Shown in pieces: positions 1 to 64,000 of a stretch of DNA of 64,000 nucleotides. Origin of the DNA: Psammoneis japonica (taxonomy: Eukaryota); the NCBI GenBank assembly GCA_008632985.1, contig QPGO01000020.1, forward strand, positions 496,001-560,000, read 5' to 3'. The notes under the pieces are model-generated. The model saw nothing but the letters and a program-made list of their open reading frames with translations. It ran no database searches and had not been told where the DNA came from. A program made the translations under genes and the position numbers. The first letter of the stretch is position 1. Each line of letters starts with the position of its first letter.

Positions 1-690
1 TTCTGGATGTCAAAACCTGCCACTGATCTGGAGATTGAAGTGTCAATGAAAGATGACGAGGACAAGGCATTGAATCCTCTAACATCAAAAGAGGCACCAG
101 CAGAAGATGGGTGCGGAGCTCCGCCTGAAATGAGATCCGCAGAAATGCAAGGCAACCTGCAAAATTGGAACCCAGACATGCAGCTCAAAATGAATGAAAA
201 AGTGATGGGAGGTGACGCATTCAAGGAATTGGATTCCAAGACAGAAGCAACACTTGAGGTTGAAAAAGAGCCGGTGGCCAAGTCATCTGAGGAGAAAGGG
301 CCAGGCGCCGAGGGTGCGATGTGGAGTCTCAATGCGGAGCCAGCAGTGACCCAACCCATGGAGAAGGAGACCACCGAGATGAATGAAAATGTTGATGAAG
401 AAGATTCCCCGGAAGTTGTTGGGAAGTGGACAGGCAGAACACCACTTGCCCCACGACCATGTGTGGCTGGTGTGGCCGCCTCCAGACTGCTTGGGAGATT
501 TTGACCCTAAATGTTGCGCAAGGATGACGGGTGACAGTGAGCTGTTCCCCACAGTGCTTGGCATGGCACCCCCAGCACTGTCGAGTGCACACGGAAGAAG
601 TGAATGTGTCGTTGTGCCAGCCTGTGAGGCCGCTCCTCAACTCATGGGGACAGAGAATGACACCCAGCTGACATTTTCGATCAAGAGTTC
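1..690. other. TpA-depleted block (end of a decayed repeat/TE-like region) containing a Tyr-free acidic ORF 7..504
   Basis: Very few TA dinucleotides up to ~690, then normal TA use; ORF 7..504 has no Tyr and no recognisable domain. Confidence 0.5.
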
Positions 691-1040
691 ATTTCCTTGT
701 TACGCTGAGTGGTGTTCATTGTAGAGAAGAGCTCAAAAGTAGATACTATCCATTATGAATAAATCCAACATTAGTCTCGGCCTCTGATTCTTTCTCCTGC
801 TAGGGAGCCCACGAGGAACCGAATGCAAACGTGCCAGCCTCCCGTCAAAACTTGAAAAGCGTGACTGACTGTCGGCTTTTCTACAGGCTTCTCCAGTACA
901 GTTTCTACGCATTCACGAATGGTGTCAGCCTCAGCAACGAGCGACCGTCTCACTCACCACAAACCACACAAAAATCCAACACTGTTGAATTGAAACACCC
1001 TGTACCAATCTCTATCTGTCTTGATACTATTACCCCCATT

Positions 1041-3050
1041 ATGATTGCATACATTGCACTAATCATACTCTTTATGAATCTCCTGCTACGTGTATATCAC
1101 GGTAAGCAGAACCACGGCCGAATCGTCAGCGGTTTCCTTTGGAATTCGTGCGTTACTGTAAACAAGATTCGATGCACGATTCACGCTGTCGTGTCCTTTG
1201 TCCTTGCGGTCTGTAAAGTTCTCCTCGCTTTATATGCTGTGACATTCATATACTTGGTGTTGAAGTCAATTGGCAGTTATGTCTATTACTTGTACCGCCG
1301 AATTATGGACATTGACGACCTGACGACTCTTCTTTATGATCGAGCGTGCGATGCTGTTGCGGCTATTCTTGCGGTTGCAGTGGTTGTATGGACCATGTAT
1401 TATGCCGTATATGTTCCATTGCGATTTTTATCCCCATGGCTGCTGCTCTTGAAGCGTAAGCTATTTTGTCGCGGTCGGATCAGATGGAGACCGGACCGAA
1501 TGCTTGTTCAAGGCATTGACGTTGGTGACTCTCCTCCAGTCCCAACCGGCGTGGTTGCTCCACGAGGACTTCGGATCCCTCGATACACTCGTGTAATACC
1601 CGTATTGGATGAACAGCGATTGGCTGCAGCTCTGCGTGAGTTTGAATGGAAGCAGGACCAATGCATTCGTGAATGTCAATCGCACCCAAGATATGATCAC
1701 TGGCGTGGATGGGAACGGACTCCAGCGGCCATTGAACCAGCTGATGCCATGGGCAACAATCCTACTGCGGTGGAGGATGTAGCTCCTGAAGCTGATGATA
1801 CTGTTGATCCTTGGGATGCCTTGAACGAGCCTGCTGTGGATGTTGACGATGCTCCAGTCGATGTGGAGGTGGGCGTTCCTGTTGCCGTAGTAAAGGAACC
1901 TGTGGCTGAAGCATTAGACGATTCTGCAGTAGCTGTTGACGACGCCAAGCGCAAAGTATGTGGTCGCGGTCGGATCAGATGGAGACCGGACCGAATGCTT
2001 GTTCAAGGCATTGTCGTTGGTGACTCTCCTCCAGTCCCAACCGGCGTGGTTGCTCCAAAAGTTCTTCGACATCCAAAGTATACGACCAAGATTCCAGTGC
2101 TATCGGGTCAGACGTTGAACGTTGCATTGAGACGAATCGACGAGAAGCATGACAAGCTGGCTCGGCAGTATCATCAGCGGCATTTAGGGTGGCTGCCAGA
2201 TGAAGACCTGATCAAGAATATCTTTGTCGGTGACCTTCCTCCAATCCCAACTGGCGTGGTTGCTAAACCTGTTCTTCGACGTCCACGTTACACTCGGGTT
2301 CTTCCCCTCCTGAATGATCAGCAGTTGACTGCGGCGCTGCTTGAGTTTGACTCGAAACAAAACCTGTACATTCATGGATGTCAATCGCACCCAAGATATG
2401 ATCACTGGCGTGGATGGGTACGGACTCCAGCGGCAATTGAACCGGTCGAGGCCATTTTTACTCCGCCAGATGCAGTGGTTGAGGAACCCATTGCTGATCC
2501 TGCTATTGCTGTTGATGATGATCCTGTCACCGAGGAGGAAGCTGTTCCGGTGGATGTAGTCGTTGAAGGGCGTGAGGAGCCAGACGATGCTTTGGATGCT
2601 CCACCAGACGAGGAAGTACCGATGGACGATTCAGAGGATCCTGTAGGCGTCGGGTTACTGCAACACGACCTTGTTCCAGAAGGAGAGGGTGAAGAGGAAC
2701 CCTTGGGGGAAGTCGTTCCGGCAGCTGACGAGGAGCCTGATGATGCCTTGAATGATCCACCAGATGTGGAACAACCGATGGACGATTCGGAGGAACCTGT
2801 GGACGATGGGTTAGTGCAACATGACATTATGCCAGAAGGAGAGGATCAAGACGTGGAGAACGCGGAGTTGCCAGACGAAAACGTCGATCCGGTAGGCATT
2901 GTTGTTGTTGCAAGAAACGAGGAGAAAGTAGCCCGTCCTGTCTCTTTGAGACGCTCGCCTAGGCTCGGTGGAGTAACGGGCAGTGTCTTCCTTTCGTCTA
3001 ATACTGGGCGTGTCGTGCGTAGATCCGCAAGGATCATGAGTCGCCGCTAG
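1041..3050 (+). CDS. Hypothetical protein: N-terminal hydrophobic (TM-like) segments, three internal repeats, acidic region, basic C-terminal RRSPRL/RRSARI motifs
   Basis: Uninterrupted ORF (track 831..3050; first ATG at 1041), normal TpA/Tyr content, internally repeated modules. Confidence 0.65.
   Translation: MIAYIALIILFMNLLLRVYHGKQNHGRIVSGFLWNSCVTVNKIRCTIHAVVSFVLAVCKVLLALYAVTFIYLVLKSIGSYVYYLYRRIMDIDDLTTLLYDRACDAVAAILAVAVVVWTMYYAVYVPLRFLSPWLLLLKRKLFCRGRIRWRPDRMLVQGIDVGDSPPVPTGVVAPRGLRIPRYTRVIPVLDEQRLAAALREFEWKQDQCIRECQSHPRYDHWRGWERTPAAIEPADAMGNNPTAVEDVAPEADDTVDPWDALNEPAVDVDDAPVDVEVGVPVAVVKEPVAEALDDSAVAVDDAKRKVCGRGRIRWRPDRMLVQGIVVGDSPPVPTGVVAPKVLRHPKYTTKIPVLSGQTLNVALRRIDEKHDKLARQYHQRHLGWLPDEDLIKNIFVGDLPPIPTGVVAKPVLRRPRYTRVLPLLNDQQLTAALLEFDSKQNLYIHGCQSHPRYDHWRGWVRTPAAIEPVEAIFTPPDAVVEEPIADPAIAVDDDPVTEEEAVPVDVVVEGREEPDDALDAPPDEEVPMDDSEDPVGVGLLQHDLVPEGEGEEEPLGEVVPAADEEPDDALNDPPDVEQPMDDSEEPVDDGLVQHDIMPEGEDQDVENAELPDENVDPVGIVVVARNEEKVARPVSLRRSPRLGGVTGSVFLSSNTGRVVRRSARIMSRR
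1467..2445 (+). repeat. Three in-frame copies of a module (GRIRWRPDRMLVQGI.VGDSPPVPTGVVAP...CQSHPRYDHWRGW.RTPAAIEP) at ~1467-1740, ~1963-2160 and ~2200-2445
   Basis: Near-identical DNA: gtcgcggtcggatcagatggagaccggaccgaatgcttgttcaaggcattg at 1468 and 1963; gtcaatcgcacccaagatatgatcactggcgtggatggg at ~1675 and ~2380. Confidence 0.9.
2574..2845 (+). repeat. Two in-frame copies of an acidic repeat (EEPDDAL..PPD.E.PMDDSE.PV..GL.QHD..PEGE)
   Basis: Visible at both DNA and protein level. Confidence 0.85.
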
Positions 3051-3818
3051 ATTCATTAACTGCTTGTTTTGTACTGTTGGACATCGAGCATGCATGGGGG
3101 CATCTCTTGGTTCCATTTCACGGTACAATGCAGCTTTTGTGCGCATCAAAGACTCGCCAACATTGCACGAGTTTGTCGTGCAATTCAAATACCATGGGGT
3201 GCGCTCGTTGTGCTACGCTACATTCGAATGCACCCCCAATGTAAGTCGATTTCGTGTCTATTTTGCTTTTCATTCGAGATTTGTTTACTGACATTGCTTT
3301 TCATCTTCATTTTGTCGACAAAGAAATACACCCTCACACCGGTTCGACCACCCAACTTGAAACGATGCGGCAGTCAGTCTTTGTTGAAATACCAAGGTTC
3401 AAGTAACAGTGGGTCCCGCCCCGCGACTTATGTTTTCCGGAACAAAATGTGTACCAGGCATGATTGGTGCTTCAACGATATGACGACTCTGTATTTGCTC
3501 AAGACCCGCGGTAGTCAATGAACCAAACCCTTACTTATTTCGGACGCGGAGAATGAATTGTGGAAGAATGAAAAGAATAAGGTAAGTAGTGGCGTCACGG
3601 AATGGTTCTGTCTATGCGCCAGGAAGGATAGCGGCTCCTCTCTATGGTAATAAACGATGGAAGGCATTCTGTGGCGCCTAGAATAAATATAGAACTTTGT
3701 TATTCATGTAGCTTTTCAATCTTCTCGTTCAAATGGATCCCCATACAATCTTGTTGTTGCCAAACATAACCATTGCTAGGAGGCTTGATCCACACTCTGC
3801 ATCGCGGCTTTTGGCTAT

Positions 3819-4108
3819 GGCCCGTTGCCGATTGGCGTCAAGTTGTAGCCATGGAAATCGAATTCAGGGAGAGAAGCCTATAGAGTAGGATCAACACATA
3901 CCGGGTTAGTACATGCAGTGTCATGCTAAAGTTCTATTTTGTAGTTCAGAATATACTTTGTGTTCTCTACGGCCTGTTCCCGATTGGCGTCAAGGAAGCG
4001 ATCGGCCCTAGTAGTAGTAGCCCGCGAAACCAAACCGAAGGAGAGAAGCCTAGAGAGTAGGATGAAATACATACCGGTGGGGCTAGTTCATGCAGCGTAA
4101 TGCTTAAG
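3819..4108 (+). repeat. Imperfect tandem duplication (~110-140 bp units at ~3819-3931 and ~3971-4108)
   Basis: Shared ccgattggcgtcaag ... ggagagaagccta.agagtaggat.aa..cataccgg ... catgcag.gt.atgct. Confidence 0.75.
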
Positions 4109-4153
4109 AAGTGGTAGTTTTAATCGTTTGTTTTACTGCTTGGCTTCGGGCAT

Positions 4154-6720
4154 TTATCTCTGAACGATGGTGATGCGACCTCCCAAACTCAGAGCAATGC
4201 AATGTATCTTGGAACGAATCCGTTTGTATCCAGCCAACTTGCCGTCGTTGTCATCCTTCTTCCTATTAACAACGGCGTCTTCACCAAAATCACTACCAAA
4301 ATCAACAATAGCACGCTTGTGTTAGTTCACGGTTTAAAGACAACGAAACTCGAGCTCTATCAGCGAATAGACATGATACACCACTGCGCTAAAGTACGCC
4401 TAAGGATTGATCCACACGGGTACGCACCCGTGCTTGCAATAGTGCTGCATACGTCGCAAGGTACCTTGTCGGTGCCAACAGTTTCGCGAGAAGTTTCTTT
4501 CTCCCGGTAGTGACAGTCACTGCTCATGAAAAAGCGTGATACAGTACGCAGTATTCAACACGAAACCGCGCCGGGAAACAATCGGAAAGCGCGAATCGAC
4601 AACAAGCACTGTCTTACTTGCGTAGAGATTGGCGGCAAGGAAGTTCACCATTTCCGAAGTGTCGTGCGGAGTGAGGCAACGCATGTTGGTCGACTCGACA
4701 ACGTGATTGAGAAAACCCAATAAGTTGGGAATCAAGGTTGAAATGGCAACCTTGTTTTCCCATTCAAACTCGGCCCACATGAATCGAAAGGCTTCGTCGG
4801 TACAAGTTGCGGGGCAAATGTATTACTTAATGTCCATGTGAATATCATTGAGATTGATGTATCCCTTCTCTCGTGTCGCCGTGTCTTCGTAGACAATGGC
4901 TCCAAAGATGTGCCCCGCATCTCGGTGGAGAAGACCTTGATGGAGGCGCTAACGGTGACCTGATCGAGAGGGCCAATATTTTGAGACTGCGGTCGTTCGA
5001 CATTCTTCATGTCTCACCTATGGAGGCGAGCTCCACCGCCAAGTTGGCTAGTGTGTTGGGAGTAAGATTGATGACCAGAATCTCTGACAAAGGCCTTCGC
5101 GTAGACATTATCCGCAAACCCACTGAGTTGGTAGACATGATTCAGTTCGAACTAAGCACATCGTTGGCACCGGCATAACCAGTGGCACGTTCCAAATCGT
5201 CTGCGTCGTCAAGGTCGACATCACCACCCTGAACAGCCATGGAAACCTACTGACGAAAGCGGATCAAGTCGTTAGGCTGCGCCGTGACGAGTTTGCCTGC
5301 GTCGTCCTCACCGTCGGTCGAATCATCGTTGGTTTGTTTGTCCTTGAGTGTCTTGAGAAACCGGGCAGACGTTGCATTGCCATCGTTCAGGAGAGCGTCC
5401 TTGAGTAAAGCCTTGGATTCCAACAGCGCACGGCAAACGTGTAATGCGTTCTGAACAATCAGCCACGGCGGGACGCTGAGCTGAAGCGCTGACCTCGGCC
5501 ATTTTGACTACACCACACATGATAAGCAGCGTATCGGACGTCATTTTCGTAATCACCAATGGGTCCACTAGAGGCAGATCCGTAGCCCTCAAACACAAAA
5601 AGAAGCTAGAACGGTTCACAAGACATCTTGCGCAAATGATCTCATTATCTGACTCGTCCGGAAGAACGGCTTCGGAGTAGACGGTCTGGGTTGCATAAGT
5701 ACCGTCGGCCAACACAACGTTCTTGGTAATCATTTTGGGAGCCTCTCCTTCTTCGTGCTTCCCTTCATGGTTGTCTTCCTTGGCAATCAAGAATAGGGTC
5801 GGACTTAGCTGTTCCAAAATAGTTTCAAAGGTCACCACTATGGTTTCCTCCGTATCCGATTATTCGCCAAAGATCCAGAGGCATACCGGTACGCACATAA
5901 CGTTGCTAGAAGAAATGTCCTCATCGGCACCCAACAACTTGGGCAAGATGGATCTTGGCAGTGCGGGGTACTGTTTGACAGTGGCTCATGACAAAATAGC
6001 AACCTACATGCCACCATCAGTGTCCAAAAAGTCCATAAAGGTAAAAGCAACCGACTCGGCAACATTGGTGAATCGCACAGCGCATCCGTGAATGGCACGA
6101 ATCAGCATGTTCCGGTAGGCCATGCCCTAAGCTTCCGCCATGGTGAAGTCCTGCTGTTTGAGCCGTCTTAGCAATCTCGCGCTTGAGCGTCGATACCACA
6201 TCAGCGATATTACGAGGGGTGACAATGTCCATTACAACATCGAGGACCTTCTTGCAGATATCAGCGCTTGGGGACCTAAGAGCACGAGGAATGTCCATGG
6301 GCAGCTCCCGCAAGATCTTGCAATGACGAGTCTTGAGGTCTCCCCCCAATCGCTCAAGAACAATAAGCATGATGTTGTTGTCATTCTTGCTATTCAGAAA
6401 GTTCGTAAACGTGACAGCGGCAGCCTGAGTGGTAGCTGGCGCCAAAGAAAGCGATACTAGAGTCCAAACTGCCTCGTAGGACACGGCAGCAGACGTGCTG
6501 GAAAGCATCTAACACAAGACCCGGACAAATCGTGACTTTTGGGTAGGATCACGATGACACATCTTACAAGTTAGTTCCAGAACAAGCAAGGCGAATCAAT
6601 CTCCGCAGCCCTATTTGCCAACGTCGTCCATGTTTTGGGCCAAGAACTGAATGGCCAAATTCTCCGACTGACTGAAAAGCACGAGAAAAGCGTTTCTCCT
6701 CGCAGCCATTTCTGCTTCGA
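4154..6720 (-). pseudogene. COPB1: Coatomer subunit beta pseudogene (5'-truncated, frameshifts/stops, retains an intron ~4295-4617)
   Basis: Motifs [67 protein letters not shown]|gtaag...FGEDA, GYKRIRSK..IALSLGGRITIVQR* spread over several frames. Confidence 0.9.
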
Positions 6721-8074
6721 ATGCTTGGAAACGACGGCATTTTCTTTTTCAAACCCAATTCGATTTCCGTGTCTTCCTTTTCGTCGCAAGCGTCGGCATT
6801 TAAAATCAAAATTTGGAGTTTGACTGGGGCAGGACCAGAGCAAGTAGCGAGAGCCTTCAAAATACCACATGTGCACATGATAGACGGTCTGAAAGCAGGA
6901 GAGGGGAGATCAACGACAACGAACGGACAGATTCTATGATAAGGTCGGCATGCTCATCGAATCGGTACCTTGGAACACGAAAGAACTGTCTGGTAAGGAC
7001 GCAATCCGGAGGACACAGTCGATGGCGCCGTTTTCTGTGGCCTCGGCCGGCACATCCCTCGAGCATCTCGCTGTTGGACTTAAGGATTCTCGAACAGTTT
7101 CAAGAATGTTGGCAAGAGCAGCCAATGCGTGATAAAGTTCGATCCGAATGTCCAGCTCTGCGGAAACACGGGAGCCTTCGTTCCTCGGTTCGCGTGAAGT
7201 TACGCGGGTCCGCGTGTCATGTGTCATCCAGATCTTCCACATCCTCGCACAGGACCACAGAGCTATCGCCTTGGCAGCTTTGTCTCTGCAAAGATGCAAC
7301 ATAACGTTTCTTACAGGGTGCAAGTCTTACTAAATAGCCTGTGTGTACAAGATAGCCTCAACGGCCCACGGCTGCGTGATTCCGCAATCGATGCGAAAGA
7401 TGGAATTGCCAATAAATTGATTTTTTCCCTTACTGCGTCGACGAGCATTGGAAATGTGTGTTAAACACGAGAATAATTGAAAGGGGAGGCAGTCTGAAGA
7501 ATCTTCAACAGCGCAGCAGCACTCACGAGATGCTGTAACGTCGTCAATTGAACTTGCATCTTTGGTGACTTCGTATCTTCACCTGACAGCACAGCTCAGC
7601 GTCATACTGTATACCGCAACCCCTCCTTTTCTGCAGCAAGAATGAGGACTTTGTATTCTGCCATTTCCCAGGTGTTACTCTTGACTTTATTAGACTGCCA
7701 TGAACGATCGCAACCTCTCTCGTCATATCATGTGGATAATGCTGTTGGGAGTTGAAAATTGAAATGGTTCATTTCTGGTTGCATGCTGAAAAGATTACAC
7801 GGCTAACGTACAGACAGTACGAGGACTGAACGGTAATTCCCCTTTGTAGGATCTGGTACGCTTTCTAACATTTATTTCCCTAAGTAGAAGCGTACGAGTT
7901 TGCCGCAGTACTTTCAGGTATAAACGATATACGGGGACATTGGAATAACAAATGTACAAAATTTTGAAATCAGAATTTCTCCCTCCGACCTCCTCCGCAA
8001 AACAAGAGGCCGAAGCGACAAAAAAAAAAGATTGAGAGAAGACACATCACATCGCACATACAGCGAACCATGGC

Positions 8075-8283
8075 ATGGCGTCGTCAGCGGCTGTCCTGTC
8101 GAAACGCGTCAGTCTTCCCAAGTCGGGTGGAGATGCAGTTATTCTGTCGTTAAATCGTCCCGATCGTCTGTACTGTTTCAACACACAAGTTTGCGAATTG
8201 TTGTCGAGACATGTTTCCGAGTAGTTGGTTTTGGATGCAGAAAATGTGGTTGCAGTGTTTTTGACGGGAGAAGGGAGATCAAA
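8075..8283 (+). pseudogene. N-terminal fragment of an enoyl-CoA hydratase/isomerase (crotonase) family gene
   Basis: MASSAAVLSKRVSLPKSGGDAVILSLNRPDRLYCFN...*LVLDAENVVAVFLTGEGRS matches the crotonase LNRP...LTG.GR pattern; in-frame TAG; truncated. Confidence 0.7.
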
Positions 8284-9689
8284 TTGGCGCGATGGTAGGA
8301 ATGTCCAAGGATCGGCATCACAACGTTGCAGGGACAGCAGCAGCGATCGATTTTTACACAATTTGAAAACCCGGTGCAACAAAGAGTATTCGAGTCGTAA
8401 CAATCGAGTATCGAGTACTCTCGGTAATAAGGGCTTGACTGTGAGCGACATTGCCAGAGAAGAAGAATTGCGGTGGTTACGTTGAAAGCAATTCAACAAT
8501 GGCAACCATCCAACACGAGAGTGATCACGCGCAGCACTTGCAGAACGTCTGCAGGAAAATGGAGGATATGTCATTCTTGACCTCGGCAAAAGCAATCAAG
8601 CAGGTGGAGAAACTGATATTACGGCGGACATGTGGTCCAGATGCTTCCACCACAGCATTTCGTTCCTTCTGATGATCATGCCGAGAGCACGAAATCTTGG
8701 ATGTGAAGGCAGATTCTTGCTCGGGAGAACCAGCAGGGTAAGAAGAAAACGTCACTTGTGGCCGTTCTGGGTGAGGACGGCACAAGGGCAGCTGAACGCT
8801 CTTTTGATCTGTTGTTGAATGTTGCGACAAGTGCGGTTCATGAAGTGTTACCTTTCATACAAAAATGGCAAAGACAAAACAGAGACAACGCTAGAGCAGA
8901 CACCATCATAGACAGTGGGAGGGAAAACGATGATGCTTTTGGAGTTGATGACAGGCCATAGAGTTGTTTGGTCCATTGATTCTGTTAGCACCTGAGTGGT
9001 CCAAATAATAATGCATCAGAGACGCTCCGAAGCCATGCTGATTGGACACTAGTTAAAATTGTCCCTGTGGCTGCAGTCTCGGGGCCACAAGTATGAAGGT
9101 CTTTGGACCAGGCATGGACGTGTCCAGAAGAAACTGCTCATACGGTCAACGATGATAAATCTCGGTATAGGTGTCATGCCTGGCAAGCGGCTTGAGATGC
9201 TCACGAATGGAGCGATCCCCGCAGCTGTACATCGGGTATAGTTGTTTATTCTAACAAGAATAGCTGTCCTAGAATGCGCGAGCCCTTCGTTTTACGGCTC
9301 AGGAGGCGAGTTGCTGAGGATCTTCAGAAATAGTTTGGCCGCGAAGCAAATTCCCGATCCAACCAAATGGTATCCCCGGCGGAATGCATGAATCAATATC
9401 TTTGGGAAACTTACCGCTAAACCACTATGACATTCACTGGATTCTCATACTTGGGATAGAGTGCAATCCTTCTCACGACTCTGGCTTCTGGAGTCCCTTG
9501 CAAACCCTCTAGTTGGTACTAAAGAGACTATCATTGCGCTAGTAGTAGTCATTCAAATATTTGATAAATCCTCAGAAGAGAGTATCTTTCTCTAAGTATT
9601 TTTCTGCACCTTGTATGTCTCATCGCGGAAAAGGGAATGGAGTAGGTCGTCTACAAGCAATCATTCTCAAAGTAGGCGTCGACCTACGT

Positions 9690-10900
9690 CTACATCATTT
9701 GTATTCGAGCGTCTCCCTTGCTGTCCGTATCGTTGCTTCGACTGGTAACACTACCATCAAAGGAATATCCTTCTTCTTCCGGCCCAACCTCGGTGCGTAT
9801 CCTTGTCTTCGTTCTGCACTATGGCCATTTCCAAGTTCTTCTCTTCATTGTTCATTTGGTTATAATCATCATTGTCGCCTTCGACAATATATCCGCTCTC
9901 GGTGTATTAACCGAATTTCTTTACCATGAAGCGGGCATTCCAAATCAAAAAGGGGCGACCGCCATTCCCACCAAGCTACCGTTTGCAACCAAGTATGACG
10001 CAGAGTTAGAGAAGGCGGTCGTCACAACACTGCCCATAGCCTAAAGGTAAAAAATTGTAAAACATTTGAGGGATATACAGGTAGATGTGAGTACCCTTCA
10101 TCATATTCGAGGCGACAAGTGTGCGACGAGCTTGCGCTTACCTTGCTTCCACGTGCACCAAAGATATCAATCCACGACTTTGGCTTGTATTTGACAGCAG
10201 GCAAGGTTGGTTGGTAGAGCATTTCCTTGGTGGGATTGTTCAAGGCGTAGGAGCAAGCCTTGGCATCATTACGGCTGCAAACACAACGTAAAGGGACCGA
10301 TGAAGTCTGACAAAGACAATGATAACCAGACAGAGCAAGGAGAACAAGAGGAGCGTCAAGCGCAATCCCAAATAACGAATGACTGCATTCGTTCCCAACA
10401 TGTTCAAGAGGAAGGACAGTGTGTTGATGGCTTGCCCGAAGAGTCCCACAAGGTGGTAAAGGCGGCGGTTGCGTCTTGCGACATGACGTGGTCTCCGGCA
10501 TCAGGTTTGTGGCAACTCATACCTTCAAGACAAGGATGAAGATGATCGCCAAAGTAGTCTCACGCCAACACCTTCATGGTGTAATCATCAATGGTGACTT
10601 CAACCACGAAGAGGTATGAAATGGCGAAAATGCCCTTGACGTACTGATGGTCCCAGAATAGTTTGAGTCCTTCCAAGATTCCAGCCTTTCTTTCCTTCAC
10701 CTTGCTGTTCTTCGACCAAGAGTATACAGAGGGCACCAACAAGGTAACACTTGGCAGCAACCCAAGTCGCACCGTATCGATTCACCACAGTAGGACCAAT
10801 GATACTTCCGACTTGGGCCATGACTACCATGACTCCGTAACTGGCCTTGTCTGTCTCCAACGAAAAGTTGGAGTTGGCGAAGGACCATAAGGGCGATACC
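9690..10900 (-). pseudogene. TLC/NTT-family nucleotide (ATP/ADP) transporter fragment, degenerate
   Basis: [84 protein letters not shown]; frameshifts, stops, intron ~10045-10142. Confidence 0.8.
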
Positions 10901-10924
10901 ATGGATAGTTTACTTCTCAACCAC

Positions 10925-11279
10925 TCACCAATAACGATGAACTTGTCAGCGCAAACCTCCACAATCTTTTCCCTGGGTAAAGCTCTGCCGTCTCCCTTGC
11001 TAAGGTTGAGATCAGGATCGACTTCGTCGGCACCGTCTATAGCAACGTCCAGCTTGGAATGGGTCAACAACGGAATGTCAAGGCTATCAGCTTGATTTTT
11101 TTGTACGGATCGAAGTTGGAATGGCAAGGATGTTTTTGAGTTCACCAGACTTGAGCAATTCGCCAACACGCTCGACAGCATAGTAAGCAGTGGCTCCCAA
11201 CCACCATGCCGCTCTGAATGCAATCATCAACGGCCTTGCATCCGACCATCTTTTTCAATTCGTCCTGGCTCAACGCCAT
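10925..11279 (-). pseudogene. rpiA: Ribose-5-phosphate isomerase A 5' fragment
   Basis: [28 protein letters not shown]...AYYAVERVG...[32 protein letters not shown] (DGADE signature); deletions and frameshifts. Confidence 0.88.
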
Positions 11280-12354
11280 GGAAAGCAACACATGGTGGTG
11301 ATGTTAGCAACACGCAATCAAGATAAAAGAATGTGAAGAATCTTTATCATACGGCAGTATTTGCTGCTTGGTCCGAGCAGCTGTGGCATCCAGGGAACTC
11401 CCAAAACATCGTAGTGGCACTGAATCTCAGACGGCCTGTCATCGATCATTTTCTTTTCTTACTCCCTTTGCTTCAGTCACTCCAGTGAATGAATCGTAGC
11501 ATTGACGCCTTGTTCACCAGCACGTTGAAGAACAGAGACGACAAACATTGAGACGTGGGCCTTTCACTCAAATTTTGGCCGCTGTCATGTCGCAACTTGG
11601 AACCGGCACAGGGCAGGACCACAGCAAGCAGAGCCACTGTTGCAGTCTTTTTCGAGCAAGAGCAAATCGTCAAGGCGAAACTTGCATTTTGGGTCCACCA
11701 AAGGATGTCACAGCCACCACGAGAACAAGCGTAGTCGACTGTTCGAGTCGAGAAGTCAGGTCAACGAGGCATCATCACTCGAGCTGTCTATCTGTTGGTG
11801 TACAGTGCGTTTGCTTGTGGTTCTGGTTCCAACATACCGTATTGCTTCTTCTGCTCTTGGAAGCGACGACATCATCGTTGCGCTGTTTTTTGTTCTTGGG
11901 CGAAGGGCGAAGAGCGTGCGGTGTGTTTGGCGGAGGGAACGATACAGTATCTTGGAGTTCGGAGCTCGTCCTGTGATGAATTTGGCGAACGTCATCGGGG
12001 TTCGCATACATAATCGTCTTTTTTACACAAAATGTGATAGTAAAAGAAGCCTTTGGCTTCCCGCCACATTTTAAAAAAGAAAAATTCGAAACGCAAGCCG
12101 GACAAGCAGTTCCGAACATCACTTTGCTCATTGTTGCACGAAGCACACAAAAAATCTCCATTTGACCTTTTGAAACACAACACTCGCTTGATTGCCATGG
12201 TTGCGTCAGTTCTCTGCCAAAGGTGAGTCGATCGTCTCGTTCTCGTTGCGAATTGGATCTGCTGGAGTTAAGTCATTGAATGTCGTCCGCACACGATTAC
12301 CATGTAGACCTGAAGGCTTGGGTCCTTGACGGTTTTCCTCTGTGCGTTTGATTG

Positions 12355-13375
12355 CGTGCATCTTTGGAAGTCGGTTGAGGTGAAATGACGATTGCCTGTC
12401 AAAGCAGTCCGTGGTTCCGACGGAGATGCACCACGATTGCCAGCAAACTCGCTTCTTGCGTGTGCGCTGAATGCTTGTAAACGTCCAATACGGCAGTGAC
12501 CCGGTGCCAACCAACGCACTTTTTAGTGCAACGGTTGTTTGAGCAGGAACTCTGTGAGGGCCAGCCTCTGCTTTCTTTTTGAATGCACGCTGAACGCCTG
12601 TGGACGTCGTGGACTAAGACGGTGTGCTTGACACCCCGAAGGGCAGCCTTTTTCGTGAAGGTTGTAAGGTGGTTCAGACCGCTTGAGTTGCTCATTGAGC
12701 ATCTCACATCTGATCCCCCATAGGTTTAATACTCCTGTGGGTCGCCGGCCCGTTTTGTCAGCTGTGTTCTCCACGTCCCACAGCGTTTGAAGATCTGTTT
12801 GTTTCGTTTGCGATTGTGACCGTCTCGCTGAGTTATACTTTATAACTCACACTCTTTTTTCAGAATTGATTTCTATCATTTTGAGCAGACGATACGAAAG
12901 GAGAAATGCTACAAGGAGAAGACATGCATTTACAGTCGCATCTAAAGTGTTGAGACGCATCGGCAAGGGTTTATTCTCGAGAGTCGGGTGTACATAAAGG
13001 GTTTTCCTCGGGCTCCTTCAAGTATCTGTCATTCGAGTCACTCGGTTTGAGACGTGATAGTGAAAGCACATCTGCCTCCAATATTTACGTAATCCACACC
13101 GTGGATGGCGTTCTTACGCAACAGGCGCGTCTCTGGCCCTTGGCGGTTGACGTGTTCCCCGAGAAGCATCCCTCTCGCGACACTCCTACGGTACAAATGA
13201 CGCGACTCCCTGAGCCTTGGTGGTTACTTTGTTTGAAACTAGGATGCCGGTAGACAATCGAGAATGCCGCCCAGTCGCTCCATCCAATTTATGTAAAAGC
13301 GGTTCTGCGTTGCGAGCAGTCGACCCGAGTGCGTTCTCCAAGACGCAGCAGTCACTTCAATCAATTTCAACAAGC
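12355..13375 (+). repeat. Dispersed repeat copy A (homologous to ~22385-23570), less decayed
   Basis: Collinear blocks gattgcctgtcaaagcag, ttgccagcaaactcgctt, gggcagcctttttc, gtttgaagatctg, cattttgagcaga, tgcctccaat, tctccaagac. Confidence 0.85.
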
Positions 13376-13894
13376 ACTCGCAGTTTCAAGCCCGCCGCCC
13401 CAAGCCCATTCACCGTGTTCGCCCTTCTTCTTGTGGCTCCTTACATAAAACAGATCGTTTTCCGAAATTGCAGAGGGCTGCGTCAGGGCTGCACCATTTG
13501 CTGAGTGCTGAAAGAAGGCACAACGAAGGAGGCGATGCGGTCGACGCAGCGAAGCACCACCTCCCTCGTTTGAGTCATCAACGCGCTTTGGGTCCACCCA
13601 AATGGCCCTGAAACAATCCCTCATGCAGCAACTTGATGGGCAAGCAATGTCACATTCCCTTTTTGCACTTCGGACACTGGACCGATTAAAATGCATCTTT
13701 TAGCTGGCAAGCATCTCAAACGGTTTAACGCACTCGCAAGAATCCCAATTCTAGGTGCCACAGAGAGAAGTGGCATTGACACCACATGCCAGCAAAGGCT
13801 TTGGCTCTTTCATGGTCTGAAACAAGAAAAAATGCCGTGTTGTGAGAGACATGTGCAAACAGTCGCCAGAAAGCAAACGAGTCAGATTGAGTTC

Positions 13895-15882
13895 CTAACT
13901 GCGCACCTGGAATGCGGTGATCCATGCCTGCTCCCATGGCGTTCTGGTCAAACATCCTCTGCTCATCCTCTTCGCTCATCTCAATCGGAATTTCCGTCAC
14001 CAGGCACTCAGTCGTGAGAACCAATCCAGCGACACTGGCCGAGTTTTCAATGGCGTTAACAGCCACCTTGGCTGGGTCAATGACACCTCTCTCCATCAAG
14101 TCGCAGCATTCCAGGGTGGCAGCATCCCAGCCCCAACCAAACTTCAAGAACAGAGGACAACGAGAAGATTCCGTGAGGATGCATGACAACAACACTGGGG
14201 CAGCAGGATGCAAAGACAACTTGCTCCCTTTTCTTCCATGAGAGCTTGAATCTTGGCTAGAACCACGGCTCCTTCGACACCTACATTCTCTGCAACTTGC
14301 ATGGCAGGAGCCGACAATGCCTTGATGAGAATGGGAGCACCTTGCTTTTCATCGTCGCTGTCCATTGCTTCAATGCTCTTGTCACCCACAACGTTTTGGG
14401 GATGCACAAGGCACGATCCTCCGCCGGGTAAAATTCCCATTTCTCAGCACTGTCGACCAAGTTGAGGGCATCCTCGTGACGGAGCTTCTTGTCCTTCAGC
14501 TTGGTTTCGGTGGCGGCGCCCACTTTGATTCGTGCAATGCCACCGCCTAAGGCAGCGATGCGCTCTGGACACTTTTCACGATCAAAATCCGTGTCCACCA
14601 CTTCGGAATCCTTTCGAAGCTGCAGGACATTGCATTGATGGATTCTTCCTGTTTGCTGTCCGCAACAATCGCAGTGAGTTCCGTGGCTGTTCCCAACACG
14701 TCAATTGTGACAGAGTCAAGCGTGACGCCAACTTCTTCTGCAACAAAGGTGGCACCTGTGGCGAACGCAATGTCTTGTGTGTGCTCCCTTGCCTGTTTCT
14801 TAATCTGGGAGCCTCAATGGCAACCACGTCCAACACTCCTTGCATCTTGTTGACATTGAGAGCAGAGAGGGCTTCACCCGTTACGTCTTTCGCAACATCA
14901 AGATGGGGTCCTTGGTCTTGACCAATTGTTCCAAGAGGGGGACGACGTCAAGGACATTTTCAATCTTGGAGTCCGTGGCCAAGGCACGAGGATTGACCAA
15001 TTCTGCTGCTTGACGTTGTGGGCTTAAAGTGCACGGAGAAATGTGTCCGCTGTCAATGGTGAGGCCCTCAGTGAATTCAATTTCGTCCACCAGAGTCTGA
15101 GACTCTTCCACCACGGTAGATCCATCCTCTCCAACCTTGTCAGCAGCCTGAGCAATGATGCGACCCATGTCAACCGATCCAGAAGCAATGGTGACAATGT
15201 TCCTCAAATCGCTGATGCCAGTCACATCCTTCACAGAGGTTGCAATTCACGTGAAAAAGATGAATTGGGCATGCAGCACAAACACGATGCGGCACACAGT
15301 CGAAAGACGAGTGATGTTAAAATGCAAGAATGGCACAGTGCACAAAAGTTGCCGTGCCTGTGCCAACTCCTTGATTTCGTCCGAAACGATCCTCGTTTCC
15401 TTGCGAACACCTGTGTTGAGTGCGACGAGGTTGACTCCTGACGTGGCAGATCTCATGCCGTCATTGACAATGGCCTGTGTCATGATTGTCGATGTGGTGG
15501 TTTCATCGCCCGCCTTGCTGTCACTCTTGGATGCCACTTCTTGAGTGAGTCTCGCTCCAACATTCTGCCCGTGGTCTTTTAAGGGAAATCTCTCGCGCAA
15601 TCGTGACGCCATTGTTGACAACTTCGGGAGCTCCACAGTTGCAATCCAACACCACGTTGCGACCCTTGGGACCGAGAGTCACCTTGACAGCATTGGCAAC
15701 GGCGTCAATGCCGTCGACGAGGGCTTTGTGCGATTCTTCACGAAAGGTCACCTTCTTGACGTGAAGCGAGGTGTCAAAGGCAACAGGAGGTGTTTTGATG
15801 CGCGAGAGACAAACGCACTTGTGGACGACGACTGTGTCCGCACAATGGCCACCAACAGCGAAACGGCAATGGAAAATCTCAT
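13895..15882 (-). pseudogene. cpn60: Plastid-targeted chaperonin 60 (GroEL family) pseudogene with two introns, TpA-depleted
   Basis: Presequence [14 protein letters not shown]...[75 protein letters not shown]; many frameshifts. Confidence 0.93.
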
Positions 15883-16354
15883 GGTGTGATGGTCGTAAAG
15901 CGTGGCTTTCAACACACACTTAAACACCTGTTGTTTCACACAAGCATCGCGCAAAGTCAAATGCCGACTGTCAGCCAGTCACGTGCGTCCCTCAACGCAT
16001 TTTGGTTTGAAGCTCGTGGACAGCGGAAGACAAGTTGAGAAGCTCTAGATCCTTTTCCTTCCAGTTCGCCAGTCCCCACTGACAAGGAGCTTCTCCTTCT
16101 CGACGCGCCATGGTGTCATTCATGCAGAGTTCCACCGACTTGACAGAATCATCGAGATCGGTCGTCTCAACTGCAACACCAAGATTTGTCGAGACAAGGC
16201 TGAAACGGACGCCAAGAGGTCCCTCGGTTTGTTTGGGAGTGGGTGGAGGAGTGGGACCTGGCACAGGCCGCGGGGTCGGAATGGTGGGAGAAGCTGGTTT
16301 GGGTGTTAGACTACGTGGTCCAGTGCTTTATGATGAATTTAACTTTCGGCGAAG

Positions 16355-16520
16355 ACTGCACTTGTCAATTGATGTTTTGGCGATTTTGTCGCACGTACGA
16401 TCGGATGCGACAAATTTTGTCGGACGTGCGACAAATTTTGTCGCATCCGACAAACCCCGACAAACCCCGACAATGTACGACAAACGCCGACAAGAGCCGA
16501 CAAACGCCGACAGACGGACG
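16355..16520 (+). repeat. Left terminal/subterminal inverted repeat with palindromes (cgacaaattttgtcg) and ~10-bp cgacaaa repeats
   Basis: Read directly; reverse complement of ~22000-22220. Confidence 0.75.
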
Positions 16521-16778
16521 TTTGCGACACTGTCTCCACGAGATTCGCCCAGAGTGCGGCAGAGAGCTAGAGGCCCCAGCTGCCTGCTGATAAAAGGCAC
16601 AGCACAGCAGCGCACACCGGCACATTCCGCTCCACTGTGTAGAAGCGTGCGATGTTGTCCCGGTGTTGACGAGAGTGTGACATTCGGGGACATGGAACAA
16701 CAATGCAAAATTTCGAAATCAAAAAAATCTCATGCTCACACACTGCATGCAAATCAATCGTCTCGCATCTTCTGTTGT

Positions 16779-17741
16779 CCAAACATCACAGAGCTCCGAT
16801 CCGTGCTCCATTTGGTGCTGGACAGCAACGCAAACCGCTTCAAATGCCCAGGGATGCTTCCAAACTGCATGACGGAATCTGTCTCGTAACACTGCAAAGT
16901 TTTTAAGCCGTCCATTGAATGACTCATGCCGACAGCGAGCTCGGCTCTTGAAGTTCTTTAGCATCGGGGGATCAATGGAGCTTGGCAGCGCAATCTTCCT
17001 GCCCGAGCACCCCCCGTCAGCAATGGCACACTTCCCAACTGGGATTTTGTCTCGGAGCGCTTGGTTGAGGTTCCCGAAGGAGCTCTTCGCGAAGTCGCCT
17101 GTCGTGCTCATCCTCCTCACCCGTGAAAATTGTGAGATCATTTTTTCCACCTCTGAAGGGACCGGCAATCCACACACAGTTTGAAGAGTGGGTGTGGATT
17201 CCAATCTCGCCTTGAGAGCAGGACCATTGAATTTGTGAGACCAGTGCCGTCTGTCTTTGTTGAGCCGCGGATGCTTTTTCTCCCAAATCGGAAAGTCGGT
17301 CGTGTCCTCCGTAATTGCAAGCATTTCCGCATCTGGATCATCAATTGACGGAAGCCAAACGATTTTTTGAGCTTTCAATGCTGCGATTCGGCGAATCCAT
17401 TTCCACACATGCTCTCCCCGGGAGTGTCGCTCACAAACTCCAAAGCGCTTTGAAGCAATCTTGGCATTCTTTGGGCAAGTGAAAAGAAAGCAGTGCCCGA
17501 TCATAAACATCTTGAAGCCATTCTCTGACACCTCTTGTTCCTCGGGTCTTGCTGCATTGTTGTTTGTGCTGCATGGATCACGCCAGACATTGGCCACAAC
17601 ATCTGGGTTAGAGCCATGATGAGCCTTGAAGATTTCTCGGCTGGTCTTCAAATGCTTGGCGTCGGTGATGCTGTTGTCAAAATCGATGCGGAGGTGCTTC
17701 ATTCCACGCGTGAGCACATCACTCGCAGTGAGATTGTTCAT
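16779..17741 (-). pseudogene. Harbinger/ISL2EU-type DDE transposase, frameshifted and hypermutated
   Basis: DTTDFPIWE, WSHKFNGPALK, CVWIAGPFRGGKNDLTIF (other frame), IADGGC, RARCRHESFNGRLKNF..L.DRFRH, AFEAVCV.VQHQME. Confidence 0.88.
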
Positions 17742-18354
17742 TTTTGGTTGGAGATCCAGTTGGATGACATTGTGAGATGATTCAAGTGTGCTCCTTGTGT
17801 GATCTGGCAAAATCATCGCTGAAGAGGACTCGCTTGTGTGCATGTGCTTGGACTCGCCAGTGCACTTGCATGCGTTAAAACGGCAGAGCTTCACTTTTTT
17901 GCTTTCAAACTTTCGTGGGAAGTCCAACAATGTCCCAACTCGCATTCCCACAATTGGGAAAAAAGCATCATGATGGATTGTCAGGAGGGTGATCGAATTA
18001 AAGTGTCAAAAGGGAAGTTTGAGAACAAGCTCGCAACCTGCACCAAGGTTTGTCCGCAGGCGTTGCCACTCAGGTTCGATGACAGGTCGTCACCTGACGA
18101 CACGTTCTCAAGCGTCAGCTCGTTCATTTGGACGAGAATGAAGAGCTCCAGGGTCTTCTCGATCAAATCAAGCAGCTTGGCATTTATGACAGAGGGGAAC
18201 AATTCAAACAGGACGTTACACACATTTGTTTGGGCGACAGACGACGACGAGCGACAAGGAAGAGCAAGGACTGGATGCGAGGAGTGACAAGGAAGAACGA
18301 GGAATGTGTGAGGAAGAACAAGGAACAGGAGCAGGTGATAAAGAGTGGTGTGTT

Positions 18355-18470
18355 CTGCTGCTGCTGCTGCTGCCAGCACTGCTGCCACTTGCGAGCACTC
18401 AAGGAACAGAACTGCTGCCACCACTGCTGCAACTGCCTGCTGCCACTGCCACTGCTGCCACCACTGCTTG
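18355..18470 (+). repeat. Mixed CTG/CCA trinucleotide tract (inferred ex-(CTA)n)
   Basis: ctgctgctgctgctgccagcactgctgcca...ctgctgccaccactgctg...ctgccactgccactgctgccaccactg. Confidence 0.8.
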
Positions 18471-18504
18471 CGGCACGGTGCAATGCCAATCAAGAAGCAC
18501 CGGG

Positions 18505-19658
18505 CTAAAACTGAACATTCGCGTTGGAGACCTGAATGTTGCTGGCACCCGCGGCCTTGGTGCCTCCTTCTTCGGCAATCAACCACCACTTGACGCATCC
18601 AGTAATGTCCTGCTTGATGCCTGCAGTTGCCTCTGTCCATTTAAGAAAGACTTCCTGGCCCCTGACGTTGGGTTTCGTCTGAGAAGATGCGTTGACCAGC
18701 TTGGTGCCACGTGGGAAAACCAACATCCAGCATTCACAGGGGTCTTGAGCGGATGCCTTGAGATTCGCATTGAGGTGAGCCTCCTTCGCGACGTCCTTTT
18801 GTGGCGGTGGTGGCAGAGTCTGCTTTTTGTTGGTTCCATCGTTCATCTTGTCATGAATTTGTTCAATGTCCTTGAGCTCAGAGCTCACAGCCGGCCCCTT
18901 GATGCATGCAACACGGCCATGAACACTCGACGGCACAGAATCCGCTCCTGGAATGAAAGCAACCCACTCGTTTCTGTCGAGAACAGAAACAACACGACGA
19001 ATCTCGAATCCCGACCTGTTGAAGGACTGGTGCGTGATCTTGTCAATGTGGACAACTTGAAAGCCACCGAGCCTGCAGTTGTCGAGACCCACAGGAACCC
19101 AATGGGGGTTTTCCAAAGAACCCAAATCAGTTTGAGCAATGAGGTTATCAACAATGGATGCTGACTTCGAGGGAGTCGTCAACACACGGCTGGCGCGACG
19201 AGGGGTCAAGCCAGCCATGCGCGACACATGAGCCACTCGAGGTGGAGACCACAACACGTCATCGTCGTCGTCATCATCACCCAAGTCCACCAATGAAATG
19301 CTGTCAACCATTTCATGAAGCTTCCTCGACTTTGTCCTCAGCTTTATGGTTGGCCTCCTCGGCCTCCTCGGCCTCCTTCATCAAGTGTTCCTCGAGCCTT
19401 GGAGGGTGTCGGCAGCTGGCTCCACCTCACACTTGTGCAACAGTTCGATGTAGGAGGTGATCTTGGACTTCTTGAAGTTGTCACTTGTTTCTGAAACCAA
19501 CGGTGTTTCTTCACATTGCCGTCCATTCATCCTCCTTTTCCGTAGAAACGAGGGTTCGAATCACAAATGTCCTTGAGTTTGGCTGCAAAGAGCCCGCCAT
19601 CGTGCTCAAGGTCCTGGACCAACTGCGCCCATTTCACGTTTTTCTTGACTTCCTCCAT
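18505..19658 (-). pseudogene. Frameshifted accessory ORF inside the transposon, function unknown
   Basis: Protein-like segments in consecutive frames (MEEVKKNVKWAQLVQDLE...; 268-aa ORF 18505..19311 with no Tyr). Confidence 0.45.
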
Positions 19659-20088
19659 GATTTTACATGAGCTGAGTGAAAGTGTAACATGACAAAAGAC
19701 CGTTGTGGCGTTTTGGGATTGATGTCGTTGGGTTTTTGAACTTAATGTCGTTGGGTTTTTGAACTGCGCAAAGAGAGAAATCATTCGCGGAAGAAAAATT
19801 CCAAGAATTTGAAGTTTCACTCCAAACGAAATTTGAAATTTTGAAATGTTAAAGTGCCCGTGTGAAGATTCACATTGAAATCATGGAAAGTTCTTAAAAA
19901 CCGACCAGGATTGGATTTGTAAAAATTTCAATGTCGTTGCGTCTGCACTGTCAGATTTGAATTGACCCCCACAGCGATCGACCGCAGCTGGGGTCTGCTA
20001 GCGAGAGCTGCTCCGTCCCAATCCGTTGCGACTCATGACTCACTCACAATGTCGTGCGCATGGCACAGGGCCTAATTTGTCTGCAACG

Positions 20089-20722
20089 ATGCCGAAACCA
20101 AAGAATTCTGAGTGTGTTGACTGGACAACTAGTGAGGCAAAGATGGTGCTATATGCCGATTTGCAGAGTGGCAGGTTGTCACTGAACGAGAGCGAAGTGA
20201 CGGCCGAAGAAGCATGGGAGCGTACAGAAACCATGCTGCATTCAAAGGCATCGTCATCTTTGAACAATTCAACCTGCGCCTGCGAGATCATCGTAAACAA
20301 ATTCTGTTGAAGAGAGAGAAATCGAATGATCAAATGAAGGCATTGATCCATGATCGACGGCTCTGTCCAAGGAAGGACGTGAACAACCGTGGCGAGCCGG
20401 TGTGGGACATTTCACCAGCAAAAGAACTCCTCAAACAAGACCTCTTGCAGAAGAAGCACTTGCACATGACACCATCCGAGCTTCGCGCCTCAAGACCAGA
20501 ATTCAAATCTTCTGCAAGACAAAGTTCAAGGAGCACATCCATCAAGCAGTCCGCAAGGAGAAATTCATAAACTGCCTGGAGCAAGTCCGCAAGAAGAAGG
20601 AGGAGAAGGCAAAACAAGACAAAGAGAAAGCAATGCAAGCGAGGATAGAGCTGCAGAGAAAGAAGGAAGAAGCTCGAGCAAAAGAGGAAGCAGAAAGAAA
20701 CGGCAAACGCAGATGCAACTAA
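20089..20722 (+). pseudogene. Frameshifted accessory ORF inside the transposon with an internal two-fold W..S.AK..L..DL motif
   Basis: DWTTSEAKMVLYADLQSG... and VWDISPAKELLKQDLLQK..MTPSELRASRPEF..FKEHIHQAVRKEKF across three frames. Confidence 0.5.
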
Positions 20723-20910
20723 AAGCAGCAGCATTGCCGCAGCAGCAGCAGTGGCAGTGGTGGCAGCAGCAGTGGCAGCAGCAGCAGCATCCATTCATTA
20801 GTTCTACAGTGGCAGCAGCAGCAGCACTAGAGCATTCTTTCCATTCCTTGTGGCAGCAGCAGCAGTGCAGCAGCGAGGAGCTCCTGGCAGCAGCAGAGGC
20901 AGCAGCAGTG
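20722..20910 (+). repeat. Mixed CAG/TGG trinucleotide tract (inferred ex-(TAG)n)
   Basis: cagcagcagcagtggcagtggtggcagcagcagtggcagcagcagcag. Confidence 0.85.
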
Positions 20911-21457
20911 GTCAAACTAAAAAGAGCACTTGCAGACAAGGCAGAAGCAGAGATTCTACAACAGTTAAGAAGTGGAGATTCTACAATGCCAAATTGTCAG
21001 TTCTGCTGCCAGACAAACAGTTGCAGTGCCGAAGACGACAAGTTGCCAACGGGAACGCCGTGCCCCCCCCCCTGGCTCTTTCAAGACAATTGTGACACCA
21101 TTGCTGCATCTCATTTCCCTCAAATGCAGCAACAGCACCACATCCCAAAGGCACCATAGAGTGTGCGAAGTGCAATGCTTTTGTCTTGGACAAACAAAAT
21201 GTCGCCAGAAACCACAGGAGGGAAGCACCCGTCACTGTCCCCATGAGAGTCGCAAGTTTCGAGGTGGAAAATCATTCCACCATCGCCCATCATAGTCTCC
21301 CCATCCCAGTCCATGCAAGGAAGAGCAGAGAGAATTCTGGGACTGCTGGCGAGCAAATCACCAAGCGAACATGCAATCAACACCACTGATGGGCAAACCA
21401 ACTCGGGAAATGACATGGGATCCCCAAACCGCACGTTCAATTCGTCCAACAGAAGTG

Positions 21458-21916
21458 TCAAACAGGAGCTGCGCAGCTCAACTGCTGAGCTGATGATTGA
21501 GCTTGGAACCCAATCTTCAAATGTGGTGTCACCGTCAGCGGCACGCATTGATAGAAATGGCAGAAATGCTCGGGATGGAGGAACGGCAGTCCGTTGTCGA
21601 TGAGCTGGTTAAATTCGCCAGTGTTGGCATGGAAACTCCGCATGAGGTCACACATGTCTTCAAGCAAGGAAAGGACCTCCATCCATCGCTTGATCATCAG
21701 TTTTTTTCCCACGCCAATGTTGTCTCGGAGATGCGGTCGGGTGCTTGCAAGGCGTTTCCACGCAACATGTGTTTCTCGACCAAGGCACCAGCGCACAGCC
21801 TCGAAACGCCCCAGACTCTTGACATCAAGGAATGTCAAGATGTGATCTTGCAGCATGCTGTTGTGGATGAAATGTTGGAGACCGCCGAGAGCGGCATGAT
21901 CGTCGCTTTGCATCAT
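21458..21916 (-). pseudogene. Possible F-box-like gene fragment carried within the transposon
   Basis: LQDHILTFLDVKSLGRFEAV....W resembles the F-box pattern (I.sFL....L.r...V.k.W). Confidence 0.35.
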
Positions 21917-21999
21917 CGTGCAAAAGAGACACAGTGTCAACGGAGACGTTGGCGGTTGCTGTGGCGTGTGCAGTGGGGGGGGTGGGTGTTTCGTTCGTG

Positions 22000-22220
22000 A
22001 GTCGTCGTGTCGTGACGTGACGTGACGTGTCGTGACGTGTCGTGTCGTGTCTTGTCGTGTCGTGTCGTGTCGTGTCTTGTCGTGTCTTGTCGTGTCTTGT
22101 CGGATGCGACAAAAATTTGTCGTATCCGACAAATTTTGTCGGATGAATTTTCGTCGATGACATCGATCGCCAAATTCTGTCAATTGCCCCACTTGTTGAA
22201 ACGACATCGCCAAAGTGCAG
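22000..22220 (-). repeat. Right terminal/subterminal inverted repeat: (gtcgt/gacgt/gtctt)n pentamer array plus cgacaaattttgtcg palindromes
   Basis: Read directly; mirrors 16355-16520. Confidence 0.75.
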
Positions 22221-22384
22221 GTTGGTTGTTAATGACATTGATCATTTTGTGACTTAGTTGAACAATGTTTCTGTCCCGTTTATCGCCAACCCGGACATTT
22301 TGTCGCAATTCGCGTCTTTTCGTGACAAATCATCAATTCATTTAAGAAATTGTCGCCAAATGCGACAAAATGCCGTGTGTCCCT

Positions 22385-23570
22385 GCGCATGTCTTTGGAA
22401 GCTGCCGCTGGTTGTTTGCCAGAGGTGAAATGCTGATGTGATGATTGCCTGTCAAAGCAGCCCGTGGCTCCGTCGGGGACACGCCACAATGTTGCCAGCA
22501 AACTCGCTTTGTGCATGTGCATGGAGTGCTTTTGCAGGTCCAACCATGGAGTGGCATCATGCATCACAGACATCGCCGCCCAGCCAACGCACTTTTTGAG
22601 TGCTTGTGCTGTTTGGGTGCTCTGGAGAGCCCCCCAGCTGCTGCATTTTTTGAAATGCATGCTGAGCACCTGCTGACATCCAAGACCAAGATGGTGTGCA
22701 TGACAGAGGGCAGCCTTTTTCATGAAGGGTTGTGAGGCAGCTCAGATCGCCACTTCAGTTGCTCTTTGAGCACTCTTTGAGCACTCTCTTTGAGCACCTT
22801 GCACACTCACACATCTGAGCTCCCAAGGCCTTCAATGAGCTGCATTCTCCATGCCCCACAGTGTTTGAAGATCTGCTTTGTTGCACTGGGGTTGCTGTGA
22901 TGGCCATCTTCTTGCTGAGTTGCCACACTTGACAGCTCGCGCTTTTTTCAGAGTTGACTTCCATTGTCATTTTGAGCAGATGCAAGACATGAACAGAAAA
23001 ATGCAACAGAGAGAAGCCATGATTCTGCAGTCATGTGTGCAGTTGCTGGTGATGTTGACAGGGCAGCAGCACTCTCACAGCTCTTGCCAATGTTGTGTGC
23101 AAAAAAGTGCAAAAAATGCCGAGTCAGATCAGCAAGGGTTTTGAGGCATGATGCAAAAAAAAAGCACGTGTGCCTCCAATCTTCATCCAGTCCAAACCAA
23201 AGCAGCAGACAATGATTTTGCACAACAGGCGTGTTTCTGCATTCAGTGTGATCAACCAGGCTTCTCTTCAAAGCTGCTCCAAGCATCTGACTCTCAGTGG
23301 AAGTGAGTCAACCTGCAAACTTCTTGTGATGCTCCTGCTCAAATGGCACACCGTGAGCTGTTTTTGGTTGCTCCACTTGATGTGCTTGCCAAGGAACATG
23401 AGAGTGGCCAGCAAATGCTCTTTTGCACAACTCAAGGGATTCTTCAAACTCTGATGGCTGGCCCATTGTATTAAAGTGATGGTGGCCGGCACACTGCTTT
23501 GCAGCAGTTTGACCCAAGAAGACAGCACTCTCCAAGACACGGCAGCCACTGCAGCCAATTGCAACACTTG
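22385..23570 (+). repeat. Dispersed repeat copy B (homologous to ~12355-13375), heavily depleted of both TpA and CpG
   Basis: Collinear shared blocks with copy A. Confidence 0.85.
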
Positions 23571-24668
23571 TGTTCACAGAGCTGCTGCCACAAGCCTGTG
23601 ACAACAACATGTGTGAGCCAAACAGTGAGCATTTCATGATTCCCCATGTGAGAGCCACTTTCTGCAAAGAATCACCTGCAGACAAGGGGCACAGCTTGTG
23701 CTCTCATGTCCTCACATGAAGCTGCTGGCTGTTTGGCACTTGTGTGACTGCCACAATTGTGCTCAAGAACCTGAGTCTGGACATGGAGATCAGGTGCTCT
23801 TGTCAATGACATGCAGCTGGCAACTCAGCCAGCTCTGCCAATGTGCACAGAACATCTGAGACAGCTGTTTTCAAATGTCTTCATCCAGCGACATTGCACG
23901 ATGGGCACTTCCCCAAAACTCCAGAGAAGGGTGGTGCCAACGCTGCTTCATTCAGAGGGTCCCAATCTTGCCTCTTTGTTGGCTTGTTGTGGTCATGGAC
24001 ATTTGACACCAGACATCCTCTTTGGACCATTGAAAGCTTTCTGACATGTGAGTTTGCTGCTTCGCTGTTCTTGTGGGCACACATGCGCCAGGCTCGTCAA
24101 GCTGTGACTTCTCCTGTCAACATTGTGGGTTTCTGCAAAATGGCACACAAAGGCAGCACATGATGAAAGAAGTGAGTTTTCTGTGCATCTCATCTTTGAT
24201 GAGTTGCTCAACATTCAACCTTGTTTTTTCTTCGTCTTCCTCATTTTCATTTTCATCTTCTCTTCCTTTTCTCAGCTTGGGCCACCTTGATTGACAGACA
24301 CTCTCCAGATGACCAGCTCACTCTTGCGACATAAATCCATCTTTAGAAAATGATGGCGACGGACAGTGGTGACCTTTCGACGGAATGCCGCTCTGCGGGC
24401 ATTCAACAGCTTCAGAGCAATGATGCAATGATGTCGTTGCTTTGCATGGCCTCGGAATTTTTTGTTTTTGATTTTTTTTCTTGTGGTACTGTGTGGTGTC
24501 TTTGGAAATCATTTTAAAGCTACGTCTCCGTAGGAGACATAATCGTATTCAATCTGTGTTGAAATGTACTTACGCCTATTTTACGTGCTTCTATACCATG
24601 AAGCCGGAATTGCGGGTTCCACGTTCTCTCAGAAATTTGTCAAGCAGCCAGCAGAACGGAGCCGCACC

Positions 24669-26223
24669 ATGACGAATCCTTCCGGTACTCCTCGCTCGTC
24701 GCTGCCTCCCGCGGACGAGCCATGCCTAGATGATAATCATAACGAAGCAAATAGTGGATCAAGTTGTACTGACGGAGCCGATGGTATGCAACAAGAAGAA
24801 CAGGAACAAGTCTCTGACGAGGAAGCTGAGATATCAGATGATGAAGACGAGGAAGACTTTTCTGCATCAGAAGACGACGATGACGACGAAAGAAGCGAAT
24901 GCCATTGCGATGATTGTGAACGCGAGCGCGCCATGTCTGCACTATTTTGCTCTGCCATGGTCACGGACTGCGACTGTGAAGCATGTACGCACAACCGCCA
25001 TATGGCCATGTTTCAGCTCATGATTGAGAGTGGTATTCTCGGAAGAGACGACTCTGATGACGACGAGGATTCTGATGACGACAGCGATGATGATTCAATG
25101 CCTCCATTGCTTGAGCGTGACACACTAGTCAAATGCCGTCCTTGCGTCCCCGTAATAGGTCGGATGACGATCAAGATACCGATAGTGATATGCCTCCGTT
25201 GGAGGGGGACACTGATGTGGAAGATGATGATGTACCACAGGAAAAAGACGATGAAGAGCAAGACGATGACGAAGGCAAGACGAAGACGACGATCAGCAAT
25301 GCTGTGCTGTTTGCTTTTCTCCGCAGGGTCTCGTCGTCTTGCCGTGCTGCGGCTCTGACGGCCGGGAGGAGACTTCCACCACTCGCTTTTGCCGACGGTG
25401 TCTCTTGCAGATTCTGGATTATCAGTCGGCGCAAGTTCTGGTTGGACCATGCCCTCGCTGTCGAATGTTGATTGCTTGGAAGTACTCTGAGGATATTCAT
25501 GTGGCTTCCTTTCGTCAGTGCGTCTTACATGCCGAAAGCCAAGAAGATTCGAGCTACAAGTCCATTCTCTTGTCCATGGCGTTTGGTAATCCTAACTTTT
25601 TGCCATTGGAAATTCTCGACGATGGCCCAGAAAAGGTCAGGCAAATGGTGCAGTGGAATGTTCTTAAGCCTACCAAACGACAAGACGTCTTCAGCGTGGA
25701 GCTTAGTAACCAAATCTTTCTGCGAAAACACCTCGAGCAAAGGCTTCGATCGTACAATGACGACGAGGACGACAGTAGCGACATTTGCAAGGGGTGGATG
25801 CTGGTAGCAGGAAGAATGCTATTTGCAACTTGGGACACGCTGTTGAAATTCAAGCTTTTCGTTTGCGCCCGGCTCCTGCACGAGGCGAGTGTTACTTTTC
25901 TTCGCGCAACAGGTTTCTTCCCATTGGAGCCGCTGTCGCGCTGGCAAGAGGGGCTGGTGGTGCTTTTGAATCTTTTCTTGGGGTTCTGGTTTATTGTCGT
26001 GTTGTGTTTTCTGCTTGTCTGTTTCGTGGTTTGCTACACGTGTGTAGAGGGCGTCAGTGGAATGCTGGGAATGCCAAAGACCGACACGAGAAAGATTGCG
26101 TTTCGGTGTACGTTCAGAATTTTGACTGCGAGCTTTGCTCTTTGGTGGTTGATGACGCACCGTGGTAGTCTCACGGCCTTCATGGCCGGCTTGGGTTTTG
26201 AGCAAACAGAACCGGAGCTGTGA
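24669..26223 (+). CDS. Acidic N-terminus + RING-like zinc finger + C-terminal TM segments; paralog of 28344..29672; two frameshifts (~25140, ~25272), so pseudogene or assembly error
   Basis: CAVCFSPQGLVVLPCCGSDGREETSTTRFCRRCL...GPCPRCR; shared MAFGN..FLP.E, QMVQWNVLKPT, RLLHE with the paralog. Confidence 0.7.
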
Positions 26224-26529
26224 ATGATTTGGTACGCTTTTCATTGCGTCCTTTCTCACTGCTGATCGACGATGCATGGGGCTTGAATCATACTATAATG
26301 TCATTTTTCACGCGATTAAAGGCTCTGGCAAGGGAGTCTTCTGCTCTACTTCTAGCTAGTCTCACATCTTACCTGCTGTGTACAAACAGTATATCCTATA
26401 GAATGTCACAAATCTAGTCGCTTGTACCCTTTTGCTTGCGCACCTGCATACCGGTATCACCACTGTCGACACTAAAGTAAGTAACACACCGCATACTCTC
26501 TAGCTAGCTGCTTGATGACTCTCTACAAC

Positions 26530-28290
26530 GCTCGTGCGCAAGAAATTGACGGCGTCTCCAAATCGAACTACGACTGACCAGGATTCGCACAGCAACAGCT
26601 GCCACTGGAGCCAGTGGAGCTGGCCAACGCAGCGGACGCAAAAAGCTGTCCGCGCGCGACACACACCTCTCAGTTCGGCTCCAACAATGTCTGTGACCTT
26701 GGCAACTCTCAGGCTAAAGGAGTGCACTCCATGCTTGCCTTGGTCAGGTCCTGTTACAATGGCAGTCCAGAGGAAAGCAAAGCTGCTTGCAAAGAATTGG
26801 GAGAACTTCTCTGTTCTTGCCATCACGGTGCGGCAAAGAAAGGGTGCTGTCTTTGCATTGGAAGAGAAAAACTTTTCACTTTGTTCAACAGCAACAAGGA
26901 AAACACCCATCTGATCAAGTGCTTGACTCTGCTCCTCAAAAGCTCAAAAGGTGGAGGGCAAAGGTCACCCATGCCTGCAGAGGCAGCACCATGAAGCCAT
27001 GAAAAGCAAGTGTTGCCAAAGCAAGCAATCCCCCCAGAAGCCACTTGCTGTTTTTTGAGCACATCTTGGCTGGAATGTTGCACTTTGTTCCCAACACTTG
27101 ACCTGCTTCAAAACACAGCAATCCTGCCAGCGAGAGAATCAAATTTTGATTTTTTGCAAGAGGGGCCAACAAGAGACATTGAAGAGTGTTTTTGTGGGGC
27201 AGAGGGTCACAGCAGCATCTTGAGTTGTTTTTGGGTGTGTGCAATTATCTGGCAAAGGCCAAGTCTGCCAATCCCAAAATGTGCCAACTTTGCAAATTGA
27301 GCACTGGACAGATGACAAGCAATGGTGTGTTCTTGACAAAGGTCTTCCAAAAACTGGCGCACTTTGCATGGTGCAGCTCATTTGTTTTTTTGACAAGTGT
27401 GCATCAAATGTGCTCAACAGCAGACCTGCACACTTGCAGTGCCCTTGGCCAGCTCAAAAGTGCCAGGCAGGCAACCAGATGACTGCCTGACAAACAACCA
27501 TGCAAACAATGAAAGCAGTGCCCAATGAAAGAAGAGTCAACATGTATGGGGAGCTTTTTGGCTTTCTTTTGAAAACTTAAATCTCACCTCATTGTCATCA
27601 TGGCGCGGATGGTTGGGTCTCACATGCGCTGTTGCTCTTGTGGCAGTGCTGGTGCACTGACAAACCATGTTTTGTGTGGAGGGAGTTTCTGAATTTTTCC
27701 AAATCAGTGATTTGGATGGCATGTGGTCTGACCCTGGCTGGTGCAGTTGCTGGCAGAGTGCGGCAATGCACGGTGTGAACAGCAACCTTGCAATGTGGAG
27801 ACACCCAGCTGCGTGGCTGCGTGCACAGCATGAGTTGCTGCTCTGCAGGACATCAAGCTTGCAAGATGGTGACTCTCTCACAATCTTGCAAATTGACAAG
27901 GTTGAGGAGGTTGTCATTTGTTTTTTCATTGTCACGAGCCAGTCTGGCAGTGTTGTGTTTCTTTGTTTTTGGGGCGTTGTCGGCGATGCTCGGCTTTGGG
28001 CACATTTGCTTGGGGGGCAACTCCAACACCCCGCACATTTTTCTAGCAGAATTTTTGCACTTTTAGAGCCACAGGCAGAGATGTTGCCTCACACAAAAAA
28101 CATTGCCATTTGCTTTGGCTCACTGCTATTTTTAGAGTGTTGGCTTCAACCGCCGCGCTGATCAGACCGCGCCCGCGCCCGCGCGCTGCCCGCATCACCG
28201 CCATGACGCTCGATGCCCGCAACCGCAACCCGCAACGCACAGCCCATGGTACTTTCTCCCCTTTCTCTCATCACCCACCACCAGCACTCT
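26530..28290. other. TpA-depleted decayed insertion between the two RING-like paralogs
   Basis: TA nearly absent, CpG low in the core, CpG-rich ends; no identifiable protein. Confidence 0.65.
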
Positions 28291-28343
28291 AACGTAATAT
28301 CACTCCCAACATTGATCACCAACCACACTTACGAAGCTCCATC

Positions 28344-29672
28344 ATGTCTGGAAGTTATGACGATGAAGAAACAGTAAACTCTGGCGAAGAAGAAGAAGAA
28401 GATTCTGATTATGTTGAAATCATGTATGCGAGCGACATCGACTCTGACAATGTTGATGATGATTCATCTGTCTTTGACTGCGTCTATGATTGCGAAAGCG
28501 ATTGTCCTTGCGACTCGTGTCAACGTGATCGAGTGAGGCGTCAGAATCAGTGCAATTGTGACAGTTGTCAAATTGAGCGTCAGCGAGGATTATTTCGTTT
28601 CTTTTTGTTTGGCGCTCCCTCCTCCGCGAATCACAGCAACGACTACAGTAGTGATGACGATGAAGATTCCATCAATAACAGCATTGATAATAGCCAAGAC
28701 ACTATTGCAGAGCAAGATCAGTACTGTGCCGTCTGTTATGGAAAAGCCACCGAGATCCCTGAAGGTTTGGCGACGCTCCCGTGCTGTGGTTCGGACGGAC
28801 GAGAAGACAGTTCTAGTACTCGCTTTTGTCCCAAATGTCTCATTCAGATTCTACAAGTACAGCGTCATGGACTCTTGGTGGGTCCCTGTCCTCGTTGTCG
28901 CCACTTAATTGCTTGGGAGTTGCGACAAGAGATTCGAAGCGCCACTTTTCGTGAATGCATGATGTTTGCAGAGTCGCGCGGTCCGGGATACAGAAGCATC
29001 CTACTCAACATGGCGTTTGGCAATCGGCGCTTCTTGCCGATTGAAATGCTCCATAAGGATCCAGGACAGGTGCATCAGATGGTACAGTGGAATGTGCTGA
29101 AACCCACCGGACGCGACGATGTGTTTTGTGTGGAAGGAGCGAATCAAGCCGTTCTCCGAAGCTATCTAGAAGGCAGGTTTCGGTCCTTTGTCACCGATGG
29201 GACTGCCTTTAACGGATGGAAAATCGCGGCTCCCGTCATGTTCCGTGCAAGTGTGTACGCTTTGCTCGATTTCAAATTGTGGATCAGTCTGCGTCTGCTA
29301 CACGAAACGAGCATTGTCTTTCTTCGATCCATTGGTGTCTTTCCTTTGGAGGATCTGTCGTGGTTCAAGACTGCCGTGGTGGCACTCATGCATATCTTTG
29401 TTGCCACGCTAGTTGGTATTGTTGTCACGTGTCTCTTTGCCTGTCTAGTGGCAACCTATGTCGCTGTCGAGTTGTGCAGTTTGATCTTGGGCAACAAAAT
29501 GACTGGAATTCGGCGACTCCTCTTTATTTTTACTCTTGCCATGATTGCGATGGGGGTTGCGCTCTCCTTCTTGACAAAGTGGTTGTTTTGGGGCAACGCT
29601 GCGATCAGTAGTGCGGATATTGCTGATATTACTTGTGTTGCAATGGAGGACCAAGTTCGCATTGAACTATGA
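28344..29672 (+). CDS. RING-like zinc finger membrane protein (442 aa), putative E3 ligase-like
   Basis: Intact ORF; CAVC..LPCC..FCPKC..CPRC spacing; C-terminal hydrophobic helices; normal composition. Confidence 0.85.
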   Translation: MSGSYDDEETVNSGEEEEEDSDYVEIMYASDIDSDNVDDDSSVFDCVYDCESDCPCDSCQRDRVRRQNQCNCDSCQIERQRGLFRFFLFGAPSSANHSNDYSSDDDEDSINNSIDNSQDTIAEQDQYCAVCYGKATEIPEGLATLPCCGSDGREDSSSTRFCPKCLIQILQVQRHGLLVGPCPRCRHLIAWELRQEIRSATFRECMMFAESRGPGYRSILLNMAFGNRRFLPIEMLHKDPGQVHQMVQWNVLKPTGRDDVFCVEGANQAVLRSYLEGRFRSFVTDGTAFNGWKIAAPVMFRASVYALLDFKLWISLRLLHETSIVFLRSIGVFPLEDLSWFKTAVVALMHIFVATLVGIVVTCLFACLVATYVAVELCSLILGNKMTGIRRLLFIFTLAMIAMGVALSFLTKWLFWGNAAISSADIADITCVAMEDQVRIEL

Positions 29673-32600
29673 TAATAACATGCGAACACACTTGTTCTGT
29701 GCCGACTAAAAGTTACATTTAATCAGATACACTCTTCTCTCTTACCGTAGAGAGCAAGTGCAATAGTCGCTAGCAGGGTCCACTCGCTGGACTAGTTCTG
29801 CTGGAGCTCCAGGGAGATCCGTTCGTTTACCATGCAACGGACAGTTGTGATGGTTCGAGGAATGCGGCGTTTCGTTTCGTTTTCAGCCAGGAGGGTCCGC
29901 AAAGTTTGGAGATGAGGCGAGGATGGGGCAGACATACAAATAATGGAGGTGCGGCACTCGCTCTAATTAGATCGGGAACCTGTCCAAATTGAAACAGACG
30001 CAAGGACAAAAGTCCGGTTTCAACGGATTTCCGTTGACCACAATGCTTTTTCACTGGCCTTGAATGTTGCATTCATGTTGAGCAATGAAAACTTGCTCTC
30101 TTTGTGGCATGGTGTTTGCACAAAATGTGCAAGTCCACAACTTGCATTGCCAACATTCATCGTTGAACATGCACATTTCCCAGTTGCTCGCAACACGCCC
30201 AAACTGCAGCAGCACAAAGTGGTGCATGCCGCCGGGTGCCGCGATGTCTCAATGCGCCTTTTGCCGATTTTCCATTTTTGGCACACCTTTTGCCAATTTT
30301 TGGTTTTCTTGCTTCCTTTTTGATGACAAGCGCGCAAGTCATCCCACAAGCTTGGCCCCGCTGCGCGCCTGCAGGTTTGCGGGTTTGTCAAAAGTGCCCC
30401 AAAAAAATTGGCTGTGTGCCGCTGCCTCGACTCTCAGCAGCACTTTCGCCAGCCTTTTGCTGATTTTGCTGCCTGGGCAATGCTCCAACACACCCCGCAA
30501 GCTTTTTCCTTGCAGATCGCTTGCTTGGTTGCGCCCTGGTTGAGTGCCGAGCACTGAGTGGGTGAGCCACGCAACACCCCGCTGAACATGCACAGCACTC
30601 ACCTCTTGCTTTTCTTTGATCTGCGCCCATTGTGCTGCAGAAAACTCTGGAGCATGGAGCAGCTTCAGCGGCAGTCTGCAATCTGCTGCTGCTGGGAAGA
30701 GCAGCGCTGAGCCAAGACCGCTCTTCCGCGAGTGGCCAACCTGCCGCTTTTGGGAAGAGCAGCATTGCTGGGTGGTGAGCGCCAGCAACAAGCACAGCTG
30801 CGCTGCCACAAGCAGGTGGGGTGAGAACACCTGGCAGCTGAGTGGGCAGCACAGCCCTTTTTGGCATGCATCAAAAGACTTGCTCTGCACTCCAAACTCT
30901 TGGCCACATTCGCCCCCATTTCCAGCGCTGGCCTCTCTGCTTGCTGCATCTTTTCTGGGGTTTGCACTGCTCTGCACAGGCTGATGTGGAGTGCACTTGC
31001 TCTGGAGCAGATGGGTGGGGAAAGCAAGCTCTGCTTTGTTGTCATTTGGCCAGGTGCACCCTGCTGGCAACGGGGAAGGCATCCAAGTGTTTGTCTGCTG
31101 ACACCGCGCAGACGCTCTTGCTTGCCTGAGCAAACTTCCACTGCTGCTTGTTGAGTCCCGTCCCTTGGCAATGCTCAGCATGACATGAAAAGATTTGTCC
31201 ACACCGCATTTTCAACATCTCCTTTTCTCACCTTTTGCTCATCATTCTTTCTTCTTGCTCCAGAAGACACAGCATTTTGAAAAGGTTGGTGGCTGGCACA
31301 TGGAGCACAGCCGGGTGTGTGCACTTGCCAGGAAGCAGCTTGCCCACAAAGGGAAGGGCTGCAGCTGGCTCTTGGGGCAGGGGCAGAGCTCTGCACCATT
31401 TGTGCTGTTGGCATTGGAGGCATCTCCCGTCATCGTCAAAGCTGTGGCGCTCCTTGCTGAGCAACCCCGGTCTGTTGAGTTGAGCCTCTCAACTTTTTTT
31501 CAAGGCTTTGTTTGCTTCTTTCATTTTTGGCACAGTTTTGGCAATGTCCCCGGCTTGCTTGAGCTCCTTTCAACATGCCATGAAATGGGGTGCATTGTTG
31601 TGCATCACATCAATTTTTGGTCTCTTGCCATCAAAAATTTGACATTTCACCCCGCTGAATGCGTGGACAGCTGTCCGCTCATTCTGCTTGTTGGCTGTTG
31701 TCACTTTGACAGCTGGCGCAGCTCCAACAGAAAAAAATGATTTCTGTGGGTGGCTCAACCAGCTTGATGATGCCTCTTTTCTGATTGAGTTTTTTTGCAA
31801 TCCAGAAGGCTGGTGCAGGTGACTCTTGGTGCTTGGGTGCAGACTTTGGTGCCGCCAACTTTGTGTGCATCAACTGTCCTCAACACTTTGTCTTCTGGGC
31901 TGCTCTCTCAGGCAATGCCCTTGATGTCAAACTCCTCCCAACCATTTTTGAAGTCTGCAGTTGTCTCCCACTTTGAAGGTGGTGCTTCAAGCAGCTCTTC
32001 CCATGACACACTGACCTTCATTTCTTGCTCAACTTCCCAGCCACTGCAGCAGTTGGCACATTTTGTGGGCAGTCTGAAAACATGAACACTCATGTCATGG
32101 CTCCAATGGTGAACAAATTTATGCAACAAAGCAGCAACAAACCTGGGAGAGTGGCTGAAGGCCCAGAGCAGCTGTCTCACTTTTTGACAACATCCTTCAA
32201 GTGCAGTGGCTCCATGAAGGCACTTGAAAAGCGGGGCTCAGTGTGAGTCAGTGCCAACCTGAACACAGCATGACATGGAAGTGTGCCCCTTTTGTGTGTG
32301 ACAAAGCACCGCCTTGTGCAGGTTCCGTGCTTTCTGTTGAAACAGTGGCTTGCTGATCTTTGCATCAAGCACATTTGCAAGAAGATTTGCTGGCTTCATG
32401 AGCTCTCTCTCCAGCTCTTTTGGGCCCAGAACAATGCAACGGACCTGCGTTCAAAAAGAGTTCCAGGGCAATGTGTTGATTTTGTCTTTGCTGCAGGCAC
32501 TCTTTTGCAGTGCTTCCTCAACAACCTCAGTGATGTTCCCGCATGGGACAAAGAAAACATCAGATGATCGAGCCATGAACACTCCAAATGCACCATGGTT

Positions 32601-32699
32601 TTTTGACAGAACCTCCCTGAGCCAAGTGAGTGTGTGCCCAATGTCTTGTTTTGTGTGGAGACCATGCTGCAGCTGTGTTGGCTCATCTTCAACATTTGT

Positions 32700-34195
32700 G
32701 TCACACTTGTCCCCATCATCTCCATCTTGATTCTCAGCATCATGGGCTGCAGCTGGTGGGGAGCATCTTTGTCATCATTGCCATCATCATCTTGATCTGA
32801 TGCTCTCTCCTGTGCTCTTCTCATGTGTGCAGTGAACTCTGCCAGCACTTGTTGCTGTTTGGGTGCAAAGTGCAAGTTTCTGACTTCCCGCGTGACCCCT
32901 TTTGTGCACCATCTGCAATGGTGTCCTCAGTGCTTTGGTTTGACATTTTTGGCACAACTGCTGCAGGTTGCTTGGCTGTGTCCATTCAAACTTTGACAGC
33001 AGCATGATTGAAAAATGCCACGTGCAGATGCCGGCTCTGCTGCACCCAGAATTTGTTGGTTGTGCACAGCAACAATGAGTCATTTTCCTTTGGTTCCTTC
33101 ACATCTGGTGGTGGAGTGGCTCTTGGGTCCACAAAATGCATGGCAGTCATTTTCAAGCTCATTTTCAAGCATGACATCATTTGAGTGTGCAAGTCAGTGG
33201 CAGCGCGGCAAAACAGTGCTCCTCATCAACAGCAGCTTGCTCCAATCAAACAGTGTCACAGTCAGCTGTGCATGTTCACTCCCATCCAAAAGGAGCCATG
33301 GCTGTGTCATGAAGACCAGCTGTTGTTCTCTCCACAACACCTTGCTCCCTTTCAATCTGAGCCAGCTTCCTTTGTCTGCATCAACCTTGGAAGCCACTCT
33401 TGTCTTTGGCATTTGCACACACTCAGCCTTGTCATCTCCATCTTCATTCTTGATGTCAGGTGGCAGGGCTGCAGTGGGTGGAACATCTTCATCATCGTTG
33501 CTGTCATCTTGATTGGACACTCTCTCCTGCACTCTTCTTGCATGGCAGCACATGGTGAAATCTGCTGGTGTTTGTTGCTTTTCAGGTGCAGCTCAATCAA
33601 AAGTTTCTGGCTTCCCACACAACATCTTTGGCCCCATCTGCAACAACCACATCCTCAATGCTTTGACTCAACATTTTTGGCACAACAGCTGCAGGCCACT
33701 CAACTGCATTGATTCAAACTTTGATGGCAGAGTGCAGTCAATGGAAATGCCACAAGGAGCTGCTGACTCTGCTGCACCCAGAAAAGCAGCCTCTGCAGCT
33801 GCCACACAGAGACTTGTTGGCTGTGTGCAGCAAGAACAATGAGTCATTTTCCTTCAGCTCCTTTGTGTCTGGCAGTGGAATGGCTCTTGGATCCACAAAA
33901 TGTGCAAAAGCCATTTTCAAGCATGACATCATTTGAGCGCATGAGTCAATGGCAGCATGGCAACAGCTCTCATCATCAATGGTGGCTTGCCTCCAATCAA
34001 ACAGTTGCAGTTGGTTGTCTTTGTTTGCTCCACATCCAAAAAGAGCCTTGGCTGTGTCATGAAGACCAGCTGCTGCCCTCTCCTCCACAACACCTTGCTC
34101 CTTGACCATGTGCTGCAGGCATGTTGCATTGGCCAACAATGCTCCAGTCTGAGCCAGCTTCCTTTTGTCTGCATCAATCTTGGAAGCTGCTTTCT
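32700..34195 (+). repeat. Diverged tandem duplication (~32700-33410 and ~33420-34195)
   Basis: Shared acatttttggcacaac, ctctgctgcacccagaa, aacaatgagtcattttcctt, ttttcaagcatgacatcatttgag, ggctgtgtcatgaagaccagctg, tctgagccagcttcc. Confidence 0.88.
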
Positions 34196-35908
34196 TCATG
34201 AGTGCAGACTCCCCCAAGAGAAGCTTGAGTTCATCAAGCAATGGCAACGCAAAAATGCTGTTTTCCAAATCTGGTGCAGTCACTTGAGCAGTGGGGGGGG
34301 GGCACCCTTGGCCCTGACAGTCCACTTGGCATCAATTGACAATGCGCCCCAGTTGTTCTTGGCACATTTGATGAGGATGTCCTTGGAGGTGGCATCTGCA
34401 ACTTGCTCGGCAGAGAACGTGATCGGCAGCTTGAGAATGTCAAGACATGCAACAAATTTGAAACCTGTTCAAGGCTTCCTTGTTGGAGCCCATTTCACCT
34501 TGCTCTTTGTCAGCTGATGCCACACCACCCAAGAAAGCATGCTCCATTTCTTTTTCTGTTTCTGGAATGAAGGAATGGAGAATGGGCTCCTTGCCATTGC
34601 TGTTGTCTCCTTTGCAAAATGAGCACTCATCACAGCACATCTGTCTGCTGTGACAACATTTGGGCCTTCAAAGCCATGCACTTGACTCTGTTGGTCAAGG
34701 CCATGCAGGCTGTCCCCCACTTTCAATGGGGTTGTCCCCACAACAAGTCAGAGCATCAGCATCTGTCCAAACTCATTCATTGCCAAGTGCAGACCAACAA
34801 AACCTCTTGCACTCTCAGCCAGGAGAGCGACCTTTCCAGTTTTGACAAAATGGTCCCCAGACAGGAATGGGCCACCATTTGTTGTCATTTTGTGGTGACA
34901 GTGAGAAATGCTGGATTCAATTTCTAATGTTGTTGCTTCCAATGGACAGATCACAGATGGCACCTGCATTTCCACCCACTCATCATCAAAAGTCAAAATG
35001 CAAAGCTCAGTTTTTGATGTGACTCTCTTTCCCAACCAAGTTGTGAGCAAAACTGGCATGTCCTTGCCATGTCTTTGCTTTCACAGCATGTGTTGCTTGC
35101 ATCTCTCAGTCAGTGACTTGACAAGCCCAAACCTGCTCATGTGCCACATGACAGCTTAGATCTCATCTTGTCAGCAAGCACCCATTCTTTGATGGCACCT
35201 TCAGGGGCAATTTTGTGTCCATTTTGCTGCCACCAATTTTGAGCATGCTCAGGTGATTGTGACAAGAATGATGCAGAGTCATGACCACAGAATGTGCGGC
35301 TCTCTCTGTTGCTTGTGCAGCGGCTCTCCTTCTGCACTTGTGTGCACATGCACATGCCCAACACTGGCTTCATTTGGATGCTCCCCACATGCATGCCTGG
35401 CACAATCTGAGCATCCAAGATGGCTGACACACTCAGTTTCTCCAGGATGAAAAAGGCAGCAGGGCCTGCATTCTGGCCAAAACAGTGACCGCCAACAACC
35501 CCCCAGCCCAAAAAACATGATGGGTGGCAGCTCTGCAAAATCCTCACAAGAGAGTGGCATGGTGTGCTCTTTTTCCACATTTTCGTGTCCTGGACCAAAA
35601 TGAAAGTCATTTGCTGTGTCAGAAGACAAGCCAACCATTGAAGAGCAAAACATCTCTGATGCCAGCTTCCACATGGCTCATGTTTGCCATTCAGCTTGAA
35701 CCCAACATGCTTTTTGAGATGCTCTGACAACTTGTTGCACACTTTCAAGGTGTGTGTGCCATCTTTCACAAAAGGTCATTCCTGTCTTGTTGCGAAGCCT
35801 TTGCTGTTCCATTGGAAGCACAAGTTTCTGCTGCCCTGTTTCCATGGTGACTCCTGGCAGCAGCTGCAGCGCCAATGGCAAAACTGTTCTCCTCTGCTGT
35901 TTTCTTTG

Positions 35909-35973
35909 CTGCACTCATCATTCTTGCCACTGTGTTTTCTGCACTCATCATTCTTGCCACTGTGTTTTCTGCA
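35909..35973 (+). repeat. Perfect 30-bp tandem duplication (ctgcactcatcattcttgccactgtgtttt x2)
   Basis: Read directly. Confidence 0.9.
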
Positions 35974-37682
35974 AACCAGTTGTCCCTTCTTGTGGCTTCA
36001 TTTCTTGCAGAGTGTGGGTTGTCGACCACTGCACAGGACTTGAGCCTTGATTCATGTTTGTTGCCCAGATGCAAACAAGCACATCAAAGTTCAGAACATG
36101 GGCAGATTGCAAATTCATTTGTGTGCTCATTGCCTGGATTTGTCCAATGATGTTCTTAAAGTGCACACCAGTGGCAACCTTTGTTCACTGGCAACATTTC
36201 TGCAATGGCAACCCTGGTTCACGTGCGACATTTCTGCATTGCTCAGAATTTGACATCATCTGACCACTGTTCATTTGATTTTCTTTGTGTCAAAATGGAA
36301 ACAACACACTCAATGATTTGAGTTTTGGCCTCAAGTCAAACAACCTTTTTGGGTTGTGGGCTTGTCGTCATTCAGCCATGATCATGAAGTCTTTGCTGAC
36401 AAATGGACAAACTCACAGCTTGATTTTTTGCTTGTGTTCTGCAGCTGCTGCTTCTGTCAAACAAGATGCAAGAAAAGGCAGGTTGAGTCATCTCCAGATG
36501 CAGCAGAGTGGTGTGCAGGCACTGCAGCTCAGCTGCACAAGAGCTCTCAGCAAGCCACAGTTTTGAAAGCAAGGGTGCTTGCCATGGCCGCCACAATGCC
36601 AAAACTGTGTGTGCGATGATGAGAGCAGTGAGGTGGAGCAATGGAGCAGACAAAAGACAACATTGTTGAATGAAGCAAGAGAAAAAAGTGGTGGTCTGAA
36701 GAGCAGTGGTCAACAGAGTGAATGAGCTGGGAGAAGAATGAGCTCTCACACACAAAAATAAGATCCAACACTTCTGCACAAGTTGATCAAGTTTTGTGTG
36801 CACTTGCATGCTTTGGCAAAAGAACACAGAGTGCAGTGAAGAGCAGTTTTTGCCTTCGCCCTCCTCCTTGTTGTGTTTGTTGGTGCAGAGAAAAATCATG
36901 TGATCAATGGGCTCTTGCGGCAGAGCCTGTTGTTGGATGGGCTCAGGCAGTTGCTGCCAACTTCAGATCTGACAAGATTAAGAAGGTGGGCACACATTAG
37001 ATAACCCAGAAAACATTTCTTCACAATTATTCAAGCGTCACGGGCGTGCGGAAATTTGGAAGCAGGAAAAAGCATTAGATGCTTCTCCCGATGACGACGA
37101 CTAGTCAATCTTTTTGCTTGCCGATGTTACTTGCAAAAATTCCATTCGGTTCCGTTCCATGCTGGAGGAGTTTCTGCAAAGTCTCTGCAAGAATGATGAT
37201 GCTGGAGTAATGTAGATTGTGTGGCAATTCTCAACAGCGAACAAAACGAAGACTTGTTTTGCAGCGGAACGGTTCTTTACAAATTACTATGGCAATACAA
37301 GAATCGTACAGACTTATTAAGTGAGTGAGCTACCCCACTAGAGAGAGCATGGCTATATATTATATATTGTTGAAGCTCGGCATGATTTTTCATTACGTAC
37401 TCATTTCTCTTTGTGCCTTCGTTCCTACAAGATTTTTCTCGATAGTCCAAACGGTTGCGGTAGCTTGCACCAAGACGGGACCAAGGTGACTGATTTAGGA
37501 ATGCGTGTGCAATGGAAAATCGAACGGAAAACATTTGGTGAAACAGTGGCGACAAAACAAATCGGGCCTGACAATCCTACCTCGCATCGGTTGTGTCATT
37601 AGAAATACTTTAATTCCAAAATGCGAAAAGAAAGTTTTCAAGGGAGCAAGAGGCGAGTACGTATAAAACAAGCGCAAGACGA

Positions 37683-38913
37683 TCGATTTGTATTGGCAGT
37701 GTCCTTTCCAACTAGAACACCAAGACAACAACACATCCATTGCTGCCATTGAGATACTTCAGAATCTCGTACATTCCCGTGGACATGAAGCCAACCTCCG
37801 TTATCATGACGCAAGGCCTTGACAGCTGTTCTCCAACCGCCCTCTCTGCTCGGGAGTAGTCCAAGACTGACTCGATCAAACTTGTCGACCAGCTTATGCC
37901 GTCGAGCGATATGCCGACAATCCCCCACGTATACTGTTGCTCTATCCGCCACACCATTTTGTTGAAGGTTGTACTTTAGGGCAAACGCAGCATGTGGGTT
38001 CCACTCACAAGCAACAACGTGAGATGCCTTGCCCTTGATTAGGGCCGGAAGAGTATAATAACCAATACCAGCGTACATATCCAGCACCAAATCACCCTCT
38101 TGCACCAGTTCATTTCCAAATCGAATTTTCTCGGTGATATTGCCTCTGCTGAACATAACTCGCGTCAAATCAAAACTCTGTCGAATTCGCTGTTCCGTGA
38201 CTGTAATCCATCCCGGCGAACTGGGACCAACACAATCCGACGCGTCATCGACACTAGGCCAGAGTAAGACATGTCCACTCTCACGAATTGGACTGTTAGG
38301 GTCGACATCACCGCGGCGCACAACTCGGGGGCTGTCATACAGATTTGCCAACCGTCACAATATCTTAACCAGGGTCGTATTAACCCGAGGGTCGTCCCTG
38401 CCGTTGATTTTGGTACAGAACGCAATCAATGACAAGAATTCGCTGTCTCTTAAAAAAAAGGCACGTTGAGGTAGGACCAATGTTCTGTCGTCGCCCATAA
38501 GCTCAAGCTTTTTCGGACATGTGGAAACAGATAGCTTGCACATCGATCATTGTTTCCACCAGAGATTGCTGAGTTGTTGTCATTCCAGCATCGAAGCTAT
38601 GCAATACCGTCGTGGAATGCTACTTGCGGTTTCCCAACAGCGCCGTGCTGTCGCCCAGCGTTGCATCAAAGAGAATGCCAATTCAATAGAAACAGCTGTA
38701 ATGGCAATCAACCCAGAATAAGGTTGGGATAATTCGACTGAATCAGTATCGCTGTCGATCGAGATCCCAGGTCGTGGTGTCGACCTTTGTCATACGAAAG
38801 TCCTTACCGGTATGAAGCAAATCATGTTTCTCCAAAAAGATCTTGATCATTCGTTTGTCATTTTTGCGTTCGAAATACAAGACGCTTGGACGATTTGCCT
38901 GCTGATCTACCAT
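37683..38913 (-). pseudogene. TYW2: Inverted, internally deleted and 3'-truncated copy of the TYW2-like gene at 43746
   Basis: Near-identical to 43746-45059 in reverse complement; deletions/frameshifts in the 5' part; homology ends after KDTANTNR. Confidence 0.9.
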
Positions 38914-39333
38914 ACATAATTTCATAAGATACAAACGCAACAAAACAAACAAGCTGGAGAAGCGGCTACGCGGTCTCTGTGAAGAGTGAAGATCATCGTC
39001 GCAATAAGCGAGCTTGTCAGAGCTCCCAACTGGGCCAACTGGGCTGGGAGGATGCACGCGATACGCGCGATCGATGCTCCTTCGGTTGTCGTCTGTGAGT
39101 CTGTCCCAGCAAAACGCGATGCGCGCGGTGAATGCTGTAAAATATGTCCTAGCGTTTGTGACTCATTTTTTGTGCATTTTTGATACTGAGAAGAACGATT
39201 GGGAGTGATCTGTTTTTGACCGTTGGCATTCATTTTGATTTCGCGCCGCCGTCAGGCTCTCGTCCATCTCGCTCACTTCTGCTATGCTGTTCAAGTTTTG
39301 CTTGACCTCTGCACCCAGCAACAGAGAACGACC

Positions 39334-41567
39334 ATGGCCGGACCTGAAGGCTTGCTACTTACCAAGGGCAAGCGCAAATGGCGCGTTGGACGCCAGCTTG
39401 GCTCAGGTGCTTGTGGTACTGTACACGAGTTGAAGCCGAAGGACAGTACAGACAGAGACGACGAGATAGGGTACGTCGTGAAGATAGCTCCTGTCCCACC
39501 TGTCGCGGCAAACCCAAAAAAGAAGAAAACGGAAGCGCAAATGAACGCTGACCTCATGTACTACGAGAGCCTTGTGTACCATACACATCTCCCGTCGCTG
39601 CAGGGCAAGCTCATTCCTATGTTGCCTAGGAAAGACAAGTCGTCTCCTCCTTGCAACGGCGATGTCGATGGTAAGTCTTTTGTCAGGATCGGTACAGTAC
39701 TTGAAATCCCTATTGATTTGTTCAAGTCATCTCAACCATACCCTGAAACGCTCTATTAGGATATCGATTTCTCGTCATGGAGAGAATGGCTGGATCGCTT
39801 ATGGAAGCGGTTCCCTTGCTGATGAAGCAGCACAAGTCCAAGAAGAAGATTCCGTTTGGTCCCGTTGCTTGCGCACTCGTGACGTGCATTGAAGCTGTTC
39901 ACGATCAAAGGATGCTGTTTGTGGATGTCAAACCGGAGAACTTTATGCTTGCTCGCTCAGCCGTGACGCTAGAGAAGCGAATCCGAATGATTGATTTGGG
40001 ACTAGTCAAGCCAATCAGGGATACTTCGGGACAACACAAGCAGAATGAGGGCGGACAACTCGTTGGAACGCCTCTCTACTCCTCCCTCAATGCCCACCGA
40101 GGCGAGACGCTTAGCCGAAGAGATGATTTGGAAGCTCTCGGATACCTTATTGCTGAGCTACTCCTTGTTTTACTCCAGCAAGCTGTCCGTGGCTCCAAGT
40201 CGAAAAGCGAAGAAGTCTTTCCGTGGAGCAACGGGAAATCGGAAGACGATATTTTCCGTATCAAGCAAGCGCAAGTGACGGATCCAAAGTCAGATTTCTA
40301 CGCAAGTTTGAGTGTAGGTGGTAATGAGCATATCGCTAAATGCTTATGGTCGTATCTCAGTGAGATCTGGACTATCGGTTTCAAGAAGAAACCAGACTAC
40401 GGCTCGCTCAAATTTCATCTCAAGGGTTTGGACGTGCTCGTTGGAGCCAAGGCCTCCCTGAAGAATAACCCAAAGCGCGCTTCTGGACGTGCCGGCATTG
40501 CTACCGCCCCTATCAATGTAGATAGTGATTCAGAACCAGAGGAATCTGCCGCTAGGGTGACGCGACCTCGACGAGCTGCCAAGCGATCCTCTGGTCAAGA
40601 TCGCAGTTCCGAGCCTTCCAAATCTCGTCGCGTCGAGAAAGACGATAATAGCGAAGCTGAGGTGATCGCCATGGATATTTCAGATGAGGAAGAATCTAAA
40701 GATGTTGGCATGGAACTGGAAGAAGTCTCTGACGAGAACAATGCCCCTTCAAGTAACGCTGCCTCGGCTTCCGAATGCGGCGTCCTTCTTTTGGTATCCG
40801 AAGGACCGCATCTTGGCGAAACCTTTGTTCTTCAGTCCGGTACTACCGACACTGTTGTCCTCGGAAGCAACCCCCGATCCAGAAACGGAGGAAGATTCGT
40901 CTTGTCAAATGATTCCGACTTGGAGGCTTCTCATGTCAAGCTTGTTCTTGCTGCCGCCAAGAAAGTCTGTTCCGTTCGAGTCGTCGATCTCAAGTCTGGC
41001 GGAAGTACCTACGTGAATAGCACAAAGGTGGCGAAAGGAAAAGAACACCGGGCATTCATCAACGATGAAATTCACATTGGAGACACGACGCTAAAGATTC
41101 AACCCCTCAAGGCTGCTGCCGGGAAGCCGAGATCGAACCAAACGAAAGCGAAGAAAACTGCAGGTACACGGGCATCGTCGAAAAGCACGGCAAACAAGAA
41201 CCAATCATCTGCGACCAAGGTCAAGTCCGGTGGTCCCGGAGTCCGTCTCGTATTTATCGAGGGTCCGCACAAGGAGGAAGTGTACTCGCTCACACAGGGC
41301 GAGGTTGAAACAGTTGTGCTTGGGACCAATCCGAAAGTAAAGTCTGCTGAAACTTTTTGTCTTGCCGATGATGAGGCCGACGCATCGCATGTCAAGTTGG
41401 AACTTGTCGCAAGCAAGAACATGATCTCCGTACAAGTAACCGACTTGAAATCTCAGACTGGTACGTTTGTCAACGGGAAGCAGATTCCAAAGGGAAAGTT
41501 TCGCCGTGTCTTTATGAATGACACGATCCAGGTGGGAGATTCCGTCATCAAGGTCAGCCCCCTTTGA
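39334..41567 (+). CDS. Casein kinase 1/VRK-type protein kinase with two C-terminal FHA-like domains (exons 39334-39670, 39760-41567)
   Basis: LGSGACGTV, YVVK, GYRFLVMER across a GT-AG intron, DVKPENFM, IDLGL, GTPLYSS, SRRDDLEALGY; two EGPH..F.L...V.LG.NP..ASHVKL..DLKS..TYVN/TFVN repeats. Confidence 0.9.
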
Positions 41568-42829
41568 GGCAAGAATCTACCTTCGATGACTCGGCAGCGA
41601 CGGAAGGATCCGTTGGCGGTCAACTTACATATGTAACGGAATGCTATACAGTAGTACATACGGTATATAGTAGCCATTTTTCTCTCATACTTATTATGCT
41701 TGAGTCATCATCCCACCACTTTGTTACGCTGATGCCTTCTACCAAGAATCATGGGGCTACTCTAGTAGGAGGAAATCGCAAACCCTGAGAGACGCGGGCA
41801 GCTATTTACCTTGTCGTATAATTGTGCGCCACACCATGTGGTTGACATCTTATACTCACTACCGGTAGCAGAATTCATCAGTGGTTGTAACGTACAGATG
41901 ACACAGTGTCGGTAACGAAAATGAAAGGGAGTGACGAAAACGGGGTGCTTACTATACACTTGCATCATGCCTTAGGTTTTCTTCCACCATCGGTTTCGAT
42001 CCACTTCTCAGCGGCCTCGATGTTGGCCTTGCTGTGGGAGTTGCATTCTTCCACAAAAAAAACTTTATCTCAAAGCTGTCCGTTCTAGACTTAGTTACCA
42101 CACGGAGGACCTGGGGTGAAAGGAGTAGACATCATGCTCCGATGCGTCCATGGTCAGTGCTGTCACGTCCGTAATATGTTGCAGCAGGAGTCCCTCTCCA
42201 TAAATTTCAACGAACGTGGGAAACAACAGGCGGCTGTAGGCCCCAATCAGTTTCCCATCGTCCACCAAGTTCTGAAGAAATGTATCCATGGCTTTTTTCT
42301 CTAGAGTATAGTCGGACGAGAGCGCATGTGCAAGTTTTCGAGGATACCCGGGAGCCTTTTTGCAGAGCGACTTGGTGAGACACCGAGTGGGTTGAACTAC
42401 CTGAATCGATTCTGAACATAGATCCAGCATGGCAGCGCCTGTAGGTCCTCCTGTACCATAAGAACCGTCCAATCTTGAAATCAACACGTCTCATGGGTGC
42501 AGTGCAACAGCATCGGGGTAGACGGCGAAGCCATGGTTCAATGACAACCCCAAGAGGGTGTCTGCCGCGATTTCCATAAAAACAGAACAAGTGTCAGCTT
42601 TCATCCACACATCTCACAATGATGCCAAGTCACCTCGTTCTTTAAACTCAAACACAGTGTCAGAGAAACAGCAAGCACAGCAACACGACAAAGAAGAGTG
42701 CTGAACTTCGTGGGACGACATTGTCTTTGGGTCAACCCACACGGTCTAAAACAAGGTCGTGAATCGGATCTTGCGTCAGGACGAGACGAGACAATGCCTT
42801 TCGAGAGAAGAACCTACTGAAGATACGAA

Positions 42830-43220
42830 ATGAATGAATAAACATCAAGGTATGGGTCGGTGTTAGTCGCAAAATGCCGATACGAGACCACACGATTGCG
42901 ACCGATATTCGTCGCCCCAGATCAAACACACAGCATACACAAGACAGGGGACATTTTTCGTCTCTATAATAAAGAGATACCGGCAATGATACGCAACAGA
43001 GCAGGTGTATTGAACGAATAAACATCGAAGTATGGGTCGTGACAATTTCCTATTTTGCGGTGTTTCCAGTCAATGTGATGTTGCAACATTTCTCGACAAA
43101 AATCAAACACACAGCATACCCAAGACAGATTATACTTCTCTCAACTATGATAAAGAGACACCAGCAATGGTCGGCAACAGAGGAGGTGCAATGAACGAAT
43201 AAACATTAAAGTATGGGTTT
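42830..43220 (+). repeat. Imperfect ~180-bp tandem repeat (2+ copies)
   Basis: gaataaacat..agtatgggt three times; atcaaacacacagcatac.caagacag and ataaagaga.acc.gcaatg..gcaacagag twice. Confidence 0.8.
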
Positions 43221-43745
43221 GCCGCTCAGAAATGGCTGACAACAGCGAAACGACCCACATTTTGATTTATACACAACGACAACGCCGTTTCTCGCCAAAC
43301 CAAGGGCCTTACCTAACAATAAGGACTCATAAAAGTAGCAGCCGTGTCTTCAATGAACGAAAACGATCAAGAATAGCTCAAGCAAGGCGAGTGTGTGTCG
43401 GTGCTGCGCTCTTCATCTCCGATCTCCGCAAGCAAAGCAGAACCTCAAAACAAAAAACAGCGAAAGTCTGTCCGCGCTCCCACGTCGCGACAAAAAAACA
43501 ATACTGTATTCAAGCACAGATAAAGCTTGAATGTATGATGCGATTTATATTTTTATCGAGATTTGACATCATGCTTTGCCTTGCGGTGCGGCCAAGGGTG
43601 CGTGCGGCACCACGAGGTGGTGTGCACATGCTGAGCCTGTGTGTAAAACGTCGCGTCGCTATCGCAGTGACTCGTTCGTCGATGAGCCTGATATCTCATA
43701 TGGTGGGAATCAACGACCAGCATTCTCAAATCATCGAATATTGAC

Positions 43746-45308
43746 ATGATAGATCAGCAGGCAAATCGTCCAAGCGTCTTGTATGTCGAAAGCAAGAATG
43801 CCAAACGAATCAAGATCTTTCTGGAGAAACATGATTTGCTTCATAAGGACTTTCGTATGACAAAGATCGACACCACGACCTGGGATCTGGACAGCGATAC
43901 TGATCCAGCCGAATTATCAAAACGTTCTTCTGGGTTGATTGCTGTTCCAGTCGCATCTATTGAATCAGTATTCTCTGTGATAGAAGAGAATGCCGACTGC
44001 AAAAGCATAGTGGTTGCCACTGGGCGACAGGTTTGCCCGTACAGCACGGCGGTGTTGGGAAACCACAAGAAGCTTTCCACGACAGTAGTGCATAGCAGTG
44101 AGGCTGGAATGACAAGAACTCAGCAAGCGCTTATGGAGGCAATGCTCGATGTTCAAGCTAGGAACAACTCAAGCAAGCAAGATGATTTGATACAAAGAAT
44201 TACGAAGTTATCTGTTTCCACATGTCCTAAAAAGCTTGAGCTTCTGGGCGACGACAGAACATTGGTCCTACCTCAACGTGCCTTTTCTTTAAGAGACAGC
44301 GAATTCTTGTCATTGATTACGTTCTGTACCAAAATAAACGACAGGGACGACCCTCGGGTTGATGCGACCCTAACTGAGATATGGCGACAGTTGGCACATC
44401 TGTATGACAGCCCCCGAGTCGTGCGCCGCGGTGATATAGACCCTAATAGTCCAATTCGTGAGAGTGGGCATGTCTTACTCTGGCCTAGTGTCGATGACGC
44501 GTCGGATTGTTATGGTCCCAGTTCCCCTGGATGGATTACAGTCGCGGAACAGCGAATTCGACAGAGCTTTGATTTGACGCGAGTTATGTTCAGCAGAGGC
44601 AATATCACCGAGAAAATTCGATTTGGAAATGATCTGGTACAAGAGGGTGATTTGGTGCTGGATATGTACGCTGGTATTGGTTATTATACTCTTCCGGCCC
44701 TAATCAAGGGCAAGGCATCTCACGTTGTTGCTTGTGAGTGGAACCCACATGCTGCGTTTGCCCTAAAGTACAACCTTCAACAAAATGGTGTGGCGGATAG
44801 AGCAACAGTATACGTGGGGGATTGTCGGCATATCGCTCGACAACATGAGCTGGTCGACAAGTTTGATCGAGTCAGTCTTGGACTACTCCCGAGCAGCGAG
44901 GGCGGTTGGAGAACAGCTGTCAGGGCCTTGCGTCATGATACCGGAGGTTGGCTTCATGTCCACGGGAATGTACGAGATTCTGAAGTATCTCAATGGCAGC
45001 AATGGATGTGTTGTTGTCTTGGCGTTCTAGTTGGCAAGGACACTGCCAATCCAAATCGAGATGAGTGGATTATTCTTTGCAACCATGTTGAGAGGGTCAA
45101 GTCATACGCCCCCAAAATCCACCATTATGTAGCAGATATGTGGCTGGGACCGCCCAGAGAAGCTGTGAGAATAGACGCAGGTAACCACAAGCTATGGATC
45201 GCTCGAGATGGATGTTTTGTCCCTTGCCCCACTGAAGTCGAAAGCCCATCGTGTGCAATTAGTGCCTCCGGTGTATTGAACCAGAGTTGGATGATGGATT
45301 GCGGATAG
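43746..45308 (+). CDS. TYW2: tRNA wybutosine-synthesizing protein 2-like (Trm5/TYW2, Met-10+ family SAM-dependent transferase)
   Basis: GWITVAEQ.I..SFDLTRVMFSRGNITEK.R, VLDMYAGIGYYTLP, ACEWNPHA, DRVSLGLLPSSE.GW, GGWLHVHGNV, VKSYAP...HYVAD; the 5' end could have an upstream exon. Confidence 0.88.
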   Translation: MIDQQANRPSVLYVESKNAKRIKIFLEKHDLLHKDFRMTKIDTTTWDLDSDTDPAELSKRSSGLIAVPVASIESVFSVIEENADCKSIVVATGRQVCPYSTAVLGNHKKLSTTVVHSSEAGMTRTQQALMEAMLDVQARNNSSKQDDLIQRITKLSVSTCPKKLELLGDDRTLVLPQRAFSLRDSEFLSLITFCTKINDRDDPRVDATLTEIWRQLAHLYDSPRVVRRGDIDPNSPIRESGHVLLWPSVDDASDCYGPSSPGWITVAEQRIRQSFDLTRVMFSRGNITEKIRFGNDLVQEGDLVLDMYAGIGYYTLPALIKGKASHVVACEWNPHAAFALKYNLQQNGVADRATVYVGDCRHIARQHELVDKFDRVSLGLLPSSEGGWRTAVRALRHDTGGWLHVHGNVRDSEVSQWQQWMCCCLGVLVGKDTANPNRDEWIILCNHVERVKSYAPKIHHYVADMWLGPPREAVRIDAGNHKLWIARDGCFVPCPTEVESPSCAISASGVLNQSWMMDCG

Positions 45309-46099
45309 GTATGTTTTGCGTTCAATGCTTGGAATTCCCTGTCTAGCTAGATATCGGGCAGTTCAAGCTCGGCTCATTTGGGAAGTCTAGGTAGCTAGCC
45401 GCTCTGGTCGCCAGCTAGAGAGAGGGTAGCCCAATTGCCGGCGAGAGCTGCTACAGTAGGCTGGTGGAAAGAGCTAAAAGTTCTGTTGTACGAGCTCGTC
45501 GAATTCTTTTGCAAGAAAGCGCTCAACGCAGTCAAAGGGTATACTTCCAGTATTGGATCTAAGAAAGACCTTTTGACGTTGCTGGCTAATGTTAATATTG
45601 GAGAAGTTGTTTGTGCCGCTGACAAGATCGCTGGTATTGTGTTCTATCTTCTCTTCGCGTTGGAACCAAGAGAGCACCAGCAAGAAACATTGGCGGAGAA
45701 GAGCTTGAGGTACCAGGGGTTTCACGGTGTTGGCGGCGGTGGAAGTCCATCTTATCCCAACGATGCGCCAGTTCCAATTCGCAAAAGATCTAAACTCCAG
45801 CGGCTATTGCTAAATTGAAGAGCAGCGAAAATGACAAATCGAAGAAATGATGTGACGATATAACGGAAACTGCAAATCATTAGACCTTACAGGGGACTGT
45901 TGCCCGACAACTGCTGGCGTCATGCTAGCTAAGATAAAAGAGAATACCAGCATCTCATCTCTCTATTGTTTATAGTCCGTGTCAAATCTTTCAATTGGTC
46001 AGAGAAACTGCCTCCAGTGGAGCACAGATTGCTCACTACAACACACACTTTTTCACATTTACCCTCTCTTTCACATCATGCTAAGAATGAATCATCCTG

Positions 46100-48340
46100 C
46101 TTGACCCGCCGCCCCGCCCACGGACGCAGAGGTTGTGCTTCACGGTTGAAAGGCAGACAAACAAACAAACCATGTCGGCCGGCGCGTCCCTGACAGATGG
46201 AATGCAGTTTCAAGTGAATGAAGGCTCGTTGGGACTGCACTCACAACACCCTTGTTTGACCATTGTTCACCTCTGAGAAGTGGTCTTGGGCTTCTTTGTG
46301 GCAGAACAATTGTTCACCTCTGAGAAGTGGTCCTGGGCTTCTTTGTGGCAGGACAAAGGAGAGTTGATGAAGAGGAGGGCTGCTGGTGCTCTTTTTTTTG
46401 AGGAGGTGGTCAGTTTGTGCTCACAAAGCTGTGGCAAGGTGTGTGCACTGTGAGAAATTGAAAATGACACAGGGGAAAACAAACAGGTCATGAGATTTTT
46501 TCAAAATCACAGCAGTGCCCTTGGCCCTTGCAAACATGGCCCAGCAATTGTGTCGTGAGAGAGAAGCGCAAGATTCCAAGCAGCCAAATCAGCCTTGCCC
46601 TTGCATTTGGACAAATCTTTTCACCATCAATTCTGACCTGTCTGGTGATGCTGGCTGTGACACCTTTGTGATTGCTGCTGCACATCCAGACATGCAAGCC
46701 CACTCTGTCAAGAGCTGCAACAGTTGAGCCTCTGGGGCAGAACACGCCTCTGTGCCCTCTGTTGTCATCCGCAGCATCCAGTGCATGACACTCACATGCA
46801 AACCCTAACTTGGCTGAGTCTGCCAAGATCCACTGCTTCCTTTGGATGTTGCTGACAACTGCACCTTTTTGCTTGGTTTGGTGTCATCCAATGTTGTCTC
46901 ACTGACAAAATGCACTTCCTGTTGCCGAACAAACCTGACAGCACACCACACACCCCAGGTGGCCTTGTGACCCAAACATTCAACACCTGAGGCTGGCACA
47001 ATGACAGAATCTGTTGCCAGTGCTCCCTCCTTGCTGGACAAGTCAGACTTGCCACCAACATTTGCTCCACACTGGACAACTTCTGTGAACTGCACACCAC
47101 AGAACAAAGGGCAAGTTTACCCTCCCCCCTGGGCCCACCACCATGCCAGCATGCCAAGCCCACTTCAGGCACTCCAATGCAAGCTGAAGCCATCCAAGCA
47201 AACTGCCCTGAGCTGAACAGACAATGCTGGCACCCTCTGTTGCAAAAGCAAGCAATCTGCCACCACTGGTGTCATCAAGCAAGCTCCTGAGCTCCTGCAC
47301 TTCCAAGCAACATCCCCAGCACTCCTTCTGTTGGCTGCTGCCTGTTGCAGCATGATGGCTGCCTGGCACCAGGGCCCGCTGACACTGTCATCAATGATGC
47401 ACCCCAACTTCAGCCATTGTGCGATGTTGCCTTTTTGCATGATTTTCACAATCATTGTCTGCCGGCTCTGTCCAACATCACAACTTTCTCTGCATTGCAC
47501 AAAATGCCATTGCCCATGGAGTTGCCTCTTCTGCTGCCTCCTCCTCTGGCACACGCTGCACACCAACATTTTCTTGGTGCTTGGACCTGCCAACCTTGGG
47601 CCAGCACCCCCGCCAGGCCAACTTTGCATTTGGCTCTTTGGCCATGAGACCAACATCAATTTAACAAAATGCTCTGCTGCTTGCACCTTCAGGTGGAGCC
47701 AGCTGTGTGCAAGAACTTTGCTTGCTGCATCCTCGTTGGCGGCAGTTTTGCTTTTCTCCCCAATGCCCAGGTTCCGCCCACCACCAAGCCAAGAGCCTCC
47801 TCTCAACCATCATGTGTGTCTCAGCACTGCTGTGCTGGTGTGTGCCTTGCACTGCAGTGCATGTGCGTGTCACTGGAGCAGCCACACCACTCTAGATTTG
47901 GAGTGGAAAGGGACCAGCATTGTCAGCAAAGTCTTTCCATCCTTGCAATCTCAGCTCCCAAAGATTGTTTGCATGCCCAGATCAGAGCTGCAAGAGGTTG
48001 AACAAAGTGAAGCCAGTTTCTGGCCTCATCAAGACACCAGACAAAGGGAGATGCTTCTCATTGCCAGTTGAGCTTGCAGCCCCTGGCACCCCCCTCATCA
48101 CCAATTGACTGTGAGAGCAAGTTGGAAAACCAGCGCTGTCACTGCTCTCTCTCTCCTCTCTCTCTCTCACTCTTCTTTGGAAAAGCTTCTGAGCAGCAAG
48201 AAAGTCCAGCGGACAGGCCAAAAGTGCTCCCACCTCCTCTCACTCCCTCTGGCCATGCCATTCCAGCATGGGAATGGAAAGGGACCAACCACGTCAGCAA
48301 AGTCTTCCCATCCCTGCAAGCTCAGTTTCCTTGCGTGCAA
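46100..48340. other. TpA- and CpG-depleted decayed repeat block, with a 47-bp tandem repeat (46262-46356) and ~60-bp direct repeats (~47898 and ~48270)
   Basis: Composition and repeats read directly. Confidence 0.75.
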
Positions 48341-48760
48341 TTTCTACTCTCGCCACTGCTCTAGAGAGACCCAGATCACGGAAGAGGTCGAACGGTGGCA
48401 AACACGAAAGCGACGCCATTCGCTTTAAATGACTTCTTGAAACGCGCACTCATGCCGGTAATCCAACCCACACATCATCGCGAAGCAGCGCTGTCGCGCG
48501 TTCCACCCCGCCACTCCGCCCCGCCCATGCCAAGCAACAAAGATAGGCCCTACAGATCTCGAATCATCATCGCATTCATCGCATCTCGTCGATAAATTAC
48601 ACCCCGCTCATGTCATTGATTTGACGACGGGTAAACAACACTGACGGCGCAAAACTACCCTCCTGGCTGAGGCTGATCGACCGTCAATGCTTGCCGTAAA
48701 GATTGAAAACAGGCTGCTGGTTCAGAAGAGATATCTGGTGAAGGTACAAGCACCAACAAC

Positions 48761-51700
48761 ATGAAAAATTCCGACGAAGATGAATTTGAGGTTTTGCTGC
48801 ATGCCGCCCGCGTGTCTACTGTATCTGTCGATCCTGTGAAGGAAGAGGATCCTCAAGACAACGGAGATCTTGATGATACATGCCACAAAGTGAGTTCCAA
48901 AGAGGGTGATACTACTGCAACCGGCAGCAGCACTGCGTCTGACGAAGCAAATCAACACGACGAGCAACTTATTCAAGACCATGATCCCCGATCAAGCAGT
49001 AGGAGCTCCGCGGCATTTTGGTCGTCCATGCCCCGCAACGACGTCTCCAAGAAGGGCTTCATCACTATTGATAGTGACGACGACAGCAGCAGTGATAGTG
49101 ATGATGATGAGAGTATACAGGGACAGGACATCAAGAACAACGATAAGCCCAACCTCCAGAAAAAGAGTTCGTTTATTGCCGATATGGACGACGAGGCTTT
49201 TGAACAATTCCTACAAGAAGCCGCCCCACAAGACGCCCGCCCTAAATCAAAGGCACTCCGACACGAAAAGGACGTCGGTGACGAGGTTTATGCCAAGTTC
49301 ACCAACGGGCTGTGGTATTGGGGTAGGGTTGCGGAACGACACAAAGTCCCAGTTCCTGGGGCCAAATCCAGAAACGTTTATACTGTAAGTTGTTTGAGTT
49401 CTTATGAATGTTTCAATTCCGAATCGCACTCTTGTTTCAGTTGTTCTTATTCTCGTTGTGTTTTTATACTGTACTAGATTCGTTTTCATGACGGAGATGT
49501 CTTGGAGAATGTACGAGCCAAAGACGTGTGCACAAGGGCAGCTTTCGAACGACTACGACGAAAATTGGCGGGTCAGTCAGAAGAAGAAGAGAGAGGTGGA
49601 ATTGCTCAAGAGTGTCTTACCAAGTGCCAAGAAGCAACTACAAGACTTGTACAATCAGCGTTGCGACAACTGTGTCCTCTGTCTTGCACCCGATTGTCAA
49701 GCGTGCGAAACATGCTTAAAAAGCAGCAAGCATCACAACGGAACCCGCAAGTATGTTTGTCTGCAAAAGGTATGATATTTTCTATCGTCTGGGTATGGCG
49801 CTTCTCTGTCCCGCGAAGCTTTGTTTTTGCTTACGAGCACCCTTGTCTCTCTTTATACCAACTTTCTCAGATGTGTCTGGAAATAGGCGAGACCGACAGG
49901 GCCGTACCAGCACCCGGCTTTCCAGCGGGATGGAAGTTTTTCGTGTCTAAACCAGATTTTGACAAGAGGCAGGGGCTTGCCATTCTCGGTCCAGGTCGCC
50001 CAACGCAATACAGGTCTGTGGATGCGGCCAAGGGACATTACTCGACTCTCTTGCGATCCGTCATTGCCAATGACTTTTACAAGAAAATTGGCTTGGACTG
50101 TGCTGCTGCTACCAAAACGAGCGGTGTGGACAGCAAGAGGGATGAACCGGTCGACGTCACGACGGCCGAAGCCTTCATGACTCAAGTCGAGCAGCAGCTT
50201 CAAAGCTTTCACTTGAAAGGTTTGGAGTGCTCGTCGTGTGAGATGTGTCTCAGACAGGACTGTCAACAGTGCCTCGCATGTCTGAGCAACAAGAATAATT
50301 CGCATAGCAGTGATTCGAAGCTCGTTTGTATCCAAAAGGTACGCATTCATATCGATGAGAGTTAATTGACGACGATGTGTCGTTCCGATCTCATTGAAAA
50401 CAACACGGCGATGTACCCCAATGGGTTGCATGCTTTCGATGATGTTGCGACTAACTCTGACTATACATCCTTGTGTAGATTTGCTGTGACATTGACGAGG
50501 AGGAAAAGACCCTACCTGCACCGGGTCTTCCAGTGGGATGGTCGTTTAGGATTGAAAAACCTCGAACGGGAAATCGACCCAACATTGAGCTTATCCTTTG
50601 TGCTCCGAATGGAAAGCATTATTATTCGGTGGAAGCCGCCAAGAAGCATTTCGGCGTAATCTTGAATTCGATTCCTTCTCATTTGTTTTACAATTTTATT
50701 GGAATGGCAAAACGATCTCCGGACAGAATAGCGAGCGATGGTATGACCCAGCGATCTGGGAATAATAAAACGGGCGACCGCACTAATATCGATAGCAACA
50801 GTGCGCTACAGCGCTTTTATCAGGGTCGCTGCAAAGAGTGCAGTCTTTGTAAGCGGTTTGACTGCGGGAAGTGTGCTTCTTGTCGAAATCCTTCCAGCGG
50901 GGGAACGGCTGTTTGTTTGCAAAAGGTAAGGTGATCCATTGAATTTCGATGCTCGTCGACCACTTCAACTTACCAAATTGCGTTCGTTGCCCTAGATTTG
51001 TTGCGAGAATTTTCCTGAGCATGAGCGAGCTCTACCGATTCCTGGTTTTCCAGAGGGTTTCACCTTTGTGTTGAACAAACCAACAGGACGCGAAGGCGTA
51101 TTGGAAAGGCTTGTTCTTTTCATCAAGAAAAACAAACGTCTCCGTACCGTTAAAAACGCCAGAACCATGTGCCCCAGGAGCCTCGAAGGCGTGTCCCACG
51201 AGGCGTTTTATCGCTACATCGGCGCGGAATACAGCGACGAGTCCGATGAGGAGTCTTTCTATGAATCTATTCCTCAGCGGGCGGAACGAAAAAGGAAGCT
51301 ACACTCCCTGGATGGTGCTGATTCGAAGCGCTCCCGAAAAGGAGGCTCTAACGAGGGCTGTTTGATATCCTACAACTCGAAGAGCCCAAAGGAACTGCAT
51401 GAACGCAAGTGCGATTCCTGTGAGCTCTGCGTCAAATCAAAGTGCGGAGCATGCGCTTCGTGTGTCCGCAATCGGAGTCGTGATGATGGTAACAAGGAAG
51501 TCTGCCTCCGCAAGGTTAGTGGTGCTAGAGAAACGAATGGTTTGCTTCGTTCTTTTAGAAGTAGGGTTTTGATGGCTCATGTTATGTTCTGTTTTTCTTC
51601 CGCTATAGATGTGCTGCCGAATTCCGGTCGAAGAGAAGGCGCAACCCGCGGTTGGCTTTCCTGCTGGATGGCGCTTCTATTTCGACAAGCCAGAAACGTC

Positions 51701-53184
51701 GGCCTTTCCCTTGTATCAGAAAGGTTTGGAGGGACTGGTGCTGCTAGCAAGCAATGGTCGCAACTACAACTCAGTCAGCGAAGCGATCAACCATTATCCA
51801 AGATCACTGAATCCTGTTCGGATCTACCAAGAATTTTTTGAGCATTTGGGATATACCTTTACTCTCCAGCATTTGCGTGATGAATTTGTGGGAAAGTCAC
51901 TTGTCCAAGAATGGACCGACTTGCAGGGCCGCAACAAGTGTTTGAGTGGCATAGTCATTGGTGTCGATGGAGTAGTGTGACAACGAGGAAAAAACGGTTA
52001 CGGTGGAGTACTTCGACAAATCCTTGTTTTTTGCAAACTCGTTGGGGAGCAAATCTGGGTCAAAAGTACCCAAACGGCGGTCGCTAAAGCTCCCGATTGT
52101 ACTGGGTGCGATCAAAGCATACCAGAAAATGATGAATCAAGGCTTTGAGTCTGTTGAATATCCTGCGACTCACAGCAATTGCCTAGGATATACTTGGGTC
52201 ACTCCTGAAAACCGTCACGAAGAACTGCTGGACGTTGGGGAGGGCTCGAAGCTCCCTCGTTTGACACTTACACTTCGCCGCGGCTTTTGTTTAGTCTTTT
52301 CAGTTCAGGAGTCGACCATCCCTGGAGCCGGGAGTGGTGTGTTTGTTAGGGCCGAAAATGCGTTTGGTGACACCCCGCTAGGACCGAGGAGTCGTTTGAA
52401 ATGCAACCAGGCGAGCTCCTGGATTTGGGTCGGTGCGCTCCTCTTCAACCAGAAGACAAGATTAGAGATTGCGTTTTCCTTGTGAAGAACTACGTGCATT
52501 CCTTCAAATGCGAAGAGTGGTGCTTTGCTAGCGGTAAGTCTCCGGCGGCAAGCAACCAAGTGCATCTTGTACGTTTGTTTGATGTACACCTCATGCTGAC
52601 ATGTTGGGCTGCTTTCAGATGACAAAGGCTATAAATTCGACATGACTGATGATTTCACAGGAACCCCTCACGAAATTGCGAAACATTACATCCCGGCATA
52701 TGTAAATCGATGCGAGTCTGCCGAAACGGCCGCATTGCGGGCGGAAGTTGATCCAGAGGGTAATGTGCACTTTTTGTTTGGGATGGTAGAAGGGGTGGGC
52801 CTTTCGTTACCGGTAGGTGTGGACACGGAAATCTTTGTGGGCTGCAGCGTTAAAAACGAGTCGGCACTTCGAAAGCAGAACTCAGAGACACCAGAGGAAT
52901 GTCTCGAAAAGATCAGCAAATTCTCGGCCAACGACGTGGCACAGTGCGTCGAGTTTTTTCACAGCATGTTTGAAAGAACCGAAAATGTGTATTTGGCTGG
53001 TGACAAGCTTGGATCGCAAGCGAGGGAACGCGCGCTGGTCGTTTCTAAAGTTCTTGCGCAACGAGCAAGGGAGCTAGAAGAAGCTGGCGAAGAGGTTGAT
53101 GTGGAATCCTCGGCAGAACTAGTGAAGATTGCCACGTGTCTTTGTCGCAATGTTCGCCCTGTGATGCATCCGAGCGTGACATGA
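48761..53184 (+). CDS. Multi-exon chromatin-reader-like protein: Tudor-like + four (CXXC-like zinc finger / MBD-like) modules + SET-like C-terminus; three apparent 1-nt frameshifts
   Basis: GT-AG introns 49385-49477, 49770-49870, 50339-50478, 50926-50995, 51515-51608, 52534-52618; VGDEVYAKFTNGLWYWGRV..IRFHDGD; CxxCxxC..DC..C..C..C.QK|.C; PG.P.GW.F...P.GK.Y.SV; STIPGAGSGVF...YVN...EIFV. Confidence 0.78.
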
Positions 53185-53467
53185 AATCCCTTGCTGGAAC
53201 AAGGGACTCTTCACAGAGAGGAGGAACGCGATGGCAAATGCAAATTAGTGCACTCTGGTTGGTGATTAGGAAGATTGTATTGTCCTTTATAGCAACTCTT
53301 GAGCCAGAAGATTTTCTAAAGCTTTGACACCAGTGTGCATGCCCCCACGATGTATGATGCTACTGTAGTGGCGATCTTTCTTTGACATGTGTTGCTTGTT
53401 TCGCGTTTCTATAATAGCGGCCGTTCTTCCATCTTCCGTTCCAGTCTTGCTTGTGTCGTGCGCCAAA

Positions 53468-53550
53468 CTCCTCCCTCTACTCTACTCTCTAGCTAGAGAG
53501 TACTCTAGAGAGTAGTAGAAGTAGTGGAGTAGTAAATAGAAGTACTGTCA
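53468..53550. repeat. TA-rich low-complexity/palindromic tract (ctctctagctagagag, tagtag) between convergent genes
   Basis: Read directly; an unmutated example of TAG-rich simple sequence. Confidence 0.6.
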
Positions 53551-53704
53551 TTGAGTAGTGCCCCTGGCAGCTTTACAAGAAAGAGCATAGAGAGAGGGGG
53601 GAAGAGAGATACCGTACCGATGACCATAACTTCGACCTATACTAAAAGAAACTACAACCTTAACATACACATTAAAACTACAATAATTTTGCGGTTCAAC
53701 GCCG

Positions 53705-55570
53705 CTAGTCGACCGCCTTGGCTTTCAACTCATTCATTGCAACAGCTTCGTAGGGTTCCTTCTTTTGGTGGGTGAAAACATATACAAGTAGAAGCATGCC
53801 GGTACCGACAACTCCTACTCCGGCTCCAAGCATGAGCTGAACATGATCCATCCAGTGAAACACCTTATCGGGTTCTCCGATGAAGAGGGTCGACATCATT
53901 CCAGTGTCCTCGTGAGCAAGGAAATGGCAGTGAAAAACCGTCTTTCCTGTATAATTCTTGTACTGAACCCAAACGCGAGCCCTACCATTCGGAGGGACCA
54001 CAACAGTGTCCCTCCATGCGTTTCGATCAAAGTCCAGTAAACCCGCAAGCACTGGGTATCTATCGGTGGATAGCTCAGACCCCATTTCTTTTACCTGAAA
54101 ACGATTCACATGAATGTGGAAGGGGTGGACATTGTGGTTGGCGTTGATTAAAACGTATTCAACCGCCTGTCCGGGGTGTGCCGAGAAATCCAAACGGTCT
54201 GGATCAAAAGAGCGACCATTCACAAAATATTGAGGAAAGGGCGCCTCGTTGCGATTGGCTCCCATGGAAAAGACAATAGTCTCTGTCTTATCAATCTGGT
54301 GTGCTTGAATGGCTTCATCTTCTTCGTATCCTGGGGTGAATACCATGTCTTCGATTGAAACGGTCGGGAGCTGCGTTCGGATCTTTGTGTCCACCGTGAT
54401 TGTGGCGAGAATTTGATCATGAGGATGACCCCACATGTCAAAGAACTGCATTCCCTGAATTCCTTGTTGAGAAATGACATACTTGCCCGGCTTGTCAAAC
54501 TGAAGCAAAATTTCCTCGCGCTGTCCACCCGCAAAGACAAGCATTGTATGCTTCTTTGGCTTTCGGTACGTGACACCATCCGAACCAATTACCCAAAACG
54601 GAATTGCAGATTCGTCCCAATGGTCGTCTTCCTTTCCTTCGGGGTAGACAATAAAGGTATTTTCATTCTCAATGGTCCCGCATAAGGCTCGTAAATGAAG
54701 AACTTCGCCAACGCCAACTTCAAAGCTCGGAGTGATTTCCCCATTCACCACAAACGGATGGATCTTGGATAGGGTCGTTTGTCCCATGAGGAACTCATCG
54801 ACTTCAAGGTTGTGTGTGGGTTTATCCACAGTCTTGAACACTGGATCCCAAATGACAAATTCTTGCGAGTTGGTAATGCCATACGTGGCAAGCTCGTCCT
54901 CCATAGGACCTTCGACATACAAAAGACCAAGCATTCCGCTCCAGATCTGGAGAGCCGTGGAGCCGTGTAAATGCGGATGGTACCAATACAGGCCTGTTGG
55001 GTGGTGATCTGGAATGTTAAACTTGTAGCAGTAGCACTCGCCTGGGCTGATGGCAATGTGTGGAGCTTCCGGGTTGTGCGTTCCGACGGGATCAAACATG
55101 TGTACTTCAATGTCTAGCCCGTGAAGGTGAAGGTTGGTGGCATCAAAGTTCTTGGCCATGTTTGGCCAGTCTACTTCCAGTTGTTCAGGATCCTCCACGG
55201 GCTTCTTGTAGTATTGGTACTTGATGTGTTCGCCAGGGTTCTCCACCATTTTCCAGTAATCCAAAGCCGTGGGTGGGTTGGGACCAATCGACTCTGTAAT
55301 GTTGTTCTCCAGCTTGATCCAAAGCGACTGCCCAGGTTTCACCCGCATGGTTGGCCCCATAAAAGAATCCGATCCTTCCTCAGAGTATGTGCGCCCCTTG
55401 TACGTGTAATTCAGCATTTTCATGATTCGAACGGACATGGCAAGGTTGTAGTTGACGTCGCCCCCATTGCAAGGATCCGAGCACGGGATGAAACCCGTCT
55501 CGTCACCCACGGCATGCTTCACAAAAGACACTAGCGAGAGGAGAATAACGTTGCAGGAACTTATACGCAT
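53705..55570 (-). CDS. Multicopper oxidase with signal peptide and C-terminal TM anchor
   Basis: All four Cu motifs: NLHLHG, WYHPHLHG, HPFHIH, HCHFLAHEDTGM; N-terminal MRISSCNVILLSLVSF; hydrophobic C-terminal helix. Confidence 0.93.
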   Translation of the reverse strand: MRISSCNVILLSLVSFVKHAVGDETGFIPCSDPCNGGDVNYNLAMSVRIMKMLNYTYKGRTYSEEGSDSFMGPTMRVKPGQSLWIKLENNITESIGPNPPTALDYWKMVENPGEHIKYQYYKKPVEDPEQLEVDWPNMAKNFDATNLHLHGLDIEVHMFDPVGTHNPEAPHIAISPGECYCYKFNIPDHHPTGLYWYHPHLHGSTALQIWSGMLGLLYVEGPMEDELATYGITNSQEFVIWDPVFKTVDKPTHNLEVDEFLMGQTTLSKIHPFVVNGEITPSFEVGVGEVLHLRALCGTIENENTFIVYPEGKEDDHWDESAIPFWVIGSDGVTYRKPKKHTMLVFAGGQREEILLQFDKPGKYVISQQGIQGMQFFDMWGHPHDQILATITVDTKIRTQLPTVSIEDMVFTPGYEEDEAIQAHQIDKTETIVFSMGANRNEAPFPQYFVNGRSFDPDRLDFSAHPGQAVEYVLINANHNVHPFHIHVNRFQVKEMGSELSTDRYPVLAGLLDFDRNAWRDTVVVPPNGRARVWVQYKNYTGKTVFHCHFLAHEDTGMMSTLFIGEPDKVFHWMDHVQLMLGAGVGVVGTGMLLLVYVFTHQKKEPYEAVAMNELKAKAVD

Positions 55571-55819
55571 CTCTTTTGCTCTTCTACTGTACGAGTCAAG
55601 GTTCAGTGTCGACAACGCGAAGCATGAAAGTGATGAAGGCAGAAGATACAAATTATCGAGATCGCGGAGAAATTTGGAAATTGGATTCAGAAAAGAGCCG
55701 AGCATTCGGGGGTATCCCCCCATCCATACCCCTAATATTATGTTTTTTATATGCTTTAATTACTTTTATCTTCTTTGGGACAAATAATTTATACCCGTAC
55801 TCCTATTTTTCGCTCGTCG

Positions 55820-58800
55820 CGCCACCTGCCGATTTCTCTGTTTCCCGCCACCGCGTCATCGCGTGCTCCTGCATTCTGTGTGTTTGCATCAATCTTCCTC
55901 CTCCCTGTTCTTCATGGGAAGAAACGGTGTCTGGACAAGTAGGGAGTGAGTTGAGTAGGGCCATGCGAGCATTCATTCTGTTCTTTTGCCTCTCCACAAC
56001 AATTGAGAAGGAGCAGCAGCACAATTTTTGTGTCAACATTGGGGGGACGCGGCTTGAGGCTTGAACAAAAAAGTTGGTGCAAAGAGTCGGGCAGCGGGTT
56101 GTTGGGAGGTGGTTTTTTGCATTTCATCCAGAGTTCATCATGCATGGGCAACATTGCGGCTGGGCGGGGGGTTGCAGATTTGCACTGGGATGGACACAGT
56201 CAGTTGCACAGCGATGCCATCCGAGCAAGGACGACGGACGACAGTCTGTTTTCAGTTTGCAGCTTCAGGATGCGCGCAACATGTGGAGTCAGCCCAGTTC
56301 ACCGCAACATCGTCGGGAGTTCGCTGCAACAAGGTCTCGGCGAAAGTCCAGCATGAGAAACAAGGGGCGCTGTTTGTTCCATGGTTTTGTCAAGCTGCGC
56401 GCCATCAACGATGACATTCCCAGCTGTGTCTGCCGCTTGGCTCTCCCAACAAAAGACCACATGTTGAATGGACTGCTCAGGTGCATGTGCCACAATCGTG
56501 GAGCAAAAGTGGCAGCACGGTTTTGGTCAATCGCAAATGGATGTTGGATGAAACATGTCGGGAACAACAAAAAATGCTTGCTCTCTGGCTTCCCCTCTCA
56601 GGACTGGAGCTGAGTCCAAGGCCATCACTCACGTCAGTTTCATCACGTGTGACTGGGTGTCGTTTCCGAGGATGCAGCATTCGGTTCGAGGACTTTCTTG
56701 TCATGCCAGAAAATGTGTCTATGAAACGTCCATCTGAAGATTCCTGTGCCGCAAAGTGTTCCACAAAGTGCAAGGAATGATCGGGTTTGGAGTGAATGTT
56801 CACCCGACTTTTCCTTGGAGCACGAATGGACTTAAAATGGAGAGTTTTGACCCGCGCAACTCGACATGGAAGAAAGATGATTTTCTCCATGGTCACTGCT
56901 CTTCTCAAGACTGGGAACAACCTGACAGTGGGATGTGCGATGGCGCTTCCGAGAATCATGCTCCCTGTTGTTTGGACGTTTTCTCTTGTCACCCGAGCAC
57001 TCATCGACAAAGAGGCATTCATTCGAAGGCTGGCCAGCAATCTGTTGCATGACACTTGTGAAGTGATTGCGCTGCAAGCGCTGGTTGCAACACTGGAGGA
57101 GCCTTGATTCATCTGAATGCACATGAATCGGCAACCATCCAGAAAGTTCCGGCAAAACTGGCAAACGCGACAGTCTCAAAATGCCTTCGGATGGTGTGTG
57201 CGGTCCCAAGGCAGTCGACTCCGTCAACTCATCAAGCAAGTGCATGTTGGAGGTTTCATGTTTATTTGGAATGGCAGTCACCTGAACGAGCGGCTGCCAT
57301 TGGAGACATTTTGGAAGGCTTCCGATTCTCGAAAGCTGCACGTCACGTTCGAGCTCCGCTTTGGTCAGCCGCCGGCTTCTTTTCCTCCCCTCGGAAGTCT
57401 TCCATGTCATTCAAGCTCGGCCCATGGCTTCCATTGGAACTGTGCGGGTAGAGTGATTGCATCTCATGGTTTGTTGGTGCATCATGGATGTGATTGATTT
57501 TGAAAAGCATCGTGAACTGTGTGTGGTCTTTCGAGCGCTGAGATTTTGGCGTTGCAAGCAAGGTTTGTGTGACTGCGCATTTATCGTAGAAACGCACAAG
57601 GGTGTCGCACCACAATCTTCTTGTCAAAATGTCCGATCGCCAAAAATGGTGTGTTGTTCAAGGCATGTGCACAACGAGCACACAGCAGCGCAATGTCAGA
57701 CAGACGACAGTCGTGCATTTTTTGTGATTTGCGCGACAAATTGCCGTCGACGCCGATGATGACGATGACATTTTTCTCAAGCTCGTGCAGGACGACTTTG
57801 AAATGGGCACTCATCACAATGATCGATTGCACCATTTAGAACACGTGTGTGTAAAGAAAGTCCCCCTGACGAAGTCTCAATCGTTCAATGATGAATGCAC
57901 AACAGTGACAGGTCAGAAAACAGAGCTCGGCATTGGCGTGACGTTTTGCTTTCGAACGGAGATTGCTCTCGGGGACTGTCATGACTGAGTGCATTCTCAA
58001 ACTCAACAAACTAAATGTCTGCAATGACAAAAGACTCTGGGACATGTCGCTGTCATCGCTGTTGTCATGACAACGCACGTGTCATGTCACCGATTTTCAG
58101 GGATGATGCGTGCAGCGCGCACGAAGTTTCCAGTGCAAAAAAAATTCAGAAAGTCCAATCATCTTGCCATCCATCAGCTCGTTGTGCGATTGCCTTAACC
58201 GAAACTGTGTGAAGCATTTGAAAACCAATTGGTTCCTCCTCTCTAAGGTGGAACTCTCTGCTTTTGAAGTCTGAAACCGAAAGATTTTGGATTGCCGCAC
58301 TCACTGCTGTCAGAAAATGGAGGCGTGATGATTGCTTGCACCAATCATTTTGCTGCATTTTTTTACCTGTCAAGTGAGTTTTGCACCGGGCGTCCAAACC
58401 AATTTTAATGCACAATGGTTGTTCTTTCGAAACAGGGTGCCACTGTGCGGCACGCACTTCTGCACGACCCACGCGACCTGACTAATGTGCGTTGGGGCCA
58501 GAGCAGTGCGTGGTGCTGGTTGTTTTGCTTCTGACCGTTCTGTCTTCTGTGAGGTTTCACGAGTTAACTGTGCATGTTGATGTTGTCTAATTCGAGGTGC
58601 GGTGGCTTGAGTGAAAGTGCAAGTGTGCGAAATTTATGCATTGATGCAGTTGTCTTTGCAAAACAGCCAGCAGTTGTGACTTGCACCCATTCCATCATTT
58701 CTGTCCATGCTCGATCCGCGGTGGCTCAAGTGAAAGTCCAAGTGCACGAAATTTACGCATTGATGCAGTTGTCTTTGCCAAATGGTCAGTTGCAGCTTGC

Positions 58801-59760
58801 GCCCATTCCATTGTTTCTGCCCGTGCTTGCTCCACAGGATCCTTGCTTGCTCCTTCTCCTGCTCCGTTGCTCCCGCTTGTTCCAGCTCCTCCTCGGTGAA
58901 AAATCTCCCACCAGTCTGTGGTGGTGCTGCCGCCCACACTGCCTTTAGCTCCTCCATGGTTGAATCATCCCTGGGCACGACCGTTGCTTCCACACGACAA
59001 CCGTCCACTCTCGTGTTGTCTGGCACAAGTGCAGATGAGACATCACAATTTCCTGAAGCAAGCTCGAACGCCGCTCTTGCTTCTTCCACCGTGATCTTCT
59101 CCCCGTCTTCTTTGTTCATTGCTGACTGAAACAGTTCCGCATCTGTCTGCACCCTTTTCTTGTCTTCTCCAGTTTTCTTTGGCTCATCTGACTTCTTTGT
59201 TTGTTGTTGCAAATCCATTTTTTTTCTCTGTTGCTCCGTTTTGTGCGACGTTTGCGTTCACGTGCTCTTGGTTTGTTGGAGTCATGGCAACTGCCGCCGC
59301 AGTCATGCCTTCAGCGCCCGTGAGTTCTCCCGCAACTTCCGGAGCTGCTTTGCCAGACGGAACGATGTTCTCCTCCGCCATTCTGACGCCGTGATGACAG
59401 AGGTGTGCTGACTGCTGTGTGCTGTGTTCCAGGCATTGGCGATCCACATCCTTCTGTGCGCACAAACGTGTGACACTTCGTGCCGAATTCGACGTGCCCA
59501 ACGCACCCCACCTGCCGCTCCCGAGTTCCTCAACGGCCTGCCTCCACCACTTGTGAAGTCGCCGGGACGTGGCGTGTCTGCACCTGTGTGCATCCGTCTG
59601 CACTGCGTGCTGCGGCACTGCTGCACAGCACCCCGCATCAAAACTTCATCAATGTTTATTTTTTGCTTTCGATTCCTTTTCTCTTCTTCTTCTGGCTGAG
59701 AGGAACTGCTGGACAGCCTGGGTGTGTCCAAAAAAAAAGAAACACCGATGAAAATTGTGA
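55820..59760. other. TpA-depleted decayed repeat/TE-like region, unidentified
   Basis: TA scarce while CpG is largely retained; fragmentary protein-like frames. Confidence 0.6.
58599..58833 (+). repeat. ~119-bp tandem duplication
   Basis: gcggtggct..agtgaaagt.caagtg..cgaaattta.gcattgatgcagttgtctttgc twice. Confidence 0.9.
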
Positions 59761-59768
59761 TCACCCCG

Positions 59769-62700
59769 TGTTGGAAAATGGTGAATTAAAAGTTCAAACA
59801 CCGAAATTAGATGGCGCAAAGAAGACGCATGCGTCAGCGCTCATGTGCTCTGCGTGAGGCACTGAAACTGCCAATGAAAGCAGTCATTGTTCTCTTTCAA
59901 CTCTCAGAAAGTATTGTGATAACAAGCTTGTCTATTTTAGCCTCAGGATCAGACCTCAGAGGACTGAGGTGGCTCTGAAATGGTTGCCAGAAGGATGAAT
60001 TACAACAGTTAAAAGAGAATGATCCAGCTGAGAGCTGTGAAAAGAAAGTAAGAAAGAAAAGAGTCATTCTCACGGTGTGTGAGATATTTTGCTGCTTTGC
60101 CTTTTTGTCATGAGTGGAAGAGGCAAAGGCAGAAATGGCAATAGAAGCCAAGGAAGAGGACCCTCAGGAAGGGGCAACAAGAGTGGCAAGCAAAGCAACA
60201 AGGGCATCAATGATCATGTCTGTCACGTTGGAAGTGCCAAGCAAGCATCTGATTTTCAGATTGCTGCTGAGTTCATCATCAACCACATTGAGAAGACTTG
60301 TGAGTTTGGAAATGACATTGCAACTGCACTCAACACTTTCACTCCATGTGACATGAGTTCTAAGAAGCCGACTTTGCAGGTCAGCTTGACTGGAGATGAC
60401 AAGGTGGACGTGCCATTGAACAAACAGCATGAAATTGAGTTCAAGACAGAATTTGATGCTCACATCAAGAGGACCCAAACTCATGAGAACAACCTCATCA
60501 AGGCTTGTGCTTTGCTCTGGGAGAGATGCTCCAAGGCCATGAAGAACAAGATTCAAGCAAGAACCGACTTCCAAGCCAAAATTGAAAATGATCCTGTCGA
60601 ATTGCTCAAGGCCATTAAGGAGCATGCATTGAACTGCCAAGAGCACAGGCATGACATGGCTGTCATCTCAGATTCAATGAGAGCAGTGCTAGAAACCAAG
60701 CAGAAGGAGAAGGAGAGTCTCCAAGATTGCACCAAGAGATTCAGGGTTGCAAGGGACATCATGAAGTCTCACATTGGAGGACCAATTGTCCTCACCAAGG
60801 CAGTGCAAGGCATGTCAGAATGTGACGAGCACAATGCGGATGCCATCAAGAAGTGTCAAGAAAAGGCGTTCAGCCAATTGATGGGTTACATGCACTTGGA
60901 GAATGCAGACCAGCGCAAGTGTGGATCAATTCTAACAGGATTGAACACTCAGCAGTCCCTCAAGAACGACCAATGTCCCAAGTCTATTACGGAAGCCAAC
61001 ACGGTGTTGAGCAACCACACTTTTGACTGCGTTGGTCAGCCTGACAACCACCGTAACAGGAACAATCAAAACAACAACTCTGACTCCAAGAAACAAGAAG
61101 AAAACCAAGAAATTGCGCTGTCCTTCACTCAGTTAGAAGGCAAGTGTTGCTGCTGTGGCAAGGCTGGACACAATTCCAAAAATTGCTGGGAAAGGAAAGG
61201 AAAACCTCAAGCAGAATGGGCCATCAACAAGGCCAAAGCCAAGCAAGAAGCAAGCAACACTCAAGCAAGTGACGATGCCAGCACAGCCAACTCTTCCACC
61301 AAAGAATCCACTGGAACAAAATCTGCTGTTTCAGGATGGGCTGGCACGCACATCGATGCATCTCTCTGCCAGGATCAATCTGGCAGCATGAGAGACTGGA
61401 TTTTATTGGACAACCAGTCCACAACCACAATCTTCTGCAATGAGAAGCTCGTTGCAGACATCCGTCCGTCGGATGAAGCCATGCGTTTGCACACCAATGG
61501 CAGAGTCCTAGTCACGACACACAAGGCCACGGTGCCAGGGTTTGGTGAGACTTGGTTTAACCCAGATGCAATCACCAACATTTTTGCTTGCTCTGACATG
61601 AAGAAGAAGCACAGAATCACAAGTGATTCTAAGCAAGACAATGCATTCACCGTTCATCTCCCCAACAAGAAGGTTGGGTTCGAGGAGGACGGAAAAGGGC
61701 TGCACATTTACAAGCCCAAGATTAACGACACTGGAGCTCAGCTCCAATTTGTGCAGAGTGTGGAAGAGAACAAGAAGTTCTACACTCCACGACAGTTCAG
61801 AAAGCCAAGAGGGCTAGGGAACTGTTGCACGCATTGGGAAACCCAACCGTGAACGATCTGAAGGCCATCATTCGCATGAACAGCATCAAGAACAATCCCG
61901 TCACAACGGAGGACGTAGATTTGGCCGAGAAGATTTTTGGACCAGACATTGGAAGTCTAAAAGGCAAGGTGACAAGGCAGAAGCCAGACCCAGTTGTAGA
62001 AGACTGCACAGAGATCCCGAAGGAGCTCATTGCAGCACAGCACAAGGTCACTCTTTGTCTGGACAGCCTCAAGGTGAATGGATTGCCATTCCTCACCACA
62101 GTGTCACGAAACATTTTTCATCGCACGGCACAACCGCTCAAGGACTTGACCCAACCAACTCATCAAGAAGCTCTGGAAGATGTGCTGCGAGTCTACAACA
62201 AGGCCGATTTGAAGGTCACACGCATTCATTGCGACAACGAATTCAGGCCCATTGGGAATGCACTAGAAGACAAGTTTGATCTCAAGGTGAGCTGCGCAAA
62301 TGCTCAGGAGCATGTCCCACAAGCCGAAAGAAACAACCGAGTTATTCAAGAACGTGCCAGGGCAGTCTGTCATCAGCTGCCATTCAAGCATCTGCCAAAA
62401 CTCATGGTCGAAGTCATGGTCACCGAAGCTGCTAAGAAGCTCAATTGTTTTCCAGCCAAGCACGGCGTTTCCAAACATTGCAGTCCAAGAATGATTCTCC
62501 ATCAAAAGAATCTAGACTGTGACAAGAGCTGCAAGATCACGTTCGGCACTTGTGTGCAAGCTCACAACGACCCGGACCCCAAGAACACCCAAGAGTCACG
62601 GACCTTAGATTGCATTTGTTTGCACCCCACTGACAGCAACCAGATTGGACATGAGTTGCTGCACTTGCAAACCGGCAAGAAGATCACTCATCGCAAGGTC

Positions 62701-64000
62701 ACCCCTGTGCCCATCACTCCCGCCATCATGAAGCAGGTTCATCGTTTGGCTGAAATGAACAAGATGCCCAACGGTCTCAAGATTCAGAGCCGCACTGGAG
62801 CTGTTTTGTATGACAGTGCTTGGCTTGCAGGAGTGGATTATGATGAAGATCAATTTGAAGACGAAGGTTGTGATCTAGAAGAAGACATTGAAGGCTGAAG
62901 ACGATGAGGAAGAAGAGCTAGACTGGGGAGACTATGACAGAGTTAGTCAAGAAGAGCTGCAAGACACAATTCGGGAACAAGAATTGGATGAAGAAGCCAG
63001 CTGCATCAGTTAACAACAAGACGAGACTCAAGAAGAAACCTCCAATGATGAGCATCTCGGAGACAATGACGAAGTTGGTTCTCAACCATCAGACGGCAGC
63101 GGAATCTCACAAGAAATCGATGACATGATTGACCACATTGATGAACAACAGAGGCTGGAACAAGAGAAGGAACACTCTCCGGAAGTGCAAGAGATCATCG
63201 ACGAAATGAAAGACCTGGAATCTGATGACGAATCTGGAGAGGAGCAGAGTGAAACCAAAGAAAGTGTCCAAGAAGAGCCTGTTGCTACATCCAGGGCAGG
63301 AAGGACTCTCAAACCTCCAGTTAGATTGGGAGACTGCCAATGCCATCTGCAGACTCAAGCCCATTCACAAGAAGAAGCGTGCAGCTTGGAGACGGCCAGA
63401 ATCATGGCCATGACAATGTGCCAGTGGAACGAAAAGGTTAGCATGATTTCCACTGATGAAGAAGCACACCAATTTATTCAGACTTGCAGCTTGGCACGAG
63501 GACTCCAGAAGTTTGGAGAAGAAGGCCACAAGTCGGCAGTGTTAGAGCTGAAGCAAATCCATGACAGAGTGGTTTTCAAACCCATTCACATCAAGGACAT
63601 GACTCCACTGGAGAGGAAGAGAGCCATGGAGAGCCTCATGTTTCTCACAGAGAAGAGAGATGGACGAATCAAGTCAAGGTTGTGTGCAAACGGAAGCACG
63701 CAACGAGAGTGCATGGACCGAGATGAAACCGCCAGTCCGACAGCATCAACAGAATCCATTCTCATTGCAGGAGTGATCAATGCCAAGCAAGGCAGAGACG
63801 TCATGACGGCAGACATTCCAAACGCATTTGTGCAAACGGACATCGAGGTCAAGGATGAAAAGATCATCATGAAGATCCGTGGAAGGATGGTGGACATGTT
63901 GCTGGAATTGGATCCAGACACTTGCCAGGACTGCGTCGTGTGCGAAGGCAAACACAAGGTTCTCTACGTTGAAATGTTGAAGGCACTCTACGGAATGCTG
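59769..64000 (+). mobile_element. Ty1/copia (CoDi-like) LTR retrotransposon running off the window; putative 5' LTR from TGTTGG at 59769
   Basis: Gag, zinc knuckle, protease, integrase, RT in copia order; the LTR boundary is tentative because the second LTR is not in the window. Confidence 0.9.
60110..64000 (+). pseudogene. gag-pol polyprotein, frameshifted (~61800, ~62890), with pervasive Tyr->Cys/His
   Basis: CCCCGKAGHNSKNC; WILLDNQSTT; LCLDSL / IHCDNEF / HVPQAERNNR; IKSRLCANG, VMTADIPNAFVQT, LKALYGML. Confidence 0.92.

Follow-up and report, generated by a model that had tools for sequence, protein, structure and literature searches.

We identified in the diatom Psammoneis japonica a Copia-type retrotransposon copy which, with a probability of about 0.75, is one of several transposon-derived stretches that were hypermutated from TpA to TpG or CpA in chromosomal DNA, on both strands. 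The copy lies at the end of a 64,000-nt window (assembly GCA_008632985.1, contig QPGO01000020.1, positions 496,001–560,000 of the forward strand), which is the whole stretch of DNA that was analysed and to which all coordinates below refer. The signature, its direction, its presence on both strands, its 3′-neighbour rule and its restriction to blocks were established, and the affected sequences range from a retroelement and a DNA transposon to a pseudogene.

Structure and relatives of the Copia element

Three ORFs of the Copia copy were detected at the 3′ end of the window:

60083..61852, + strand: Copia-type gag-protease ORF, 589 aa from stop to stop, zinc knuckle at aa 355–363, 3 Tyr
61726..62898, + strand: integrase-region ORF, 390 aa, in a frame that differs from both neighbours, 3 Tyr
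63014..64000, + strand: reverse-transcriptase (RT) ORF (RVT_2), 329 aa with 2 Tyr, cut short by the window end

The zinc-knuckle ORF is followed by the integrase-region ORF and then by the RT ORF, with the integrase upstream of the RT as in Copia elements. The gag-protease ORF was matched in tblastn by 67 of 79 related loci. The integrase-region ORF had 201 homologs (E ≤ 1e-3) with identities of up to 61%, the named ones being from diatoms (Attheya, Epithemia, Nitzschia and Fragilaria); its Pfam search returned nothing at E ≤ 0.01, and its identity is taken from its position and its homologs. The RT ORF matched PF07727 weakly (E = 6e-7, 29.8 bits, under the gathering score of 31.6), a low score being expected because of the heavy missense mutation, and the homologs P0025 and P0093 carry a PF07727/reverse transcriptase annotation. 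The ORF order and the homologs support a Copia-type gag-PR-IN-RT element, with its 3′ end beyond the window, whose closest relatives are diatom sequences. Its three parts occupy frames 2, 1 and 2, and the copy has at least two frame breaks; in 42 of 54 relatives, the parts follow one another in the same order within a single frame. The search for a primer-binding site motif upstream of gag remained at chance level (21 matches, 21.9 expected).

In X1, a public sequencing run that may be the window's own source, the summed contig depth over 57.3–64 kb, which includes the Copia copy, was 1400–3200 versus ~50–140 in the flanks, and therefore this region is multi-copy in X1. The differences of the X1 contigs from the multi-copy part were rich in transitions (252 A>G, 290 G>A, 263 C>T and 243 T>C, with ~45–63 of each transversion); about 1500 places differ, and the 40 of them that were listed include TA and CG contexts as well as others.

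Tyrosine loss in the Copia ORFs

The initial annotation had noticed that Tyr is scarce in these ORFs and had proposed a systematic conversion of Tyr codons to TGY and CAY on both strands. The scarcity is evident in the stop-to-stop ORFs (3, 3 and 2 Tyr in 589, 390 and 329 aa, respectively), which hold 23, 15 and 10 Cys and 22, 19 and 10 His. For comparison we used 77 metagenome relatives in query-anchored tblastn alignments, i.e. the 79 related loci minus two that are hypermutated themselves, and a column was regarded as conserved when it was covered by 20 or more relatives and Tyr was present in 60% or more of them. In the 32 such columns within 60083–64000, the window copy has 5 Tyr, 15 Cys, 6 His, 3 Phe, 1 Ser, 1 Leu and 1 Val. 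The proposed conversion is thus seen at 21 of the 32 columns, and the co-occurrence of Cys (15) and His (6) outcomes within one element shows that both strands were hit. Tyr was also lost far more often than other residues were replaced, as had been anticipated: only 5/32 Tyr columns were retained versus 365/442 columns of other consensus residues (Fisher p = 6.9e-15). Intact homologs have Tyr, not Cys or His, at these positions, and the eight motifs quoted in that annotation are all present, each with Cys or His exactly at the Tyr column of the relatives, including position 356 in the zinc knuckle.

The loss extends over all three ORFs. The gag-protease ORF has 13 consensus-Tyr columns (6 Cys, 3 His, 2 Phe, 1 Ser, 1 Tyr) and the RT ORF has 6 (4 Cys, 2 Tyr), while the integrase ORF, when aligned independently by MAFFT to 30 homologs from the database, gave 13 Tyr columns (3 Tyr, 6 Cys, 3 His, 1 Phe) and retention of 165/198 non-Tyr columns. 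Tyr makes up 0.77% of the integrase ORF versus a median of 4.38% among the 120 homologs listed.

The observed/expected (o/e) ratios of the Copia copy are 0.17 for TA, 1.56 for TG and 1.53 for CA. As TA o/e is 0.50–0.88 in 77 of the 79 related loci, the TpA loss is not a family trait. CpG, from whose presence the element had been taken to be young, is about half depleted (o/e 0.46, versus ~0.6–1.3 in most relatives), so youth does not follow.

TpA-poor blocks across the window

The TpA loss is not limited to this one element; five sharply bounded blocks, which make up ~47% of the window (about 29.8 kb of 64 kb), show it:

13447..24486, unstranded: block A, 11 kb; TA o/e 0.12, CG 0.71
26570..28043, unstranded: block B; TA o/e 0.09, CG 0.35
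29969..36978, unstranded: block C, 7 kb with 7 TA; TA o/e 0.02, CG 0.21, TG 1.76, CA 1.92
46083..48344, unstranded: block D, at about single-copy depth in run X1; TA o/e 0.07, CG 0.21
55957..64000, unstranded: block E, holding the Copia copy and with no right edge inside the window; TA o/e 0.14, CG 0.64, TG 1.54, CA 1.51

TA density is 6.0/kb within the blocks (179 in 29.9 kb) versus 37.7/kb outside (1287 in 34.1 kb), where TA o/e is ~0.55–0.61, a mild under-representation that holds window-wide. The block edges are sharper than ~100 bp. TA-free gaps reach 2805 bp, with a median gap of 20; two of them, of 2152 and 2805 bp, are in block C. TpG and CpA are abundant in the blocks, with TG and CA o/e of 1.5–1.9 where TA o/e is 0.02–0.17. 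CpG is depleted as well in blocks B, C and D, and its decay gives identical TG/CA products; thus the TG/CA excess and the CA<->TG doublets in these three blocks are not assignable to TA alone. An 822-base X1 contig at a depth of 52 reproduces 46902–47722 of block D apart from 4 mismatches and 1 gap.

Stop triplets in the blocks comprise 258 TAA and TAG versus 1389 TGA, as compared with 1079 versus 1261 outside. The block ORFs are long because a change of TA to TG or CA destroys TAA and TAG and cannot create a stop. The length of the Copia ORFs, together with the frame breaks noted above, is therefore no sign of intactness, which is how it had been read.

The blocks hold selfish or decayed DNA, namely the Copia copy, repeats, a pseudogene and the relic of a Harbinger-type element, and the genes in which Pfam recognised a domain (TRM5, kinase-FHA, multicopper oxidase and RpiA) are outside them. 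Apart from three weak cpn60 pieces, the Pfam search of 121 block ORFs of at least 100 aa gave only a few chance-level matches, and it assigned no class to blocks B, C and D or to 56–60 kb. Searches around block C found no flanking LTR or terminal inverted repeat.

Other mutated sequences

The following features bear on the range and the direction of the mutation:

16722..18005, − strand: PIF/Harbinger-type DDE transposase relic (DNA transposon), 428-aa ORF with 0 Tyr, in block A
13931..15817, − strand: cpn60/GroEL-type chaperonin pseudogene, spread across three frames, with three weak PF00118 pieces
22439..23032, + strand: unclassified repeat, mutated copy with 0 TA and 11 CG, aligned to 12386–12937
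12386..12937, + strand: unclassified repeat, unmutated copy with 16 TA and 32 CG, outside any TpA-poor block
32716..34101, + strand: old tandem duplication of ~750 bp in block C, with 24 CA<->TG doublets between its copies

The Harbinger-type relic gave nothing at E ≤ 0.01 in the Pfam search and was recognised by its 54 homologs, 40 of which have PF13359 (DDE_Tnp_4). Its 5 consensus-Tyr columns are now 2 His, 2 Cys and 1 Ala, versus retention of 102/139 other columns (p = 0.0018). The PF00118 pieces of the cpn60 pseudogene scored 23–31 bits versus a cut-off of 34.3, with visible frame changes; just 3 consensus-Tyr columns were available, reading His, Cys and Cys, and other residues were retained at 199/314 columns (63%).

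The direction of the change can be read from the repeat pair, in which 10 of 14 TA of the unmutated copy are TG (4) or CA (6) in the mutated copy, while the reverse direction (TG or CA to TA) occurs in no case; hence TA was changed to TG or CA. CG of the unmutated copy is also found as TG (9) and CA (7) in the mutated one. The copies of the block C duplication differ at 111 mismatches, 83 of which are transitions, and we count their CA<->TG doublets in favour of an independent resolution of shared ancestral sites, to which CpG decay could contribute in this block. Outside the blocks, the duplicates of the TRM5 gene (1218 aligned bases, 93% identical) have normal TA and 2 such doublets.

The same signature was also found in relatives from other assemblies. 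These were the two loci left out of the comparison set: L021 (TA o/e 0.13; 18 Tyr columns with 4 Tyr, 10 Cys and 1 His) and L075 (TA o/e 0.32; 17 Tyr columns with 6 Tyr, 6 Cys and 3 His). Tyr-poor homologs were present in the protein database as well, for both the integrase (P0027 and P0028) and the DDE transposase (P0439 and P0432).

Sequence context of the loss

In a per-strand model that takes account of the 3′ neighbour alone, TA survival was 0.93 before A, 0.55 before G, 0.20 before C and 0.15 before T. This model fits all 16 NTAN classes (chi2 16.9, df 12), as opposed to uniform loss (chi2 262.7, df 15). Comparison of the Copia copy with its relatives gave retained fractions of 0.70 for YTAR, 0.22 for YTAY, 0.12 for RTAR and 0.03 for RTAY, and TTAA is the best-surviving context. 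The order of loss is thus T-A-Y > TAG >> TAA. TpA, initially described as nearly saturated, is unevenly lost, with survivors almost all in the slow YTAR contexts. All 5 retained conserved Tyr codons come after a pyrimidine; after a pyrimidine, changed Tyr codons gave 11 Cys versus 3 His, a borderline excess (p = 0.057). Survival in the Copia copy was 0.31 on the sense strand versus 0.17 on the antisense strand in an under-powered comparison, and the asymmetry in L021 was considered likewise.

Origin of the signature

We propose that the A of a T-A step would undergo an A:T to G:C change, with the highest efficiency when a pyrimidine is at its 3′ side, and that this change would be limited to transposon and pseudogene blocks, sparing intergenic DNA and genes next to them. 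Within codons, TAY would become TGY (Cys) and R|TAY would become R|CAY (His), with other TA-bearing codons lost too, such that the elements would be disabled by the missense load while their ORFs remain open. In some blocks, decay of CpG to TG/CA, probably by 5-methylcytosine deamination, would be superimposed. The chemistry is probably a deamination of adenine, putatively to inosine by a TadA/ADAT2-like enzyme. Silent chromatin or small RNA may direct it to its targets, and the process could function as a genome defence. A broader reading is that diatoms have a natural, chromatin- or RNA-guided T-A-Y DNA adenine deaminase which erases TpA from silenced transposons on both strands, a RIP-like defence working by A->G and not C->T that is perhaps ancient in SAR; we hold it tentatively, at somewhat less than even odds.

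All evidence on the process consists of end products in the sequence, for which A-directed and T-directed chemistry make the same predictions. A rather unlikely alternative is therefore that T in R-T-A of silenced DNA is oxidised or otherwise modified by a TET/JBP-type enzyme and mispairs with G, giving T->C. T-A*-Y and R-T*-A are mathematically equivalent in the survival model, and the latter predicts the observed products equally well. Hydroxymethyluracil in dinoflagellate DNA prefers TpA/TpC steps, which speaks for a thymine chemistry, and oxidised thymine is generally weakly mutagenic as compared with inosine, which speaks against it. For the chlorarachniophyte Bigelowiella natans, the main text of a preprint prefers adenine deamination and cites an ADAT2 homologue (10.64898/2026.01.13.699255).

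Editing during retrotransposition, either of RNA (ADAR/ADAT-like A-to-I) or of cDNA in the manner of APOBEC3, would deliver premutated copies. The flagged element is a retrotransposon with a multi-copy family in run X1, and the main text of the same preprint gives a 5′ U preference as common to ADAR-type editing (10.64898/2026.01.13.699255). Such editing is nevertheless very improbable, as the Harbinger-type relic shows the same loss without an RNA intermediate, the cpn60 pseudogene and the unclassified repeats are likewise mutated, both strands were hit within one element, and the blocks run unbroken across different sequences, over 11 kb in block A. ADARs, moreover, prefer a 3′ G, unlike the order found here (Y > G >> A).

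We give still less credit to a sequencing or assembly artefact, in which dense base modification of silenced DNA makes a long-read basecaller call TA as TG or CA although TA and Tyr would be intact in the real sequence. The signature is present in other assemblies (L021 and L075) and in the database proteins P0027, P0028 and P0439, miscalls on the opposite strand would not yield clean, saturated TG or CA, and the frame breaks and many ordinary substitutions fit a truly decayed copy. Systematic miscalls at modified motifs do occur in long-read-only assemblies; the X1 contig matching 822 bases of block D is a weak point against them here, X1 being possibly the window's own source. Finally, a low-TpA donor or selection against TpA (by a TA-reading nuclease or through TTAA insertion sites), with which the mild TpA deficit outside the blocks would agree, is hardly tenable, since conserved catalytic-domain Tyr residues were replaced in opposition to selection on the proteins, relatives have normal TpA, TTAA survives best, and mutated and unmutated copies of one repeat are in the same window.

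Implications

To our knowledge, a comparable process has been reported so far only in one unrelated alga. If the process described here is real, targeted TpA->TpG/CpA mutators on selfish DNA would be known from two lineages, the diatom being the first case among stramenopiles and one in which ordinary transposons are mutated to near-saturation, and RIP-like mutation-based genome defence would be a wider eukaryotic theme. It would also suggest that an enzyme deaminating adenine in chromosomal DNA may exist in nature, an activity that we know mainly from engineered base editors, and the T-A-Y rule could guide the search for it. For diatom annotation, such blocks give long spurious ORFs, TAA and TAG being absent, and mutated transposon proteins drop under Pfam thresholds, as did the Harbinger-type relic, the integrase ORF and RVT_2 here. 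In addition, the TG/CA excess may be mistaken for CpG decay alone.

Comparison with known systems

The window element shares the gag zinc knuckle, the integrase upstream of RVT_2 and the diatom relatives with diatom Ty1/Copia (CoDi) elements. In term searches, the CoDi paper (Maumus et al. 2009, PMC2806351) had nothing on hypermutation, dinucleotides, deamination, tyrosine or point mutation, and PMC3145265 and PMC9998398 had nothing on such mutation. The literature that we searched on TpA hypermutation, RIP, adenine-deaminase defence and transposable elements yielded no diatom report.

ADAR and APOBEC3 systems resemble the diatom process in their deaminase-driven, clustered transitions that cripple retroelements and, for ADAR, in the 5′ U/T preference. 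They act on RNA or cDNA in the course of replication and mark one strand, whereas the diatom changes are on both strands, extend to a DNA transposon and a pseudogene, and are not G->A. RNA/cDNA editing of this type is disfavoured as the process because the DDE_Tnp_4 relic is affected and both Cys and His outcomes are found in Copia.

RIP in Neurospora and other fungi is similar in that it makes dinucleotide-specific, saturating transitions in place on both strands, is sharply limited to repeats and leaves relics whose dinucleotide content is skewed. However, RIP is a C->T change at CpA that makes TpA and stops, whereas here TpA is destroyed by A:T->G:C and stops cannot arise. Fungal RIP itself was rejected as the process, TpA being depleted and not enriched, with TAA and TAG far fewer than TGA in the blocks (258 versus 1389). 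The untouched repeat copy at 12386–12937 and the TRM5 pair would argue against a simple RIP-like homology trigger, and a pure duplication trigger is thus not supported.

TadA and ADAT2-3 naturally act on A34, which comes after the invariant U33 and, in bacterial tRNA-Arg, before C. The resulting U-A-C core is similar to the T-A-Y preference in the diatom blocks, although the natural enzymes act on tRNA loops and not on kilobases of chromosomal DNA. DNA editing by ADAT2 is cited in the main text of the B. natans preprint (10.64898/2026.01.13.699255).

The closest likeness is to B. natans. According to the main text of that preprint, mutation-accumulation lines gave 231 de novo mutations in two viral insertions, 230 of which were A->G or T->C and located at TpA; reverse transcriptase and DDE domains were over-represented in TpA-depleted and CpA- and TpG-enriched CDS, and an ADAT2-like adenine deaminase was proposed (Mettrop et al., 10.64898/2026.01.13.699255). 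The main text describes no sequence-context rule like that of the diatom blocks (TAY > TAG >> TAA), which the supplement (Table S2) could hold. As far as the main text goes, the two cases share an exclusive A:T->G:C change at TpA, TpG and CpA products on the two strands and clustering in foreign or selfish DNA. They differ in that B. natans is a rhizarian chlorarachniophyte with viral insertions and P. japonica is a stramenopile diatom with mutated ordinary transposons and a pseudogene, and in that de novo events were measured in the former while the diatom process is known from its end products. The TpA loss is near-saturating here (TA o/e 0.02–0.17), versus 0.45 for the B. natans NCLDV region. 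As the signature is also in a rhizarian, it may reflect an old defence shared in SAR and not a curiosity of one species.

TpA-poor blocks in the window

TpA counts per 500 bp fell to 0–10 within five stretches, referred to as blocks A to E, against 12–36 outside. Their bounds were taken from TA positions:

13447–24486, block A
26570–28043, block B
29969–36978, block C
46083–48344, block D
55957–64000, block E

Together, the blocks cover about 29.8 kb (47% of the window) and hold 179 TA (6.0 per kb) versus 1287 elsewhere (37.7 per kb), with the longest TA-free gaps being 2805 and 2152 bp and the median gap 20 bp. The observed/expected ratio (o/e) of TA was 0.02–0.14 in the blocks and 0.55–0.61 outside, while that of TG and CA reached 1.5–1.9 in the blocks. 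CpG o/e dropped to 0.21–0.35 in blocks B, C and D and was higher in A (0.71) and E (0.64), so the TpA and CpG depletions are separable. The simplest explanation of the CpG loss that overlies the TpA loss is 5-methylcytosine decay in methylated transposons, and methylation of diatom transposons has been described in PMC9998398.

Genes with clear Pfam domains were all found outside the blocks. One of them places the window in the nuclear DNA of a pennate diatom, since its closest named matches are from raphid pennate diatoms:

53705–55759, minus strand, multicopper oxidase host gene (best named matches: Fistulifera, 71%, and Seminavis, 66%)

Close to block D is an ORF with a weak match to the CXXC zinc finger, a type of domain that recognises unmethylated CpG:

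49478–50365, plus strand, ORF with the CXXC zinc finger match (PF02008, E = 1.3e-4, below the cut-off)

Tyrosine loss in the Copia copy of block E

The element in block E is a probable Ty1/Copia-type retrotransposon. Its ORFs, called from stop to stop with the standard code, are poor in Tyr and have abundant Cys and His:

60083–61852, plus strand, gag-like region and zinc knuckle ORF (589 aa, 3 Tyr)
61726–62898, plus strand, middle (integrase-region) ORF (390 aa, 3 Tyr)
63014–64000, plus strand, RVT_2 ORF (329 aa, 2 Tyr), open at the window end

Pfam detected only RVT_2, weakly, in the last ORF (E = 6e-7; 29.8 bits, below the cut-off of 31.6). The middle ORF had 201 database homologs with up to 61% identity, and those with names were diatom proteins (Attheya, Epithemia, Nitzschia and Fragilaria). 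In contigs of a public DNA sequencing run (run X1), the summed depth over 57–64 kb was 1400–3200, far above the roughly 50–140 of the flanks, indicating that the Copia family is multi-copy in that run.

About 4 kb upstream of gag (56000–60080) are likewise TpA-poor and multi-copy, with a near-normal CpG o/e of about 0.8; this stretch may belong to the Copia or be a second element. No recognisable protein domain was found there, and a tandem duplication of about 119 bp (58599–58833) lies at the depth peak of run X1 (about 3200). One plausible ORF was noted:

58637–59257, minus strand, ORF upstream of gag (207 aa)

The initial annotation had proposed systematic replacement of Tyr by Cys and His in this element. 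We aligned each ORF by tblastn to 79 related loci from metagenome contigs, and a column was counted as consensus Tyr when 20 or more relatives covered it and at least 60% of them had Tyr, leaving out two loci (L021 and L075) that are themselves hypermutated. At the 32 resulting columns the window reads Y5, C15, H6, F3, S1, L1 and V1, which confirms the proposed loss, whereas 365 of 442 columns with other consensus residues were retained (Fisher p = 6.9e-15). Thus Tyr changes are far commoner than other replacements, and a consensus-Tyr column was present in all eight motifs originally singled out, where the relatives have Tyr rather than Cys or His. When the middle ORF was independently aligned with 30 database homologs in MAFFT, the outcome agreed: 13 Tyr columns read Y3, C6, H3 and F1, and 165 of 198 non-Tyr columns were retained. 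The core of the original interpretation therefore stands; its scope was too narrow, as five blocks are involved and not one element.

The element had also been considered young because its ORFs are long and CpG is still present, and neither argument holds. Changes of TA to TG or CA are unable to make stops (at most TAA becomes TGA) and they remove TAG and TAA. TAA and TAG together numbered 258 in the blocks versus 1389 TGA, compared with 1079 and 1261 outside, and this loss leaves many long meaningless ORFs as a by-product. The three Copia parts occupy frames 2, 1 and 2, while a single frame was found in 42 of 54 relatives, and the CpG o/e of the copy is 0.46 versus about 0.6–1.3 in most relatives.

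A DNA transposon relic and a pseudogene in block A

Block A contains two further degraded coding sequences next to each other:

16722–18005, minus strand, PIF/Harbinger transposase relic ORF (428 aa, 0 Tyr)
13931–15817, minus strand, cpn60/GroEL-type chaperonin pseudogene (three frames, several frame changes)

Of the relic's 54 homologs, 40 contain PF13359 (DDE_Tnp_4), the transposase domain of PIF/Harbinger elements. As a DNA transposon, the relic passes through no RNA or cDNA stage. Its 5 consensus-Tyr columns hold H2, C2 and A1, whereas 102 of 139 other columns were retained (p = 0.0018). The pseudogene, which could be a transposon-captured gene fragment or a dead duplicate, reads H, C and C at 3 consensus-Tyr columns, a small sample from a noisy alignment (199 of 314 others retained). 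Nothing in the rest of the blocks was recognisable by Pfam. A (GTCGT)n microsatellite with about 20 repeat units lies in block A as well (22004–22102).

Direction of change in repeats and duplicates

A repeat with one copy on each side of a block boundary, and a pair of gene duplicates outside the blocks, were compared:

12386–12937, repeat copy outside the blocks (16 TA, 32 CG)
22439–23032, repeat copy in block A (0 TA, 11 CG)
37683–38913 and 43746–45059, inverted TRM5/TYW2-type tRNA methyltransferase copies (about 93% identity across 1218 aligned bases)
39747–41567, kinase-FHA gene between the two methyltransferase copies

At 14 TA of the outside repeat copy (13 aligned to bases), the block A copy reads TG four times and CA six times, and no TG or CA of the outside copy reads TA in the block A copy. 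CG of the outside copy became TG in 9 and CA in 7 cases, with only 2 reverse cases. Old tandem duplicates in block C differ by 24 CA/TG doublets among 111 mismatches, in which the same ancestral YpR step is resolved separately in each copy. As the ancestral step there may have been TA or CG, this supports in-place, copy-by-copy mutation but does not point to TA in particular. The methyltransferase duplicates, which have normal TpA and so provide an unmutated control, had just 2 doublets of this kind in 83 mismatches.

At 47191–47192 in block D, which has single-copy depth, the window reads CA and a run X1 contig TG. One ancestral TA (or CG) may have been resolved differently in two haplotypes or strains, a hint that the process still operated once they had separated.

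Flanking context of TA survival

With the rest of the window as reference, how much TA survived in the blocks depended strongly on the flanks: about 1.0 for TTAA, 0.45 for CTAA, 0.31 for CTAG, 0.03 for ATAT, 0.03 for ATAC and 0.04 for GTAC. A model in which the A of each strand is lost at a rate set by its 3′ neighbour alone, with survivals of 0.93 (A), 0.55 (G), 0.20 (C) and 0.15 (T), fits all 16 NTAN counts (chi2 16.9, df 12), against 262.7 (df 15) for uniform loss. Compared with 77 normal relatives, TA retention in the Copia copy was multiplicative, at 0.70 for YTAR, 0.22 for YTAY, 0.12 for RTAR and 0.03 for RTAY.

All five surviving conserved Tyr codons of the Copia copy follow a pyrimidine, while 0 of 12 codons after a purine survived. 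After a pyrimidine, Tyr codons changed to Cys in 11 cases and to His in 3 (p = 0.057), the product expected if the base hit is the A of T-A-Y or, equivalently, the T of the opposite-strand R-T-A. Since TAY is the Tyr codon, Tyr is the most visible loss and Cys exceeds His.

Possible mechanism and alternative explanations

The data require action at TpA only, on both strands, with a 3′ pyrimidine preferred. Since the affected sequences include a DNA transposon, a pseudogene and contiguous blocks of several elements, the process must work on chromosomal DNA. It must also be confined to blocks of transposon type, whose edges span less than about 100 bp. We favour enzymatic deamination of adenine to inosine, which would be read as G; the TadA/ADAT2 substrate core, U33-A34-C35, resembles the T-A-Y preference. 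A thymine-modifying route (R-T*-A) would give identical products, so the sequence does not separate it from adenine deamination. Targeting would most likely be through silent chromatin or small RNA.

A low TA content might instead be a lineage trait of the element or a basecalling artefact. TA o/e was 0.50–0.88 in 77 of the 79 related loci, and the outliers L021 (0.13) and L075 (0.32) read Y4, C10 and H1 at 18 and Y6, C6 and H3 at 17 consensus-Tyr columns, respectively. Tyr-poor database homologs (0–0.95%) from other sources, namely the integrases P0027 and P0028 and the DDE transposases P0439 and P0432, indicate that both types of transposon also have hypermutated copies among environmental diatom-like sequences from elsewhere. 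An 822-base contig of run X1 (depth 52) matches part of block D with 4 differences, although this run has no recorded platform and could itself be the source of the window. Taken together, these observations make both explanations unlikely. A simple homology trigger, like that of repeat-induced point mutation (RIP), is unsupported, as one repeat copy and the gene duplicate pair escaped.

Comparison with known systems

Fungal RIP is a functional analogue with the opposite chemistry, and ADAR/APOBEC editing accounts neither for the mutated DNA transposon nor for changes on both strands. The closest case is TpA hypermutation in Bigelowiella natans, described in a 2026 preprint. Of the 302 nuclear mutations in its mutation-accumulation lines, two integrated viral regions received 231, and 230 of these 231 were A to G or T to C, all at TpA (Mettrop et al., bioRxiv 10.64898/2026.01.13.699255). 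According to the same preprint, TpA-depleted coding sequences are enriched in reverse transcriptase and DDE domains, and an ADAT2 homologue is put forward as the responsible enzyme; neither diatoms nor flanking context come up in its main text. We found no diatom report of such mutation in the literature covered, most subscription journals lying outside that coverage. The finding is best filed as a near-saturated instance, in a new major lineage, of this recently described TpA-specific hypermutation of selfish DNA. Added by this analysis are the 3′-neighbour rule and the finding that both retrotransposons and DNA transposons are affected.
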